This document shows, piece by piece, positions 1 to 52,987 of a stretch of DNA of 52,987 bases. How positions within the stretch are numbered: the first letter of the stretch is position 1; every line of letters starts with the position of its first letter. A program made the translations under genes and the position numbers. The notes under the pieces were generated by a model. It did no database searches. It had not been told where the DNA came from and worked only from the letters and a program-made list of their open reading frames with translations. Source of the DNA: a virus (Duplodnaviria; Caudoviricetes); the IMG/VR virus record IMGVR_UViG_3300018080_000028, positions 1-52,987 of that record, one strand, 5' to 3'.

Positions 1-123
1 ATCGATGCTATTGACGAACAGTTTGACGAAGATGATGTGGAGGATTTGTCGGCTGTGCCCGATACCAATTTTCAACCTGAGTCAGTGGACTGATTATTGG
101 GTTTATCTGTTTGATGTCAGGGC
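1..123. repeat. Terminal overlap, identical to 52865-52987 (circular assembly)
   Basis: Exact 123-bp direct repeat at both window ends, lying inside coding sequence that continues across the junction. Confidence 0.97.
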
Positions 124-445
124 TGTATCCTGGGATAAACGTGGCAGAAAAATTTTTGAGCCTGTTGAACAGAAGTATCTCAGGATCATCAAATTGATGG
201 ATACGCACGCCGCGCACGATCCGCGCATGAAAAAGGTGCGCAAGGCTGTGATGGGCACGCAGGTTGTGCAACGCGCTGATTTTACCTACTGGCGCGAAAA
301 AGCGCGTGCTCAGGCTAAAATTTCTCCTGTAGACTGGGCGGAACTGTCGCTGAATGAACGAGGGAAGTTAACGGCATTTGTCCGTATTGAAAACATGGTC
401 GAAGGGTTGCGAAGGTATCACGATGAGTTAACCCGGAGGTCATAG
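5..445 (+). CDS. Tail assembly chaperone, second (gpT-like) part; probably made by frameshift from 52268-52957
   Basis: Overlaps the end of the upstream chaperone across the junction in the +1 frame. It has no clear SD, has a C-terminal SPVDWAELSLNER motif typical of gpT-like segments, and lies between tail tube and tape measure genes. Confidence 0.6.
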   Translation: MLLTNSLTKMMWRICRLCPIPIFNLSQWTDYWVYLFDVRAVSWDKRGRKIFEPVEQKYLRIIKLMDTHAAHDPRMKKVRKAVMGTQVVQRADFTYWREKARAQAKISPVDWAELSLNERGKLTAFVRIENMVEGLRRYHDELTRRS

Positions 446-1047
446 TGCCTGTTATACGGTATTATGCCAGCAAACATAAACGAGAGTTCATAAAAGGGTA
501 TCTTGCCTTTTTGCAGGAATGGGGCGAGGATTTTGCGTTTCAACTGGAAAAAATAATTGAAGAGGTTATTGCTCAAACATTTCGTTTTGCAACCTCATTC
601 GGTTCTACAGGAGCCTCCAATCTCGCCAGTCCAGGTGGATTACAGGATGCGCGAGTTAAAACAAATAAAATTGTGACTACCAATCGACGAGGATTGTTGA
701 TTGAACTTCATGCTTTAGTAATTGATCCCAGTGGTTCCCCACATTTGATATGGCATGTGCTCAGTCAGGGGCGTAAACCATATATTTTTCCGCATGGCAA
801 AGTTTCGCCACCAATCCGTAAACGTAAGGGAAAACGCACTGCCCCAGGACAATTGAAGGTCAGCGCTTTTCCGGGATTTGTGGGTGATGAAACTTATGTA
901 ATTCATGGCGGCACACTGGTGGCAGGAATTCCTGCACGTAACTGGTATGCAGCGGCGGTTAAGGAATTTCGCGGCAGAGTTAAGGCTCTGCCAAATACAA
1001 GCCATATGGAAATCCGGCGCAGTGTGATTAAGGATGTGAGGGCTTAA
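445..1047 (+). CDS. Basic virion morphogenesis protein (possibly HK97 gp10-like tail completion)
   Basis: 200 aa with a GTG start abutting the previous stop; Lys/Arg-rich; tail-module position. Confidence 0.45.
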   Translation: MPVIRYYASKHKREFIKGYLAFLQEWGEDFAFQLEKIIEEVIAQTFRFATSFGSTGASNLASPGGLQDARVKTNKIVTTNRRGLLIELHALVIDPSGSPHLIWHVLSQGRKPYIFPHGKVSPPIRKRKGKRTAPGQLKVSAFPGFVGDETYVIHGGTLVAGIPARNWYAAAVKEFRGRVKALPNTSHMEIRRSVIKDVRA

Positions 1048-1049
1048 TC

Positions 1050-4000
1050 ATGCCAAGAACAGCCGGTTTAACTCTCCAACTAAACAATTATAAAGCCTTC
1101 GGCGGGCAGTTAAAAACTCTGGATCGTGCTCTGGGTGATATTGACAAAAGAGTAGATAAAGCCGGTGACGCTTTTGATAAATTAGAGCGTGATCTTGATG
1201 GTACCAACCGTAGCATGGTTCAGGTAGAACAACGCAGCAGCCGTCTCAAAGGTGCTCTGCGAGGTTTGTCCAGCGGCGCACTGGCGATGGGTGCTGCTAT
1301 TTCAGGACCGCTTGCTCTTCTACGAGGCGCGGCCTTATCCGCTGCTGTTGAATTTGAAGATGCTTTTGCTGGTGTGGTGAAAACGCTTGATACTACCGGA
1401 CTCACCGCCGTACAGACCAGCGAATTTCTGGCCGAGTTGTCACAGGATTTGCGCGATCTGGCAACATCAGCGGACAGTCCTGTTTCCAGCCTGGAGAATG
1501 CTCATATTGAATTATCCAGAATAGCGGAACTCGGCGGACAGCTTGGCATTGCCCGTGACGACTTGTTAGGATTCACTGAAACTATCGGTATGCTGACTAT
1601 GGCTACTGATCTTTCTGCTGATTCAGCAGCTATGATGACGGCACAATTTGCCAATATTTTACAAACAAGTGAATTTGGTAGAATTGGTGATGTGATCGTC
1701 GAACTCGGCAATAACATGGCGACCACTGAAAGCCAGATTTTGGAATTTGGGCAGAGGCTGGCAGGCGCTGGCGGAACTGCTGGCATGACCGAAGCACAGA
1801 TACTGGCGTTGGGCGCAGCTATGGCAAGTGTTGGTATCAATGCAGAAGCTGGCGGTAGCGCAATGACCAGGGTTATCAATGAGATGACTACGGCTGTCGC
1901 AACAGGCAATGACCATCTGGCCGTATTCGCTGAACTGGCCGGACAGACTACTGAAGAATTTGCCGAGACATTTCGTAATGAACCAATCGTGGCAATTCAG
2001 GAATTTATTGATGCGCTTGGGCAGTTGGGCAACGAAGAGCAAGTGTTGGCACTGGACAGCTTAAGTCTGGATGGACTTCGTGTGGCCGATACATTACGTC
2101 GTATGGCAGGTGCTGAAGGATTGTTGACTGACGCAGTAGATATGGCAAATCTGGCGTGGGAAGAACAAACTGCGCTGATGACAGAGGCTGAAAAACGCGC
2201 TGAAACTACTAAATCTCAAATGAATTTTCTGAAAAATAATTTGAATGATGTTGCCATCACTATCGGCAATGAATTGTTGCCGGGTTTGAATAATACAATC
2301 TCGCGGCTTGTGCCTTTTTTGCAAACTCTGGCTGACACCAATCCAGAACTCATTCGTATGGCTATTAAAATCGGCAGCGTGTTAACGGTATTGCCGCCAC
2401 TGGTTTTTGGATTATCTCAGGTTGGCTTAGCCCTGGGATCTATCGTAGCGATTGTCCCTTTACTTGGCGGAATTGGAGTAATATTCGCTGGACTTGCGCT
2501 GGTTGTTTCCCAGTTTGGAGATCAAATCGCCGATGCTTTCGCTGAGGTGCGCGGGTTTGTTGAATTTGCAGGAACTGCTATGGGGTTTCTGCCGTCGCAA
2601 ACAACTGTTGGTACTGCTGATCTGCAACGGCAAAATGAGTTGCTTGAGCGCCGGACCGGGATTATGAATCGCCTGTACCTGATGGAAATGGAACAGGCTG
2701 AAAACATGTTGCGCATCGATGAACATCGTATTGAAGCCGGTGATACTCTATGGGATTTGGCACAAGAATACAATACTACCGTTGAAGAACTGCGGCGGCT
2801 TAATCCTGATCTTGATCCAAATCTGCCAATTGGCACAATGTTGACCATCGATAGCCAGGTTGACATTGATACTGAAGCATCACAGCGACAGATTGATGAA
2901 TTAAATGCAGAACTGGAAGAACTGGATCAGACGCTTGAAGAAATGGGACCACCCCCGCATCTGGTAGATTTTGTGGATCGGTTTGCTGAAACCGGATTGT
3001 TTTCGGTTCTGTTTGGTGATGATGTCGGAGCGATTGATCGCGCCCGCGAAACATTTACTTTGATGAGTGATAAAGCAGCCGAATTCAGCGTCCATATCGA
3101 AGATATTCGTGTCGGGTTTTCCAACATTTTCGCTGATGATTTTGAGGCCAGCGGTGAATCGGTACAGCGAGGGCTTGATCTCATCAAAAATGGACTTGCA
3201 TCTTTTATTGAAGGTGATTACGCAAAATCTGTTAGCGAACTCGGCGGAGCAATTGACCAGTTTAAATTGGCCCTGACTCAATTGTTTTCGGAGGATGTTG
3301 AAGGCAGTCTGAACAGGATTCGTACTGGACTGGATGGACTTATTGAAACCGCCGCCGATTTAATGAACATCTGGGGCGGACGTAATATGGGTGATGTTTG
3401 GGCTATTGGTGATGATCTGACTACTGTTCCACAACGCGGTGCTGAACAATTGGGCGGCGGCGGGTTTGTTGATATGATTGGCAATCAGTTAAGGGCTGTG
3501 GCTGAGTTTGATTTTAGCGAACTGGAACAGGCTATTGCTGACAACCTTGCCAGTATAATCCGTGGTGCTGTTTCACTGGCAGGAATTGTGTTGGGTGGCC
3601 CAGTGGGAATGGGACTTGGTTTTGTTAACATTGTTTTGATGGCAATCGAAAATGATTTTCTTGGTATTGGAACTGCTCTTGAAAAAACAGGTATACTGCA
3701 AACAATACGGGATGCGGTCACTGTTGTTTCTGATGCTATCGAAGGGATTTTCATGACAGAAACCGGCGAGTTTGATTCTGAGGCCGGTCAACAATGGGTT
3801 GATTTACTTGATAATATCAGAATAGTTTTTTCATCGATTGGTAGTGCATTAGCCAGTCTGTTTGGGCCAGCAGTGTCCTCAATATTGGAGGGCATTGTCA
3901 CCGATATTATCCCAGGCATTCTTGATATAGCTAACGGCATTTCGGAATTTTTTGCGATTCTGGCTGGTAAGGAAGGTGAAGGAACAGCTCAGGACGCAGA

Positions 4001-5630
4001 AGATGCGGAAAGTGCAATTGCAACTTTAGGTCGTGTTCTTGGTGTAATTGCGGACCTTGGTGTAAGCATTGTTGGCGGAGCATTAAGTGGGATTGGTGAT
4101 GCCCTGCCAATCATAGCAGATTCCATTGTTATGTTCATTCAGGCTATTGGTGAACTTGGCGAAGGAGACGTTGATTCTTTTATAAGGCTTGTACATGAGG
4201 GATTTGGCAATCTGGCCGGAGCATTGCTTGCTATTCCTGCTGGTATAGCAGATTCACTAATTGAAATGCTCGAAGGGCTTTTTGGTATTGAAATGTTAGA
4301 TGTATCTCAGGTGGTTGACCTGATTGAAACTGGGTGGAATATTATTTCGATTGTGATTGATCGTATCGTCAGAGAATTGAGCAGCAAAATCGTAGATTTC
4401 CAGGTCATGATTGTCACACAGATCGCAGAACTTGAAGAGCTTCTTGGCGGAGTGTCTGATCCAACCAGAGGGCAATTGGAAACTCTTATTACTCAACAAC
4501 AGGCCACGGCTCAGGCCGATGCTTTTACAGATGCGTTACAACAACAAATTAATGCCAATATGCTTGATTTTGATATGCACATACCAGTGGAAAGTTTTAC
4601 TCCTGGCATGGAAGGGGTTGATGCTGGCGGCGCAATGATGCAATTTTTGCGTACACCTCATGTAATCGATGCAATGGGGACTGAGGCTCGACTGGCAATT
4701 GAGGATGCACTGGCGTTGATGGCTTCGGAAGGGATAACTCCGCCAGAAGAGTTGCTTGCAGCGGCCAGCGAAATTGGAGCAATGATACCGGACAGTATAG
4801 TGAGTAGTATGGCTGAAAGACAGGAAGAGCTTAATGCCGCCGCTGAAGCATCGATAGCTGAAGTAACTGAAACTATTTCTAGTTTTCTCGACACAATAAG
4901 TGAAGGAGAAGAAACAACTTTTGGTTCCAAAATTCCCGATGGTCTTATTCTGGGAATTGAAGAAGGCCAAGAGGATTTGAACCAGGCTTTTATTGACGCT
5001 GCCAATGAAGGACTTAATTCAATGCGAGATGCTTTTGCAACACATAGTCCTTCTCAGGTTACAGCCTCAATAGGTATTGATGTGCTGGCCGGACTTGGAG
5101 CTGGAATGATGCAGGGCATCCATTATCTGGATAGTCCTCTGGCTGCTGCTGTCTCCCGATTTGTGCTGATTACCAATGCCGGGAAACGGATGGAAAATCA
5201 GCTTACTCAATCGTGGGCGCATATCACTGCCGCAATTGTTCGCGCTACCGATGCGATGCGTGAATTCCTGTCATTATCCGGCGGCGGTGCCAATGTCCCA
5301 GGCGGTGGTCGGCAGTTTGGCGGATCAGTGGAGGGACGGCAGCATGGCGGCGGTGTATATCGTTTTGGTGAAGGCGGCAACCATGAGATTTTTAGCACCA
5401 GGAGTGGACGCAATTACCTTCTTCCGGGAGAGGGAGGCCATGTATATCCAGGCCGGGTTTCCGAGGTCCAGGCTGTAGGCGGCGGCGCTCCCATGATTTC
5501 ATACAATGTTGATTCGATCAGCATTCACCCTAACGCCGGTGATACCGTAACTCCTGAATTGATTGCTGAGGGATTACAATTGCACGCTGAAATGTATCCG
5601 CCGCAACGCAGAATGAGGAGCAGACTCTGA
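1050..5630 (+). CDS. Tail tape measure protein with internal LysM domain
   Basis: 1526 aa, Ala/Gly-rich helical; TP901-type core (FEDAFAGVVKT, ELGNNMATTESQI, AEAGGSAM); LysM at 2724-2849; C-terminal HSPS motif. Confidence 0.95.
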   Translation: MPRTAGLTLQLNNYKAFGGQLKTLDRALGDIDKRVDKAGDAFDKLERDLDGTNRSMVQVEQRSSRLKGALRGLSSGALAMGAAISGPLALLRGAALSAAVEFEDAFAGVVKTLDTTGLTAVQTSEFLAELSQDLRDLATSADSPVSSLENAHIELSRIAELGGQLGIARDDLLGFTETIGMLTMATDLSADSAAMMTAQFANILQTSEFGRIGDVIVELGNNMATTESQILEFGQRLAGAGGTAGMTEAQILALGAAMASVGINAEAGGSAMTRVINEMTTAVATGNDHLAVFAELAGQTTEEFAETFRNEPIVAIQEFIDALGQLGNEEQVLALDSLSLDGLRVADTLRRMAGAEGLLTDAVDMANLAWEEQTALMTEAEKRAETTKSQMNFLKNNLNDVAITIGNELLPGLNNTISRLVPFLQTLADTNPELIRMAIKIGSVLTVLPPLVFGLSQVGLALGSIVAIVPLLGGIGVIFAGLALVVSQFGDQIADAFAEVRGFVEFAGTAMGFLPSQTTVGTADLQRQNELLERRTGIMNRLYLMEMEQAENMLRIDEHRIEAGDTLWDLAQEYNTTVEELRRLNPDLDPNLPIGTMLTIDSQVDIDTEASQRQIDELNAELEELDQTLEEMGPPPHLVDFVDRFAETGLFSVLFGDDVGAIDRARETFTLMSDKAAEFSVHIEDIRVGFSNIFADDFEASGESVQRGLDLIKNGLASFIEGDYAKSVSELGGAIDQFKLALTQLFSEDVEGSLNRIRTGLDGLIETAADLMNIWGGRNMGDVWAIGDDLTTVPQRGAEQLGGGGFVDMIGNQLRAVAEFDFSELEQAIADNLASIIRGAVSLAGIVLGGPVGMGLGFVNIVLMAIENDFLGIGTALEKTGILQTIRDAVTVVSDAIEGIFMTETGEFDSEAGQQWVDLLDNIRIVFSSIGSALASLFGPAVSSILEGIVTDIIPGILDIANGISEFFAILAGKEGEGTAQDAEDAESAIATLGRVLGVIADLGVSIVGGALSGIGDALPIIADSIVMFIQAIGELGEGDVDSFIRLVHEGFGNLAGALLAIPAGIADSLIEMLEGLFGIEMLDVSQVVDLIETGWNIISIVIDRIVRELSSKIVDFQVMIVTQIAELEELLGGVSDPTRGQLETLITQQQATAQADAFTDALQQQINANMLDFDMHIPVESFTPGMEGVDAGGAMMQFLRTPHVIDAMGTEARLAIEDALALMASEGITPPEELLAAASEIGAMIPDSIVSSMAERQEELNAAAEASIAEVTETISSFLDTISEGEETTFGSKIPDGLILGIEEGQEDLNQAFIDAANEGLNSMRDAFATHSPSQVTASIGIDVLAGLGAGMMQGIHYLDSPLAAAVSRFVLITNAGKRMENQLTQSWAHITAAIVRATDAMREFLSLSGGGANVPGGGRQFGGSVEGRQHGGGVYRFGEGGNHEIFSTRSGRNYLLPGEGGHVYPGRVSEVQAVGGGAPMISYNVDSISIHPNAGDTVTPELIAEGLQLHAEMYPPQRRMRSRL

Positions 5631-6781
5631 TGCCAAGAACTATTATGCAGATGCCAACCATTGCTCAGATTGGGGATTTGCCGTTACATATGCACCTATC
5701 TGAATGGCATGGACGCGAACTGTCGGCGCAGGGTAAATCATATGAATTGACCACTTCTTATCGCGCTGCCATAGCGCATAATCCTTATATCCCGGAAATG
5801 CAGGATGTGTCGTTGAAGGTCGTTATTTATGCTGTGCATGGATTGAGCGTATCACATTTGCGCAATCTGCTCGAACGTTTGCTTGGCAGGCATCTTGATA
5901 TTTTTGCTTACGAGATGATTGGATGCCAGGACGATTTTGGATATTGTTGTTGCCAGTACGGATACGCTGACCTGCTCTGGTTAAAAACGGTTGGCCGGTT
6001 GACTGATGTCAGATTAAATTCATCTGATTTCAGATTTTTAACCGGAAGAATCGATCTCGAATTACACAGCTACTGGACACCGGTTTCAACTGCCATCTGG
6101 AAGATCGGCAGCAAAGACTATGCCACACCAGCGTTTACTGATGATGAAACTATAGCCGCACCTTATGAGGATCACATTACCCCCTACCCCGGACCTGAAA
6201 AATGGTTGCGGACCAAAACTTTACAATCGTGGTATTCGCTCAGACCGGTCGATAGATCGTTTGTTTATGACCCTGACTACGGAGTGGCGCTATGCAACAA
6301 ACATGATCCAAATCTACCGCGCTGTCGTTATGCCAGCACATGGGCAGTTTGTCCAGGTGGGAATCCGCCGTCTTACGCGGTTTTTGCTACTCAACCGCGC
6401 TGGTCTGCGCCGCCGTCGTCACTTTATATGTTTAAGGGATTTGAGAATGGAGATACCGATCTTCTGACGATCGAGGTCCGCCGTGAAGATGAAATCTGGG
6501 ATATTGCTCAAACTACCACAACCATCGATGTCGGGGAAATAGATGATTTGATGACGACTGCCGGTTACACGCTCGCTACCACTGATGTGATTGTGGTTGG
6601 AGATGTATTGCAACAACCGGGTTTTGTATTACGCGCCGGAGAGAAACTGGTGTTTATCGGATCAGCCGTAACACGAGATGGTGGAATGTGGCCGGGCCAA
6701 TTGGCACCGGGTTACAACCGGATTGTGATTGATTCGAGCGACGGTTATCACGCACAGCATCATGTGTTCAGGAGTCTGTAA
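5630..6781 (+). CDS. Putative distal tail protein
   Basis: Directly follows the tape measure (TGATG coupling); C-terminal LAPGYNRIVI resembles Dit L-x-PG-x-N motifs. Confidence 0.6.
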   Translation: MPRTIMQMPTIAQIGDLPLHMHLSEWHGRELSAQGKSYELTTSYRAAIAHNPYIPEMQDVSLKVVIYAVHGLSVSHLRNLLERLLGRHLDIFAYEMIGCQDDFGYCCCQYGYADLLWLKTVGRLTDVRLNSSDFRFLTGRIDLELHSYWTPVSTAIWKIGSKDYATPAFTDDETIAAPYEDHITPYPGPEKWLRTKTLQSWYSLRPVDRSFVYDPDYGVALCNKHDPNLPRCRYASTWAVCPGGNPPSYAVFATQPRWSAPPSSLYMFKGFENGDTDLLTIEVRREDEIWDIAQTTTTIDVGEIDDLMTTAGYTLATTDVIVVGDVLQQPGFVLRAGEKLVFIGSAVTRDGGMWPGQLAPGYNRIVIDSSDGYHAQHHVFRSL

Positions 6782-8331
6782 TGTATCTAATGCGTTTGAA
6801 TGGCCGGGATTTGCCCGTTTCAAAACTGTCGTTAAAGATTCAGCAGTCTAAAATACCGACCTTTGAAGCGATTGTCCCTCTTAAACTGGTTGGAGCAACA
6901 CCTGAAGAACTGTTGTTTGCCGACACTGCGATATATGAAGATGGGCAACTTGTGATTGCCGGAATAGTGTCTGGCATTCCGATACCGGTTCTTTATGATG
7001 GCAATGTCGGATTTTTGCGTATTATGGCCGACGATAGCCTGGGATTGCTTTATCTCGAAGAAGCTGTAGACCTCCATTTCCAGAATACCAATATCAGCGC
7101 TGCTCTAACGCTGTTGCTCGCCACCACAACTTTATCGACGTGGGCTGTTGGAGATACGAGCACTCTGGTCAATGATCCTATTACAGTTGACGTTCGTAAT
7201 AAAGAAACATTGTGGGCGCAAATTCAGGGATGTGTTGCAGCGCTTGAGAACCCGACATACGTTCGGTATGGTGGGATCGTTGCCGGAATTCACCAGCTTG
7301 ATCTCGGCAGTTTTGGCGAAAACAACCCGGATTTAAGGGCAGTTCAGGGTGATAACTTGATTGATATGCCAAAATTTAAACGCGCAAATACAGACCCGAT
7401 AAAAACCATGCGCCCGATTTCAGGCAAGGTTGGTGGAGCAGTAGTTGATTTGTCGCGGGCTTTAAACATTCAGCCTGGTCTGGCGGCTGATCCAGATTAT
7501 CCGCTTAATGCAGGTTCGCAAACTATTACAAACAATACCATCACAGTTGGTGTGCGAGTGCGAAAAACATTTACTACTGTGAAAACCAGCAATGCCAGCG
7601 CCCCGACTGATGCGGAACGCGACGAGGCTGCGCTCTGTCTGTACTATACGGCAGTGCGCGAGATCAAAAGACGCAATCCCAAAACACAGTGTTCTTTTGA
7701 TGTTTTTTTGCCGCAACTGCCGCCCGTAAATGATAAAATCTGGGTCGATTTTACGGTGTATGAACGTATGTACGACGAGTATCAGGAAATATGGGAATAC
7801 ATACAAACATCTGAATTGCGTGGATGGTTTCGGATAACGTCTGTTTCTGCTAAAATTACAAGTAATGTCTCATCGTCGGATATGATCGAAGAACAAAAAA
7901 CGGATGGACAGATATACGCAATAACCGTCACAGATGGTGACGATGCTGACATTTATGATGCCAATGATGTGTTGTTTTCTAAGCTAGATGAAAACGAACT
8001 TGAAGATGCTGCGGACGGGATCACCGGCGTAATCTGGGCCACATCGGTTGATGTTACATGGTTTGGTGTTGGCGGGAACTGTGATCGTGGTGGTGGTGCC
8101 GGGCCAAACAGCGGCAGGATATTCAGTTTTCCAATGCCAACCATTCCGGCTGGCGCAACGATTGTAGATGCGATGATCACTAACAGGTCTGACTCAACGA
8201 CACAATGGATTGTATTAACCAATGCAGCATTACCGGCCACCAATTATAGCATCTGCTCAAGCGGTTCAGGACCTGCGAATTGGGGAGTTGGTGACAACAT
8301 TACTTATCGAGCAACTTATGTGTTTAGGTAG
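6781..8331 (+). CDS. Putative baseplate hub / tail tip protein
   Basis: 516 aa, beta-rich, in the canonical position after Dit. Confidence 0.6.
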   Translation: MYLMRLNGRDLPVSKLSLKIQQSKIPTFEAIVPLKLVGATPEELLFADTAIYEDGQLVIAGIVSGIPIPVLYDGNVGFLRIMADDSLGLLYLEEAVDLHFQNTNISAALTLLLATTTLSTWAVGDTSTLVNDPITVDVRNKETLWAQIQGCVAALENPTYVRYGGIVAGIHQLDLGSFGENNPDLRAVQGDNLIDMPKFKRANTDPIKTMRPISGKVGGAVVDLSRALNIQPGLAADPDYPLNAGSQTITNNTITVGVRVRKTFTTVKTSNASAPTDAERDEAALCLYYTAVREIKRRNPKTQCSFDVFLPQLPPVNDKIWVDFTVYERMYDEYQEIWEYIQTSELRGWFRITSVSAKITSNVSSSDMIEEQKTDGQIYAITVTDGDDADIYDANDVLFSKLDENELEDAADGITGVIWATSVDVTWFGVGGNCDRGGGAGPNSGRIFSFPMPTIPAGATIVDAMITNRSDSTTQWIVLTNAALPATNYSICSSGSGPANWGVGDNITYRATYVFR

Positions 8332-8340
8332 GAGTTAATC

Positions 8341-9453
8341 ATGGTGCTTGGCGATTGTGTGGCATGGAACAGTCTTTTTCCTCTGGGAGATGGTTGTGAT
8401 GTACTTGATAAAATAAAACGGGCAATGTTGTTGCTTGATACATCTATCTGTGGCGGCTGCGTTGCAGAACTGGATGCCGCTGTTCTTCCGGCTGCGTTTT
8501 TGGCGACCGGTTGGGGTGGTGATGCCCCGGAGCTGTGCAACGTCTTGTGGGTGTTTCGTAGCGACGGCAATATTTATATCAGTTGGGATTACGGAATAAC
8601 ATGGCAACTGATTTTTGGCGGCACAGGTGCGTCGGTGAGCAGTGTTATTTTGACTGACATAACCAACAATTCCGGTGCCAATTTGATACAGGGTGATGTT
8701 GTTGTCTGGGATTACACTCTGGATAAGGCTGTGAAAACTACGACGCAACTGGACCATCCCGATATTGCAGGTGTGTGGCAAAGCGCTAACACATTACACG
8801 GCAATACAGGCCAGATGATGGTGCTCGGTATCATGGATGTAGACTGTGATATGGCAATGAGTCGCGGTGATAAAGTAATCACATCTACGACTGCTGGAGA
8901 AGGAACTGCTGCTTATAGCGGTCATGTAATCGCTATTGCTCTGGAAAATACAGGCGCTGCCGGATTTTGTGAATGTTTTGTGGCACCACAATTTATGCAG
9001 ACCGGCGCATTGTACACCCACGAGTTGGCTGCAGGCGTTGGTGCACCGGCAATTGTCGCCGGGGTATGGACTACGATTCTTTACAATACCCTTAAATACG
9101 ATCCTCACAGTCTGGCTGTACTGGCCGCAGGACAGTTTACACTCGATGCCGGGGTCTATGATATTGTTGCGGGGCACGATTCCTATCGCTGTGGCAATAC
9201 AGCTTTGCGGTTGCAGAACGTGACGACCGCTGCAACACTGGTTGATGTTTGCCACTGGATACAACACCAAACGACTAATGTCTGGTCTGAACATGTTCAT
9301 TTAGCAGGGACTTTTGTGTCTAATGGAACTGATTTATTAGAAATCCAGATCATGGCATCAATATTTGGTGGAGTTGGATCACAGGGGAATGCCTGTACGC
9401 CTCCAAATGGTGGAAATGAAGTGTATGGTTACGTTCATTTCGTCAGGAGATAA
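8341..9453 (+). CDS. Tail fibre / receptor-binding protein, copy 1
   Basis: Strong SD (AGGAG); Asp-box SWDYGITW; DUF2190-like beta-clip middle region; C1q/jelly-roll-like C-terminus. Confidence 0.7.
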   Translation: MVLGDCVAWNSLFPLGDGCDVLDKIKRAMLLLDTSICGGCVAELDAAVLPAAFLATGWGGDAPELCNVLWVFRSDGNIYISWDYGITWQLIFGGTGASVSSVILTDITNNSGANLIQGDVVVWDYTLDKAVKTTTQLDHPDIAGVWQSANTLHGNTGQMMVLGIMDVDCDMAMSRGDKVITSTTAGEGTAAYSGHVIAIALENTGAAGFCECFVAPQFMQTGALYTHELAAGVGAPAIVAGVWTTILYNTLKYDPHSLAVLAAGQFTLDAGVYDIVAGHDSYRCGNTALRLQNVTTAATLVDVCHWIQHQTTNVWSEHVHLAGTFVSNGTDLLEIQIMASIFGGVGSQGNACTPPNGGNEVYGYVHFVRR

Positions 9454-9455
9454 AT

Positions 9456-10568
9456 ATGTCTGGTGGTGACTGTTTAGTAAAAAGCAATCTTTTTCCAGTA
9501 GGGTACGGATGTGATGCCATTGATAGGATCAAAGCCTTTTTTTTGTTGATGGATACAGCCGTTTGTGGAAACTGCTGGAGAGAGCTTAATGCTGCTGTTG
9601 CGTTGCCAGATTTTATAACCGTTGGTTGGGGAGGCGATCCCCCGGAAATGTGTAATGTTTTATGGGTGTTTCGCAGTGATGGCAATATTTATGTGTCTTG
9701 TGATTACGGTGTTACATGGACGCTGATTTATTCGCCTGCTGGACCAGCGCTGGTAACACAGATTATCGTCAGTGAAATCACAAACAACTCAGGGGCAGCT
9801 TTACTTAAAGGTGATGTCGTTATCTGGGACCCGACAATTTACAAAGGGGTTACGACTACAACACAGATTGACCACGCTGATATTGCCGGTGTATGGTACA
9901 GCGCCAATACACCGCATGGCGGATCAGGCGAGATGCTTGTGCTTGGCATTACAGATGTTGATTGTGATGCTGCTGTAACTCGTGGGGATAAGTTAGTCAC
10001 GTCTACAACTGCTGGCGAGGCTACCTCTGCGTACAGCGGGCACGTAATAGCGGTTGCTCTCGAAACTACAGGTGGAGCAGGGTTTTGTGAGGCGTTTGTT
10101 TCGCCACAGTTTTTGCAGACGGGTGCATTGTACACTCATGAAACAGCCGCCGGTGTAAATGCTGGCGCGACCGTCGCTGCAACGTGGGTGACATTGCCGT
10201 ACAATACGCTAAAATATGATCCACACAATCTGGTTGCGTTGGCCGCAGGGCAGTTTACGCTTGATGCTGGCGTATATGACGTTGATATAGTGCATGATTC
10301 CTATCGCTGTGGAGACACCGCTTTACGATTACAAAATGTCACAACAGTTACAACTTTAATTGATGTCTGCCATTGGATACAGCATAATACAACCAGCATT
10401 TACTCCGAGCATTGTCATCTGGTGGGGACTTTTGTTTCTAACGGGACAGACTTGTTGGAGATACAAATGATGGCATCGATCAACTGGGCTACCGGACAGG
10501 GAGCTGCTTGTACTCCACCAAATGGCGGAAATGAAGTTTACGGTTACGTTAGATTTGTCAGGAGGTAA
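9456..10568 (+). CDS. Tail fibre / receptor-binding protein, copy 2 (paralogue of 8341-9453)
   Basis: Same 370-aa length; about 75% identical over a 122-aa block compared by hand. Confidence 0.7.
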   Translation: MSGGDCLVKSNLFPVGYGCDAIDRIKAFFLLMDTAVCGNCWRELNAAVALPDFITVGWGGDPPEMCNVLWVFRSDGNIYVSCDYGVTWTLIYSPAGPALVTQIIVSEITNNSGAALLKGDVVIWDPTIYKGVTTTTQIDHADIAGVWYSANTPHGGSGEMLVLGITDVDCDAAVTRGDKLVTSTTAGEATSAYSGHVIAVALETTGGAGFCEAFVSPQFLQTGALYTHETAAGVNAGATVAATWVTLPYNTLKYDPHNLVALAAGQFTLDAGVYDVDIVHDSYRCGDTALRLQNVTTVTTLIDVCHWIQHNTTSIYSEHCHLVGTFVSNGTDLLEIQMMASINWATGQGAACTPPNGGNEVYGYVRFVRR

Positions 10569-10570
10569 TC

Positions 10571-10993
10571 ATGACAGATTATTTGATTGTAATAGCACAA
10601 CTGGTCGATGAGGGTTATTTTACCGGCTGGGAGGAAGATGAGCGCGAAATCGGTGTGAACGGTCCGCCTGACGATTACGATTCAATTGACTGGCGCGAGA
10701 CAGAATTCACCGCACCGTCACAGTCCACTCTGGATGATGAATGGTACAATCATCCAGAAAAGTATGATCGCGTGCTGTTTCGTATTGTACCGTTGCCTGA
10801 TGGTCGTTGGGAAATCACCCCAACAAAACCATACAATATTGATGGCGCAACAGAAGTAACCTTAACGGTGAATGGCATCCCCCTGCCCTCTCCAACCACT
10901 CTTGGTGATGCCGTCATACTTGATCCATCGTCCAATGTGAAAATTGGGGTGTTGGAAAATTATCCGCATGTTGAAGAGATGATAAGGATTTAG
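10571..10993 (+). CDS. XkdW-like fibre-associated protein
   Basis: GGAGG SD; acidic; IDW...APSQSTLDDEW resembles XkdW-type proteins that follow fibre genes. Confidence 0.45.
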   Translation: MTDYLIVIAQLVDEGYFTGWEEDEREIGVNGPPDDYDSIDWRETEFTAPSQSTLDDEWYNHPEKYDRVLFRIVPLPDGRWEITPTKPYNIDGATEVTLTVNGIPLPSPTTLGDAVILDPSSNVKIGVLENYPHVEEMIRI

Positions 10994-10995
10994 TG

Positions 10996-11241
10996 ATGGC
11001 ACAACTGACAGAAAAACAGATTATGAGAGCATTACAATCAGTGTTCATACTGGTTGAGGACGCGCCCGGTGAGTACAGCGCCGAACTTGAGATCCCAGGT
11101 GGTTACACTCTGGGGGACCTGAACAACATCTTTAAAAACACAGATGTTTGGGATGCCTTGCCCTCTTTAGAAAAGGGAGAGGTGCTTTACGCGCTGGTGC
11201 GTTTGTTGGCTGCAGCGATTATGATACTTTCAGAAGATTAA
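10996..11241 (+). CDS. Hypothetical protein
   Basis: AAGGA SD; abuts the previous gene. Confidence 0.6.
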   Translation: MAQLTEKQIMRALQSVFILVEDAPGEYSAELEIPGGYTLGDLNNIFKNTDVWDALPSLEKGEVLYALVRLLAAAIMILSED

Positions 11242-11319
11242 AGTATTACGCTGATTATGCTGTTGCAACTTTATGTGTTATAATAACACTGTGCTTTTAA
11301 GTTCTTTTAAGGCAATAAA

Positions 11320-11973
11320 ATGGATGAGGATATTGTAGTATCACAATCAAAAATAGAGGCTATTTCACCTGATCCAGACAAGGCTCCGGTTACTCATGCT
11401 GAACTGGCACAGACAGTCAAACCTTTTCTTACCAGAACACAGGTAATGGAAATTGTTGATCAAAGAACTGAACCTATTTTAAAGAGTGTAAAAAAAGTCT
11501 CGGAAGAATTTGGTGAAATGACAAAAACGATTAACGCTCTGACTAAAACAATCACTATGTTAACCGGGCAGGTTGAGATTTTGACCCAACAGCGCAATAG
11601 CGATATTGAAAGACTCCAAAGGGAAGCGGAAAAACTGAGTAAAGGACATGAAGAACAGGGCGAGCGACTTGTTTTTCTTGAGTCGTGTCAGGAAAATATG
11701 CAAAAGATCACTGACAGAGTTACAGCAGCCCTGTTTGGCAGCAACAGCACTCCAGGTATAAGTGAAACCTTGCGCATACAGGGGAACGCTCTTGGTATGG
11801 TGAAAAAAGATATTGCCGAGATAAATCAATCTCTTGTAGGTGTTGTGCAATTTGCCGAAGATGTTAAAACAACTCTGAGCAGAACAAAAAAATTTATTAC
11901 AAGTTGGAGATTTTTAGTTCCGTTAGGCGGTAGCACAGCAGCAATCATAGAAGCTATATTCGATTTGCTTTAA
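11320..11973 (+). CDS. Coiled-coil protein with C-terminal hydrophobic segment (lysis cassette)
   Basis: Heptad pattern followed by WRFLVPLGGSTAAIIEAIF; lies before the holin. Confidence 0.55.
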   Translation: MDEDIVVSQSKIEAISPDPDKAPVTHAELAQTVKPFLTRTQVMEIVDQRTEPILKSVKKVSEEFGEMTKTINALTKTITMLTGQVEILTQQRNSDIERLQREAEKLSKGHEEQGERLVFLESCQENMQKITDRVTAALFGSNSTPGISETLRIQGNALGMVKKDIAEINQSLVGVVQFAEDVKTTLSRTKKFITSWRFLVPLGGSTAAIIEAIFDLL

Positions 11974-11976
11974 GGA

Positions 11977-12336
11977 GTGAGTATGGACATCCAATGGACG
12001 CTTTTAATTGCCATGTCCACTTCAGTATGGACTTTCACCCAGATATTGAAAGGGATACTGGACGGAATACTGGCAAAGGCCGGGCTTGAGATAGCCAGAG
12101 AGTTCCGCGACTATGTGTTGCTGATTATAGCAATGGCGGTCGGCATCCTCACCGTGGCTGCATCTGGCGACGGCGTAAGCATACTTGGCGACGCAGTGGT
12201 TCCGTTTCCGGAAGTGACGCATACTATTGTCACCGGGATCGCAATTGGCGCTGGCGCAAAGTTTTTGCATCTGGTGCGCGATTTTTCAGCTGTCGTCATG
12301 TCTTTTTTGAAGCAGAGGGTGTCGCTTAATGAATAG
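11977..12336 (+). CDS. Putative holin
   Basis: 119 aa with three hydrophobic segments; IVTGIAIGAGAKFLH resembles the common holin TG...GA..H motif. Confidence 0.7.
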   Translation: MSMDIQWTLLIAMSTSVWTFTQILKGILDGILAKAGLEIAREFRDYVLLIIAMAVGILTVAASGDGVSILGDAVVPFPEVTHTIVTGIAIGAGAKFLHLVRDFSAVVMSFLKQRVSLNE

Positions 12337-13129
12337 GTTGATAATCGCACTGCTATTGTTTCTGGCCGGATGCCGTGTAGCAGTTATTCAACCAATGACA
12401 CCAACACATGAGGATGCTACACCTACGCAGGAACTGTCTCTGGAAGAATTGTGGGGGCCTGGAAATACAATCAACCCACACAGCGACAGCGATTACGCTT
12501 TGATCGCTGTTAATGAAAACAATGAACTCGATGCTGGTATTGCGGTGCGGGAAAAAGCCTGTACGGAAATACCGGACCAGTCTATTCAGCGCTGCACATG
12601 GGTTGAAACGCCGCTGCCATATGGCCTTTACCGGTGGTTTTTTGAAATGGTTGCAATTGATGGTGAGTGTGAGTTTTACGGTGCAGCTCCATATGTGCGT
12701 CAGGTAGAGAATGGTTTTTCTGTCGATATATCCGGCATGAGTGGTTTCGCTGGATTGGATTTGGTACACCAACAGGTGTATGGCGGCGCTGGCGGATTAG
12801 GCCGTTATGTCGTGGGCATGGAGTTTCTCTCTCACGAATTAACGCCATATGAACCTGGCATTTCGCTCACAGAGTCCATTGATAAAATCTGTTTTGTGAT
12901 GGTCGATAATGGCTCAACCATTCGGCTGTCACCGCAACCATGGTCAGGCGAAACACCTGAATCGGCGGTTTATGTGTTGCAGTTTGAATCACCGCACTCT
13001 TTTTTGTTGCGTTGCGGTGTAAATTTGCGTTATGCTGGTATCAGTGGAGATGTTGTGTTTGACCGATTTTTTGTTGCGCCTGTTGGTCCTGAATATGGTT
13101 CTGAGGGGTATGTGACGACCGTCCCCTGA
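12329..13129 (+). CDS. Lipoprotein of unknown function
   Basis: Signal peptide with lipobox LLLFLAG-C, then a Pro/Thr linker and a beta-rich domain. Confidence 0.7.
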   Translation: MNRLIIALLLFLAGCRVAVIQPMTPTHEDATPTQELSLEELWGPGNTINPHSDSDYALIAVNENNELDAGIAVREKACTEIPDQSIQRCTWVETPLPYGLYRWFFEMVAIDGECEFYGAAPYVRQVENGFSVDISGMSGFAGLDLVHQQVYGGAGGLGRYVVGMEFLSHELTPYEPGISLTESIDKICFVMVDNGSTIRLSPQPWSGETPESAVYVLQFESPHSFLLRCGVNLRYAGISGDVVFDRFFVAPVGPEYGSEGYVTTVP

Positions 13130-13165
13130 TATTACGGATAGTCGTGCTGCTCATGTTTTCTCCGT

Positions 13166-13200
13166 AAAAAGTGCTCATACCTGCCCGTTGAGTACTTTTT
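13166..13200. terminator. Bidirectional intrinsic terminator
   Basis: AAAAAGTGCTCA-N11-TGAGTACTTTTT between convergent arms. Confidence 0.65.
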
Positions 13201-13213
13201 ATGTATATGTGAA

Positions 13214-13235
13214 AGCGCCGCCATGAGGCGGCGCT
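13214..13235 (-). terminator. Hairpin terminator for the - strand arm
   Basis: Perfect 9-bp stem AGCGCCGCC-ATGA-GGCGGCGCT. Confidence 0.6.
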
Positions 13236-13283
13236 GGGAAGTTAACGAATCACCCGTAAAGGTGAAAGGTTCCGCCAAGTATA

Positions 13284-13700
13284 TCACACCTTGGTGTAAA
13301 CGGTGAATGATCTGTCTGCCGCCACTACCGCAGGATCACCGGCAACATCGACTGTTTGCAGACGCATCAACCATCCGTGCTCTGTATCCGGTGTGCCGTT
13401 CCACTGACCCTGCGCGTATCCATTTACGCCGTCTACCAGTGTGGTGATCAGTTGCGCTTCGGCCACCAGTAAAGGGCCAAAAGAAATCAGCGCTCCGGTA
13501 TCGTCGAGAACGTCAAACCATGTGGTGCCGCCGTCGTCGCTAACCTGCATAGCCAGATACACAGCATCCATTGGGTTTGGGGTTTTGACCTGCATGTGTT
13601 CCATATCAGAGTCGATACGCCAGTCGGTTGAATAACTTTCGCCAAGCGCAATTTCAACTCCAACACGTGTGTATGTTCGTGCAGCTACGTCGTGAGACAT
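13284..13700 (-). CDS. Small acidic beta-rich protein (decoration/spike-like)
   Basis: AAGGAG SD; IALGESYS and QVSDDGGTTWFDV motifs; related to 13796-14167. Confidence 0.6.
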   Translation of the reverse strand: MSHDVAARTYTRVGVEIALGESYSTDWRIDSDMEHMQVKTPNPMDAVYLAMQVSDDGGTTWFDVLDDTGALISFGPLLVAEAQLITTLVDGVNGYAQGQWNGTPDTEHGWLMRLQTVDVAGDPAVVAADRSFTVYTKV

Positions 13701-13761
13701 GGAAATATTACTCCTTTTATTATTTGGTCGGGAGTGTAAGTATAATCGTTACACTGAGTCC

Positions 13762-13790
13762 AGTATAACAGAAATCGATTGTGGTTGCAA
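13762..13790 (-). promoter_or_regulatory. Sigma70-type promoter
   Basis: TTGCAA-17-TATACT with extended -10 TG. Confidence 0.7.
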
Positions 13791-13795
13791 AACGA

Positions 13796-14167
13796 TTAAT
13801 TTGGAGGCCAGTGGGAAATATCTTTACCCATTCCGGTAACAGCGATAACTACTTCGGCAGTGGTCACAGCGTCCAGTTCCAGTTGCAGAAAACGTGATCC
13901 TTCGGCGTGTGAAAATATAAATTGAAACCCGTTGGGAGAAACAACAGAAGACCATTGTGTTGATGGGTCATCTCTTTCGTAAAGGTCTACCAAGTCATCT
14001 TCCGGGTTAACGGAAGCGTAGACATTCATTGCAGTTCCACCTGGAATTCCCCCGCTGTCGTCACAGTGGAGTACAAAAGAGCGGTAATTGTGTTTAAAAT
14101 CCAATACGTTGCTTGTCATTGCTCCGAGAGCGATGGTCGCTTCTAGTGTTGTGCTTCTGTTAGCCAT
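13796..14167 (-). CDS. Small beta-rich protein, distant paralogue of 13284-13700
   Basis: Shares the TIALGAMTS N-terminal pattern and the RFLQL C-terminal strand pattern. Confidence 0.55.
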   Translation of the reverse strand: MANRSTTLEATIALGAMTSNVLDFKHNYRSFVLHCDDSGGIPGGTAMNVYASVNPEDDLVDLYERDDPSTQWSSVVSPNGFQFIFSHAEGSRFLQLELDAVTTAEVVIAVTGMGKDISHWPPN

Positions 14168-14273
14168 AATATGACCCTTGGATGATTAGCATTGCAATCA
14201 GTATAACCGAAACGGCCTGCATATCGCAAGCCGTTTCGGGTAAAGTAAATCTGCTCTCTGCAATGCAATACTA

Positions 14274-14906
14274 TCATACTCGATAACAGAAAGTTTTACC
14301 ATGCCACGGGCCGGAATAACCTTTATACCAGTGATACATGGCGTGGATGTTGGGGTTGGCCGTCCCTTTGCCGACAAAATGAATACGATTGGCGCTGACG
14401 TGCAGTTCATGTAATGGGATGTCGCGCCAGAGTCCGTTGTGCCGTTTGGCACTGGAGATAAAATCAAGCGGCAACAAAAAGTAAATGCTGCCCCCGGGTT
14501 TACACAATGCCCACGACCGCCGCACAAATTTTTCGGCCAGGTCGGGTATCAATGTGCCGTTTTGTTTGCCATATGGTGGATTGCCCACAACCAAGTCAAA
14601 CAGTTCGTCGAACAGGCAACGGTCGCTCAAAAAGTCTTCGTTGCGCCAGACATCGTAATGGGCAGGTCGTTCTATCTCACGAATTTCCACACCGGTTACT
14701 TTGCAGCGGGGAAAATACTCTTTGACCCCCCTGCCCCACACGCCTGAGCCAGCGCCTGGATCAAGGCAACGGTAAAGACGATTGTAGAAAGGCAAATTCT
14801 TGAGAGCCGCGCGCACAAATTCAATCGGCGTTTCGTAGTGGTCGTTAACATCCCTTTCCGGCAGCTTGTCTAAGGTTTCGTTTGTTGCGTAAATGATAGG
14901 CATCAT
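14274..14906 (-). CDS. DNA N6-adenine methyltransferase
   Basis: DHYETP, motif I LDPGAGSG and motif IV VVGNPPY. Confidence 0.88.
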   Translation of the reverse strand: MMPIIYATNETLDKLPERDVNDHYETPIEFVRAALKNLPFYNRLYRCLDPGAGSGVWGRGVKEYFPRCKVTGVEIREIERPAHYDVWRNEDFLSDRCLFDELFDLVVGNPPYGKQNGTLIPDLAEKFVRRSWALCKPGGSIYFLLPLDFISSAKRHNGLWRDIPLHELHVSANRIHFVGKGTANPNIHAMYHWYKGYSGPWHGKTFCYRV

Positions 14907-14927
14907 TTTTCTCCCATGTGAAAAACA

Positions 14928-15233
14928 TCAACCTGCTTTCCTGATAGCATCATGTGTACCGGTAGAAGCCCCGTCCCAAAACGCGGCCAGCCTGTCACAG
15001 TTGTTGACGACATCACTGTTGCGCAACATTCCGGCAGCACGACCGTACCTCTCCCAGTCTGGACAAAAAACCCGGACATTAAGCCCGCGCTTCTTTCCGG
15101 CCTTTTCTGCTGCTTTGTCTACACCCCTGGCTCCGCCAGTGATGATGGTGTCTTCGGCTTTGAGCGTCTGGACGTATTTCTCTACTTGTTTGAGGGGAAC
15201 AAAGTCCCGCGAACCTACGATTGCTACTCGCAT
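14928..15233 (-). CDS. SLOG-family (YspA/DUF2493-like) protein
   Basis: MRVAIVGSRDF, ITGGARGVD, AGMLRN and AFWDGASTGT motifs. Confidence 0.85.
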   Translation of the reverse strand: MRVAIVGSRDFVPLKQVEKYVQTLKAEDTIITGGARGVDKAAEKAGKKRGLNVRVFCPDWERYGRAAGMLRNSDVVNNCDRLAAFWDGASTGTHDAIRKAG

Positions 15234-15823
15234 GTGTCTGCCCATTCCGCCATGGCTTTTAAAACACCGCGCGTGAGATGACAATCGACCAGCGCGTCAT
15301 GTGCACCATCCAGGCTCACTTTTAACTGGTCGGCGACCTCGGTAAGTTTTACCCATTTGAACGATTTATACCTGGCGTTCCAGTTGCCGACAAATTCACT
15401 GACCGGCTGCATAGCATCGATCCAGCGTTCGGGTCGGAACGGGGGTAGTTTTGCTGTTTCGCAGTGGTACTGCAATATCTGCGAATCGTAGTTGGCGTTG
15501 TAGATTACCACCATTTTGCCGTTGATCAGTGGTTTTAGTTCAGGGTAAATCTCGGCAAATGTAGGAGATGATGCCACGTCATCGTCGGTGATTCTGTGAA
15601 TTTTGGTGGACTCCGGTGGAATTGGTTTGCCGGGGTTCACCAGTTGGTTGATCAGCACCTTCCCGTCGTGAGATAGGATGCCGATCTGTACAATGTCGGC
15701 GCTGTCGGGAAACTGGCTGGTTGTCTCCAGATCGAGATAAATCAATCCCTGATAACGTGTCAAGGCTTTGGACCAACTTGCTGCACTTCGTTTCATGTCG
15801 TCAAACCAGCTTGCGGGGGGCAT
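15224..15823 (-). CDS. DEDDh 3'-5' exonuclease (DnaQ-like)
   Basis: ExoI LDLETT, ExoII YNANYD and ExoIII AHDALVD. Confidence 0.92.
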   Translation of the reverse strand: MPPASWFDDMKRSAASWSKALTRYQGLIYLDLETTSQFPDSADIVQIGILSHDGKVLINQLVNPGKPIPPESTKIHRITDDDVASSPTFAEIYPELKPLINGKMVVIYNANYDSQILQYHCETAKLPPFRPERWIDAMQPVSEFVGNWNARYKSFKWVKLTEVADQLKVSLDGAHDALVDCHLTRGVLKAMAEWADTCE

Positions 15824-15943
15824 ATCTTTTCTCCTTTTCTAACTTGATTACTTGTTCCTATACTTTCTCATGTATTCTCTATTGTATTTTCTTCTGTTTT
15901 TTTTCACGCCTGGTCTCTGCTGGCAGTAGATTAACCGCCATAC

Positions 15944-16501
15944 CTATACCTCTCCTCCATTCCCCTGATAAGGGTGATTTAACTCAGTAAATTCTAACCA
16001 CTCCCGGATCGCCACAGCCAGTGGAAACACCTGCGCCGGAACAACCGCATTGCCCAATGCTTTCAATCTCTTCGCCCTATACGGCGACGAACCCGATACC
16101 CGCGGTGGCTCCCACGATTGCTGTTTTTCGCCCGGTCTGGCGGGCCATCGTCTAACAATGTCCACCCTATCGGGAATCCCATTAGTGCCTCTACGAAATC
16201 GGGGTTTAATCGTTCTCCTGGCTTTGACGCGACCTGTACATTTAGTTGAAGTTTGTTTGTTTTGCCCCACCTGGATTGGGGGGGCGTTTTCTTTTGAATC
16301 TTGTACCATTGGCGTGCGCCATAGTTTTACGACTTCGGATAGACGGGCGAAGGATTGCCCACCATTGTATCTCTGCCGTATATTCCCCGTCTGGGTGATA
16401 TGTATCTTGTCCGCGCGACCATTCATTTTCCCCGCCACGCTGAACGGCTGACACGGGAACCCCGCTGTAATCACATCTACATACGGCAGATTTGTGATCA
16501 A
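15944..16501 (-). pseudogene. Remnant of a C5-cytosine DNA methyltransferase
   Basis: Keeps motif IV (AGFPCQPFSVAG) and motif X (RLKALGNAVVP) but lacks motif I and the ENV region. Confidence 0.75.
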
Positions 16502-17332
16502 TCATGTAAAACAAGCTCCGCTATCACACTCACCTTGTCCCCAATCAGGAAAGGGTAAGTGGTACTGCAACCCTACCGCTTGCTTGAGTGGTTTCAGGTC
16601 GGGATGAATATACACTTGTCCCCGCTTCAGGTCTGCTAATTTTAAGTTGATGTATTGCTCAACTAATACCGCTCGCCTGAATAATGCCGGATTGTAAGCC
16701 CGCATCCGTAACCATTCGTTCCGTTTGGTAAAAGGGCAGAAATAACAACTGGATTTTGGCGGTGTTGGTAATCCCGCTTTAGATATAATACGATGACAAG
16801 TGTTTCGATTAATTTTTAAATCTATTAAAGGGTGTTCCATTTTTTGCCAAAACCCTAATTTCTTTTTGCCGATGGTATCCTTCCAGAATTCACCCTTCAC
16901 TCGTGTATACTCATCTAAACTGATGCCTAGCCCCGTTATGCAATGCGTATACCCGATTTTTTTTATGTGCTGATTAATGGGTACTATCTTAAAATCATAG
17001 GTGCAAGCGCGTGTTCCAGGCGGAGAACCATTGCCACTAAATACCGGAATAACCATGCTCCGGTGCGTTCGGTAAATGTATTGCAGCAATGTCTCGGCCC
17101 TTTTTCTAGTTGTTTTTTGTACCTCTACTAACCGTATCCCGTGTTTTTCCATATATGGGCGGGCATATCTATTGATGTATTCAAGCGTGGCAGGATTCTC
17201 GCTATCGTTACCGACGTTGGCAAAGATAAAATAATCAAACGGTTCTATTTTGCCTTGGGCTTGCAGTACCATCACAGCATTGGATTGTACGCCACCGCCG
17301 TAGTTATATATTCGTACAGGTTTTTCTGGCAT
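16502..17332 (-). CDS. PP-loop adenine-nucleotide alpha hydrolase (PAPS reductase-like)
   Basis: YGGGVQS PP-loop, FANVGNDSE, CTYDFKI, SSCYFCPF and terminal ECDSGAC. Confidence 0.8.
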   Translation of the reverse strand: MPEKPVRIYNYGGGVQSNAVMVLQAQGKIEPFDYFIFANVGNDSENPATLEYINRYARPYMEKHGIRLVEVQKTTRKRAETLLQYIYRTHRSMVIPVFSGNGSPPGTRACTYDFKIVPINQHIKKIGYTHCITGLGISLDEYTRVKGEFWKDTIGKKKLGFWQKMEHPLIDLKINRNTCHRIISKAGLPTPPKSSCYFCPFTKRNEWLRMRAYNPALFRRAVLVEQYINLKLADLKRGQVYIHPDLKPLKQAVGLQYHLPFPDWGQGECDSGACFT

Positions 17333-17379
17333 AATTTACCTTTCTCAACTTGACTACCTATAATCGTTATGATATGTAA

Positions 17380-18558
17380 TCAACTCTCGTTGTTTCCAAA
17401 TAAACTAAGCTGCACATCGCCATCATCCCCTACCGGTGTAGGCTGATAAGGGTCAAAGTCCGCTATTCTGCGTTCTGCCATTTCCACATACTCCGGGCTA
17501 ATATCACATCCAATGTAATCGCGCCCGTGCCTGATGGCGACCAGCGCCACGGTCCCGCTTCCCATAAATGGGTCGAGCACTAGGCCCGGAACAAAGCCCG
17601 CATCGCAGTCGCAGGTCGGGCGAAAGCCGGTGGTGGTAGATTCGTGTGGCTTGACCATTTTCCCAGAAGCAGCCGTATTGCCATATTTACCTAATAATTT
17701 CCCCCGATTTGACCGCTCTATTATCATTGGTGACACTTCCACCACCCGCACAACCGGCGCTCCGCACTTGCTGCACACTTCACGCGGGCATCCCGCCAGC
17801 AGGCAAGGTTCGACTAGTTTCTGGGGAAATGCAGCAAAATGCGCACCGCTGTAGGGTTGCGTGGCGACTGTCCAGACTGTGCGCCTGTTGCGGCGTGGAT
17901 ATGTCTGGCTGCCGGGCCGAACCCCTGCAATCACCTCAGTCGGAAGACGTTTATTGCCATTTTTAGACCTTGCTTTTCGATTGTCTTCTGGATAGGTCGA
18001 TTTCTCCCGCACCGCATCAGCATCATAAAAATATCTTTCCCGCTTGGTCAATAAAAAAATATATTCGTGCGACTTGGTCGGCCTATCAGTCACGCTCTCC
18101 GGCATCGGATTCGGCTTGTGCCAGATGATGTCGCTCCTCAACCACCAGCCATCCTCCCGGAGCGCAAACGCCAGCCGCCACGGCTGCCCCACCAAATCTT
18201 TCGGTTTTAATCCCGTGATGACTTTGCCCCGTCCTATACCACTGCTCCCATGCAATCCCGACGCATGTTTTCCCCCGGTACTGCCCCCCCATTTCCCATC
18301 GTTGGCGTAACAATCCCCCATATTCAACCATAGCGTGCCCGTAGGTTTCAACACCCGCCGCACCTCACGAAAAACGGCAGTCATCTTCGCCACGAACTCC
18401 CCCACCGTCGGCTCTAATCCCAACTGCCCCGCCACACCATAATCTCGCAGTCCCCAATAGGGCGGACTCGTAATAACACAATCCACACATTCATCAGGCA
18501 ACGAGCGCAGATAATCCAGCACATCAGCGCATGTTATTTTGTTACGAACAATCGCCAT
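17380..18558 (-). CDS. Beta-class DNA methyltransferase (N4-C or N6-A) with Zn-ribbon insertion
   Basis: ITSPPYW, IIWHKPNPMPESV, HFAAFP and LDPFMGSGT; inserted CSKC...CDC segment. Confidence 0.92.
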   Translation of the reverse strand: MAIVRNKITCADVLDYLRSLPDECVDCVITSPPYWGLRDYGVAGQLGLEPTVGEFVAKMTAVFREVRRVLKPTGTLWLNMGDCYANDGKWGGSTGGKHASGLHGSSGIGRGKVITGLKPKDLVGQPWRLAFALREDGWWLRSDIIWHKPNPMPESVTDRPTKSHEYIFLLTKRERYFYDADAVREKSTYPEDNRKARSKNGNKRLPTEVIAGVRPGSQTYPRRNRRTVWTVATQPYSGAHFAAFPQKLVEPCLLAGCPREVCSKCGAPVVRVVEVSPMIIERSNRGKLLGKYGNTAASGKMVKPHESTTTGFRPTCDCDAGFVPGLVLDPFMGSGTVALVAIRHGRDYIGCDISPEYVEMAERRIADFDPYQPTPVGDDGDVQLSLFGNNES

Positions 18559-18690
18559 GGTTCTGTCTCCAGATTTTTTGCCACCAGTCTCGTATTTTAA
18601 GCAGGTACTCGGTGGATATGCCGCCGGTCAACATGTGCAGGGCAAGCATCAGATGGGTGAGCAAACCGTGAATGATATTCTTTATAGACC

Positions 18691-18897
18691 TTAACATTTT
18701 TTCCCTCCAATCAGTTTACGGTTCAATCGCAACCGCCGCCGTTTCACTACATGGTGATTGTCATACGCATCAATCACCAGCGCCGTTGCGAATTTCGCCG
18801 AGACAATGCAGCGACCATCCAATCGCCGAACTGGATCACATTGCATCCCTCGTAAACGGAGATCGGTCAGCCCATCACCAAGGTATGTGTAACGCAT
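18691..18897 (-). CDS. Hypothetical protein
   Basis: GAGG SD; in operon. Confidence 0.6.
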   Translation of the reverse strand: MRYTYLGDGLTDLRLRGMQCDPVRRLDGRCIVSAKFATALVIDAYDNHHVVKRRRLRLNRKLIGGKKC

Positions 18898-18900
18898 GTT

Positions 18901-19140
18901 CTACCTCACCACCTCGATAATTACGCGAATTATTAGTGCCAATACAACCCCGCACCATACAGGTGCGAACCACAGGTATCCGCTACGGTGCGCCTTTTTG
19001 CCTGTCCGGTAGCTTGTGTCTGTCGGTTTTGGCCTGCCCCGATAATTCGTAACACATTCACAACACAAAGGAATACTGGGTGATGAGTGTTTTACCGTTA
19101 AACACGCTTCTCTTTTTTTACAAACCACACATTTAGTCAT
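18901..19140 (-). CDS. Small Zn-finger protein with C-terminal transmembrane helix
   Basis: CVVC...CCEC followed by a hydrophobic tail. Confidence 0.6.
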   Translation of the reverse strand: MTKCVVCKKREACLTVKHSSPSIPLCCECVTNYRGRPKPTDTSYRTGKKAHRSGYLWFAPVWCGVVLALIIRVIIEVVR

Positions 19141-19149
19141 AGTGCACCT

Positions 19150-21180
19150 CTACTGTACTACTTCAAACATAAGCTGGTCTGATTTGCGGCGCATTTTAAC
19201 GTAGTTGGGCGCAGCCGCCATGCTGTTTTTCATCACTGCGATGATGACGTTGCCGGTTGGGTACGGTTCACCCTGCTCGTTCAGCAACAGTTCATGAACG
19301 GTTTTCCCCCGTTTTTCTACAGGTTCGCGCAAATATTCGGGATTCATCGACACAAACAGGTTAAAGATGTCTCCCCTGCCCCAGTTCATGTCCTGGACAC
19401 CGATGAAGCGGCCACTGCCATCGCTCCGGGCTTTTTCTTCGGCGGCTTTATTGACCTGCCCGACGATCAGGGTGAACAGGTTGGCTTTGGCCGAGACCTG
19501 TTTGATATGTTTTTGTTTGGCTTCTTCTTCGTTGCGCGAAAAAGTGTCCAATCCGGGCAGGGCCTGGAGATAGTCCAGAACTGCAATACGGCAGGGCAAA
19601 CCCTGTTTGCGCAGGGTTGTGGCAGTGTCGGCAATATATTCCATTCTACGGCGCAATTCGGACAGTTCTCCTGATTCGTTGTTGACGAACTGTTGCTGGC
19701 CTTTTTGAGACTGGATCAGTTTTGCGAACTTGACTAATTTTTCCATCCGTTCGTTTTTGATTTCTTTCGCCATTGGCAACACCGGTTCCAAACCCTGTTG
19801 TTTGCGGTGAATGACGTGCATATGCAACAACATATCCATGTAGGTGATTTCGCCGCCGCTGAGTTGTTGGATGTCGCGCATAATCGATTCGGGAGGCAAC
19901 CATTCCGGTTTGTCGGAGATGGGGTACTCGTCGATAGACAGCCAGTACCGGATCATTTGTTCAATCATGGTAGTTTTGCCCACGCCGGTCCCGCCCACCA
20001 GAGCCGCCGCTTTACGCATTGACAGCACCTGACAGTACCCTCCCAGGTGCCACATTTCCGGGATCGGCCACACAATCGGCGCTCCGAACACGTCAAAATT
20101 TCCTTGCAGCGCCTTGAGCAATCCGCTAACCGCATCCGGCGTGCTCATAACAGGTTTGACGGCGGCGGGGTCGAGTGTGGGGGCGGCATTACTTTTTTTG
20201 TTGTTTTTATGCCACTCGGCCACACGTTTTTTACGGTAATCCAGCCATGGTTCCACTTTTAAAGCGGAAGCGATCTGATCCCATGCGTTTTCAATGTCCT
20301 GTATACCGCAGGAACACTGCGGTTTGCCGTAACCGCTCTCATCATAACTGATGCGGAAGCTGGGGTGTTCATCTTTGTGAGAGGGCAACGGACAATGCCA
20401 GCGTTCTACGCCTCCCTCTTTTTTAGCTGATGGTCCCAGCGCGGTTACAACCAACCCGATCCAGTCCTTCATGAATTGTTTGAAGTCTGGTTGCGGCGCG
20501 ATCGTAGGAGGGCCTGGCGAAGACGGTGGTACGGGATCACCGTTCCACAGGACTGCTTCCAGTTCCTCGACCTTTACGGTGTTAATCAGTGCCAGTTTAA
20601 AATCTCCGGGTTGAAACTGCACCTGTTGCCAGACAGAGTTGACATCGTTGCCGCTTTTTTCCACAATCGGTCCGGGAACCTGATAGACGGCCAGTTTTAT
20701 CCCGCTGGCCAGCAGCAGGTGGTGCAGCTTGGATGCTGCCCGGCATCCGGTCAGGTCACGGTCGGGATAATAACGCACCTGTTCAACGCCCAGTTCTTGC
20801 AGGTCGGCGACCAGCGTTTGCGGGACGCTGGTTTCACCATTCAACCAGCACAATACATTTCTGATTCCGGCGGCGATGAAGGTGAGCACGTCAGGTTCTC
20901 CGGCTGCGATATGTAAAGTGCCAAGGTGTTCTGCGATGATGGTTTTGATGTCGGGCAGGTGATAATAGGGATGTTTGCAGCTTTGAGGCCATGCGTATTT
21001 AAGTTTGTCCGATTTGGGATCGAACGATTTCCAGCGGGTGCCAACCTTTTCCCCGTCGAAATTAAAGATCGGGTAATTACATCCCGCCAGACCTTTATAT
21101 GCAGGAGTGACGATTTCCCAATCCAGTTCAATTGAGGCTTCCAGTATTCCGCGATCTTTACGGCTTTTAGGCGGGTTCAT
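19150..21180 (-). CDS. Primase-helicase (TOPRIM, CHC2-like Zn domain, DnaB-like ATPase)
   Basis: AGEPDVLT and YPDRDLTG (TOPRIM); CPLPSHKDEHPSF...CSC; Walker A GGTGVGKT and VLDYLQ. Start set at MNPP with a GGAGG SD. Confidence 0.85.
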   Translation of the reverse strand: MNPPKSRKDRGILEASIELDWEIVTPAYKGLAGCNYPIFNFDGEKVGTRWKSFDPKSDKLKYAWPQSCKHPYYHLPDIKTIIAEHLGTLHIAAGEPDVLTFIAAGIRNVLCWLNGETSVPQTLVADLQELGVEQVRYYPDRDLTGCRAASKLHHLLLASGIKLAVYQVPGPIVEKSGNDVNSVWQQVQFQPGDFKLALINTVKVEELEAVLWNGDPVPPSSPGPPTIAPQPDFKQFMKDWIGLVVTALGPSAKKEGGVERWHCPLPSHKDEHPSFRISYDESGYGKPQCSCGIQDIENAWDQIASALKVEPWLDYRKKRVAEWHKNNKKSNAAPTLDPAAVKPVMSTPDAVSGLLKALQGNFDVFGAPIVWPIPEMWHLGGYCQVLSMRKAAALVGGTGVGKTTMIEQMIRYWLSIDEYPISDKPEWLPPESIMRDIQQLSGGEITYMDMLLHMHVIHRKQQGLEPVLPMAKEIKNERMEKLVKFAKLIQSQKGQQQFVNNESGELSELRRRMEYIADTATTLRKQGLPCRIAVLDYLQALPGLDTFSRNEEEAKQKHIKQVSAKANLFTLIVGQVNKAAEEKARSDGSGRFIGVQDMNWGRGDIFNLFVSMNPEYLREPVEKRGKTVHELLLNEQGEPYPTGNVIIAVMKNSMAAAPNYVKMRRKSDQLMFEVVQ

Positions 21181-22165
21181 GTTTAACCTCCGCTTCCGGC
21201 AGCGCCGGGGGTGACGTGCGGTTGGCATCAATAGCTGCCATTAGTTCGGCAGTGTCTGGACATACCTCAGCCGCCGGTGGATTTTCCTTGAGAGCTGCCT
21301 GCCTGTGGTTCAACAGAGCGCGTGGGGTGAAAAAGTTAAAGCGCTCATCGCAGTAGTTGTAATAAGTTTTTACCATGTCCGGGGTGTCTCCGAGCTGGCA
21401 GAGTTCAGATGCCGTCTGTTGCACAAACTTTTTTTCAGCACTGGTCAGTTTGGTTTTCCAGACCAGATTAATTTCATCAGCAGTCATGTTCGGGTTAGTC
21501 CAGTTAAAACTGTGGGTGATGGCGTTTTTCATAGCGGTCATACTTTTTTTGTTTACGGAAACGCCTATAGATGTACTACTTTTAATACTTGTACTACTTT
21601 GGGTTGACTTAATAGAACTTACTCCGGGTTGTATGTTCGGCTTAGTAGAACTTACTCCGGGTTGTATGTTAGACTTAGTAGAACTTACTCTGATTGTGGA
21701 TGATCCGCGTTCCATATCCCATTTTATGGATGTTAATATGCTGGCTAACAGGGCATAGTCCGGCGACTCAAGCGTTTTAAGCAGCGTCAGGTGTGCTTTT
21801 AACACTTCCGGTTTTCGTCCAAAGTGAATGGTGGGGGTAAACTCGTTTTCGCCGACCTGTAAAATCCCGGTGATCTGGTACACATGGCGATTTCCGCGTG
21901 GTTCCCCCTGGATCCGTTTGTCTGGCGGCACGAGCAACAGCCCGTGGTTGTTTTTCCACCATTTGGTCGCGTCCCCGATCACTGATTTGCAGACTCCGAC
22001 CTCTTTGGCGAGCGTGTCCTGCGTCGGCCACGCTCGCAGGAACTGGTTGCAGTGCAGGTACAGGATGGTAAAAAACCATCCACGACATTGTTGGGCTTCA
22101 TCTCCACGACCGCCCAGCAGATGCCCGTGGGAGCGCAGGGTATACGAAATGGGTAATGATGGCAT
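21167..22165 (-). CDS. Replication initiator-like protein (winged HTH)
   Basis: AWPTQDTLAKEVGVCKSVI HTH_36-like motif; internal tandem repeats; directly upstream of the helicase, as lambda O. Confidence 0.7.
   Translation of the reverse strand: MPSLPISYTLRSHGHLLGGRGDEAQQCRGWFFTILYLHCNQFLRAWPTQDTLAKEVGVCKSVIGDATKWWKNNHGLLLVPPDKRIQGEPRGNRHVYQITGILQVGENEFTPTIHFGRKPEVLKAHLTLLKTLESPDYALLASILTSIKWDMERGSSTIRVSSTKSNIQPGVSSTKPNIQPGVSSIKSTQSSTSIKSSTSIGVSVNKKSMTAMKNAITHSFNWTNPNMTADEINLVWKTKLTSAEKKFVQQTASELCQLGDTPDMVKTYYNYCDERFNFFTPRALLNHRQAALKENPPAAEVCPDTAELMAAIDANRTSPPALPEAEVKHEPA
21571..21690. repeat. Iteron-like repeats, probable replication origin
   Basis: CTTARTAGAACTTACTCCGGGTTGTATGTT at 21608 and 21641, partial copy at 21674 (33-bp period); two GTACTACTTT copies at 21573 and 21591. 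Confidence 0.75.
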
Positions 22166-22166
22166 A

Positions 22167-22802
22167 TCAAATATCCTTACAATGTGCGCATAACAATTGA
22201 TGATTGACAAACTGGCAGGTCAGGTCAGGCTGGTGGATGAGATTCCCGCAATTGTCACAGGGGGTATCCAACAAAGACAGTATACCAATATCGGGCACCC
22301 ATCCATCGTCCCAGAATGCGTGTGTTATCCTGGATGCCAGTGCTGTATCGATTCTGTCCGGGTAAATCATCAGGTTAACGTTGTTGATGGTTATCCACTG
22401 GACATCGGTAGCTGTCGGGTTATAAAAATCGTGTTTGCCGGTGAATCCCCACATGCGGTAGGGGTGAACAAAACTCCACCGTGTATCAATGACCAGCACA
22501 ACCGGCAGCGGGCGGATTGGCAGGGGGCACAGGAACATGGGAGCCTCCACCAGCTCCACGTTATGCGACCGGGGACGTTTTGGCAACTGTTGTACAAATG
22601 AAACCAGCGTGGTCACAATGTCGGGGTGCATCTTATACCACGACATGCTGTAGAGCGTGCAGATGCCCCAGTCGGTCTGGACGGCTTGGGAAAAACAAAA
22701 CAGATTTCGCTTGCGCAGGTCGCGTTCGCGGCTTTTGCCGTAAAACTGGAGCATGGCGGTATCCGCGTTAAAACGTGTGATTTCAGCGTAACAGTCGCTC
22801 AT
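22167..22802 (-). CDS. Hypothetical protein with C-terminal Zn ribbon
   Basis: CDNC...CAHC; ATGA-coupled to its neighbour. Confidence 0.6.
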   Translation of the reverse strand: MSDCYAEITRFNADTAMLQFYGKSRERDLRKRNLFCFSQAVQTDWGICTLYSMSWYKMHPDIVTTLVSFVQQLPKRPRSHNVELVEAPMFLCPLPIRPLPVVLVIDTRWSFVHPYRMWGFTGKHDFYNPTATDVQWITINNVNLMIYPDRIDTALASRITHAFWDDGWVPDIGILSLLDTPCDNCGNLIHQPDLTCQFVNHQLLCAHCKDI

Positions 22803-23068
22803 GGCGCATTCTTTCGCAACATTCTGGAGACGTGCCCCTGTCCCAGCGTTTCGATCAGGTCTGCCAGTTTTTGCAGGGTCAGGCCGGTGAACATTGTATC
22901 CAGGTCGAGTAAAACTTCATCCGGTTCATCCGGGTCAAATATTTGCAGGAACAGACCGCAGGCATGGTCTTCTCCCCACGCGATTTCGTAGTTGATACCG
23001 GGTAACAGGACCACTTCCTCTACGGTAGTTTCCTGTTCGGGGGTGAAATAAAACGTGTCGCGGCTCAT
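22799..23068 (-). CDS. Hypothetical acidic protein
   Basis: In operon; overlaps the next start. Confidence 0.6.
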   Translation of the reverse strand: MSRDTFYFTPEQETTVEEVVLLPGINYEIAWGEDHACGLFLQIFDPDEPDEVLLDLDTMFTGLTLQKLADLIETLGQGHVSRMLRKNAP

Positions 23069-23123
23069 GTTTTAGCCTTTCATTTTGGCAGCAAGTCAAA
23101 ATTCCCGCACTCGCAAAAGTTGT

Positions 23124-24299
23124 CTAAAAGGGTGGTTCGCCTTCTGGTATTTTGGCGGTTTCCGGCGCTGGTTTTTTCTTAGCTTCGGCGATGCCGGATT
23201 CGATTTCTTCGCGCACGACATTCCATGCGTCGCGCCAACCGGTTTTGGTTTTGATATGGTCCATGTCGATTTGTTTGGCTTTCAGGCGGGTTTTGATGTC
23301 GGCGCGGGTTAGTCCGGCGCGTTTAGCCAGGTAACAAATAGCGCTGTCGATGGCTTCATTGGGGTTGGTCAATCCCTCAAATATTTTTTCCTCCATCATC
23401 TTTTTCCAGCGCCCGGTGAACCAGTATCCATCCGCTTTACCTTCTTTGACGCAGATCACCTTTTTAACAAAGGGGATGACGAACTGGTTGAGGGCCTGCC
23501 CGGTAGACGGCACTTCGTCGGGGATGGCATTCTGGTCGGGTGCGGGTTGCGCTGGTTGATTTGATTGTTGCGTTGCGGGGGCATGGTCTTCCATATCAAC
23601 CGTGAATCGCGCCGACAACATTGCGATTGATTTAGCAGCCTGCACCAGTGCTCGTTTGTCGGCCATTTTGCGGATGCTGTTGACGGAATCGAAAACTACC
23701 ATGGGATCGTTTATTTTGCCAGGCGGGGGTTGCGATGTAATGCTTTCGGTGTTGTAGGGGAAGTTAGCGCCGCAACCTCCGGTTTTTTCCCAGCAATACC
23801 ATCCCAGTTCAGCGTCGGGCGGATCGTTGGATCGCGGTTTACTGCGCCGAATATTTTCCGCCCCGCAGGTCGGGCAGGTGAGCAGCCGGTCGCGCCAGTA
23901 GTTGGGTTCGCGGCTGTTGCACACGCCGTTGCCACGCGCCACCACGGTGCTACTTGCTGTTTGCACCAGTTCACATTCGACCTCATAGGCAAAATAGGGT
24001 GCGTCGGGGGTATGGTCGCGGGTTACGTGTACCAGATTATACTTGGGAGCCAGTCCCATTAGAGTGAGAACAACCTCGGCACCGGCCTGGTAGAGCGTTG
24101 GTTTTTTGGTGTTGGGCACGATGCCGTAATGCACGTCTTCGGCGAACACGCGGTTGATCAGGTCGTCAATTGCGTCGCGCATGGTAACAGCGCGGTTCAC
24201 GGCCTGCATTGGCGTTTCGTCGTTGTGCGGTACGATGGTCAGGCAGGTGGCCGGTTCTTCTTCTTCAACTGCAACTTCAATTACTTGGGTATCATCCAT
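23124..24299 (-). CDS. Putative single-strand annealing/recombination protein with Zn-ribbon insertion
   Basis: HYGIVPNTKKPTLYQAGAE and NSIRKMADKRALVQA motifs of phage annealing proteins; CPTC...CWEKTGGC insertion; ends EGEPPF. Confidence 0.7.
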   Translation of the reverse strand: MDDTQVIEVAVEEEEPATCLTIVPHNDETPMQAVNRAVTMRDAIDDLINRVFAEDVHYGIVPNTKKPTLYQAGAEVVLTLMGLAPKYNLVHVTRDHTPDAPYFAYEVECELVQTASSTVVARGNGVCNSREPNYWRDRLLTCPTCGAENIRRSKPRSNDPPDAELGWYCWEKTGGCGANFPYNTESITSQPPPGKINDPMVVFDSVNSIRKMADKRALVQAAKSIAMLSARFTVDMEDHAPATQQSNQPAQPAPDQNAIPDEVPSTGQALNQFVIPFVKKVICVKEGKADGYWFTGRWKKMMEEKIFEGLTNPNEAIDSAICYLAKRAGLTRADIKTRLKAKQIDMDHIKTKTGWRDAWNVVREEIESGIAEAKKKPAPETAKIPEGEPPF

Positions 24300-24537
24300 T
24301 AGCTGATCCTCCGATCACTGTTTCCAATACCTGTCGTTTTTTGTCGGTCGGTAATTGCGGCAGGGGCTGGTCTGGGTACATTATTCTACGAATAGCCAGC
24401 AGCCCCAGCGTGATAATTTCGCGGTCCTTAAAACCGCGTGTGTGCAGTTCATCCAGCGTGTTTATGGCTTCGGTTTCCATATCCACGCCTTTTTTAAGTC
24501 GAGCCTGCACAAAACGGTTGCGGTCATTGTCAGTCAT
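24292..24537 (-). CDS. Ribbon-helix-helix-like protein downstream of parM
   Basis: RFVQARL strand followed by two helices; GGAGG SD. Confidence 0.5.
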   Translation of the reverse strand: MTDNDRNRFVQARLKKGVDMETEAINTLDELHTRGFKDREIITLGLLAIRRIMYPDQPLPQLPTDKKRQVLETVIGGSANG

Positions 24538-24580
24538 ATAATGCCTCCAGCATATAATGCAACCAGCGTTAATGCTGGTT
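24535..24580. repeat. 16-bp tandem repeat plus palindrome (candidate centromere/operator)
   Basis: CATATAATGCCTCCAG then CATATAATGCAACCAG; AACCAGC-GTTAAT-GCTGGTT inverted repeat. Confidence 0.55.
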
Positions 24581-25690
24581 TGCCAGTGCCATTCTTAATC
24601 CACCTGCTGCATTCATGTCCATTAGCCGGACACCCTTCAGGGTTTCGACAGCGCTGTGGTCAAAAATCAGGTCCCCGTACATTTGGCGCAGGTGTTTTTG
24701 AATGAGAGCTGCCCCGCCGCCAACCACAATCACGCTGCGGCAGGTACGCGATGCCTCATACCCTGTATCGATGATGACGTTGGCGACCCAGTTGGCGTAC
24801 AGGTTGCAACGTGACTCAAACATACGTCCCAGCTTGACCGTATTTTGTGGGCCGTACAACTGGCAGTCCTGTTTACACTTGTCACAGGGGTTGCGCGATT
24901 TCGATGGGAAACAGGTTGATTTACGTTTCAACCAGCGCCGCAAAACCTCATCGATGTCACACCAGTTAAAATGGTCAAACTGTGAGCTTTCTCGTTGCAG
25001 GTCGCGCAAAACTGGCAACAGGACGTGGGATTTGATTCCGCCGTCGGTGCTGGTTTGAAACGCTTCCGGGTTAAACTGCCCGTCCTGGATGATGAAATGA
25101 TCGCTGGTCAACACGCCAAGGTCAATCACCAGATTTCTGCCGCTGAGAGCATTGGTCGGCACCTGCTCGCCGTTTTCATTGAGCACAAAACAGGCGATTG
25201 CGCCCAATCCTTCGGGCCATACTGTTACCGACCTGTAGGTCCACGTGCGCGGGTTTTTGTCGCGCTTGAACTGAATATAGGCTCGGTGGTCCAGGAACTC
25301 TTTTTTGATTTTGTTTTTTCGTCGGGCGTATACTCCGGGCGGGCAGAATACGGTCAGGTCGATGGGTTCGGGCTTCACGTGGAATTTTTGCATAATTTTG
25401 GCGATGGTTACGTCGGTCAAAAACATATGTACGCCGTCGCCATAACGCAACAGCGACTGGTGCATTTCGACTCGGCGGCGCGAGATACGCATTACGTCGT
25501 CGCCTACTACAAACCTGCCTTCAGGGGTTTCAACCCATTCAAATGACAATTCACGTTTGCCCAGTCCGAGACTGTCTCCGGTGACACTGGCGCGGATACT
25601 GGGCAATTGGAAACCGTGGATACGGCCTGAATTGTCTCGGACAAACACGTTACACATCCCGTTTCCGGTGTCAGCGCTGCCGATAATCAT
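24569..25690 (-). CDS. parM: ParM/StbA-family actin-like ATPase
   Basis: Actin-fold motifs ADTGNG, VWPEGLGA, VIDLGVLTSD, VVGGGA and MNAAGG. Confidence 0.88.
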   Translation of the reverse strand: MIIGSADTGNGMCNVFVRDNSGRIHGFQLPSIRASVTGDSLGLGKRELSFEWVETPEGRFVVGDDVMRISRRRVEMHQSLLRYGDGVHMFLTDVTIAKIMQKFHVKPEPIDLTVFCPPGVYARRKNKIKKEFLDHRAYIQFKRDKNPRTWTYRSVTVWPEGLGAIACFVLNENGEQVPTNALSGRNLVIDLGVLTSDHFIIQDGQFNPEAFQTSTDGGIKSHVLLPVLRDLQRESSQFDHFNWCDIDEVLRRWLKRKSTCFPSKSRNPCDKCKQDCQLYGPQNTVKLGRMFESRCNLYANWVANVIIDTGYEASRTCRSVIVVGGGAALIQKHLRQMYGDLIFDHSAVETLKGVRLMDMNAAGGLRMALANQH

Positions 25691-25989
25691 TATAAACTCC
25701 TCATCTGGTCTAAAAAGCTGGTTGAAGTATCTGCGGTATGTTGTTCCAGGGAGGGTGTCTCTACAGGCGAAACATCCGGCGGAATCGGACGCGCTCCGTT
25801 CAGGTGTGCGCGTAAAAGCGGGAACAGTTCAAAAAGAACGGATGTATCACCTGTTTTGAGCGACAGGTACAAAATCAGCGCGTCTCTCAGGGTTGGTGCA
25901 AACAAGCGTGACTCCATCAAAGATTTGATTTCCGTATACAATTTGAGTTGTTCCGGTTTGTCGGTGTCTAACCAGAATTTAACCATCAT
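25690..25989 (-). CDS. ParR-like DNA-binding adaptor
   Basis: 99 aa from MMVKFWLD with a GGAGAGG SD; RHH-like N-terminus, flexible linker and terminal amphipathic helix SFLDQMRSL; TAATG-coupled to parM. Confidence 0.65.
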   Translation of the reverse strand: MMVKFWLDTDKPEQLKLYTEIKSLMESRLFAPTLRDALILYLSLKTGDTSVLFELFPLLRAHLNGARPIPPDVSPVETPSLEQHTADTSTSFLDQMRSL

Positions 25990-26008
25990 TCTCACAATAC
26001 CCTCTCCC

Positions 26009-26079
26009 AGAGTATATAGAGTATATACCTTATACATAATAACACGGGGTTTGGGGTTTGTCAAACAATCTGCTATAAT
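26009..26079. promoter_or_regulatory. Overlapping divergent promoters with 9-bp direct repeats
   Basis: Leftward TTGACA-17-TATTAT (26064-26036); rightward TTGGGG-17-TATAAT with extended TG; AGAGTATAT x2 at 26009-26026. Confidence 0.75.
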
Positions 26080-26115
26080 TAGTTGTGACAATTGGCACAT
26101 CTGGGAGGTTAGATT

Positions 26116-26742
26116 ATGGCAGCAATGCTGCAAATAGTTCCAAAAACTTTTGCCCAACACGACAAAATTGTGGCGCAGGGGATTACGGCCTTTGATGCCG
26201 GGATGGAGTCGTTGATTTATATTCTGGATCACGAGTTGTGGGATGGTGAGTATGACAGCGAGACCGCGTACCTGCGGGAGGTCGCTCTCCGCCACGAAAA
26301 ATCGCGTACATGGGTAATCCGGCAGGTGTCTATGGCGCGGGGCAAATCGACAGTGGGTAAAGAGTATGAGGACCTGCTGCTCGAATCGCACTGGCGCGAG
26401 TTGCAAAAATTTGACACGGAACACCTGACATCCATTGTGCAGACGGTGATCAACCGTTACGGAGGCATTACGGCCTCGCGCATCCGGCGCGTGGGTGAGG
26501 ATATGGCAATGCAGGCTCTGGGCAATTCGAGCGAGCTGGACATGGCCGACCAGGAAGCTCGTGAACGGCAGAGGGAACACATTGCCCAGTCTACCGGGTT
26601 CACCCGCGAGGTCATTACATCCTGGTGCAAGTTGTCGGAATTGCCGCTGCGCCAGTTGCGCCAGTTGCGCCAGCAGTCTGACGTGTACATTACAATATAT
26701 CGGCAAGTCCCAACACCTCCAGCGCCTCTTGCGCTGATTTAA
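26116..26742 (+). CDS. Lone + strand gene in the early arm, possible regulator/immunity protein
   Basis: GGGAGG SD, own promoter, helical 208 aa; no family recognised. Confidence 0.6.
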   Translation: MAAMLQIVPKTFAQHDKIVAQGITAFDAGMESLIYILDHELWDGEYDSETAYLREVALRHEKSRTWVIRQVSMARGKSTVGKEYEDLLLESHWRELQKFDTEHLTSIVQTVINRYGGITASRIRRVGEDMAMQALGNSSELDMADQEARERQREHIAQSTGFTREVITSWCKLSELPLRQLRQLRQQSDVYITIYRQVPTPPAPLALI

Positions 26743-26968
26743 CCACGGCAACCTGCCCGTTCCATTCGGCGTGCCACTGCTGCTGTCCTTCCGACAGTTT
26801 GCCGTATTTGCCTGATTTAACTTCCATCAGATAGTTCTGGCTCCTCCAGCCGACCAGCAGGTCGGGGATGTCCTTATCATCCAGTTGTGCGACGGTCGCT
26901 CCGATAGCTCGCAGGGTCTGGATGATGTCCCTTTCGGCGCTGTCTCGTTTGGGTGCTTTACGGGGCAT
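26690..26968 (-). CDS. VRR-NUC / Holliday junction resolvase-like PD-(D/E)xK nuclease
   Basis: IPDLLVG...LMEVKSG...LSEGQQQW. Confidence 0.85.
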   Translation of the reverse strand: MPRKAPKRDSAERDIIQTLRAIGATVAQLDDKDIPDLLVGWRSQNYLMEVKSGKYGKLSEGQQQWHAEWNGQVAVVKSAQEALEVLGLADIL

Positions 26969-26987
26969 TGTGATTATCCTTTCACAT

Positions 26988-27015
26988 AAAGGGGCACTGG
27001 TGTGCCCCCCTTTTT
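26988..27015. terminator. Hairpin, possible terminator
   Basis: AAAGGGGCAC-TGGT-GTGCCCCCTTTTT. Confidence 0.5.
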
Positions 27016-27027
27016 CGTCGGTGCGGC

Positions 27028-27408
27028 TTACAGCGGTTCTGGCATATACTCGCTGAGGTCGCGTTTGATGGTGGTCTTCTGGATGGTCCTGCGCGTGATT
27101 CCGGGCAGGGTTCCTTCGGCCAGCACCTTAGCCGCCTTTTTATAGGCGGTTTCGTCGAGTTGCACCTTGATCCACTGTCCCTGCCCGATGGCGTAAGGCA
27201 GGGCGACATCTGTATCGACCTGCACCTCATCGAATGTTTTGATGGTCAGCGCGGGGTGTGGTCGTGTTGTTTCCGGTTTTTCCGGGTCATACTGGTCCAT
27301 CGCCAAAACACGTAGCAGGTCTTCGGTTTCTAGCACACGTTCCCGGAAGTATTTTGCTCTTTCGCGGAAATAGGCCAGGTTCTGGATTGTGGCTTCAAAA
27401 TCGTTCAT
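27028..27408 (-). CDS. Hypothetical protein, weakly Gam/Gp157-like
   Basis: N-terminal coiled coil, then VQLDETAYKK...LPGIT. Confidence 0.45.
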   Translation of the reverse strand: MNDFEATIQNLAYFRERAKYFRERVLETEDLLRVLAMDQYDPEKPETTRPHPALTIKTFDEVQVDTDVALPYAIGQGQWIKVQLDETAYKKAAKVLAEGTLPGITRRTIQKTTIKRDLSEYMPEPL

Positions 27409-27778
27409 GGGTTTGCTCCTGTACATAATTGGTCCGGTAATTGATAGTGATAATGCAACGCAATTCGGGAAACTCGCCGTAACGTACTACCTCTTCCGGC
27501 GAAAAGTCCGACCGGTGTTTGATAGACAGTCCGGTCATAAATCGACCCTGGTCACTACCCACCATACGGCCCATGATGCCGCCAGCGCGAACGGCAGCTC
27601 GCATGGAGTCAAAAAAAGCCTGGCTGTTGTTGATCTCACTGAAGCACAAAAAGCTGATCGATCCGTTCCAGAAGACGGGGGAAACCCTGTCCTGCTGGAC
27701 ATGGGCCTGCACCTGTGCTTCAATCATGGTCGCCGACGAGTTTTTGCCGTAAGGGAATTCTATGGTTCTTTCAGTCAT
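27395..27778 (-). CDS. Hypothetical protein
   Basis: Tightly packed early operon. Confidence 0.55.
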   Translation of the reverse strand: MTERTIEFPYGKNSSATMIEAQVQAHVQQDRVSPVFWNGSISFLCFSEINNSQAFFDSMRAAVRAGGIMGRMVGSDQGRFMTGLSIKHRSDFSPEEVVRYGEFPELRCIITINYRTNYVQEQTHERF

Positions 27779-28121
27779 GGTCGCCGTCCCCCATGGTCTC
27801 GTTAAACCGGAAGTTTTCCCCGTTGATTTCGCGGATCAGGTCGTTAAGAATGGTGACAACTTTAGCCTCAAAGTAGGGGTGGGTGTATTTGCCGAACAGG
27901 GTGAAATTGGTATGCTCCTCCATGTCGTCGGTCGTCTCAAAGATGATGTAGGCTACCGTGTAGCGGTACGAGTATTTGCGGATTGTCATTTCGGCATCCA
28001 CCCACGGGTTGATATGTGGCAGAATCAGGTCGTCGATGTCGGCTTCCAGGAATTCGTCAAATTTAGGCGGCGGTTTATACTTCTGCCACTTCAGGGTGTC
28101 CAGGTCAACTTTGGTCAACAT
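27771..28121 (-). CDS. Hypothetical acidic protein
   Basis: GAGG SD; packed operon. Confidence 0.6.
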   Translation of the reverse strand: MLTKVDLDTLKWQKYKPPPKFDEFLEADIDDLILPHINPWVDAEMTIRKYSYRYTVAYIIFETTDDMEEHTNFTLFGKYTHPYFEAKVVTILNDLIREINGENFRFNETMGDGDHD

Positions 28122-28315
28122 AAGACACCTCTAGGGTGCACCCAGACAAATCGTTTACGGCGTTTGTGAAAGGACAGCAGTTTTGCGTCCGGGGAGGCTT
28201 TAGCCACGGTTTTTGCTGTAGCCACAATCAGTTTCCAGTCGCGGTCTGACAGGCGGTGGCCGGGCGTTTTTTTCCTGGCTCGCGCCAGCGTTTTAGCCGG
28301 TCGTTTATCGTACAT
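28115..28315 (-). CDS. Hypothetical basic protein
   Basis: GGAGG SD; packed operon. Confidence 0.55.
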   Translation of the reverse strand: MYDKRPAKTLARARKKTPGHRLSDRDWKLIVATAKTVAKASPDAKLLSFHKRRKRFVWVHPRGVLC

Positions 28316-28820
28316 CTCGTAATTCCTCCAAAATCCAGTCTAACAGGTCGGAAGCTGAATCAAACTCTCTCACCAGCGCCCACGGGTACTGGTTGTCCGG
28401 GTCTTCCGGGTCAGCGTTGTCAGAATAGAGTGAGATTGAATTGGAAGTCAGGCGCAACTGGTAGTCCACGAACCGGGGCAATTGCGCAAGCTGTTGTTGT
28501 AATTGTACAACATTAACGTCGGTTTTCATTGCAGCCGAACGGTAGAGGGGTTGGTAGTTGCGGCGGGACTGGTCAAAACGCATGAGCGTGTATGACATTC
28601 CCATATTATCGAGAGCGTCCGTAGTTGCGATTGTGACCTCTGTTAATCCGGTGTAATACAGTTCAACGTCCACGTCAGGGTGTTCCAGCGCCCATTTTCT
28701 GGTCGCGTGGTAAGCCTCAGCGTAGGCTTTTTGTCCGTGGGATTGGATGTCTGACAGCAGGTATTCGTCAACTGGCATATCGTGGCGGGCGCTGATGGTT
28801 CCGAGTTTAATGGTAGGCAT
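28305..28820 (-). CDS. Hypothetical protein with Rossmann-like N-terminal domain
   Basis: GAGGAGG SD; ARHDMPV and VELYYTGLT motifs. Confidence 0.6.
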   Translation of the reverse strand: MPTIKLGTISARHDMPVDEYLLSDIQSHGQKAYAEAYHATRKWALEHPDVDVELYYTGLTEVTIATTDALDNMGMSYTLMRFDQSRRNYQPLYRSAAMKTDVNVVQLQQQLAQLPRFVDYQLRLTSNSISLYSDNADPEDPDNQYPWALVREFDSASDLLDWILEELRDVR

Positions 28821-29136
28821 TAAATTCCTCCTCTATGCTGTCCGGGCGTTCGCCCAGCAGGAACATCCGGCGCGGGTAGGGGCGTGTCTGCAGACTAAAG
28901 CGGATGCCCAGGATGGTGAATCTGCGTCTGAGCGAGTAGATTGAGGCGATTTGATACAGCGCCTGCCACACGTCCCACGTAACGATACGGCGCGTGTTTT
29001 TCCAGCTGGCATACTGGTAGACAACCGTGAAGATGGGATAGGTGAACGTCCCGTCTTCGTTGTCGGTATGGGTGAGGGGCGGTTCGTCATCCATTATGTT
29101 ATCGTCAACGAAACCGCCGGGTGTCAGTTTAAACAT
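28807..29136 (-). CDS. Hypothetical protein
   Basis: Start MFKL with GAGG SD. Confidence 0.55.
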   Translation of the reverse strand: MFKLTPGGFVDDNIMDDEPPLTHTDNEDGTFTYPIFTVVYQYASWKNTRRIVTWDVWQALYQIASIYSLRRRFTILGIRFSLQTRPYPRRMFLLGERPDSIEEEFNAYH

Positions 29137-29506
29137 CCTCATCCTCCACCATGTCCTCCAGTTCCAGTATCCACCATGTACAGCGGCGGCCACAATCGTG
29201 ACACTGCGGGTTGTGTTCGTGTCCGGCGGTGGTATTGGTTGCGTTACAGTAGGGGCATGTCCATTTCCGGTCGGGGAAATGATAGGGCAGGGTCATGGAA
29301 AACTTGTAGGGCGGCATATCGTTGCTCTCGTAGTTTTCAACTTCCCACCTGATCATGTCGTTTTCCGGTTGGGGGATGTCCTCCGGGTTTGAGAGCCAGA
29401 TTCGGAATTCATATCCGTTGCTGGATTCAAACTGGCAACCATGTGCGCCGTCCGTATGGGATGATATGTAATTAAATTCCTCCAGGGCGGAATCAAATTC
29501 ATTCAT
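29129..29506 (-). CDS. Acidic Zn-ribbon protein
   Basis: CPYC...CHDC. Confidence 0.6.
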   Translation of the reverse strand: MNEFDSALEEFNYISSHTDGAHGCQFESSNGYEFRIWLSNPEDIPQPENDMIRWEVENYESNDMPPYKFSMTLPYHFPDRKWTCPYCNATNTTAGHEHNPQCHDCGRRCTWWILELEDMVEDEDV

Positions 29507-30044
29507 AGGACGTATTCTCCCGGTAGGTCAGAAATTCATCCAGTGCTTCGATGAGCTGCTGGCCGAGATTTATTGGCGGTTCGGAGGTTTGGCATTCGGC
29601 CAGATATTTTTCGCGGTCGGCTTTTTGGGCCAACAATTCGTCGATTATGTCGGCGATGTCGGCCTGCAACTTGCTGATGGCTTTTTCGTTGGGGCGGTTA
29701 ACGGAAATATAAGCGTTCGGCGAATATATGCCGCTGTGGTCCCCCAACAGTTTGACGTAAACTGCTATGCGCCACACCGGATAATCTTCCGGGTCTTCCG
29801 ACCTGTAGTTCTGGTTGAGGTCCACTGATACTGAGGCTGTCAAACTCACCAGTCCGTCGGGCGAAATAAACTCGTTTTTATCGAGTTCTCCGTGTGGGAT
29901 GCCGAGCCAGTCCAGCACCTGTTCCAGTTGTTGTCCTTCGAGCCTGTCCTGTATGGCCTGCATTTTAGCCAGTTTCGCCGCTTCTTCAGCGGCTTTTTGT
30001 TGGGCGGCTTTTTGCGCTTTGCGTAATTCAGCCTGCCATGTCAT
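29499..30044 (-). CDS. Hypothetical protein
   Basis: AAAGGA SD; coiled-coil ends. Confidence 0.65.
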   Translation of the reverse strand: MTWQAELRKAQKAAQQKAAEEAAKLAKMQAIQDRLEGQQLEQVLDWLGIPHGELDKNEFISPDGLVSLTASVSVDLNQNYRSEDPEDYPVWRIAVYVKLLGDHSGIYSPNAYISVNRPNEKAISKLQADIADIIDELLAQKADREKYLAECQTSEPPINLGQQLIEALDEFLTYRENTSYE

Positions 30045-31143
30045 GGTATTGTCCTTTCACTCGTAATTTGACGGTAAATTTATCGGGGCGATCTTCAGCC
30101 CCGCGTATTAACAGGATATTCTGTTGCGGGGCAAAACGGAACTCCAGCAGCTCGGAAAACGTTTCCAGCAATGAGGGGTTGGTATAACGCGGTCGGGTGC
30201 CCCCCTGTTTTTTGGTGGCCGATTTCATCCGTTTCACAATGGCGAGTCCGTCCATGACGGTTTCGGTGATAGCGGGAATGGTGTGTTCTAGTTTATGCCA
30301 ACCGGCATAAGCCGAGTCGTCGGTCAGCACAAAAACGTCGTTTGACACCCAGTACCACACCCTCACTGGTTCGTCGGGCAAGAGAGCGGGTCCGGGTATT
30401 CCTGCGCCATTAACTTTGTTCAATTTGTATTTGGTCTCACGAGCCAGTTTCCAACCTGTATCCGGCAGTTCCGGGTGTTTGGGGTCAGTGGTGCGTTGCA
30501 CCAGTCTGTGGATGTCGATTTCGGCGCAGGTGCAACCGGTTTGTACCGTTAGCGGTTTACAACTGGCGGGTGTGGCTCCCACGATGTCCAGTCGGTTGTT
30601 TTGCCGGTCAAATTTCAGGACAGCGCGGTCGGCACTTTTCATTCCCTTTCGCGCTTTTTTGATGGCGTTTATCAGGTCCAGTCTTCGGACTCTGGCAACC
30701 AGCGGGGCATTGTCCACGCTCTGTTGTTGTGCTCGTTGTTCGGCTTCGGTTTCGCGTCTGCGGCGCAATTTATCAAGGTCGTTTGTGACCTTCTGGCGCT
30801 GTTTGGCAAAAAATTCCAACCAGAAAGCATCTCCTTCACCGTTGGTGCCGGGTTTCGCGCCGATGGCGATGAATAAATCAGAGCTGTATGTGTGCCTCCA
30901 TGTCCACGTCATACCGGCGGACACCAGCAATTTTTGGAATATGCGCGACTCCATCGGTTGTGGTTGATATCCCGGTTTGATGCGCTCCAGCATTTGTTGG
31001 TATTCTTCCTGCTGGTATTGTTGGGTGAGGTCACCTAACAAACGGTCGTATTCGCAGGCGCGCCATGTTCGTTCGCCGTCTCTGGGCAGGACTCTGCGCC
31101 AGTAGGCGGGTTCGGGTTTGTTGAATGTTGGTTTAGGGAACAT
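30028..31143 (-). CDS. Hypothetical protein
   Basis: Start MFPKP with GGAGG SD; 371 aa. Confidence 0.7.
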   Translation of the reverse strand: MFPKPTFNKPEPAYWRRVLPRDGERTWRACEYDRLLGDLTQQYQQEEYQQMLERIKPGYQPQPMESRIFQKLLVSAGMTWTWRHTYSSDLFIAIGAKPGTNGEGDAFWLEFFAKQRQKVTNDLDKLRRRRETEAEQRAQQQSVDNAPLVARVRRLDLINAIKKARKGMKSADRAVLKFDRQNNRLDIVGATPASCKPLTVQTGCTCAEIDIHRLVQRTTDPKHPELPDTGWKLARETKYKLNKVNGAGIPGPALLPDEPVRVWYWVSNDVFVLTDDSAYAGWHKLEHTIPAITETVMDGLAIVKRMKSATKKQGGTRPRYTNPSLLETFSELLEFRFAPQQNILLIRGAEDRPDKFTVKLRVKGQYHDMAG

Positions 31144-31150
31144 GGTATTA

Positions 31151-31987
31151 TTACCTCCTGAGCAACAGTTGCAGAACGTCGGACATACATGATTGTTCGG
31201 TGTCACGTTTGAACACGGAACCGCAATCGCTTTCGATTCCCCATACGGACGATTCATCGATAATCCGGTGGTCGATTGTCAGAACGGCTATACAAACTAG
31301 GTGAAAAAGTCTGTCGTTCTTGAAATTCATGAGTCGTTTCATGTCCTGGCGTGCAATTGAACGGGCATACCGGCAAGCATTGGCCCAGGGCTGGTGTTTT
31401 TGTGAGAGTTTTTTATGCTTACTGGCGGGCATATCGTCAGTGATTCCGGCTTTGACGCACAACAGTTTGTAGTGGTAGTCACGGATGCTTTTGAAACTAT
31501 TGCATTCGTTATAGTACCAGTGGTCGTTGTATCGCGGTGTTGGCGGCACACGGATAGCTCCTACAATATCCGGTTTGCCTTTGACGATTTCGCCCAGGTA
31601 GTATGTGTCCGGGGAGGGGTCGATTTCCCAGCGGGTTCGGATTTTAACACCTGGTAGAGCCGCCAATAATTCAGGCGGCATTGGTATATCCGGTTCGGTG
31701 GGATTTTTGGCGGTTGTTGCAAATAAAAATCCGAGCAAACGAGTGCCCAGTGGATTCCAGTCCACAAAGGCGATGGGGGCTGCGCGTTCCGGGTGACGTA
31801 TCAGTGTATCGCGCACAGCGTAAAGACGATTCAGCAGGTGTCTGGCATATCCTGGTTCAGACAACACCAGAAATGAGTCTGCCGATTCAATGATTTCACG
31901 GGCGCGAAAAATTACGCGCGCCAGTGATCCGGTGTGCATCGGAAAACGTTGTCCTGTTAATGTTCGCAGGTAAAGTATACAGTCCAT
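31151..31987 (-). CDS. Hypothetical early protein
   Basis: AAGGAG SD; C-terminal SVWGIESD motif. Confidence 0.7.
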   Translation of the reverse strand: MDCILYLRTLTGQRFPMHTGSLARVIFRAREIIESADSFLVLSEPGYARHLLNRLYAVRDTLIRHPERAAPIAFVDWNPLGTRLLGFLFATTAKNPTEPDIPMPPELLAALPGVKIRTRWEIDPSPDTYYLGEIVKGKPDIVGAIRVPPTPRYNDHWYYNECNSFKSIRDYHYKLLCVKAGITDDMPASKHKKLSQKHQPWANACRYARSIARQDMKRLMNFKNDRLFHLVCIAVLTIDHRIIDESSVWGIESDCGSVFKRDTEQSCMSDVLQLLLRR

Positions 31988-31990
31988 AAT

Positions 31991-32164
31991 TCAACTCCTT
32001 TTGGGCAATTGCCCGGTATGGTGCAGATAGTCGAGTGTCCGCCCTTTCACCCAAAAAACCCAGGTCAACCGGACTTTTGGGTTCGGGTGGGCAATGGATA
32101 TGGCAAAACGGTTGGTAATCACAATTCCATGCCATTGATCGGGTTCGCTCCAGTTAGACAACAT
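31991..32164 (-). CDS. Hypothetical protein
   Basis: GGAG SD; fills the operon gap. Confidence 0.5.
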   Translation of the reverse strand: MLSNWSEPDQWHGIVITNRFAISIAHPNPKVRLTWVFWVKGRTLDYLHHTGQLPKRS

Positions 32165-33008
32165 GTGATTTCTCCAGCCTGGTTGTGACAAAACGGTGTT
32201 GGTGGCGGCGGTAGATTTTCAGGTTGGTATATCCGATGTCCACCAGTTCGGCAAGCAGTTTGCCGTAGCGGTAAGCGGGTGCGGGTTCTGTCAGTTTCAG
32301 GCAATGGTGATAATCGGCTGCGCCGTGTTGTCCGACGTGTTCATAGGACATACACTGGCCCGGATGTACAACGCTGGCGGGTTCAGTCGGGAAAAACGCG
32401 ATGATTTTGTTTCCGGTTTTCCATTGGCGAAAGATGACCGGCGTTTCCGGTTCATCTGATTTGAGATAACCCAGCACCATCATGGCGGCGCGAATTTCAT
32501 CGTGGGACATATAATCGGGTGACGTTTCGTAGTTCAGTTCGCCCATTTCGTACAGGACGTGGTAGCTCCAGTTGGGGGGCGGGTTGTCGATAACCTCGTG
32601 ACCGTATCCTGTCCTGATGTCGTTGGCGGCGATTTCCTGTTCAGTGTTTGAGTAGTGTTCCTCGTCCGCAATCGGGTAATCATCGAGTCGCTGATACCAT
32701 TCGACCATTCGGAGTCCTGCGCTGGTAAGCTGCCCGTCTTCGGTCAACAACCGGACTCCGAGCGCTTTCAGGTGCCCAAACATTGTGAGGGCTTCCAGTA
32801 TTTCCCAGTCGGCGGCTGGTTCGTGTATCTTCAGGTCGCCGGAAATGACAGCAAAATTACTGAGAGCAAGTGCCCCTGCTCCGTGTCCGCACAGTTGCAC
32901 GACTGCCCATGTTTTGCCGTATTTTTCGCCGCCGTCAAATTTAGCGACATATCCGCCGTAGGTGTTCGCCAGCATTTCTTGAGCGATTTTCATTTCATCT
33001 TGAAGCAT
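32154..33008 (-). CDS. Two-domain hypothetical early protein
   Basis: GGAGGAG SD; LDDYPIADEEHYS domain plus C-terminal SYEHVGQH domain. Confidence 0.7.
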   Translation of the reverse strand: MLQDEMKIAQEMLANTYGGYVAKFDGGEKYGKTWAVVQLCGHGAGALALSNFAVISGDLKIHEPAADWEILEALTMFGHLKALGVRLLTEDGQLTSAGLRMVEWYQRLDDYPIADEEHYSNTEQEIAANDIRTGYGHEVIDNPPPNWSYHVLYEMGELNYETSPDYMSHDEIRAAMMVLGYLKSDEPETPVIFRQWKTGNKIIAFFPTEPASVVHPGQCMSYEHVGQHGAADYHHCLKLTEPAPAYRYGKLLAELVDIGYTNLKIYRRHQHRFVTTRLEKSHVV

Positions 33009-33089
33009 GTTTTTTTTCTCCTCCAGATAGTAACAGGGGCGGGTAACCCAGTCCCGGCCCGGTGCCGGGACTGGTTATGTTTGGCGGGA

Positions 33090-33677
33090 TTATTTAAGCA
33101 TATCCTGCACCGCTGCCATTAGGCGCAAGGCCCATCCGGGTTTATCGCCAGTGGTTGCGTGTGTGGTGCGAAACAGGACTCCGTCGGTCAACCGGATGAG
33201 GGTGTAATAGCGGGTGTTGTATTTCCGGCTGCCAGCACACGTCATGACCAGATACACAGCGTCCCGGTCGGTGGTTCTGACAGTGCCGTCTGAAACGAAT
33301 TCGCCCTCATACATGTAGCCGTCGTCATGTTCGGGGTTTACCCGGTCGATTCGTTTTACCCATGACGTAAATCGGCTGTCAACCGGACTGCCCGCAACCC
33401 TGATGAGTTTTGGCAGCAGGTCGTCAATCGGATATTCCACGGCAATCCCGGCTGCGATTTCCGCTTCCCGCCGGTCGTGGTTTATCGCCCTTTGAGCGCG
33501 AGCCTTGGCATCCGCCAGTTGGGGATACCACGTGTCCATGGGTTCCCCGTCGCGGTAGGGTGTCCACGTCTCTTTGCGATACGGTTTTTCCGAGATGACG
33601 TGTTCAATGTAGTACCGGTTGTCCGGCTTATACACGAGCCGACCAGCCTTTTCTTCTGTCCATTTATCTTGGTTCAT
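33090..33677 (-). CDS. Hypothetical early protein
   Basis: GGAGG SD; WVKRIDRV...DGYMYEGEF motif. Confidence 0.7.
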   Translation of the reverse strand: MNQDKWTEEKAGRLVYKPDNRYYIEHVISEKPYRKETWTPYRDGEPMDTWYPQLADAKARAQRAINHDRREAEIAAGIAVEYPIDDLLPKLIRVAGSPVDSRFTSWVKRIDRVNPEHDDGYMYEGEFVSDGTVRTTDRDAVYLVMTCAGSRKYNTRYYTLIRLTDGVLFRTTHATTGDKPGWALRLMAAVQDMLK

Positions 33678-33713
33678 TATTCCCTCCGTTCTAAAGGGCG
33701 GTTATTCGCCCGA

Positions 33714-33745
33714 TTTGACTCCCAAACCCGGCATTGTGCCGGGCT
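33714..33745. repeat. 32-bp intergenic repeat, copy 1
   Basis: TTTGACTCCCAAACCCGGCATTGTGCCGGGCT, identical at 34672-34703. Confidence 0.95.
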
Positions 33746-33774
33746 GGGAGCTACTGTTTTATGTCGAGATGGGA

Positions 33775-34368
33775 TTAGCAGTGAAATGATGCGAGTCCTA
33801 TGGCGGCGTTGGCATCGTGTATCCTGTCAAGGGGTTCAAGGTATGAATCCCAACAGATATAGGGCCATGTCAGCAGGGGAAAATCTATATCTGTGCTGAA
33901 CGGGAAAAATGAACCGGACTCGGCGGCGGCCTGAAAATCGTTCAGAGTCCATTTGAGGGTATTCAGATTAAGAAAGGGGGTTTCCGTGTCAGTTTGCAGG
34001 GCGTTGATTGCGGATTGTAGTAGGGCGGTCATGGTGGGGATGTACTGACGCGAAAAATGTGCGGTTGCCTGGCTGGTGTCGGCTGGCGGCTCGATGGCGA
34101 GTCGTCGGAATGCGTTGTTAATGGACATGTCCACAAGCGCGGTGTAGGGGTCTTTGCTGGTGCGGATGGACTCCGGTAGGGGGTTGTTTTTGTCTCCGTC
34201 GGTCATGAGTCCTGATTTACTGAGCGCTCCAGCGTGGTGATACCAACTGTCGCCGGGCATTCCGTGTAAGTCAGCATAATCATCAAACACCCCTTCAGCG
34301 TCGTCTTTCAGTTCGGCGGGTGATTGTGCGTTATGCGAAAATAAAAAAGCGAGCGTGACATATCCCAT
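33775..34368 (-). CDS. Hypothetical early protein
   Basis: GGAGG SD; 197 aa. Confidence 0.65.
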   Translation of the reverse strand: MGYVTLAFLFSHNAQSPAELKDDAEGVFDDYADLHGMPGDSWYHHAGALSKSGLMTDGDKNNPLPESIRTSKDPYTALVDMSINNAFRRLAIEPPADTSQATAHFSRQYIPTMTALLQSAINALQTDTETPFLNLNTLKWTLNDFQAAAESGSFFPFSTDIDFPLLTWPYICWDSYLEPLDRIHDANAAIGLASFHC

Positions 34369-34372
34369 GCGG

Positions 34373-34618
34373 TTAGCCTCCGATATCTAGAATAGTGTGG
34401 ATGACAAAGGCGACGACTCCGGCGGTGGTTGGTTGCCCGCGGTGCTGGACTCTGGCGTACAATGAGACGGTGGCGAGTCGGTCGTCAAGCTCTTGCTGCC
34501 AGTGGAGTCCGCCCGATACGGGCAAAGTGTCTTGGGGTTCGTAGGCTTTGCTTACGATGTGCGCCCAGTCCGAGTCATGTTCTGTTATACTGTCCAGATG
34601 TTTTTGTAGTTTGGTCAT
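34373..34618 (-). CDS. Hypothetical early protein
   Basis: Start MTKL with AGGAAAGG SD. Confidence 0.6.
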   Translation of the reverse strand: MTKLQKHLDSITEHDSDWAHIVSKAYEPQDTLPVSGGLHWQQELDDRLATVSLYARVQHRGQPTTAGVVAFVIHTILDIGG

Positions 34619-34671
34619 GAACCTTTCCTTCTGTGCCAATTGGCACTATATTCGGCGTGGTAGCCGGTCGT

Positions 34672-34703
34672 TTTGACTCCCAAACCCGGCATTGTGCCGG
34701 GCT
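34672..34703. repeat. 32-bp intergenic repeat, copy 2
   Basis: Identical to 33714-33745. Confidence 0.95.
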
Positions 34704-34729
34704 AGGTGATGCTTCGTTATGGCTGGCGG

Positions 34730-35353
34730 TTAGTTGGGATTGGCTGCGGGTTTTGTCGGCATGTCGGCAATCAGTTTATCTACAATCTGGACACAGGCCA
34801 AAGCATGCGCCAGTGAGACTCCGCCGGGCAGCACAACGTCCGGCAATGTTGCGGATTTTTCCAGTTCGGCGAGTATATCGGGGATGTCCTCATTCAGCAG
34901 TTTTTTCCCGCGTTGCTGGTCGTTCGGGTCTGGAGATGCGGTCAATTGGACTCCCTTGATAGTGCATAATATCGCCCCGATATTGGCAAGTTGGCGCATT
35001 TTGTGGTTGTGGGGGTTTATATGGACGGTCGCTCCGCTTGCCGCCGGGGGTAATTCAACCGAAAACACCGAGCGGCGGGTATCGGTGCCCTGGCGCAATG
35101 TTTCGCAATTGGGGCAAATTGTGACGGATTCGTCTGTATAACGCTCTCCGCATATCCGGCATGATTTGCGTTTTGATTTCCCGTTGTACTGGCGTTCTCC
35201 CAGTACATCCGCCTGGACATAGATAGAGACATTCGAAGCCTGCCCGTTGTCGGTATTGAGGCGGGCATAAGCGGAGTCGTTTTTCCCTCTGCCGCCAATC
35301 CTGAGACTCCTGTGCTCGTTTCCTGCGGTCAAAAAAACGTTGACTCGTGTCAT
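34730..35353 (-). CDS. Early protein with Zn ribbon
   Basis: AGGAG SD; CRIC...CPNC. Confidence 0.7.
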   Translation of the reverse strand: MTRVNVFLTAGNEHRSLRIGGRGKNDSAYARLNTDNGQASNVSIYVQADVLGERQYNGKSKRKSCRICGERYTDESVTICPNCETLRQGTDTRRSVFSVELPPAASGATVHINPHNHKMRQLANIGAILCTIKGVQLTASPDPNDQQRGKKLLNEDIPDILAELEKSATLPDVVLPGGVSLAHALACVQIVDKLIADMPTKPAANPN

Positions 35354-35371
35354 GACTATTATCTCCTGTGA

Positions 35372-35629
35372 CTAGTGCAAATATACGATTTGTGATTCCA
35401 CGTCTTCGCGGCTTTTGGTCATGTAAACGTCAGCGGGGTTCTGCGTGTCTTTGAGTGTGTAATGATGCTGGCGTTCTGTTCCAATGATGGTTATCTCTAG
35501 ATACCAGTCTGATACTTTGACAGTTTCCCGCTGCCATGTTACGCGGCGATTCTCCCACAATATTTGGTAGGATACTGTCCTGTCCATTTCGTTTAGCACG
35601 TGTAGGATGTGCTGGTTTGTGTTTATCAT
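35372..35629 (-). CDS. Hypothetical early protein
   Basis: Start MINT with GGAAGG SD. Confidence 0.6.
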   Translation of the reverse strand: MINTNQHILHVLNEMDRTVSYQILWENRRVTWQRETVKVSDWYLEITIIGTERQHHYTLKDTQNPADVYMTKSREDVESQIVYLH

Positions 35630-35648
35630 GTGTTTTCCTTCCTGGTTA

Positions 35649-36119
35649 CTACGCCAATGAAACCGTGAGCGCGTCATTATTACCGGCGACAATATAGCAG
35701 ATTGCCCCGTGTTGCAATTCCCGGCGGGTTATGGTGTGCAACGGGCTCACTACTGTGTAGGGCTCGTCGTCAAAATACCAATTGCGCCAGTCTCTCAATT
35801 GTTCCCGCATCTCGGAAATAGTTTCGCAATGGTAAATTTCGTTGGGCATATAGAGTCCACGTTGGCCTATTTGCACAACGATTCGCCGCTGAGTTCGTTT
35901 ACGCGGGTAAACCTGGTGGTATGGTGTGGTTGCGAGATATGGCGCGTTATAATCGGTGACCCATGTTTCGGTGATTTCGGCATTGCCGACAAGCCGAAAA
36001 GCGCCCGTTATGTCGCCGTCTGTGTAATACTCGTTGGCGATTTGCTCTAATTCGCCGATATCGGTCGTGTAGTGGTATTTCGAGGTAAATTCGCTGGCCG
36101 TACGTGTTTTTGTGTTCAT
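35649..36119 (-). CDS. Hypothetical early protein
   Basis: Start MNTK with AGGAG SD. Confidence 0.6.
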   Translation of the reverse strand: MNTKTRTASEFTSKYHYTTDIGELEQIANEYYTDGDITGAFRLVGNAEITETWVTDYNAPYLATTPYHQVYPRKRTQRRIVVQIGQRGLYMPNEIYHCETISEMREQLRDWRNWYFDDEPYTVVSPLHTITRRELQHGAICYIVAGNNDALTVSLA

Positions 36120-36717
36120 TTCTGATTTGACTCCTGTATTCAATCGGTCGTTTTTTACCTGCGTCTGATTTCTCGTTTTCTGCCCGTAGCGCGTCATAAT
36201 CCCGGCGGCAATCGTCAAGCCGGGCCTGCAGTGTTTGTATAGTCTCGCGTGTTTGCTGGTTTAGTTCAGCGCTCCGGCGATTCAGTCGTTTTCGGTAGTC
36301 GTTTAGCTTGGCGTATAATCTCGCGTTTTCTGCTTTCAATTCGTGCATCTCGTTGTCATTCATGGTCGATTCCGTGGATTGTGTAGGCGCGTTTGTGGGT
36401 GTGCTCGCGTGTGTATGTGCGCGCGCGGTATTTTTAATAGTCTCGGTTGACCCGTCAAAACTGGTGGACATCTGTTCTGATTCGGCCTGTTCTGTTGTGG
36501 GTGATTTTGGCCTGGTGCGTATGCGCCTAATTACCCATTGCCCGTAGCGGTATGATTTGTCGGCTTGTATGGTTAGTAGGATAGAGTCAATGTCGGTATT
36601 CGGCAATTGGCGCATGTGCTGTAATTCGGCTATACGCCTACGCAACCACGCTACAGACGTATAGCGGTATAGCTCATAATTGCTATGTGACACTGTATAG
36701 GTGTAGCGTGTCTTCAT
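35947..36717 (-). CDS. First early gene, coiled-coil protein
   Basis: Start MKTR downstream of the early promoter; Thr/Ser linker and coiled coil; its tail overlaps the next gene by about 170 nt. Confidence 0.6.
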   Translation of the reverse strand: MKTRYTYTVSHSNYELYRYTSVAWLRRRIAELQHMRQLPNTDIDSILLTIQADKSYRYGQWVIRRIRTRPKSPTTEQAESEQMSTSFDGSTETIKNTARAHTHASTPTNAPTQSTESTMNDNEMHELKAENARLYAKLNDYRKRLNRRSAELNQQTRETIQTLQARLDDCRRDYDALRAENEKSDAGKKRPIEYRSQIRNEHKNTYGQRIYLEIPLHDRYRRIRANRQRVLHRRRHNGRFSACRQCRNHRNMGHRL

Positions 36718-36799
36718 CACGGATTTTTCCAGTAAAATCGGGTTGTGGTGTGGAGTTTTTGATGCTGCGAGCAGACCGATTTTATTATGTTTTGATGAT

Positions 36800-36828
36800 A
36801 GCTTAGCACGTATTTTGCATTTTTGCAA
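36800..36828 (-). promoter_or_regulatory. Early leftward promoter
   Basis: TTGCAA-17-TAAGCT with extended -10 TG. Confidence 0.65.
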
Positions 36829-36829
36829 T

Positions 36830-37510
36830 AGGTTATTCTGATATTTACGTTTAACAATTCTATCTCAACTATTGACAATTCTATTTTTATTTTCAACATT
36901 ACGGCGGAGATTACAACGACAAACGCAAACAATAGCACGTAAGAACAAGTGCACAATCTAAATGGTATCTAATCAAACGCACAACACGCACAGTGAGATG
37001 TAAACAGCGCAACGGATACAAACACACATGCAATCTAGATAAACAGCGTAAAAGGTACGTTAAATGATGTAATGGGTATGGCTAATAGTAGGGGTATTAT
37101 AACAAACAGGATTACAATAACACATAACATAACAATAAGCATTACAAACACAATCATATAACAACAGATATAACGCTATAACAAGGGACGTTACAATACA
37201 CAATATAAGACAAAGCGCAACACTGTAACACTGAAGATAATTGTTTATGTTGCAAGTTATGTTGTGTGTAATGTGTGGTGTGTATGTGTAGCGCTATTAC
37301 GTGAGTATAAGGTTCAAACGCTGAGGCCAGTTCCGGTGGGAGAGTCTTTTGTTCGACAGGTACTTTTCAAAAACATTTTAACGGCAAATTGTGGTATAAT
37401 CTATCTATTGCAGAGGGTTTCACCCCAAATGGTAACGGCGTAGGTATACAAAACAGGACAAACAATAATTAGAAACCCTCTGCATTTTACAACAGGGGAG
37501 GGGGATAATC
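36830..37510. other. Non-coding, strand-skewed region between divergent arms (candidate genome end/packaging or resolution region)
   Basis: No credible ORF; A/C-rich up to about 37240 and T/G-rich after; lies upstream of the terminase operon. Confidence 0.6.
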
Positions 37511-37512
37511 CA

Positions 37513-37806
37513 ATGCCAAGACTATCACCGGTACAACGAAACCAGATGGTAAGCACAGTCAAAGACCTGTTACGCTCCAATGGTTTAACAGATCGGGCAT
37601 CGATGTACATTTTTTCAAGGTTATTCCAGAGACGGGTGCCAAGTGCTCAACATCTTACTTACCAGGACTGGTTGATGTTTCGGGAGACTGTATATCCTGA
37701 TTGGCAGAGCGGGTCATGGGATGTAAGTGAGCGGTTTAAGTTAGCGGTGATGGAATTGTGTTATCATTTTCGTGAGGAGATACTGGGACAGAAGAGGCTG
37801 TTATGA
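37513..37806 (+). CDS. Hypothetical protein
   Basis: GGAGG SD; TGGTATAAT extended -10 at 37392-37400. Confidence 0.65.
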   Translation: MPRLSPVQRNQMVSTVKDLLRSNGLTDRASMYIFSRLFQRRVPSAQHLTYQDWLMFRETVYPDWQSGSWDVSERFKLAVMELCYHFREEILGQKRLL

Positions 37807-38015
37807 ATTGTCCAAAATGTTTGAGTTGGCGGGTTGTCAGCAAATCGCACTTCGATGACCGTTTACGCAAAGATATTCCGGTTAACAGGCAGATGCCGGA
37901 CACGCTGGTTACGGGGTGGAGGGCGATGTGCCTCAACTGTGGTTATCGCTGGAACGTGGCTGCAACAAAGGGGACGTATCCTGTCGAAAACGCCACTACC
38001 GATAAGGAGACATAA
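37803..38015 (+). CDS. Small Zn-ribbon protein
   Basis: CPKC...CLNC; ATGA and TAATG coupling. Confidence 0.65.
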   Translation: MNCPKCLSWRVVSKSHFDDRLRKDIPVNRQMPDTLVTGWRAMCLNCGYRWNVAATKGTYPVENATTDKET

Positions 38016-39028
38016 TGTATTGTATGCGTTGCGGGGAATTACTTACTCCGCAGGACAACGGCAGATTCTGGTGTGCTAAGTGTGACCGTTTTTACCTGCC
38101 GGAAGAACACGAGTTGTTAAAACCATATCAGCATACGGCTCCTGTCGAAGATGCCACCACTGACCTTGCAGTTTTGGACGATGATGAATTTGAACATATT
38201 TTAGCGTTGGAAAGAACGCTGCAACCGTTGCATCGCAAATTTCTTAATGAGTACCTGCGCCATTTTAACCGGTCAAAAGCAGCCAGGTCTGTTGGTTTTG
38301 ACATCGGCACCGGCTACAGGGTGCTCAATCGACCGGATGTTCGTAAAATTGTGAGTTTTTACCTTGAACGGGACCTGCTCAGCGCCCGTGAAACAATGCG
38401 TGAACTGGGGGATATTGCGCAGAATGCAACACTGGAAGAGGCGTTCGATTCTAATGGCGATTTTGATTTTCGGCTTGCCCGTGACAATGGTGTGGCGCGA
38501 TTTATACAACGTGTTCGTTTTGATGGCAAAACCGGCCAGGTGATCGAAGTGGCAATGCTCGATCGCACTAAAGCTCTGGCGGTGATGGCAAAGGCCCATG
38601 GGCTGTACGATCATAGAAAGGAAGCGGATTGGCGTGGAGAACTTAAAAAAGCTGGAATCGACGAAAAAAACGTCCTCACAGCCCTCGTCCAGTTCCTGGT
38701 CAACAAGCAGCTTGAACGAAATGCTGGAGAAGCTGGAACCGGAAGTGCGCGGGTCGTTGTCGGAGAAGGCAATTCACAGCCTGTTGAGCGAAGCGGTGGA
38801 ACAGTCGCGGCAACAGATGGAGGTGATAGAGGCCGAAGGGTTGAAAGATTACCAGCCCTACGGAGCAGCGAAGAGTATCCAACAATGCCAACACGACGAG
38901 ATTCTGATCTGGGGTCCGGCGGGGACCGGCAAAAGTCTGGCCTGCCTGAAAAAAGTTCACAATCTGATGGTGAGTTATCCGGGGGCGAGAGCGCTGGTAG
39001 TGCGCCAGACCAGGACATCCCTTTCTGA
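38015..39028 (+). CDS. terS: Terminase small subunit with N-terminal Zn ribbon and long overlapping tail
   Basis: RKFLNEYLRHFNRSKAARSVGF HTH, ELGDIA and DRTKALAVMAKAHG motifs; upstream of terL. Confidence 0.85.
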   Translation: MYCMRCGELLTPQDNGRFWCAKCDRFYLPEEHELLKPYQHTAPVEDATTDLAVLDDDEFEHILALERTLQPLHRKFLNEYLRHFNRSKAARSVGFDIGTGYRVLNRPDVRKIVSFYLERDLLSARETMRELGDIAQNATLEEAFDSNGDFDFRLARDNGVARFIQRVRFDGKTGQVIEVAMLDRTKALAVMAKAHGLYDHRKEADWRGELKKAGIDEKNVLTALVQFLVNKQLERNAGEAGTGSARVVVGEGNSQPVERSGGTVAATDGGDRGRRVERLPALRSSEEYPTMPTRRDSDLGSGGDRQKSGLPEKSSQSDGELSGGESAGSAPDQDIPF

Positions 39029-40157
39029 CACCGGACTGGTCACTTTTGAACGTCATGTGCTTGGCGAGTCTTCACCGATTGTTGGCAACCTGAAACGTAT
39101 CAATCGCCATTCCTACCATTATCCCAATGGTTCAGAGATTGTGATTGGCGGTCTCGACAAACCATCCAGGATTATGTCGGGTGAATACGACATCATTTAT
39201 ATCATGGAAGCCACTGAAATCTCTATTGAGGCGTGGGAGATGCTGTCTACAAGGTTGCGTAATCAGGTTGTTCCTTACCAGCAACTGCTGGCGGACTGTA
39301 ATCCTTCCCATCCCAATCACTGGCTGCGCAAAAGATTCCTCGACGGAACGTTGACCGCTTTTGAAAGCAAACACAAAGACAATCCTCTCCTGTACGACCG
39401 CGATGGCGAACTAACGGAATTCGGCGAAACCTATATGGGGAAACTGTACAAACTGACCGGGCACCGCAAACAGCGTCTTTTGTACGGGAAATGGGCGCTG
39501 GCGGAAGGCGTGGTTTTTGACCAGTTTAATGAATTGATACACCACATCGAACCGTTTACCATTCCGCGCAACTGGCCCCGCTTTTTGAGTATCGACTTCG
39601 GCTATCGCAACCCGTTCTGCTGCGGCTGGTGGGCGGTCTCGCCGGAAGATGTTTTGTATCTGTACCGTGAAATTTATATGCGCGGCAGACTGGTGCGCCT
39701 GCACGCTGAACAGATTATGGATTTGTCGGCCAAAGAAAAAATCCAGTTCGCGGTCTGTGATCATGATGCCGAAGGACGTGATGTGTTCACCAGTATCACC
39801 GGTATTCGCACCGTCGCGGCGCAAAAATCGATCAATGACGGCATCCAGGAGGTGCAATACCGTCTCGACCCGTTTGATGCGCCCACTCCTAAAATATTCT
39901 TTTTTAAAGGAGCGCTGGCCGAAACCGACCACGGTCTCGCGGAAAATATGCTGCCAACCTGTACCGTGGAAGAGTTTGGCGCGTATGTCTGGCGGCAAGA
40001 CCTCGACGGTCGCACCAACAAAGAAGAACCAATCGACGATTTTAACCATGGTATGGATATGATGCGTTATGCAGTTATGCAAATGTATAAAGGACGCAGA
40101 GTGCATGTGATGACCTACCCGCAGTTTTTGCAAAAGGTGAAAGGAGTTGTGGCATGA
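38721..40157 (+). CDS. terL: Terminase large subunit
   Basis: Walker A GPAGTGKS, Walker B IYIMEA, motif III DCNP, nuclease SIDFG and NHGMDMMRY. The start is uncertain. Confidence 0.95.
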   Translation: MLEKLEPEVRGSLSEKAIHSLLSEAVEQSRQQMEVIEAEGLKDYQPYGAAKSIQQCQHDEILIWGPAGTGKSLACLKKVHNLMVSYPGARALVVRQTRTSLSDTGLVTFERHVLGESSPIVGNLKRINRHSYHYPNGSEIVIGGLDKPSRIMSGEYDIIYIMEATEISIEAWEMLSTRLRNQVVPYQQLLADCNPSHPNHWLRKRFLDGTLTAFESKHKDNPLLYDRDGELTEFGETYMGKLYKLTGHRKQRLLYGKWALAEGVVFDQFNELIHHIEPFTIPRNWPRFLSIDFGYRNPFCCGWWAVSPEDVLYLYREIYMRGRLVRLHAEQIMDLSAKEKIQFAVCDHDAEGRDVFTSITGIRTVAAQKSINDGIQEVQYRLDPFDAPTPKIFFFKGALAETDHGLAENMLPTCTVEEFGAYVWRQDLDGRTNKEEPIDDFNHGMDMMRYAVMQMYKGRRVHVMTYPQFLQKVKGVVA

Positions 40158-40237
40158 AAGGTTGTGCAAGGTTGTTTAAGTGGCTGCTCTGGATAACGCT
40201 GGCCCTGATCGCGCTGGAACTGTTGCTTAAACTTTAA
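40154..40237 (+). CDS. 27-aa single-pass membrane peptide
   Basis: AAGGAG SD; ATGA overlap with the terL stop; MKGCARLFKWLLWITLALIALELLLKL. Confidence 0.55.
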   Translation: MKGCARLFKWLLWITLALIALELLLKL

Positions 40238-41300
40238 CCCATAAATTTAATGGGCGTTTCAGTCCAGGTTCGGTGCGTTCCAACTTGAACCCGATTCGCC
40301 AGTAAAACCCGTTGGAAAAGTTGTCTACCGGGCATTTTAATCTGATTGGCGGCGGAATGGAATTGATCAGGCTGCTTCCGATGTTCTGTCCTGTGTGGTG
40401 TGGATGAACTGCAATTTCGTAAATTGTGCTCCAACCGTCCAGCCTTTGATGCCAGTTGCAAAAACCAACTGTTCGATGCCCGTAGTTGGCAACATACAAC
40501 TCGCGCTTTTTGATACCACTCCGAAGTGATGGATATGTCACATACCCAAGTTCATTGTTGTAAAAATGTGCTAACTTTTTTATGGCGATTATGTCTTCCT
40601 CAACCGCCCATCTGATGCCAGTCGGACAACCGTTCCAGGCGGCTTGAATGTTGATGCACGACAATTCAAACGCCATATAAGGGGCATCGCGGGAGATGTT
40701 CCCATAAACTGATTCCTTTAACTGCGGCCAGAACCTGTTTTTGGACCATCTTGCCGTACCACCCGCCCAAAAAAACTGGTTGCGGGATGTTGCCATTTTC
40801 ATCGCATAGTTGCCGTCTGCGCTTTTCACATCCATGTATCTGGCCAGCTCCATCTGTTTTTGTGGACTGCCGCCTAAAAGATGTACCGGCCAACCGGCAA
40901 AATCCCATAATGGCAGCGAGGTCCCGGCGTACCCTGTCGGAACGCTGTAACCCAACCTGATCTGTTTTCTGCCAATCTCGCGCGGAATTTGGGATATAAT
41001 GCCCTGAACTTTTGGGATAATTATGATTGCCTCTTTTACAAACGGGGCTGCTTCTGTGCCCCAAGCCAGCACCTGCTCCAACTGGTTCTCGTTTTCTAAA
41101 TCCAAAACAGTTGCCAGGTCAGGTTCGTGTTGCGCCAGCGCAGATATATATTTGTTTTTGTCCGGGTTACGCCAGTCCTGGTCGATAAAAGATGGTGGAT
41201 AATATATTGTGTTCGGCATCTGAGCACCATAACTAAAACTATGTCGAAGGGCTATTTCGGCAAATCTGCGATTTCCTGCTGCACAGTAAATCAGGCGCAT
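40227..41300 (-). CDS. DUF6610-like / TGT-like barrel fused to a GNAT acetyltransferase
   Basis: FIDQDW, IIPK, LGYSVPT, VHLLGGSP and VKSADGN; C-terminal YEIAVHPHHTGQNIGSSL and SNGFYWRIGF GNAT motifs. Confidence 0.75.
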   Translation of the reverse strand: MRLIYCAAGNRRFAEIALRHSFSYGAQMPNTIYYPPSFIDQDWRNPDKNKYISALAQHEPDLATVLDLENENQLEQVLAWGTEAAPFVKEAIIIIPKVQGIISQIPREIGRKQIRLGYSVPTGYAGTSLPLWDFAGWPVHLLGGSPQKQMELARYMDVKSADGNYAMKMATSRNQFFWAGGTARWSKNRFWPQLKESVYGNISRDAPYMAFELSCINIQAAWNGCPTGIRWAVEEDIIAIKKLAHFYNNELGYVTYPSLRSGIKKRELYVANYGHRTVGFCNWHQRLDGWSTIYEIAVHPHHTGQNIGSSLINSIPPPIRLKCPVDNFSNGFYWRIGFKLERTEPGLKRPLNLWVKV

Positions 41301-41305
41301 GGGGT

Positions 41306-42292
41306 CTAATATGGCAAAAACAGGCTGTGAGATGCCTGTTCCATCTTTTTGTCTCCGCGTTTGTCGTAACGCATGGTGGTGTCTACCGAGGAATGACCGG
41401 CCATTCTTGCGACTGTGATAGCGTCGATCTCTTCTAGCATCAACGAAACAAACGTGTGACGAAGATCGTGGGGAGAAAATTGTTGGATTCCGGCTTGTTT
41501 TGCGCGATCTTTTGTCATGTTGTAAACGGATTGCGCCGATAACCTGCGCCATTCAATTCGCCCGCCGCGCCTCACAGGTAAAAACAGCGGACCGTTACCG
41601 GGCATCGGTTGAAACTCATCGTCACGCGCTTTGGAATGAATGATGGCTTCAGTGCGAAAACTTAACCAGTCCTTAAGCGGTTTTTCAGCGCCGCCAACAA
41701 AAGTTTTTCGTTCTTTGTTGCCTTTGCCGTGTTTGATCCGCAACTCGCCGGAACCTTCAGAATAATCTGCCCAGTTTAAGTTCACAAGCTCGTCGCGCCG
41801 CAACCCGCAGATGTACATGATGCCGAGCATGGCTGCGTCACGAACACCTTTGTGCTGGTTCTGGTCTGCTTTGCAGGTGTCCATCAGCGCTTTTATTTCA
41901 CCTATCTCCAGCTTGCGTCCGGCGGGCAACCTCTCGTCACGAACTCCCGTTACGGCGGCGAGCCTGTGATAACTCTCCGAGTTGGACTGGCCGAGTAGCC
42001 ACGCCTGTTTACAAACGCTGCGCAAAAAAGATAGTTCGCGGTTGATGGTCGCCGGAGCGTATCCCGCTTTTTCAAGCCATGCTCTCACCATGACGGCGTG
42101 CTGGTATTCTAACGATCCCCAATCAATTTCTTCCGGGTTGTTATTCCTGCCGCTGGTTAAAATGTCGGACAGTTTGATCAAACTGTCGCGGGCAATCCGC
42201 CGCGAGCTGGTTGACAGCGTAGCGAGATATACCAGATAGGCGTTGTCGCTGAGCGATTTTTCTGGCTTTTTAGTTAAATTGCTGGTACTCAT
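41306..42292 (-). CDS. Tyrosine recombinase (Cre/Xer-like, no arm-binding domain)
   Basis: Catalytic GLRRDE, HGKGNKER, PHDLRHT and MAGH...TTMRY; 328 aa. Confidence 0.95.
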   Translation of the reverse strand: MSTSNLTKKPEKSLSDNAYLVYLATLSTSSRRIARDSLIKLSDILTSGRNNNPEEIDWGSLEYQHAVMVRAWLEKAGYAPATINRELSFLRSVCKQAWLLGQSNSESYHRLAAVTGVRDERLPAGRKLEIGEIKALMDTCKADQNQHKGVRDAAMLGIMYICGLRRDELVNLNWADYSEGSGELRIKHGKGNKERKTFVGGAEKPLKDWLSFRTEAIIHSKARDDEFQPMPGNGPLFLPVRRGGRIEWRRLSAQSVYNMTKDRAKQAGIQQFSPHDLRHTFVSLMLEEIDAITVARMAGHSSVDTTMRYDKRGDKKMEQASHSLFLPY

Positions 42293-42482
42293 AAATGCTC
42301 TCCCTCAATTTACGACCGGCTTCAAGGGCCAGTTTCTCCCGTCCTCTGGTTCTGTCCCACTGGCAGAAACGTAAGTATCTGAATAAAATCATATTCGCCT
42401 GAATGTCGTTTTCCCAGATAGCATCGATTGCCAGCGCCAACCCGTACTGCCTGACAAACTGCACCGCTTCCTGTATGGTCAT
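42270..42482 (-). CDS. Hypothetical protein
   Basis: GAGG SD; ATGA coupling. Confidence 0.55.
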   Translation of the reverse strand: MTIQEAVQFVRQYGLALAIDAIWENDIQANMILFRYLRFCQWDRTRGREKLALEAGRKLRESIYEYQQFN

Positions 42483-43066
42483 TTGATTACCTCTATGTAA
42501 TACGGCGGGGCTACTGATCCGGTAAAATAACCGGCTATTTTAAGGGCATTGACTATTCCGCTTGTTGGCGAGCCTATAACTCCGCTGGCAATCGAGTTCT
42601 GTTTAGCCATTGACTGGTAAAACCGCATAACTCCAAGTGCGTATTCGCGCCCCGAACCAAGCGCCTGTAAACCGTCTTCGGTCTGGTGGACCTGAAAATC
42701 ATCGTAAATGGTGAAAAGCTGCCCTTTAAACCCAATCAGGAACCTGCCGTTTTCGCTGATGTTTTCGGTCTGGTTTTCGGTGTGAATGTAACCGTGTTTT
42801 CTGATGGCCTTGCGCAGTTTGGGCACGAATAACTTGCAGAGATATTCTTCCGCCTCAAAAGTGCCGAATGGCGGCGGTTTAAAATTGTACTGTAAAATCT
42901 GAGTCATACGGCCACTGCCGGAAGCACCAACCAGAATCTGCGCGTTTTTGCCGATGAAAAATACCTTTTTGCCTTTTATGGTGCGCGTTTCGTAACCTGC
43001 TGTGGTGCAACTGTCTCCGCCCATGTATACTCTGCCGTCTTCTTCCAGGCCAATGATGCAGGTCAT
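42479..43066 (-). CDS. HslV/proteasome-beta-like Ntn peptidase
   Basis: MTCIIG (N-terminal Thr), MGGDS, KVF, GASG and ALGSG. Confidence 0.85.
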   Translation of the reverse strand: MTCIIGLEEDGRVYMGGDSCTTAGYETRTIKGKKVFFIGKNAQILVGASGSGRMTQILQYNFKPPPFGTFEAEEYLCKLFVPKLRKAIRKHGYIHTENQTENISENGRFLIGFKGQLFTIYDDFQVHQTEDGLQALGSGREYALGVMRFYQSMAKQNSIASGVIGSPTSGIVNALKIAGYFTGSVAPPYYIEVIK

Positions 43067-43791
43067 TTGATTTTTTTACTCCTCTGTTTTTGCCAGCGAA
43101 AACTGCCGTCCGGCTGTTTGACAACACGACCGCGCACAGTTTCACCTGTGACCGGTGATGCAAATGATAGGTTAACGTTGCTGCGTTTTACGTGCAGCTC
43201 TTTAAAAACCTTCAACTCCCGCTTGTGATGCACCCTGTATCTGCGTGCGTCTTTCGGCGGGATAACCGTGTTTACCAGTTTTACGTTTGAACAGTTTAAC
43301 AGGTCCAGAGTGCGTAATGAATACGGCAAAGCCTGTGACAGTAAACTTCCGTATTCGCGGACCAGTTTGTCGATCTTTTTTTGCGAATCGACCATCTCGC
43401 CAAAGTTGATTGGCGAATACAAAGTTAAATTTTGTATGTCCCCAACTACGACTCCGTCTTGATCAACGGTCAGGGTTGTGTACATCGGGTTGACCACGAC
43501 CTGTTTTTTTTGCATCATGGCGTTTTTAATTTTGTATTGTATCCCCGATTTGGATCGCGTGACGTAAAAAAAAGTGCAGGTGTGAAAATCTGCAATTGTG
43601 GAACTGGCCTCAATGACAAAATGATCCGATGGCGGCAACAGGCAGTTAAATTGGGTCGCGTACCAGTCTGGCATTTCTGTGGCCTTGTCGATTTCTTCCA
43701 GCACGTAATCACCAATGATCAACTCGAAAAGCTCTTCGTCGTCCTCCAGGTACTTCTTGCGCAATAACCAGTCAAAAAACCTTTGTGCCAT
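43063..43791 (-). CDS. Hypothetical protein
   Basis: 242 aa in operon. Confidence 0.7.
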   Translation of the reverse strand: MAQRFFDWLLRKKYLEDDEELFELIIGDYVLEEIDKATEMPDWYATQFNCLLPPSDHFVIEASSTIADFHTCTFFYVTRSKSGIQYKIKNAMMQKKQVVVNPMYTTLTVDQDGVVVGDIQNLTLYSPINFGEMVDSQKKIDKLVREYGSLLSQALPYSLRTLDLLNCSNVKLVNTVIPPKDARRYRVHHKRELKVFKELHVKRSNVNLSFASPVTGETVRGRVVKQPDGSFRWQKQRSKKIK

Positions 43792-43804
43792 TTGTCACCG
43801 TTCC

Positions 43805-44008
43805 TTATTTAAAATGATTCGGCCAGAACTGTTTGAGAGACTCCATCGTAAAAAGATACCCGTTTGAACTGCGGCGGTAATGGACATATTCAATCATGGC
43901 GCATCTTTCTACTCGCTCGCGCACCGTGTTGGGATGAACTCCCAGAAGTTTCGCAGCTTCGACTGTCGTCAACACCTGCTGTAATGGGTAATTGCTGTAC
44001 ATATCCAT
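43805..44008 (-). CDS. Excisionase-like HTH protein
   Basis: VLTTVEAAKLLGVHPNTVR (HTH_17/MerR-like). Confidence 0.8.
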   Translation of the reverse strand: MDMYSNYPLQQVLTTVEAAKLLGVHPNTVRERVERCAMIEYVHYRRSSNGYLFTMESLKQFWPNHFK

Positions 44009-44059
44009 GGAATTTCCCTTTTTGTTGATTGGTTTTGAAAATTACCCTTTGCATAAGCT

Positions 44060-44088
44060 ACTTTACCACAAAAATTTGCCGGTTGCAA
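44060..44088 (-). promoter_or_regulatory. Promoter of the - strand island
   Basis: TTGCAA-17-TAAAGT with extended TG. Confidence 0.6.
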
Positions 44089-44230
44089 GCACAGAACCCT
44101 CTCCATGCCTGAGAGGGTCCTGTTTCTTTCCGGGGGTGCGAAAAGATAATCGTATTATAACAGAAATCCTCCGGGCGGAGGATGTCTGTCATTCTGGGAG
44201 ATATATTGCTGCCTTTATTCTAAATTAAAT

Positions 44231-44260
44231 TTGCAATATTAGCAAGACCTGTGTTACAAT
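44231..44260 (+). promoter_or_regulatory. Promoter of the head operon
   Basis: TTGCAA-18-TACAAT with extended TG. Confidence 0.65.
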
Positions 44261-44302
44261 TTGTTGTATCTCCGGGGGTATTACAGAGGGGGAATATCCC
44301 CT

Positions 44303-45901
44303 ATGGTTCGCGCACGTAAACTGGTGCCGTTTACAGACAATGCTGCAACAATCAATCCATCGATTGCTGTTAATATTTTTGATTTGTTTTACGACTCACA
44401 GGAAAAAATCTCCCCGTGGTGGTCTCCGAGACGTGATATCAATCTGCGCGAACTGGTGAAAAAAAGTGATCACCTTTCATCTGCGATGGGCAAGGTTACA
44501 TCTTACGTTGCCAGCACCCCGATTAAAATTAAAGCGAAGGATACCCGCAGCGAACGTTTTGTCCGTAAGGCCGAAGAACTGACTGCGCGGTTGCATACCT
44601 TTTCCGGTGACGGTTTTATGCGCGGGTTTTACCACGCTTTTGTTAAATTCCTTAACGATTATTACACCTGTGACAACGGCGCTCATTGCCTGATTATGGG
44701 ACCGGGATCTGCCAATAAACCTGTTACCGAGGCATGGGGCATTTATCCTCTCGATAGCAATCGTTGTACGCGCACCGGCAATTGGGAATACCCTGTCGTT
44801 TACCGCCATCTCGACAATAAAAAATACAAATTGCATTACACTAAAGTGATCACGATGGAACGGTTAGCGTCAACCCAGGCCGAAATGTTTAACGTCGGGT
44901 TTTCTTCTGTTTCAAGTATTGTTGAAACCATCCTCACCCTGACCGGCATGGAGCACTACCAGCAAGAGCGCGTCGGCAGCAGGTCCCCGAATATTATCGC
45001 CCAGTCCTCATTGCCCGCCGAAAAAATCTTTGAGGCGTTTTATCAGGCTGAGCAGATGGCAATGGCGAAAGGGTTTAAACATTACAATAAAATGGTGGTG
45101 ATCGGCGAGGTCAACAAAGATGAAAGAGTGGAATTTAAACACGTCAATGACGGTGCCGACCAGTTTGACTACCGCATGAAAATAGTGCTGTCGATGTTTA
45201 CGATGTCTCTGGCCTTTGGCGTGGGCGCACGATTGTTGTGGCCTAATTCGGATGTCGGCGCAACAAAAGCTGATGCCATGATCCAGAATTTACAAACCCG
45301 CCACAGCAGCCCCGGACAGATTCTATCTGAATTCACAAACCAGTTGACGTTAAGATATTGCCCCAAAGGATATGAGGCAGCGGCTGATTACCAGGACGAT
45401 GAACAGCGCCTGCTTAACGGGCGTATTTCGGACCTGCACAGCCGCGCCAGAGAACGTGACGGCAAATCAGGTACGTTTTCGATGCGTACCATGCGCCAGC
45501 AGGCGCTTAAGGATGGTTCGATTACGGCTGAACAGTTTGAGTTTGATGAGCTGGAGGACGGGCGTTTGCCGGATGGCAGCGAGGTGTTGAACCTGTTCGT
45601 GCTTGACAACCCCGCCATGCGAGAACTGTTGAACGTTGACGTTGACAACCCGCTGCTCGTTGATGAAAATGACGCTGAGACCGTGTTGAAGGCAATTGAA
45701 CGGCAGATTGTTGTCTGCCGTGAGTTGATCGCCAACGCCCGGAAACGCGAAAAAGAACGCGCTATTTTTGCAAAACACGCCCTGATCGAATTAAAAAAGT
45801 TGTACGCTCCCGAAACGATTGTTGAGGAAGACCCTGACGAAGAATTACCGGAAGAAAATGAGGAAAATGATGAGGAAAACAGCGAAACAGATACTGATTG
45901 A
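44303..45901 (+). CDS. Portal protein
   Basis: 532 aa between terL and the protease; FLNDYYTCDNGA and IYPLDSNRC resemble portal motifs; acidic tail. Confidence 0.8.
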   Translation: MVRARKLVPFTDNAATINPSIAVNIFDLFYDSQEKISPWWSPRRDINLRELVKKSDHLSSAMGKVTSYVASTPIKIKAKDTRSERFVRKAEELTARLHTFSGDGFMRGFYHAFVKFLNDYYTCDNGAHCLIMGPGSANKPVTEAWGIYPLDSNRCTRTGNWEYPVVYRHLDNKKYKLHYTKVITMERLASTQAEMFNVGFSSVSSIVETILTLTGMEHYQQERVGSRSPNIIAQSSLPAEKIFEAFYQAEQMAMAKGFKHYNKMVVIGEVNKDERVEFKHVNDGADQFDYRMKIVLSMFTMSLAFGVGARLLWPNSDVGATKADAMIQNLQTRHSSPGQILSEFTNQLTLRYCPKGYEAAADYQDDEQRLLNGRISDLHSRARERDGKSGTFSMRTMRQQALKDGSITAEQFEFDELEDGRLPDGSEVLNLFVLDNPAMRELLNVDVDNPLLVDENDAETVLKAIERQIVVCRELIANARKREKERAIFAKHALIELKKLYAPETIVEEDPDEELPEENEENDEENSETDTD

Positions 45902-47000
45902 TTTGTTGCCCGGTCTTGGAATAGGTCCTGGCTACCAGGTCGTCAAAAGCGCCGACAGCCTGTTGTTGCTGAAAGCGAAAGATCGTCATTTTTTGTTCGG
46001 GTTGCCTTCAAACAATGCCTGGGACGGGTGGAGCGTTATCACCGAAAGGGCGCATCACAGATATATAAATTTTTTGAATGAACACCCGAACGCCGCCCCG
46101 TTTTTGAATATATGGCATGTGCCAGGATCACAGTTCGGAAAAAAGGCTGACTGGTGGGATTTTACAACGGGTGGCTTTTTGGCCCTGTTGTGGGAAATTG
46201 AAAAAGGTGATATGCCGGTAGTGGATTTCATTAGGAATACTTTTTCTCCCGGAATGTCGGTTGAGGGAATTGCCATGTATTCCAACTGGGGTGAAATTTC
46301 ACATTACTGGTTAAATTTTGTTGCTGTGCTCGCACAAAGCGCCGCCCAAAATAAATGGGCGAACTTTGTTATTTTTGAGGAGAGGTCTATGGCCTTATCA
46401 GATGAAGGACGCTCCAGTCTTGCTGAAAAATTTGACGAAACCGTTGTTGCCGCTATCGAAGAACAGGTCGCCAGATCCGAAGAAGATATGGAAAGAGACG
46501 CACCGCTTCGGATGGATGCCCCAACCGAGGACAAAACTTCTGACGAAGATTCAACCGGAGAAGATAAGCCGGAGAACGAAAACTCGTCGGAAGAAATACA
46601 GGAAGAACCGCAAACAGAGGTTGTTTATACAACCCCTGACGAGGTTGCCAGCGCCCTGGCAACATTTGGCGTTGAATTAACGCGTCAAATCAGCGAAGAG
46701 CTGACACGTCAATTGACGGAGCAGCTTGAAAAACAACTGCAGGCCGGTCTTGCAAAGGTCGAAGAACGCCTGGCTAAAATGCAGGAGCAGGAAGAAAGCA
46801 GGCCGAACATTGCAGCCCTTGCTATGCAAAACATGACTCCGTTTGATCGTACTGATGGTGATGACAGCGCTAAAATCGATGGACGCAGCGCACTCGCCAA
46901 AAGTTCGCCTGAAATAACTGAAGCCGTCGATAAAGGATATGGCGGCATTGGACTTCATTCGTTAGGGAAAAAGGCCGATAAAGCCGAGGAAGAGGAGTAG
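45858..47000 (+). CDS. Prohead protease fused to scaffold
   Basis: N-terminal domain with LNIWH and GMS (His/Ser candidates); acidic coiled-coil C-terminal half. The start is uncertain (45858-45870). Confidence 0.65.
   Translation: MRKMMRKTAKQILIDLLPGLGIGPGYQVVKSADSLLLLKAKDRHFLFGLPSNNAWDGWSVITERAHHRYINFLNEHPNAAPFLNIWHVPGSQFGKKADWWDFTTGGFLALLWEIEKGDMPVVDFIRNTFSPGMSVEGIAMYSNWGEISHYWLNFVAVLAQSAAQNKWANFVIFEERSMALSDEGRSSLAEKFDETVVAAIEEQVARSEEDMERDAPLRMDAPTEDKTSDEDSTGEDKPENENSSEEIQEEPQTEVVYTTPDEVASALATFGVELTRQISEELTRQLTEQLEKQLQAGLAKVEERLAKMQEQEESRPNIAALAMQNMTPFDRTDGDDSAKIDGRSALAKSSPEITEAVDKGYGGIGLHSLGKKADKAEEEE
46389..47000 (+). CDS. Nested in-frame scaffold protein
   Basis: Strong internal SD GAGGAGAGG before ATG 46389 at the domain boundary. 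Confidence 0.6.
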   Translation: MALSDEGRSSLAEKFDETVVAAIEEQVARSEEDMERDAPLRMDAPTEDKTSDEDSTGEDKPENENSSEEIQEEPQTEVVYTTPDEVASALATFGVELTRQISEELTRQLTEQLEKQLQAGLAKVEERLAKMQEQEESRPNIAALAMQNMTPFDRTDGDDSAKIDGRSALAKSSPEITEAVDKGYGGIGLHSLGKKADKAEEEE

Positions 47001-47002
47001 TT

Positions 47003-48325
47003 ATGTATATCGAACAGGTACAACAAAGGAAACACGCGGAACTAATCCGCAGCAAATGGCAGAACCGGCCAGGAGCGACTGCTCCTCTGGTGAAAGCGGC
47101 TCTTGGGACATCGGATGCCAGCACACGATTGCGTACATTGTTTGGTGATTGCACCGAACCGGACATCCTGAGTATCATTCAACATGATATTTATGGAATT
47201 ATGAACGTGATCCCGGCCATACCATCTACCCAAACTGCCTACACATTTGGGTATATCGTCGGTTTTGGCATCAACCAGGAAGATGCCGATGAACCGGACA
47301 CCCCCTGTGATGATGGTCCAAGCGGTGTGTGGTCTGAATGTGAATACACATTCACCGGGTTTGGACGCATCCAGCGTGATAGCGTCACCATCGAGTTGAC
47401 CGAGGCCATGATGCGTGCCGATGCCTGTGACGATGATTTTTTCCTGTTGAATTCGTTGCAGCCGGAGGTTTTTAATCCGGGCGGCGAGTTTTCCGATAAA
47501 CTGACATCGGTGTTAAACGTAGTTGCTGAGAGCGAAACCTCAATGATCGGTTTGCTTTTGCAGCAGCAGGCTATGGACAACCTCTGGAATGGAAACCCGG
47601 CCAACAACAACGGCACCGGTTATCTGGAAGAGCCCGGCTTCGACATGCTGATCGACGAGGGACTGGTGCAGGATTGCCCTGATCTTGACAGTTACCTGTA
47701 CGACATGGACCATCTCTGTGTATCAGACCCCGCGGTCTGGGACCAGGTGAAGGCCATGGAGCGCGAACTGTGGGTGCGCGGCAAACGTTCGCGCCTGATG
47801 CCCGGCACTGTTCTGTGTATGCGTGAAGAGCTGTTCTGGGAATGGACCGAGTACCTGCCCTGCCAGATGGCGGTCGAGGGTTGCCGTGTGACTGATGGTG
47901 ATGGTGAACACATCATTCTTGATGCCCGCAATGAAATTGCCGTCCGGCAACAGATGCGGGACAGCCAGACCCTGATAGTTAACGGTCGCGCTTACCCGGT
48001 GATGCTCGACGACGGCATTGCCGAGGGCGTTGGTACAACGTGCGCCAATTCCAGCACGATTTATATGTTAAACTTGACCATCCTGAACGGGTTCCCGACA
48101 ACCTATGTCCACCACAAGGACTACCGTAAACTGACGGTCCCGCTTGGAGCACGCGAAGCAGAAATGCGTCCCTGGATCCCTTGCTGGTCTAATGAGGGGC
48201 AGCTTCTCTGGCGGCAGCAATTTGACCGCAGTTGTATCAAGTTTGATGGTACGGTCGAGTTCCGGCCTATCATACGGTGCCCGCAATTGTGCGGCAAGAT
48301 CACGAACGTTGAATACGACGCTTAA
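47003..48325 (+). CDS. Major capsid protein
   Basis: 440 aa after the scaffold; AGGAG SD; LWNGNPANN...GFDMLI resembles the HK97-fold G-loop region; C-terminal PQLCGKITNV. Confidence 0.8.
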   Translation: MYIEQVQQRKHAELIRSKWQNRPGATAPLVKAALGTSDASTRLRTLFGDCTEPDILSIIQHDIYGIMNVIPAIPSTQTAYTFGYIVGFGINQEDADEPDTPCDDGPSGVWSECEYTFTGFGRIQRDSVTIELTEAMMRADACDDDFFLLNSLQPEVFNPGGEFSDKLTSVLNVVAESETSMIGLLLQQQAMDNLWNGNPANNNGTGYLEEPGFDMLIDEGLVQDCPDLDSYLYDMDHLCVSDPAVWDQVKAMERELWVRGKRSRLMPGTVLCMREELFWEWTEYLPCQMAVEGCRVTDGDGEHIILDARNEIAVRQQMRDSQTLIVNGRAYPVMLDDGIAEGVGTTCANSSTIYMLNLTILNGFPTTYVHHKDYRKLTVPLGAREAEMRPWIPCWSNEGQLLWRQQFDRSCIKFDGTVEFRPIIRCPQLCGKITNVEYDA

Positions 48326-48339
48326 TTGAGGAGAAGGTT

Positions 48340-48576
48340 ATGCCGAATGTCAGTGTGAAAGTTATGGGTGATGAAGGTCGCCTTGTAATGGTGCGCGGTC
48401 GCTCTACTCGCACATTCTATGGGCACTTCAGAACCGGTTCGATTGTGTCGGTTGATTCGCGTGATGTTGACGGCAAACTGTTGGTCGAGGCCAAAACCGA
48501 TAACGGCAAACACCGCGGACGGCCTAAAAAGGTGAAAACCGTACCGGAAGAAACCGATGAAGCGGCATCGTCCTAG
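48340..48576 (+). CDS. Small head-module protein
   Basis: GAGGAG SD; VRGRSTRTFYGHFRTG domain and RGRPKK tail. Confidence 0.7.
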   Translation: MPNVSVKVMGDEGRLVMVRGRSTRTFYGHFRTGSIVSVDSRDVDGKLLVEAKTDNGKHRGRPKKVKTVPEETDEAASS

Positions 48577-48808
48577 CGGTTGAGGGAAAAAGCGGAAAAG
48601 AAGTCCGCCGCGACGTGTCACGCCGCATGATGCCAAAAAAATCCTGGCAGAATTTCGACCTGTTGACAGACATGGAGAAGTTTTACCGGGATTACATAGT
48701 GTACGCGGTCTCAAGACCAAACAATTTTACGGGCACTTTAAAGCCGGGATGTTCATCTCGGTTTATGAAACTGATGCCCTGTCTGATGAAAGGCTTGTAA
48801 TACCGTGA
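48557..48808 (+). CDS. 83-codon paralogue of 48340-48576 with in-frame TGA at codon 9 (candidate selenoprotein)
   Basis: MKRHRPSG(TGA)GKKRKRSPPRR...SVRGLKTKQFYGHFKAGMFISVYETDA...; the stop overlaps the next GTG start (GTGA); no canonical start between the TGA and the conserved block. Confidence 0.65.
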
Positions 48809-49155
48809 GTATATGGATTTTTGTCCAGCTTGCATTGGCAGCATCTTTACTTACAATGCTGCTGGTTGAGGAACGTGGACCGTTTAAGGTTTTCCGGCGA
48901 TTTAGATTACGACTCGGAATTCGTTATCACGGATTGTCGGAAAACCCCTCCGATCTTTTAGGACAGGCAGACCTTGAAAACAACGATGCTTACGCACTTG
49001 GCGAACTGGGCGAGTTGTTTTTGTGCTCGCGCTGTACCGGGTTGTGGGTCTCGTTTATTCTGTTTGTCCTTGTCGAAATATCAGTTGTCCCGTTTTGGAT
49101 AATTACCATGCTCGCAGGCGCTAAACTGGTTATCTTGATAGAGGCGTATTCGTGA
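48805..49155 (+). CDS. DUF1360-like membrane protein with CxxC
   Basis: ERGPFKVFRRFR, LGELFLCSRCTGLWVS and three hydrophobic segments. Confidence 0.75.
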   Translation: MSIWIFVQLALAASLLTMLLVEERGPFKVFRRFRLRLGIRYHGLSENPSDLLGQADLENNDAYALGELGELFLCSRCTGLWVSFILFVLVEISVVPFWIITMLAGAKLVILIEAYS

Positions 49156-50399
49156 GAAGTGATACAGCTTTAACCCTGGCCGAGTTTGGCCGATGGCTCG
49201 GAGCCAATCCATGGCAACTGGCTCAGATAGATTACGGCGAACAAAAAATTGCCGGTGCCAGTTGTGATGGTGATTGCACGTATCAATACATGTGGCAGGA
49301 CGGCGTTAATTCGCGTGAAACACTCATTGATGCTATCAGAGCTGCCGAGTTTTTGTTTCGCTTCTGGACTAGCAGATACCCCTGCCCTACCGCAATCGTC
49401 GATGACGAAATTGATTTCCCATTTCCAGAACGCGGGTTTTACGATGCCGAGGGAAAACTTAAAGTCTTCCGCCCACACTGGCATAATGTGATTGAATTTG
49501 GCACAGTCTCTCTTACGCAAATCGCCGACGACGAACCCCTGGACCGCGATGCGCCAGATCCCCCTGCCGATGTGTTTTATATCACAGGATTAGCCATACC
49601 TGACGATACCGAAGCCGATGATGTTATCGTCGCGCTCACCCCGGCTGATGGCGGTTATACTGACGGGGCTGAGCCTGAATTACAATACCAGATACGCCCC
49701 TTAACGGTGACAATTGACAGTTCGGGCGGCGCTGGAAACTGGACCGCAGATATTGAGGGGGATGCCTATCTTTTTGTATTGCCATCATTATATGAAGCGG
49801 TAGAACCCGTGTGCCAGGAACATTTGCTCGCCACTTATGTCGAAGAGGTGGATGTATGGGTTAAATCGGTTGACACAACCGACCACGGGCATTACGTTCT
49901 CAATCAGACCGATTGCGGAGACGACCTCTGCACCGAAAGCACACAAACTTTTTGTATCGAAAGAAAGGCCATCGGCATGTATGCCGGACGACCGGCTGAT
50001 TACGATGGTGGATGGTCAAGGGTCTGTCTGCAATTTGTGCCGCAGTTCATAAACCTGAACTATGTGGCCGGTGAGCCAATGTCTTACGGCGGCTTTTTGG
50101 ACAAATTTGTGGTGCAGATATTGTCATTGATTACTGTTGGAATCATGGCGGTTGACTGGGAATTGTGTTGTAATGCCTGTTTCACTGAAAAGTTTATGTT
50201 TTACAACCGCGCTCAGAAAGAAATTGTGACCGGCATGACCCATGCCAGCACCTCAATTCGTGGCGCTGAACAGTATCAGCTTTTAAAATCGGCCCCATTT
50301 TTAGATCAATGGGGATACGACCCGACTCGCGGTTTGATCAAGGCTTACTTTGATCTTAAACAGTCGGGATGGATAAGTCCTTCCGGTGTTAGTGTGTGA
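49152..50399 (+). CDS. Putative head-tail adaptor with inserted domain
   Basis: LTLAEFGRWLG...AIRAAE N-terminus and INLNYVAG resemble gp6/gp15-type adaptors; acidic, 11 Cys. Confidence 0.6.
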   Translation: MRSDTALTLAEFGRWLGANPWQLAQIDYGEQKIAGASCDGDCTYQYMWQDGVNSRETLIDAIRAAEFLFRFWTSRYPCPTAIVDDEIDFPFPERGFYDAEGKLKVFRPHWHNVIEFGTVSLTQIADDEPLDRDAPDPPADVFYITGLAIPDDTEADDVIVALTPADGGYTDGAEPELQYQIRPLTVTIDSSGGAGNWTADIEGDAYLFVLPSLYEAVEPVCQEHLLATYVEEVDVWVKSVDTTDHGHYVLNQTDCGDDLCTESTQTFCIERKAIGMYAGRPADYDGGWSRVCLQFVPQFINLNYVAGEPMSYGGFLDKFVVQILSLITVGIMAVDWELCCNACFTEKFMFYNRAQKEIVTGMTHASTSIRGAEQYQLLKSAPFLDQWGYDPTRGLIKAYFDLKQSGWISPSGVSV

Positions 50400-50406
50400 G
50401 GTAATT

Positions 50407-50688
50407 ATGGATAACGACAGTAAATCTTCCGATAAGGGAAAAAAGGAAACTGAGTCGCCAATTGAGGCAAAAGCGAAAAGTGTTCCTTCTTTGCGCAGAC
50501 GTTCCAGCACCTCCAAATTGGAGGCGGCAGTGAACAGGCATCTGCCAAAGGCCAGTGATTTTTTTACAGAATTTGCTCGTCGAGGGATCACCGACGAAGA
50601 ATTCCACGCACAACTGTTGCGTCGTGCAGCAAATCTGGTTTTCGTTCGTTTTCTGACCGCAGTAGTTAAAGATATGGCGGAGGAGTAA
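50407..50688 (+). CDS. Hypothetical protein
   Basis: GAGG SD; in operon. Confidence 0.55.
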   Translation: MDNDSKSSDKGKKETESPIEAKAKSVPSLRRRSSTSKLEAAVNRHLPKASDFFTEFARRGITDEEFHAQLLRRAANLVFVRFLTAVVKDMAEE

Positions 50689-50689
50689 A

Positions 50690-52192
50690 ATGCCAAGTGA
50701 AAAGATAGACCCAAGACTAAAAAGCAGGCCGGAAAGTATGTCCGGTCCTGAAGCAGTGGATACGCATTATCCACTGTTTATCGAAGAAGAGTATCCAATG
50801 CTGGTTCAGCTGGACGGGCACTCTCTTGTACAGACCAACGTACAAGAAACCTCTCCGCCTGAAATCCCATTGCCTATTGTGCTTGACGGCAAAATCATTA
50901 TGTCGTCGGTTATCAGCACAAAAAGGTATATCGCACGCACAGATTACGACATTGGAATGCCTGCGTGGGATTACAGTGTTCTAGAGGAGTTTGTCGAAAC
51001 GGGGCAGATTTACCCTATCCTGCGCATTCGTAATGAATGTGATCCGTGTGATAAATCTGCTTATGCTTACACACCGACAACGCCTTTTTCCGATGTGAAA
51101 ACCTCAGACAATCTGACGGCTGGCGGTATTGACACGGCTGAAAATATCATCGGTAAAACCACCAGTTTTTCCGTGGCCGTGGTTGAACGTATTATGGGAC
51201 TGCGTTTTTCGCTGGCCCGCGATGATATTTTGCAACCACTACACGCCGTTGTGTGGATTGAAGGAGATCATTGCCATGATCTCGACTTTTGCCCAGACGA
51301 TATTGCAGTTGGCGGTGAAAGCAGCCTGCTGGACTATTACGCTACGACAACGACCAAGTGGGATACCGACACAGCAATAGCCGGTCTAACACCTGCCATG
51401 ATTGTTACCGATCTGAAACTCTATAAGGGCATCCTGGTCGGCACTTATGCCGATGATCTTGATCCGGCGGTTGCCCTGACCGGCGGTATTTTTTACGTTC
51501 AGGATGGAGTTCTAACCATATCCACTTCCGGTGGATTGGCGATTGGCGCTGCCATGTATGGCGTGGACTACATCGACAATCAGTGGGTTGCGGTTGGTCA
51601 GAATGCCGCAATCCATAGCACAACCACAGATGCCCTGGCTGATTGGACCGCAATCGTGACAACAGTCACGGCCACTCACCTGATGTGTATCGCAGGTGAC
51701 ATCTGGAATGATGTGTTTTACGTCGGGGACAGCGTTGGTGGAGCGTTTACTATCAGCCGGTCGGTTGTGGCTGATATTACGGCGCTGGTTGACGCAGGTG
51801 GACTCCTGGCATCGGTTTTAAGTGTGGCTGTCGTTGACGACGACTTTGTGCTTTATGGTGGTGACAGTGGTTATGTGATGGAGAACACTGCGGCGAGCGC
51901 TGGTGGTGTTTACACCGTCTATAATCTGGGCGCAAACGACGTTAATGCCATTGCGGGTTCCAGATGGCGGCAGCTTTTTGGACATGGTGACGAAATCATT
52001 GAACGATCGTTATTGACGGTTGAACATGGCCGACTCACTTTTGACACCGTTGATTTTCTCGGTGGACAGGCTCCTTCTGGGAACATTATGGATATGGATT
52101 TTGTCAGGCGTTACAACGGCGCAAACTTTTTTGTGGCCGTGACCGACGGAAATGAACTGATCTTCATATCCATTTGTTTGTCGAAGTGCTGA
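50690..52192 (+). CDS. Putative major tail protein with C-terminal beta-propeller-like domain
   Basis: GGAGGAG SD; immediately before the chaperone; repeated blade-like units (WVAVGQNAAI, FYVGDSVG, VLYGGDSGYV). Confidence 0.55.
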   Translation: MPSEKIDPRLKSRPESMSGPEAVDTHYPLFIEEEYPMLVQLDGHSLVQTNVQETSPPEIPLPIVLDGKIIMSSVISTKRYIARTDYDIGMPAWDYSVLEEFVETGQIYPILRIRNECDPCDKSAYAYTPTTPFSDVKTSDNLTAGGIDTAENIIGKTTSFSVAVVERIMGLRFSLARDDILQPLHAVVWIEGDHCHDLDFCPDDIAVGGESSLLDYYATTTTKWDTDTAIAGLTPAMIVTDLKLYKGILVGTYADDLDPAVALTGGIFYVQDGVLTISTSGGLAIGAAMYGVDYIDNQWVAVGQNAAIHSTTTDALADWTAIVTTVTATHLMCIAGDIWNDVFYVGDSVGGAFTISRSVVADITALVDAGGLLASVLSVAVVDDDFVLYGGDSGYVMENTAASAGGVYTVYNLGANDVNAIAGSRWRQLFGHGDEIIERSLLTVEHGRLTFDTVDFLGGQAPSGNIMDMDFVRRYNGANFFVAVTDGNELIFISICLSKC

Positions 52193-52223
52193 TTTGCGAT
52201 TGTAAGCTAAAACGTAGTATAAT

Positions 52224-52256
52224 ATAGAGGCTCAGTATTGAGCCTCTATTACTTTC
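52224..52256 (+). terminator. Hairpin terminator after the tail gene
   Basis: Perfect 11-bp stem ATAGAGGCTCA-GTAT-TGAGCCTCTAT followed by TACTTT. Confidence 0.65.
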
Positions 52257-52267
52257 CGGGAGGAAGC

Positions 52268-52957
52268 ATGACAGATAAAAAACCATCGTCACGTAAAGAA
52301 GCTCTGCAGGAAATGTCTTTTACCGAAGAACTTGTGCTCGATGACGGCAAAACAAGAGTTGTGGCGCATTACGATCAATTAGCGGCAAAACGTGCTTTTG
52401 AATTGTCACGGGAATTACGTTTTGCTCGCGGTATAAAGGAAGCTGGAGACATCTCCATTTACACTCCTGATTTTGAGCGCCTTATGAGTGATTTTGGCCT
52501 GGATATGAAAGACCGGGGCGAACGCCAGCTGGCCGAGGAGCTGCTGGAAGATTTTGCCGGACATCATCGGAACTTGGGTCGTGTTGCGTTTACTGAAGCT
52601 ATGATGGTTGCCGTGTTGCAGGACCTCTTTTTTGTGCAGAGGGTTGGGAAACAGGATGTTGTTAAACTGAAAAAAGGGGTTAAGGCCAAGGTGTCTGAAA
52701 CGTATTTTGAAAATCCCCCTGCCCTGCCGAGAATTCCTGCACCGCCGCGCCGGTTAAAAAACAGCGTCGCCGAACAGATGGTCGCGCTTATGACGGTTGT
52801 GCTGACAGATAACCCGGAGTTCCAGAAGAACATCAACGATCTAGTATTGTCAATGCGTCATATGATCGATGCTATTGACGAACAGTTTGACGAAGATGAT
52901 GTGGAGGATTTGTCGGCTGTGCCCGATACCAATTTTCAACCTGAGTCAGTGGACTGA
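52268..52957 (+). CDS. Tail assembly chaperone (gpG-like)
   Basis: GGGAGG SD; acidic C-terminus; position between tail tube and tape measure. Confidence 0.6.
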   Translation: MTDKKPSSRKEALQEMSFTEELVLDDGKTRVVAHYDQLAAKRAFELSRELRFARGIKEAGDISIYTPDFERLMSDFGLDMKDRGERQLAEELLEDFAGHHRNLGRVAFTEAMMVAVLQDLFFVQRVGKQDVVKLKKGVKAKVSETYFENPPALPRIPAPPRRLKNSVAEQMVALMTVVLTDNPEFQKNINDLVLSMRHMIDAIDEQFDEDDVEDLSAVPDTNFQPESVD

Positions 52958-52987
52958 TTATTGGGTTTATCTGTTTGATGTCAGGGC

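What the first reader, a model, noticed from the sequence alone, without database searches (positions are those of the whole stretch)
24292..26079. Actin-type partition locus with two adaptor-like genes suggests a phage-plasmid
Seen: promoter, 9-bp repeats, a ParR-like gene, parM, 16-bp repeats and a second RHH-like gene. The genome also has an iteron initiator and a Cre/Xer-like recombinase. Known: ParMRC normally uses one adaptor and one centromere, and P1 and N15 use ParA-type systems. Inference: an extrachromosomal prophage with a two-adaptor, two-site type II segregation system.
Basis: partly seen in the sequence, partly recalled or inferred. Interest (0 to 1): 0.7.

Follow-up and report, generated by a model that had tools for sequence, protein, structure and literature searches.

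The report
Phage actin-like DNA segregation cassette
A complete 53-kb phage genome from sediment carries an actin-like filament protein next to one small DNA-binding adaptor, a known kind of system for moving DNA circles inside a cell; the proposed second adaptor and a plasmid lifestyle are not shown.

Summary
The sequence features are real. On the minus strand there is a near-consensus promoter, two exact 9-bp repeats, a 99-aa gene (orfA), a 373-aa actin-like gene (ALP), a 16-bp repeat (2.6 copies) and an 81-aa gene (orfA's supposed twin, orfC).

orfA is a good ParR-type adaptor. It lies directly upstream of the ALP in most of 114 related loci. It models as a ribbon-helix-helix domain. Its conserved C-terminal helix is predicted to dock on the ALP (score 0.69, controls 0.00).

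The order promoter/repeats, then adaptor, then actin matches AlpA/AlpC of the integrated Corynebacterium prophage CGP3. It does not match R1 ParMRC.

orfC shows no similarity to orfA, has only three distant relatives, models as all-helical, and overlaps the start of the next gene. Nothing found here shows it to be a second adaptor, though this is not excluded.

A plasmid-prophage lifestyle is plausible: the genome assembles as a circle, no host junction appears in contigs of four runs, and it has its own replication genes. It is unproven, because a Xer-like recombinase sits in a cluster headed by an Xis-like HTH gene. ParM-like plus RHH plus Xer plasmid prophages are already described in Bacillus.

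Verdict: a new member of a known kind, probably in a Chloroflexota phage.

The parts
26036..26064 (-). Sigma-70-like promoter of the leftward operon (TTGACA, 17 nt, TATTAT, TG before the -10)
   Evidence: 11 of 12 matches. Four promoter-like sites were found in 24000-26400 against a mean of 1.9 in shuffles. This is a consensus match only; no transcript data were examined.
26009..26027 (.). Two exact tandem 9-bp repeats (minus strand TATATACTC TATATACTC), flanked by a degenerate TATA-rich stretch up to about 26034. Putative orfA binding site, serving as operator and centromere-like site.
   Evidence: (I18). Relatives also show short tandem repeats upstream of the adaptor gene: 14 of 58 loci, against a mean of 2.5 in shuffles and 3 of 50 in a coding control. 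Binding is inferred, not tested.
25690..25989 (-). orfA, 99 aa: ParR/AlpA-type adaptor. It has an N-terminal ribbon-helix-helix domain, a short linker and a C-terminal ALP-docking helix (residues about 84-99, ...SFLDQMRSL).
   Evidence: Conserved synteny. Alignment A2. AF2 model with pLDDT 77. RHH structural matches. Predicted complex 0.69 against controls at 0.00, with the interface on residues 84-99. A GTG at 25995 is an alternative start.
24569..25690 (-). ALP, 373 aa: actin-like (ParM/Alp superfamily) ATPase, the presumed filament motor. It carries a lineage-specific Cys-rich insertion at about residues 260-280.
   Evidence: invariant D7 G9 N10 G11, E160, D190 G192 T195, G324 G325. (pCBH ParM 1e-5, Alp12 5e-5). 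(insertion). Strain variants in other samples: 3 of the 4 listed fall on third codon positions by my own arithmetic.
24535..24575 (.). 16-bp tandem repeat, 2.6 copies, each unit containing GCAT-n3-ATGC. It spans the ALP stop, the spacer and the orfC ribosome-binding site and start codon. Function unknown.
   Evidence: D2; score 54; 0.10 expected per genome. No significant RNA structure (z -0.45). No further copies in the genome.
24292..24537 (-). orfC, 81 aa: small fast-evolving protein of unknown function. Its stop overlaps the start of the 391-aa gene (ATGGATGA).
   Evidence: It matches only itself in two database searches. A two-sequence profile found three further clusters. A positional homologue in L047 has a local alignment score reached by 4 of 2000 shuffles. 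AF2 gives three helices at pLDDT 75.
26084..26099 (.). Near-palindrome TGTGACAATTGGCACA between the divergent promoters and the 208-aa gene. It is conserved in the nearest relative L047. Putative operator.
   Evidence: Read directly: 15 shared bases, TGTGCCAATTGTCAC, on the other strand.
26116..26742 (+). 208-aa divergent gene (p208) with no family hit. It is conserved (59% identity over 121 aa) at the same position in L047. Possibly an HTH DNA-binding regulator.
   Evidence: no hits. (L047). (ParB-HTH-like structural leads with TM 0.38-0.41, below the bar). It is not homologous to the MerR-type divergent gene of the wider family.
23124..24299 (-). 391-aa gene (phrog_10048, unknown function, with a zinc-ribbon-like CxxC...C motif). 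It is the next gene of the operon and overlaps the orfC stop.
   Evidence: 1e-32. A 39%-identical homologue lies in another 51.5-kb viral contig whose 16-kb locus shows no ALP match.
19150..22210 (-). Replication block further down the same strand: a 347-aa gene holding 33-bp x 2.6 and 9-bp x 3.1 repeats (21572-21690), and a 693-aa primase/helicase.
   Evidence: TRF score 149, the highest in the window.
41306..42292 (-). Xer-like tyrosine recombinase, 328 aa. It could be an integrase or a multimer resolvase.
   Evidence: A 39%-identical homologue lies 4.6 kb from an orfA-ALP pair in another phage fragment, L054.
43805..44008 (-). 67-aa HTH_17/MerR-like ORF at the head of the recombinase gene cluster. 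Candidate excisionase or regulator.
   Evidence: HTH_17 E 1.7e-5, 25.4 bits, just under the 27-bit cut-off. Sequence read.

Best explanation
The locus is a single-adaptor, actin-type DNA segregation or positioning cassette of a temperate, probably Chloroflexota-infecting, tailed phage.

Proposed mechanism:
1. A strong promoter drives a long leftward operon.
2. Its first product, orfA, dimerises through an N-terminal ribbon-helix-helix domain. It binds the tandem 9-bp repeats that sit at about +2 to +19 of that promoter. This would repress the operon and mark the phage DNA.
3. The C-terminal amphipathic helix of orfA inserts into a cleft of the actin-like ATPase ALP, the second gene, whose start overlaps the orfA stop.
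4. ALP filaments then move or separate circular phage genomes.

The order site, adaptor, actin is that of AlpS/AlpA/AlpC of prophage CGP3, not that of R1 parC-parM-parR.

orfC, the 16-bp repeat and the divergent 208-aa gene are lineage-specific neighbours of unknown role. I read orfC as the first gene of the following replication block, or as a local regulator, not as a second adaptor.

I cannot decide whether the cassette partitions a stable plasmid prophage or positions replicating genomes after infection or induction. My odds are about 45:40, with the remainder for other roles.

Shown: the ORFs, repeats and promoter match; conserved synteny; intact actin motifs. Predicted: the RHH fold and the orfA-ALP docking. 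Inferred: DNA binding at the repeats, filament formation, and the biological outcome.
For: ALP identity:
- PF17989 above its cut-off and phrog_691 'partition protein' at 1e-21.
- 83 homologues at E <= 0.001; the other 82 (the window's own protein is one of the 83) are 33-48% identical.
- Nucleotide-binding motifs are invariant in 29 aligned sequences.
- The family profile hits pCBH ParM (6ixw, 1.1e-5; 6izr, 1.8e-5) and Alp12 (4apw, 5.1e-5) among solved structures.

Adaptor identity:
- orfA relatives lie directly upstream of the ALP in 29 of 38 genome loci by tblastn, and in 33 of 38 by clustering.
- In metagenome loci they are present in 58 of 67 loci that have at least 500 nt upstream.
- Alignment A2 shows a conserved N-terminal strand (FWLD) plus two helices, a variable linker, and a conserved C-terminal NFLxxxxxL motif.
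- The AF2 model has pLDDT 77, above 85 for residues 1-60.
- Its best structural match is the RHH chain 2q2k_B (Z 4.3, rmsd 1.5, 42 of 44 residues). Other RHH proteins follow, including pB171 ParR 2jd3 (Z 3.2). pB171 ParR is also the top, non-significant, Foldseek row (E 4.1).

Docking: the predicted complex scored ipSAE 0.69, 0.69 and 0.68, with the best of 3 controls at 0.00. That mark was reached by 58 of 80 solved complexes and 2 of 110 mismatched pairs. The runs agree in at least 78% of their contacts. Partner pLDDT is at least 67. The interface is orfA 84-99 against ALP 158-183, 201-208 and 367-371.

Site: the repeats are beyond chance. Short tandem repeats are enriched upstream of the adaptor genes of relatives: 14 of 58 loci, against a mean of 2.5 and a maximum of 8 in 30 shuffles, and 3 of 50 in a coding control.

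Layout precedent: in CGP3 the adaptor gene alpA precedes alpC, AlpA binds repeats near the operon promoter, and both are early genes needed for efficient replication of phage DNA (PMC4446434, abstract and passages).

Phage and replicon context:
- The record is a complete virus record. It encodes a terminase, a tape measure protein and a primase/helicase.
- The first 123 nt equal the last 123 nt.
- Contigs of 4 runs from 4 studies show no joints and no paired loose ends at one place across 24300-44299.
Against: - The centromere-like array is tiny: two exact copies. Its sequence is not conserved in the nearest relative L047, which has other TATA-rich short repeats there.
- RHH structural scores are low (Z <= 4.3), as expected for a 45-residue domain, and Foldseek found nothing significant.
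- The complex prediction can pass by likeness to a solved ParM-ParR peptide complex (recalled, not checked here). My own alignments were used, so the calibration holds only roughly.
- The adaptor-ALP family also sits among ordinary cellular genes on large MAG contigs, in several copies per genome. The family is therefore not by itself a plasmid marker.
- I found no relative in 50,697 phage records. In 72,556 plasmid records there were only two 27.6%-identical partial hits. Function is thus extrapolated from very distant relatives.
- orfC is conserved next to the ALP in the one close relative with context. It carries a C-terminal hydrophobic (V/Y)L(E/D)x(V/L) stretch. I compared this with the adaptor motif only by eye, so a role with the ALP is not excluded.
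Confidence: 0.7

Rival explanations
1. One reading: an extrachromosomal prophage whose type II system uses two RHH adaptors and two centromere-like sites. orfA would act on the 9-bp repeats and orfC on the 16-bp repeats.
For: - Both repeats are real and beyond chance.
- orfC lies in the canonical parR position, downstream of the motor.
- A positional homologue follows the ALP in the nearest relative L047. Its alignment score was reached by 4 of 2000 shuffles.
- The four-member orfC alignment shows a short N-terminal IQGRF stretch followed by two predicted helical segments, and a hydrophobic C-terminal stretch.
- Language-model neighbours include RHH clusters at 0.88-0.89, which are leads only.
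- No host junction was seen.
Against: - orfC is absent from the module in 0 of 38 plus 0 of 76 related loci by tblastn. Downstream ORFs there are heterogeneous.
- orfC has no similarity to orfA or its family.
- AF2 gives an all-helical model, and no RHH entry appears among the 50 structural rows shown.
- orfC overlaps the start of the next gene in both elements, and L047 keeps the whole gene order, so the linkage may be synteny only.
- The second and third repeat units carry the orfC ribosome-binding site and start codon, which suits local regulation as well as a centromere.
Confidence: 0.1
2. Integrative temperate phage with an AlpAC-like role. The phage integrates through its Xer-like recombinase. 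The orfA-ALP cassette is an early function that positions excised or infecting circular genomes for efficient replication. It is not a plasmid-partition system.
For: - The order promoter/repeats, adaptor, actin is the same as in CGP3, an integrated prophage whose AlpA and AlpC are early genes needed for efficient DNA replication.
- The cassette heads the same-strand array that continues into replication genes: the 391-aa gene, the repeat-bearing 347-aa gene and the primase/helicase.
- A tyrosine recombinase is present, with a 67-aa HTH_17-like (excisionase-type) ORF at the head of its cluster.
- The published caution that a partition system in a phage does not prove a plasmid prophage (PMC8026635, passage read).
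Against: - No integration junction appears in contigs of 4 runs over a stretch that covers the recombinase and its flanks. Contigs drop rare forms, so this is weak.
- There is no tRNA gene in the phage, and no convincing attB-like match in 401 Anaerolineae-class genomes. The matches were short and marginal; the recurrent 22-23-nt match, found in 3 genomes (a fourth held a longer, 90%-identical match at the same place), lies in the coding sequence of the 242-aa gene.
- Known plasmid prophages also carry Xer-type recombinases.
- The HTH_17 hit is below its cut-off.
Confidence: 0.4
3. orfA is only a Cro/Arc-like early transcription repressor at a divergent genetic switch with the 208-aa gene. The ALP would act independently of it, for example on host cell shape or on virion assembly sites.
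For: - orfA is the first gene after a promoter that diverges from the 208-aa gene. A conserved palindrome lies between them.
- RHH repressors at phage switches are established knowledge (Arc and Mnt of P22, recalled).
Against: - The adaptor-ALP pairing is conserved across more than 90 loci that do not share the switch partner.
- The conserved C-terminal helix has no role in a plain repressor, and it is predicted to dock on the ALP.
Confidence: 0.07

Closest known systems
AlpA/AlpC/alpS of Corynebacterium glutamicum prophage CGP3 (PMC4446434; PMC5539076 seen in a search listing only)
   Same: The adaptor gene lies upstream of, and is co-transcribed with, the actin-like gene. Repeats sit near the operon promoter. 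The system is phage-borne and placed with early or replication functions. The proposed action is to link circular phage DNA to actin-like filaments.
   Different: Sequence relatedness to AlpC and AlpA was not tested, because no sequence was at hand. The host phylum differs. Here the repeats start at about +2, whereas alpS is reported 110 bp downstream of the transcription start site. CGP3 is known to be integrated; the state of this phage is unknown.
ParMRC type II plasmid partition (R1, pB171, pSK41)
   Same: An actin-fold motor. An RHH adaptor whose C-terminal helix is predicted to bind the motor. Tandem repeats overlapping the promoter, implying autoregulation. RHH structural matches include pB171 ParR (2jd3) and 2q2k, which I recall to be the pSK41 ParR-centromere complex.
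   Different: The gene order is adaptor then motor, not motor then adaptor. There are only two exact repeat copies; I recall ten 11-bp iterons in R1 parC. The ALP is only remotely related: a profile E of 1e-5 to pCBH ParM, and 27.6% identity over half its length to the nearest plasmid ParM/StbA.
[quoted passage not shown]
   Same: Siphovirus-type genomes of about 50 kb, headful-type packaging, a ParM-like protein next to a small RHH protein, and one or two Xer-family recombinases. This is the combination seen here and in the related fragment L054.
   Different: Different host phylum and no detectable sequence relatedness: there was no tblastn match in 50,697 phage records. Plasmid maintenance is documented for some of those phages and unknown here.
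TubZRC with its fourth component TubY of Clostridium phage c-st (recalled)
   Same: A phage-borne cytoskeletal partition system with an extra small modulator protein. This is the only precedent I know for a third protein such as orfC.
   Different: The motor is tubulin-like, not actin-like. No relatedness was tested.

Membership tests
ParM/Alp actin-like ATPase superfamily | Actin-fold ATPase with phosphate-1, phosphate-2 and adenosine motifs, and a match to ALP/ParM models | tested here: met
   PF17989 at 27.5 bits against a 26.3 cut-off, and phrog_691 at 1e-21. D7/G9/N10/G11, D190/G192/T195 and G324/G325 are invariant in 29 sequences. Profile hits to pCBH ParM and Alp12.
ParMRC type II partition system | Small RHH DNA-binding adaptor encoded beside the motor | tested here: met
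   AF2 model of orfA. Best VIA match is the RHH chain 2q2k_B: Z 4.3, rmsd 1.5, 42 of 44 residues. Many other RHH chains, including pB171 ParR, appear among the 50 rows. Caveat: all Z values are under 5, and the Foldseek result was not significant at E 4.1.
ParMRC type II partition system | The adaptor's C-terminal peptide binds the motor | tested here: met
   By prediction only: ipSAE 0.69 against a best control of 0.00, with the interface on orfA 84-99. The C-terminal motif is conserved in 27 sequences. The pass may owe something to likeness to a solved ParM-ParR complex.
ParMRC type II partition system | Centromere of multiple tandem repeats at the operon promoter | tested here: inconclusive
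   Two exact 9-bp copies just downstream of the -10 hexamer, beyond chance. Repeats are enriched upstream of adaptor genes in relatives, 14 of 58 loci. Binding was not tested.
ParMRC type II partition system | Gene order centromere, motor, adaptor | tested here: not met
   The adaptor precedes the motor here and in the relatives.
ParMRC type II partition system | Stabilises an otherwise unstable replicon | not testable with these tools
   This needs a plasmid-loss assay.
AlpACS (CGP3-type phage actin system) | Adaptor gene upstream of, and co-transcribed with, the actin-like gene, with repeats in the promoter region | tested here: met
   TAATG overlap of orfA and the ALP. Promoter and repeats upstream.
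AlpACS (CGP3-type phage actin system) | Sequence homology to AlpC and AlpA | not tested
Phage-plasmid (plasmid prophage) | Phage structural and packaging genes together with plasmid-type replication and partition functions on one replicon | tested here: met
   Terminase, tape measure protein, primase/helicase, a repeat-bearing 347-aa gene and the ALP cassette. The record is complete.
Phage-plasmid (plasmid prophage) | The prophage is maintained extrachromosomally in lysogens | not testable with these tools
   The only data are a circular assembly overlap and the absence of joints or paired loose ends in contigs of 4 runs. Contigs cannot show absence.
Ribbon-helix-helix proteins (for orfC) | N-terminal strand followed by two helices, with matches to RHH models or structures | tested here: inconclusive
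   No Pfam, PHROG or NCBIfam hit. The single-sequence AF2 model is all-helical. No RHH entry appears among the 50 VIA rows. The profile against the orfA family gives 1.2% probability. The four-member alignment pattern is compatible with RHH by eye only.

The most novel reading that the evidence does not exclude
The window and its nearest relative carry an elaborated, four-gene actin-type system: a divergent 208-aa DNA-binding protein, the orfA adaptor, an ALP with a Cys4 insertion, and orfC. In this reading orfC is a genuine third component. It would be either a second adaptor or a filament modulator (in the way TubY acts on TubZ) that works at the 16-bp repeats at the ALP-orfC junction. It would couple segregation to the downstream replication genes of a Chloroflexota plasmid prophage.
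Probability: 0.12. Interest if true: 0.65.

Novelty: new member of a known kind. Interest (0 to 1): 0.35.

Why it matters
Actin-like segregation systems on phages are known from only a few cultured Firmicutes and Actinobacteria. This extends them to an uncultured, probably Chloroflexota-infecting phage found in sediment and seawater runs from four studies.

The adaptor-first layout of CGP3 turns out to be the rule for a whole ALP family, covering more than 90 loci.

The cassette gives a concrete, testable adaptor-motor pair with a predicted docking helix.

It does not reveal a new principle. The more unusual lead lies outside the finding: Anaerolineae genomes carry several copies each of a MerR-like / RHH adaptor / ALP triad among ordinary cellular genes.

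Tried and rejected
- Close relatives were sought in 50,697 phage records by DNA and by protein and none was found. IMG/VR scans with the ALP, the ALP alignment and the 208-aa protein found none. These collections may leave out the window's own record.
- orfC as a paralogue of orfA was rejected.
- orfC as a relative of the roughly 90-aa gene that sits between the adaptor and the ALP in 5 loci: not significant.
- BLASTP of orfC against the L047 ORF found nothing. Only a Smith-Waterman shuffle test and a profile search linked them.
- The 208-aa gene as a homologue of the MerR-type divergent gene of the wider family was rejected.
- PDB sequence searches with the orfA family, orfC, the orfC family, the 391-aa protein and the 208-aa protein gave nothing usable.
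- The 16-bp repeat as an RNA structure: z -0.45, rejected. No Rfam family is present in the window.
- Integration was sought in three ways. There is no tRNA gene. The recombinase region compared with 401 Anaerolineae-class genomes gave only short marginal matches, and the recurrent 22-23-nt match lies in coding sequence and was judged chance. Terminase relatives in 7 of 301 genomes (best 49% identity, on a short locus) carried no match to the ALP or the 391-aa protein, so they say nothing about integration.
- Loose ends shared by three runs at 36779 and 40132 were considered as att junctions. I rejected this because they lie 3.3 kb apart and face each other, which is the signature of an alternative packaging module in a co-occurring strain.
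- The first, uncontrolled repeat scan of upstream regions was replaced by the controlled one.
- One literature search for ParM in Chloroflexota phages returned no relevant title among the 10 papers listed of 44 (listing only).

Full report
WHAT THE WINDOW IS. The window is a whole IMG/VR virus record of 52,987 bases, classed as having direct terminal repeats and rated 100% complete. Its first 123 nt equal its last 123 nt. The same ALP protein also occurs on a 53,005-nt contig. That length equals the 52,864-nt unique length plus 141, so I read both overlaps as circular-assembly overlaps; this is inference. The genome encodes:
- a PBSX-type large terminase, a small terminase and a tape measure protein;
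- a primase/helicase, several DNA methyltransferases and an exonuclease;
- a tyrosine recombinase.
Most other genes have no family. It has no near relative among 50,697 deposited phage genomes.

THE OBSERVATION. All listed features exist, on the minus strand.
- The promoter is TTGACA-17-TATTAT with TG, at 26064..26036.
- Two exact 9-bp repeats lie at 26009-26027, starting 8 nt after the -10 hexamer.
- orfA (99 aa) is at 25690..25989. Its stop overlaps the start of the 373-aa ALP (24569..25690) as TAATG.
- A 16-bp repeat of 2.6 copies at 24535-24575 covers the ALP stop, the 31-nt spacer and the GGAGG/ATG of orfC (24292..24537, 81 aa).
- The orfC stop overlaps the start of a 391-aa gene as ATGGATGA.
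Shuffling shows that both repeats exceed chance. Repeats with score >=38 numbered 9 observed against a mean of 1.81. Repeats with score >=54 numbered 2 observed against 0.10, and 10 of 100 shuffles had any. Neither motif recurs as a cluster elsewhere.

THE MOTOR. The 373-aa protein passes Pfam ALP_N (27.5 against 26.3 bits) and matches PHROG 691 'partition protein' at 1e-21.
- It has 83 homologues at E <= 0.001; the other 82 (one of the 83 is the window's own protein) are 33-48% identical. The actin nucleotide-binding motifs are invariant in 29 aligned members.
- A family profile reaches pCBH ParM (1.1e-5, 1.8e-5) and Alp12 (5.1e-5) among solved structures.
- The family is remote from sequenced plasmids. 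I found two partial hits at 27.6% identity, both annotated ParM/StbA.
- By record titles, 33 of 38 genome loci that encode it are Chloroflexota, mostly Anaerolineae. A terminase relative at 49% identity also lies in an Anaerolineae-class genome. I therefore take Chloroflexota as the likely host. This is inference, because binning of mobile DNA is error-prone.

THE ADAPTOR. orfA has no family hit, but it has relatives directly upstream of the ALP gene.
- They are present in 29 of 38 genome loci by tblastn and 33 of 38 by clustering.
- They are present in 58 of 67 metagenome loci that have enough upstream sequence.
- The 27-sequence alignment shows a basic N-terminus, a strand (FWLD), two helices, a variable coiled-coil and acidic linker, and a conserved C-terminal NFLxxxxxL helix. 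The phage copy lacks most of the linker.
- AF2 models residues 1-60 at pLDDT 85-95.
- The exhaustive structural search puts the RHH chain 2q2k_B first (Z 4.3, rmsd 1.5, 42 of 44 residues). I recall this entry to be pSK41 ParR on centromere DNA. Many other RHH proteins follow, including pB171 ParR. The scores are low, and Foldseek found nothing significant.
- The complex prediction supports binding. The score was 0.69 in two runs and 0.68 in the third, with the best of three controls at 0.00. That mark was reached by 58 of 80 solved complexes and 2 of 110 mismatched pairs. The runs agree in at least 78% of contacts, and partner pLDDT is at least 67. The interface is exactly the conserved C-terminal helix, residues 84-99.
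- A ParM-ParR peptide complex has been solved (recalled), so part of this pass may be likeness. My own alignments were used.

THE SITE. Two exact 9-bp copies make a small array. Short tandem repeats are nevertheless a recurrent feature upstream of this family's adaptor genes. They occur in 14 of 58 distinct loci, against a mean of 2.5 (maximum 8) in 30 shuffles and 3 of 50 in a coding control. I infer that orfA binds here, which would both repress the operon and mark the DNA. Binding is not shown.

THE LAYOUT. The order site, adaptor, motor is not that of R1 parC-parM-parR. It is the layout reported for alpS-alpA-alpC of the integrated C. glutamicum prophage CGP3. In CGP3 the adaptor binds repeats near the operon promoter, links circular phage DNA to AlpC filaments, and both genes are early and needed for efficient replication. 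The authors themselves note the inverted gene order (PMC4446434, abstract and passages).

THE SECOND SMALL GENE. orfC found only itself in a 5.8-billion-protein search and in an exhaustive 1.84-billion-representative search.
- It shows no similarity to orfA or its family.
- The single-sequence AF2 model (pLDDT 75) has three helices and no strand. Structural matches are non-descript, with Z <= 5 and no RHH entry among the 50 rows. Language-model neighbours are unnamed viral proteins at 0.91, with RHH clusters only at 0.88-0.89.
- In the wider ALP family nothing is conserved downstream. tblastn with orfC hit 0 of 38 and 0 of 76 loci, and the 50 small ORFs found downstream in 76 loci are heterogeneous.
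- The nearest relative is a 2.3-kb contig, L047, whose ALP is 48% identical. It keeps the whole order: a 208-aa divergent gene (59% identical), orfA, the ALP, then a 73-aa ORF 15 nt after the ALP stop whose own stop overlaps the next start.
- That ORF aligns with orfC at a score reached by 4 of 2000 shuffles. A two-sequence profile recovered two more 74-aa proteins.
orfC is therefore a real, fast-evolving gene of a small lineage. Because L047 keeps the entire gene order, its position next to the ALP may be plain synteny. By eye, the four-member alignment could fit a strand plus two helices, with a hydrophobic C-terminal stretch.

THE 16-BP REPEAT. It is real, but its role is open. It carries the orfC ribosome-binding site and start codon. 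Each unit contains a short inverted repeat, GCAT-n3-ATGC. It has no significant RNA fold (z -0.45) and does not occur elsewhere. L047 has only a 6-nt direct repeat 16 nt apart at the same junction, which I do not consider significant.

LIFESTYLE.
In favour of a plasmid prophage:
- the circular assembly;
- the phage's own replication genes, including a 347-aa gene that holds the strongest repeat in the genome, 33 bp x 2.6; I recall that lambda's origin lies inside its O gene in the same way;
- the segregation cassette;
- the absence of any joint, or of paired loose ends at one place, over 24300-44299 in contigs of four runs from four studies. One run may be the source, at depth about 46-48. The other three, at depth 2-6, carry a strain roughly 1% different.
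Against it:
- contigs cannot show absence;
- the recombinase is Xer-like over its full length, which fits either an integrase or a resolvase;
- a 67-aa HTH_17-like ORF heads its gene cluster, although the hit is below cut-off;
- CGP3 shows that the same cassette serves an integrated prophage.
The literature already warns that a partition system does not prove a plasmid prophage. It also lists Bacillus plasmid prophages with exactly this ParM-like + RHH + Xer combination (PMC8026635, passages). A related phage fragment, L054, links two tyrosine recombinases, an orfA-ALP pair and a tape measure gene within 10 kb. One of those recombinases is 39% identical to the window's. I found no attB-like match and no tRNA gene. 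I put a plasmid prophage at about 0.45 and an integrative phage with an AlpAC-like role at about 0.40.

COMPARISON AND NOVELTY.
- Functionally this works like ParMRC or AlpACS.
- As to membership, it is an ALP-superfamily member with an RHH adaptor. It fails the ParMRC gene-order feature and matches the AlpACS layout. Homology to AlpA and AlpC was not tested.
- It is a new member of a known kind: a new, remote ALP family in a phage of an uncultured lineage.
- One search found no paper on ParM-type systems in Chloroflexota phages (listing only).
- The two-adaptor reading stays at about 0.1.

SIDE OBSERVATIONS. These are given under Noticed in passing. The most notable is the multi-copy MerR-like / RHH adaptor / ALP triad in Anaerolineae genomes.

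Noticed in passing
L002-L039 (for example L017:2985-6100, L023:3881-6080); genomes G001-G004: Chloroflexota (mostly Anaerolineae) MAGs carry a conserved triad: a divergent MerR_1-HTH plus coiled-coil gene of about 184 aa, an RHH adaptor of about 160 aa, and an ALP. It is present in 31 of 38 loci. Four MAGs of 6.7-8.2 Mb gave 4-12 ALP matches each. On large contigs the flanks are ordinary cellular genes. In 4 loci a large ORF family lies nearby whose one scanned member is PrimPol. What a multi-copy chromosomal actin/adaptor triad does in these filamentous bacteria is unexplained.
   Followed up: partly
window 24850-24910 (ALP residues about 260-280): The phage ALP and its nearest relatives share an insertion of about 18 residues with four cysteines (C-x10-11-C-x2-C-x3-C). 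It is complete in P0003/L047 and partial in P0043. It is absent from the other aligned family members shown. It may be a zinc knuckle inside the actin fold.
   Followed up: no
window 26084-26099 and L047:381-396: A 15-16-bp near-palindrome (TGTGCCAATTGTCAC on the minus strand) lies between the 208-aa gene and the divergent promoters. It is conserved in the nearest relative although the surrounding spacer is not. It is probably an operator, perhaps for the 208-aa protein.
   Followed up: no
window 36779-40132, and 32885-33710: Contigs of three other runs break off at 36779 and resume at 40132, with the same unlike sequence in all three. One run does likewise at 32885/33710. The same runs also hold contigs like the window across these stretches. 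A co-occurring strain seems to carry a different packaging module: intergenic region, small terminase and large terminase.
   Followed up: partly
window 36393: All three non-source runs carry a 12-nt insertion (one more unit of a GT-rich repeat) behind 36393, inside the 293-aa ORF region that TRF marks as an 18-bp repeat at 36387-36427.
   Followed up: no
window 40227-44008, minus strand: An odd gene cluster sits between the terminase and the next large plus-strand gene. It holds a 67-aa HTH_17-like ORF, a 242-aa unknown, an HslV-family peptidase-like protein (phrog_1040), the Xer-like recombinase, and a DUF6610 + GNAT acetyltransferase protein.
   Followed up: partly
window 13284-18558: A dense block of DNA-modification genes lies here: at least three DNA methyltransferase-like genes plus a PAPS-reductase-like protein (phrog_424), next to a DNA polymerase exonuclease subunit-like gene. 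This suggests heavy anti-restriction DNA modification.
   Followed up: no
L004:4705-4992, L002:1297-1572, L003:2048-2272, L005:4703-4975, L008:1461-1703: Five loci carry an extra conserved gene of about 90 aa, with no Pfam hit for the two members scanned, inserted between the adaptor gene and the ALP gene. It is not detectably related to orfC.
   Followed up: partly

Follow-up and report, generated by a model that had tools for sequence, protein, structure and literature searches.

The pentamer GASTC (GAGTC or GACTC) is concentrated in one sharply bounded zone of the genome of this uncultured, temperate 53-kb phage and is rare outside it (1/198 bp inside 30244-36588 vs 1/1333 bp elsewhere), and this excess is a genuine, unusual DNA signal. 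We favour, at a probability of roughly 45%, the explanation that the GASTC sites are positively selected on double-stranded DNA for a reader of the restriction-modification type along the ~6.3 kb of the leftward operon that lie nearest its promoter.

Extent and specificity of the GASTC excess

The window, that is, the whole 52,987-nt stretch analysed, contains 67 GASTC sites, including one duplicate: positions 79 and 52943 are the same site seen twice, because the record is a circular assembly closed by a 123-bp overlap at its end. By an exact count of starts, 32685-36590 holds 25 sites (12 GAGTC and 13 GACTC) and the first 13 kb holds 10, which confirms both the tally of the first-pass annotation and its figure of about 10. 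The even orientation split that it described is real; since GASTC is its own reverse complement, the 12:13 ratio tells little, and the two orientations are interleaved along the zone. The enrichment also stood within the limits first proposed, 32685 and 36590, but the left edge did not, as the zone begins further left, at 30244 (Table 1).

Base composition predicts 12.1 sites in 30244-36588, where 32 were observed (P=1.6e-6), and 7.4 in 32685-36590 against the 25 found (Poisson P=3e-7); at the rest-of-genome rate the latter figure falls to 3.3 (P=3e-14). The core is the best 3-kb window of the genome, with 22 sites vs 3.8 at the genome-wide rate. The sites form sub-clusters: 9/19 gaps between them measure 27-42 bp vs 3.2 expected (P=0.0008; this gap window was picked post hoc). 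Outside the zone, the verdict on depletion varies with the null chosen (35 observed vs 88.5 expected by composition, 31 vs 46 by the codon model, and 35 vs 40.7 by the maximal-order Markov model).

Of 512 pentamers, GACTC/GAGTC had the strongest enrichment in the region (p=3.8e-12; runner-up 2.8e-4), and GASTC was the top local cluster among 510 pentamers with all windows tried (-log10P 9.9; runner-up 7.0). Only the exact motif is enriched, with a density ratio of 6.24 vs 0.38-2.08 for the 13 one-mismatch variants, and GAWTC showed no enrichment (15 observed vs 16.6 expected). The motif centre thus takes G or C and refuses A or T, which is what would be expected of a reader of the G:C pair at the duplex dyad and is our main argument for the DNA-level explanation; such a centre rule would be odd for an RNA or tRNA reader.

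The excess survives every null model that was run. Shuffling synonymous codons within genes, the null model that the first-pass annotation had named as a check, gave a mean of 11.1 sites (sd 2.5, max 19) and reached 25 in 0/1000 shuffles, and dinucleotide-preserving synonymous swaps gave 12.1 (sd 2.0, max 18; >=25 in 0/200). The annotation would have abandoned the enrichment had a dicodon null removed it; when a codon-pair model was trained on the remainder of the genome, its simulations gave a mean of 6.5 (sd 2.4, max 17) in the 11 region ORFs and never reached the 30 observed in 1000 runs, and training on the neighbouring leftward genes predicted 7.4 (again 0/1000).

Table 1. Features of the window discussed in the text (dot: no strand assigned).
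Feature	Coordinates	Strand	Remarks
Orphan beta-class N6/N4 DNA methyltransferase, 392 aa	17380..18558	-	PF01555, 158 bits
DNA methyltransferase-like ORF, Eco57I type, 210 aa	14274..14906	-	PF07669, phrog_799
GASTC-enriched zone, whole	30244..36588	.	32 sites, 6345 bp
GASTC core	32685..35346	.	22 sites, 2662 bp, 1/121 bp
GATC-free stretch	32138..37590	.	5454 bp; co-extensive with GASTC core
ORF, 371 aa, no family match	30028..31143	-	5 sites; 5/16 compatible positions realised
ORF, 278 aa, no family match	31151..31987	-	2 sites
ORF, 284 aa, no family match	32154..33008	-	3 sites; 3/10 compatible realised
ORF, 195 aa, no family match	33090..33677	-	1 site
35-nt intergenic repeat (family D1), copy 1	33711..33745	-	GC hairpin then UUUGGGAGUC; holds site 33717
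ORFan, 197 aa	33775..34368	-	6 sites; 6/13 compatible realised
ORF, 81 aa, no family match	34373..34618	-	5 sites in 246 bp; 5/7 compatible realised
35-nt intergenic repeat, copy 2	34669..34703	-	holds site 34675
ORF, 207 aa, weak zinc-ribbon match	34730..35353	-	5 sites; 5/11 realised
ORF, 156 aa, no family match	35649..36119	-	1 site inside
First ORF of leftward operon, 256 aa, basic, coiled coil	35947..36717	-	2 sites
AT-rich non-coding region between leftward operon and rightward small genes plus terminase	36718..37512	.
Terminase small-subunit ORF (38015-39028) and large-subunit ORF (38598-40157)	38015..40157	+

Codon choice, reading frame and message-level explanations

Synonymous codon choice produces the sites in nine ORFs, mostly as GGA/CGA/AGA followed by CTC/GTC, and the codon model expects 8.6 in the region where 30 were observed. 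Motif-compatible dipeptides are as dense in the site-bearing region ORFs (3.5-8.5/100 aa) as elsewhere, whereas the fraction of compatible positions realised as GASTC is 30-71% in five region ORFs vs ~5% elsewhere, and the signal is therefore one of nucleotides and not an amino-acid effect. Among the Gly-Leu/Val dipeptides of the core, 9/10 are spelled GGA-CTC or GGA-GTC, and GGA accounts for 12/14 Gly codons before Leu/Val vs 32/101 otherwise.

What the first-pass annotation missed is that a single reading frame carries nearly all of the excess. Frame 1 (NGA-STC) holds 19 sites vs 1.8 expected in the region, while frame 2 holds 3 vs 2.5 despite likewise having 49 compatible positions (p=1.7e-4 for the difference), and ~17 of the ~21 excess sites fall in NGA-STC. 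We assume that the avoidance of T-ending codons in the region may make frame 2 costly. In frame 0, 8/19 compatible positions are realised in the region vs 12/86 outside (p=0.009); in the core the fraction is 4/10, roughly as the region's own codon usage predicts by an arithmetic estimate. Two further sites lie within 355 non-coding bases, and together with the frame-0 excess they place the signal beyond a single frame. Since a signal read purely on DNA should appear in every frame, the near-single-frame excess counts against reading on DNA and keeps codon-pair and RNA-level explanations alive; moreover, the 5-bp site is very short compared with those of conventional DNA-binding regulators.

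The frame preference would be expected if these codon pairs were favoured or tolerated in decoding and the pentamer were a by-product, an explanation that we hold to be very unlikely. Frame 1 is the least depleted frame outside the zone as well (11 vs 10.7 expected; 12 vs 20.2 and 8 vs 15.1 in the other frames), and elsewhere in the genome, too, GGA is used preferentially ahead of Leu/Val (63/155 vs 220/896). However, both codon-pair models fall far short of the observed count, the near-variants GGA-CTG and GGA-GTG are not enriched, and the excess includes frame-0 and intergenic sites. Decoding of the NGA codons takes three different tRNAs and that of CTC and GTC another two; all that these pairs share is the nucleotide string. 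Although the 24-kb operon has a similar composition throughout, the effect covers only 6.3 kb of it.

The genes of the zone all lie on one strand, in a leftward operon of 24 kb that extends to 13.3 kb, which would suit a signal carried by RNA: GASUC in the early mRNAs could be the target of a sequence-specific endoribonuclease or RNA-binding factor that times decay or translation, as T4 RegB reportedly cuts GGAG in early messages. We consider this distinctly unlikely. In single-stranded RNA, a centre that admits G or C and excludes A or U would be a chemical oddity, none of the region ORFs searched against PHROGs, Pfam and PADLOC matched an RNase-like family, the folds at the densest clusters are no stabler than shuffles (z = -1.21 and +0.37), and the end of the motif at 30.2 kb, with the operon continuing to 13.3 kb, is left unexplained. 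Nevertheless, because GASTC is palindromic the 12:13 split suits a sense-strand RNA motif equally well, 16/25 sites read GGASUC in the mRNA (hand count), and a ribosome-coupled reader could explain the frame-specific excess.

Genomic setting and origin of the zone

The first-pass annotation placed most sites in unrelated genes, and we found 23/25 in seven ORFs; no pair of region ORFs matches at E<=1, and the remaining two sites lie in the two copies of the 35-nt intergenic repeat, which are 97% identical and form the only DNA repeat of the region. The unrelatedness of the ORFs and the single repeat indicate that the sites are independent. One site, 36129, sits in the AGGAGTC ribosome-binding site of the 156-aa ORF, and the 3' end of the first ORF overlaps the next gene. 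None of 10 region ORFs matched PHROGs, and Pfam gave for the same 10 only the sub-threshold zinc ribbon in the 207-aa ORF (Zn_ribbon_3, 16 bits, under the cut-off of 27); NCBIfam matched 0/4 region ORFs, and PADLOC, run on eight, gave weak coiled-coil matches to the first ORF only, which are of SMC-like type. A search of 5.8 billion clusters with the 197-aa ORFan returned only itself, the AF2 model of the 284-aa ORF was unusable (pLDDT 34), and the 371-aa ORF gave a clamp-like structural lead of low confidence.

The gain of GASTC had been described as the opposite of restriction avoidance. This description holds, and GATC has been purged from the stretch in which GASTC was gained, with 0 observed vs 13.6 expected in the core ORFs. 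The GATC gap is the sole significant one among 15 four-base palindromes (approximate P=9e-6) and lies in a wider GATC-depleted zone at 27835-37590 (4 observed vs 35.7 expected). The zone also has few TTAA, more C-ending codons and fewer T-ending codons, and the whole genome is nearly without 6-bp GC-rich palindromes.

Such local oligonucleotide rules are what would be seen if the early module had been recombined in from a phage lineage that evolved in a different host background, where GATC restriction was strong and some process favoured GASTC, and had not yet drifted back; the sites would then have no present function. This is unlikely in our view, although phage early regions are mosaic, the zone ORFs have no detectable relatives and the cluster is absent from distant TerL relatives. 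Neither GC content nor AT skew shows a break between 19 and 37 kb, so by composition the zone is not foreign, and a foreign source only shifts the question of why 9/10 Gly-Leu/Val pairs were pushed to one of 16-24 synonymous spellings. The zone was >99% identical in runs from four studies and is thus a stable part of the phage. Among the 25 variant positions listed inside the zone, out of a table with 13 further rows, one destroys a site (33180), the variation being too low for a conservation test. The first-pass annotation had proposed looking for the same bias in related phages; none close enough to be usable turned up, and in 44 loci of distant relatives (>=9 kb, TerL 43-51% identity) the bias was absent, the best GASTC cluster reaching -log10P 2.9 (median 1.2) vs 7.0 for the same-cut window of this phage.

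To the right, the zone adjoins the non-coding region upstream of TerS/TerL, which is full of short repeats of the ATAACA/TTACAA type and is presumably a control, origin or packaging region. The coincidence of the zone with the GATC gap and its position beside this region suggest a regional logic, which argues for reading on DNA. The location of TerS/TerL anchors a putative packaging direction, and from the gene order the zone may be leading DNA, packaged last and injected first by analogy with lambda. The first-pass annotation suggested a loading site for a protective or DNA-uptake protein, which would load at GASTC on the entering DNA; such a position in the genome would suit it, and uptake sequences are likewise written into coding DNA. 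We regard such loading as most improbable: Chi and translocase guides are orientation-biased whereas the sites here are interleaved at 12:13, uptake sequences have 9-12 bases and are genome-wide in the host, motifs of the uptake and Chi kind turn up at most five times in the window, and the record is a circular assembly without known physical ends.

Candidate readers and comparison with known systems

Under the favoured explanation, GASTC would be read on duplex DNA by a two-fold-symmetric or restriction-modification-type protein; adenine methyltransferases, PleI/MlyI/N.BstNBI-like enzymes and other dimeric binders are conceivable. Family searches of the region ORFs identified no reader, and the phage ORFs scanned included no PleI/MlyI/N.BstNBI-type enzyme. 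Elsewhere in the genome, the 392-aa methyltransferase is a candidate reader or modifier of GASTC; it scored 85 bits against the CcrM equivalog (cut-off 830), and its relatives are orphans with no assigned specificity. As further candidate modifiers, the phage carries the 210-aa Eco57I-type ORF (PF07669 27.5 bits vs cut-off 25.3; phrog_799 E=2.5e-26) and a C5-methylase fragment. We tentatively suggest a dense block of N6-methyladenine on the sites, deposited by one of the orphan methyltransferases of the phage or by a host enzyme; it would flag the segment that is expressed, and possibly injected, first and act as a regional cis signal in protection or in the timing of early expression. It is doubtful that the sites form an array to which a phage-encoded DNA-binding protein binds, such as intragenic roadblocks silencing toxic early genes in the lysogen, and very doubtful that they are nicked or cleaved to start recombination or replication.

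The first-step-transfer region of T5 avoids restriction sites. In Autographiviridae, according to PMC12455610, sensitivity is decided by the restriction motifs that the first-injected region contains. As in the Murciavirus/Autographiviridae cases of that paper, the present phage has bounded, variable early genes with restriction-motif rules of their own (here the GATC-free 5.45 kb); in contrast to the motif loss in Autographiviridae and T5, a second motif was gained in the same stretch. The phage is also temperate with a PBSX-type terminase, unlike T7- or T5-like phages.

Among restriction enzymes, BstNBI, PleI and MlyI (AlwI family, Type IIS) recognise GASTC/GAGTC according to PMC9799307, and the recognition sequence is thus the same exact 5 bp; being asymmetric, the site is read in either orientation. 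Targets of host restriction should be avoided, whereas GASTC is enriched here. GANTC-family motifs shape genome composition in Alphaproteobacteria: those that are methylated fall below expectation across the genome, GASTC that is unmethylated is only mildly over-represented (log2 O/E 0.43), and the part of PMC8919816 that gives these values reports no local 3- to 6-fold GASTC cluster as seen here. GASTC falls within the GANTC of CcrM/HinfI, and the phage beta-class methyltransferase belongs to the same Pfam family; unlike those systems, GAWTC is not enriched here, and the methyltransferase stays below the CcrM cut-off.

Three further comparisons concern the form of the signal. Palindromic or short motifs are over-represented in genes through codon choice and in preferred frames in cyanobacterial HIP1 and in Neisseria/Haemophilus uptake sequences as well as here, although those have 8-12 bases and are genome-wide in a cellular host, whereas the present motif has 5 bases and occupies one phage segment only. 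Many copies of a short site along temperate-phage transcription units, suggesting roadblock silencing, recall the stoperators of cluster A mycobacteriophages (L5); these are 13 bp, asymmetric, mostly intergenic, transcription-oriented and genome-wide, while the sites here are 5 bp, inside codons, without an orientation rule and regional. Further, GATC in oriC/SeqA and in the P1 pac site provides clusters of methylation sites as cis signals in 0.15-0.25 kb of non-coding or specialised DNA, and the zone resembles them as a local concentration of short, palindrome-like sites open to methylation, which could serve as a regional signal, here spread over 2.7-6.3 kb of protein-coding DNA.

Local excess of GASTC and its source in codon choice

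The counts in the first-pass annotation, which had reported a strong enrichment of GAGTC and GACTC (together GASTC) in 32685-36590, were exact: this span holds 12 GAGTC and 13 GACTC, and the first 13 kb holds 10 sites. The enriched zone proved broader than first reported, with 32 sites, and the density outside it was one site per 1333 bp. Among 512 pentamers, GACTC/GAGTC ranked first for enrichment in the region (p=3.8e-12; runner-up 2.8e-4), and among 510 pentamers GASTC formed the strongest local cluster in all windows of 1-8 kb (-log10P 9.9; runner-up 7.0). The density ratio of the exact pentamer was 6.24 versus 0.38-2.08 for its 13 one-mismatch variants, several near-variants at wobble positions being depleted (GAGTA 0.38, GAGTT 0.40). 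Zone counts were 32 versus 16.8 expected for GASTC and 15 versus 16.6 for GAWTC (GAATC or GATTC). Outside the five informative bases, G at -1 and C at +1 were weakly favoured (29 of 64 symmetrised positions); a longer hidden motif was ruled out, the flanks being nearly without information. The sites formed sub-clusters, with 9 of 19 gaps at 27-42 bp versus 3.2 expected from codon-permitted positions (P=0.0008, for a gap window chosen post hoc), and the smallest gap was 27 bp, the absence of closer pairs not being significant; the spacing hints weakly at a protein that covers about 25 bp of DNA. The GASTC excess is real and well beyond chance.

Features of the phage genome discussed in the text
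Feature	Position	Direction or strand	Remark
Structural genes	1-13.1 kb and 44.3-53 kb	rightward	
Adjacent 370-aa tail-region ORFs	8341-9453 and 9456-10568		tandem duplication, 70% identical
Long gene block	about 36.7 kb down to 13.3 kb	leftward	
Second methyltransferase ORF, Eco57I-type, 210 aa	14274-14906	-	
PAPS-reductase/SspD-like ORF, 276 aa	within 14274-18558	-	
C5-methylase fragment, 185 aa	within 14274-18558	-	match limited to motif I-like residues
Beta-class N6/N4 methyltransferase, 392 aa	17380-18558	-	
Actin-like (ParM/ALP) partition protein	24569-25690	leftward block	
Primase/helicase		leftward block	
RNase T-type exonuclease		leftward block	
ORFs without family match	27-36.7 kb	leftward block	
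GASTC-enriched zone	30244-36588		32 sites
Core of the zone	32685-35346		22 sites in 2662 bp
GATC-free gap	32138-37590		5454 bp
Intergenic GC hairpins	33048-33074, 33711-33745, 34669-34703		CCCGGC...GCCGGG-type stems, between early ORFs
Strain-variable spot	36241-36393		in the first leftward ORF
AT-rich non-coding region	36718-37512		
Perfect 13-bp inverted repeat	37409-37421 / 37472-37484		in the non-coding region
Two small ORFs	between non-coding region and TerS	rightward	
TerS ORF	38015-39028	rightward	
TerL ORF	38598-40157	rightward	
Tyrosine integrase	41306-42292		

The enrichment survived both codon-shuffled and dicodon null models, no run of which attained the observed count. For 32685-36590, with 25 sites observed, permutation of synonymous codons within each gene gave 11.1 (sd 2.5; max 19; 0 of 1000 runs), and dinucleotide-preserving synonymous swaps gave 12.1 (sd 2.0; max 18; 0 of 200 runs). 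For the 11 leftward early ORFs in and around the zone (region ORFs), which hold 30 sites, codon-pair Markov models predicted 6.5 (sd 2.4; max 17; 0 of 1000 runs) when trained on all other genes and 7.4 (sd 2.6; max 19; 0 of 1000 runs) when trained on the neighbouring leftward genes. Paralogy or repeats were ruled out as the source of the sites, as no pair of region ORFs was similar at E<=1 and the sole DNA repeat in the region was a 35-nt intergenic hairpin element in two copies, which carried both non-coding sites. Amino-acid composition was likewise ruled out, the density of GASTC-compatible protein positions being ordinary. Compatible positions were realised at 5/16, 3/10, 6/13, 5/7 and 5/11 in five region ORFs and at about 5% elsewhere; protein sequence and outside codon usage predicted 8.6 sites in the region, where 30 were found, and 46 in the rest of the genome, where 31 were found. 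In the core, 9 of the 10 Gly-Leu/Val dipeptides were spelled GGA-CTC or GGA-GTC and 5 of the 14 Arg-Leu/Val pairs CGA/AGA-STC (manual count), and GGA made up 12 of 14 Gly codons ahead of Leu/Val versus 32 of 101 otherwise. The excess is a nucleotide-level feature produced by synonymous codon choice, in ORFs at which ribosome-binding sites are present.

The excess was biased to one reading frame. Frame 1 (NGA-STC) had 19 sites at 49 compatible positions, with 1.8 expected, and frame 2 (NNG-AST-CNN) had three at 49, with 2.5 expected (frame 1 vs frame 2, p=1.7e-4), while GAWTC was realised in frame 1 at 4 of 24 positions. Frame 0 (GAS-TCN) had eight at 19 compatible positions, with 4.3 expected, a realisation above that outside the region (12/86, p=0.009) and near the prediction from the region's own high GAC usage; many frame-0 positions were AGY serine, beyond one synonymous step. 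A DNA signal is in principle expected to use all frames, and it is mainly because of this bias that effects at the level of codon pairs or RNA were kept as alternatives. Codon cost may, we infer, excuse the bias, as frame 2 requires ACT or AGT; T-ending codons were avoided in the region (GAT 0.29 vs 0.55 outside; ACT 0.12 vs 0.20). A codon-pair effect, which the frame bias favours, is quite unlikely, since models trained on other genes fell far short of the 30 sites and five different tRNAs would be involved in a decoding effect. An RNA-level target draws on the same bias and is unlikely: G and C at the motif centre share nothing that an RNA or decoding effect could use, and the folds at the densest clusters were unremarkable (z = -1.21 and +0.37). 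RNA structure formed by GAGUC:GACUC pairing was rejected, the folds being no better than shuffles.

GATC removal and the genomic setting of the zone

Of 15 four-base palindromes, GATC alone had a significant gap, that of 5454 bp (approximate P=9e-6). Protein sequence and codon usage predicted 13.6 GATC in the core ORFs, which have none; of the 81 GATC-compatible core positions, which lie in all three frames, none was realised, indicating removal by synonymous choice. Over 27835-37590, four GATC were present versus 35.7 expected at the rest-of-genome rate, and over 27.8-32.1 kb five versus 19.1 by the protein and codon prediction; the observed/expected ratio in other gene blocks was 0.72-1.05. 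GATC alone followed the pattern of leading-region restriction avoidance, in which a motif is lost from a single bounded early segment, and TTAA was also scarce in the core (4 vs 11.4 expected). GAWTC was depleted outside the zone (64 vs 103), and CCWGG was depleted too. Across the genome, 6-bp GC-rich palindromes were nearly absent: outside the zone there were no copies of GGCGCC, GCCGGC, TCGCGA, CGGCCG, GTCGAC or AAGCTT, one each of TCCGGA, GCGCGC and GATATC, and two of TGGCCA. The palindrome scarcity suggests that Type II systems abound in the host population, and the GATC purge together with the scarcity of palindromes and GAWTC indicates strong selection of the restriction type on the phage. 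Nowhere is the rule against GATC stricter than in the segment adjoining the non-coding region, and there GASTC obeys the reverse rule.

The non-coding region ahead of TerS and TerL has the zone just to its left. If packaging proceeds rightward, as in lambda, the zone would be the last packaged and first injected. A study of Autographiviridae (PMC12455610) describes restriction motifs as mattering only in the first-injected region, which fits the idea of a leading segment. The window is the complete virus record of 52,987 bases, and what is labelled a 'direct terminal repeat' is assembly overlap, 123 bp long, within a structural gene; the assembly is therefore circular, at about 52,864 bp, and neither it nor the strain contigs from sequencing runs can show the physical ends of the molecule.

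The terminase is of the PBSX type, and the gene content, including the tyrosine integrase, indicates a temperate phage; as an actin-like partition protein is also carried, persistence could be either as a plasmid prophage or by integration. The leftward operon has its DNA-modification genes clustered at its distal end. The TerS and TerL ORFs, which are in different frames, share 430 nt; homology to TerL begins near ORF residue 64-85, and the TerS family match stops near residue 202-212. The non-coding region, a candidate control, origin or packaging region, is dense in short direct and inverted repeats of the ATAACA/TTACAA type. Two of the three intergenic hairpins are the 35-nt repeat, with copies 97% identical, and the hairpins may be attenuators or elements of RNA processing or stability. 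No tRNAs or Rfam families were found in the window.

Relatives and strains

The 197-aa region ORF (33775-34368) matched only itself among 5.8 billion clusters, and scans of viral contigs with this ORF and with the primase/helicase gave no relatives. With TerL, the sole match in viral contigs was a fragment of 4.3 kb at 100% identity; genome contigs gave none, and metagenomes gave matches of 66% and 46% identity, on contigs put at 2.0 kb or about 2-3 kb and at 1.5 kb, respectively, the former being the nearest TerL outside this phage. Megablast of 32000-37500 against phage records and a search of viral contigs for exact matches to the 35-nt repeat were both negative.

Eighty loci shared TerL at 43-51% identity, and a GASTC cluster was present in none of the 44 that were at least 9 kb long (best -log10P 2.9, median 1.2), the window cut alike scoring 7.0; the excess therefore does not characterise this terminase clade. 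When all pentamers were considered, the top cluster scored 3.8-6.7 in the 23 TerL loci that were 15 kb or longer, and the two such clusters inspected were tandem repeats: nine copies of a 10-bp unit in locus L057 (5774-5858) and five of a unit of about 75 bp in locus L059 (5542-5846), each about 4-5 kb upstream of TerL. GAATCC occurs in every array unit, so these arrays look like iterons. The case currently rests on one uncultured phage without relatives, which is its weakness. That the sites are an inherited signature without present function is rather unlikely.

Four metagenome runs on sediment and seawater, drawn from four studies, contained near-identical contigs (>99%), an identity that leaves too little variation for a conservation test; among the variant positions listed, 1 of 25 in the zone hit a GASTC site. 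No RNA run was among the runs listed with this phage. The strain-variable spot in the first leftward ORF, which shares about 170 nt at its 3' end with the next gene, carried small deletions and insertions in X2 and X3, two of these runs, with X2 alone affected at 36353-36354, and contigs of all four runs had a 12-base insertion after 36393.

Possible readers of GASTC and comparison with known systems

We put at roughly 45% the probability that the sites are positively selected duplex-DNA targets of a reader of the restriction-modification type. Duplex DNA is favoured because the motif centre takes G or C and refuses A or T, because codon-pair usage elsewhere in the genome fails to predict the sites, and because the effect ends at 30.2 kb while the operon and its composition run on (neither GC nor AT skew shows a break between 19 and 37 kb). 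A reader of duplex DNA with two-fold symmetry would see G:C and C:G at the dyad as one base pair. Among the forms that such reading might take, a dense m6A mark on the first-expressed segment is a tentative suggestion, a protein-binding or roadblock array is rather doubtful, and nick or cleavage sites are a distinctly weak prospect; the odds left over by all explanations belong to something not considered. It is conceivable, though doubtful, that GASTC was selected into silent codon positions of a GATC-purged segment as a regional epigenetic or binding mark on first-expressed, perhaps first-injected, DNA. A pre-methylated m6A block might, for example, distinguish virion DNA on its entry from DNA that has been replicated or belongs to a prophage, or might shield the leading segment.

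The enriched pentamer is, on either strand, exactly GAGTC, a target of the PleI/MlyI/N.BstNBI type, and GASTC/GAGTC is given as the recognition sequence of the AlwI-family enzymes N.BstNBI, PleI and MlyI (PMC9799307). Endonuclease families had no match among the ORFs scanned, which were part of the phage ORFs, and fast-evolving nucleases can escape profile searches; searches of PHROGs, Pfam, NCBIfam and PADLOC with the region ORFs gave nothing usable, with no nuclease, regulator or other family. For the 371-aa ORF, ESM Atlas offered a clamp-like lead of low confidence, but for the 278-aa ORF it offered none, and the AF2 model of the 284-aa ORF (pLDDT 34) was unusable as a structural lead.

GASTC sites also fall within GANTC, the sequence that CcrM and HinfI-type enzymes methylate (PMC8919816). 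The beta-class methyltransferase belongs to the same Pfam family as these enzymes, and its relatives are unannotated orphan enzymes in very diverse phages and plasmids. It was rejected as a CcrM equivalog, with 85.4 bits against NF050803, for which the cut-off is 830. At CcrM/HinfI GANTC sites, moreover, all four variants should behave alike, whereas here GASTC is enriched and GAWTC is not.

Other known systems also differ from the present sites. RegB-type sites need a GGAG core, which 10 of 13 GAGUC contain (manual count) but the 12 GACUC cannot, and the zone gave no match to any nuclease family. A loading signal of the Chi or uptake type is highly improbable: Chi and translocase guides need a strong orientation bias, whereas the 12 GAGTC and 13 GACTC are interleaved without an orientation rule, and DNA uptake sequences are motifs of 9-12 bases abundant in the host, against five informative bases here; known DUS, USS and Chi motifs were rare in the window. 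Family searches of the phage ORFs found no cognate repressor of the stoperator type, and stoperators are longer, asymmetric, transcription-oriented and mostly intergenic, whereas 30 of the 32 zone sites lie inside ORFs.

Among the papers that literature searches gave on GASTC, GAGTC phage methyltransferases and over-represented restriction sites, none had a title or abstract describing a local phage GASTC excess. If the sites are read as DNA, phages would use a restriction-modification-type specificity as a positive regional signal in cis, and the oligonucleotide rules of early regions would hold more than avoidance, which bears on leading-region organisation and on host-range prediction from motif content. 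If the codon-pair or RNA reading is right, selection on synonymous sites, translational or otherwise, would be unusually strong and local. Either way, one exact pentamer with about 30 independent sites and sharp borders offers a clean test case. Phage genomics treats short restriction-type sites almost solely as avoided, whereas here GATC is purged completely and GASTC is written in wherever codons cheaply allow; a leading-segment mark made of GASTC, if real, would be the first known example of phage leading DNA selected to contain a Type II-type site, and the mirror image of restriction avoidance.
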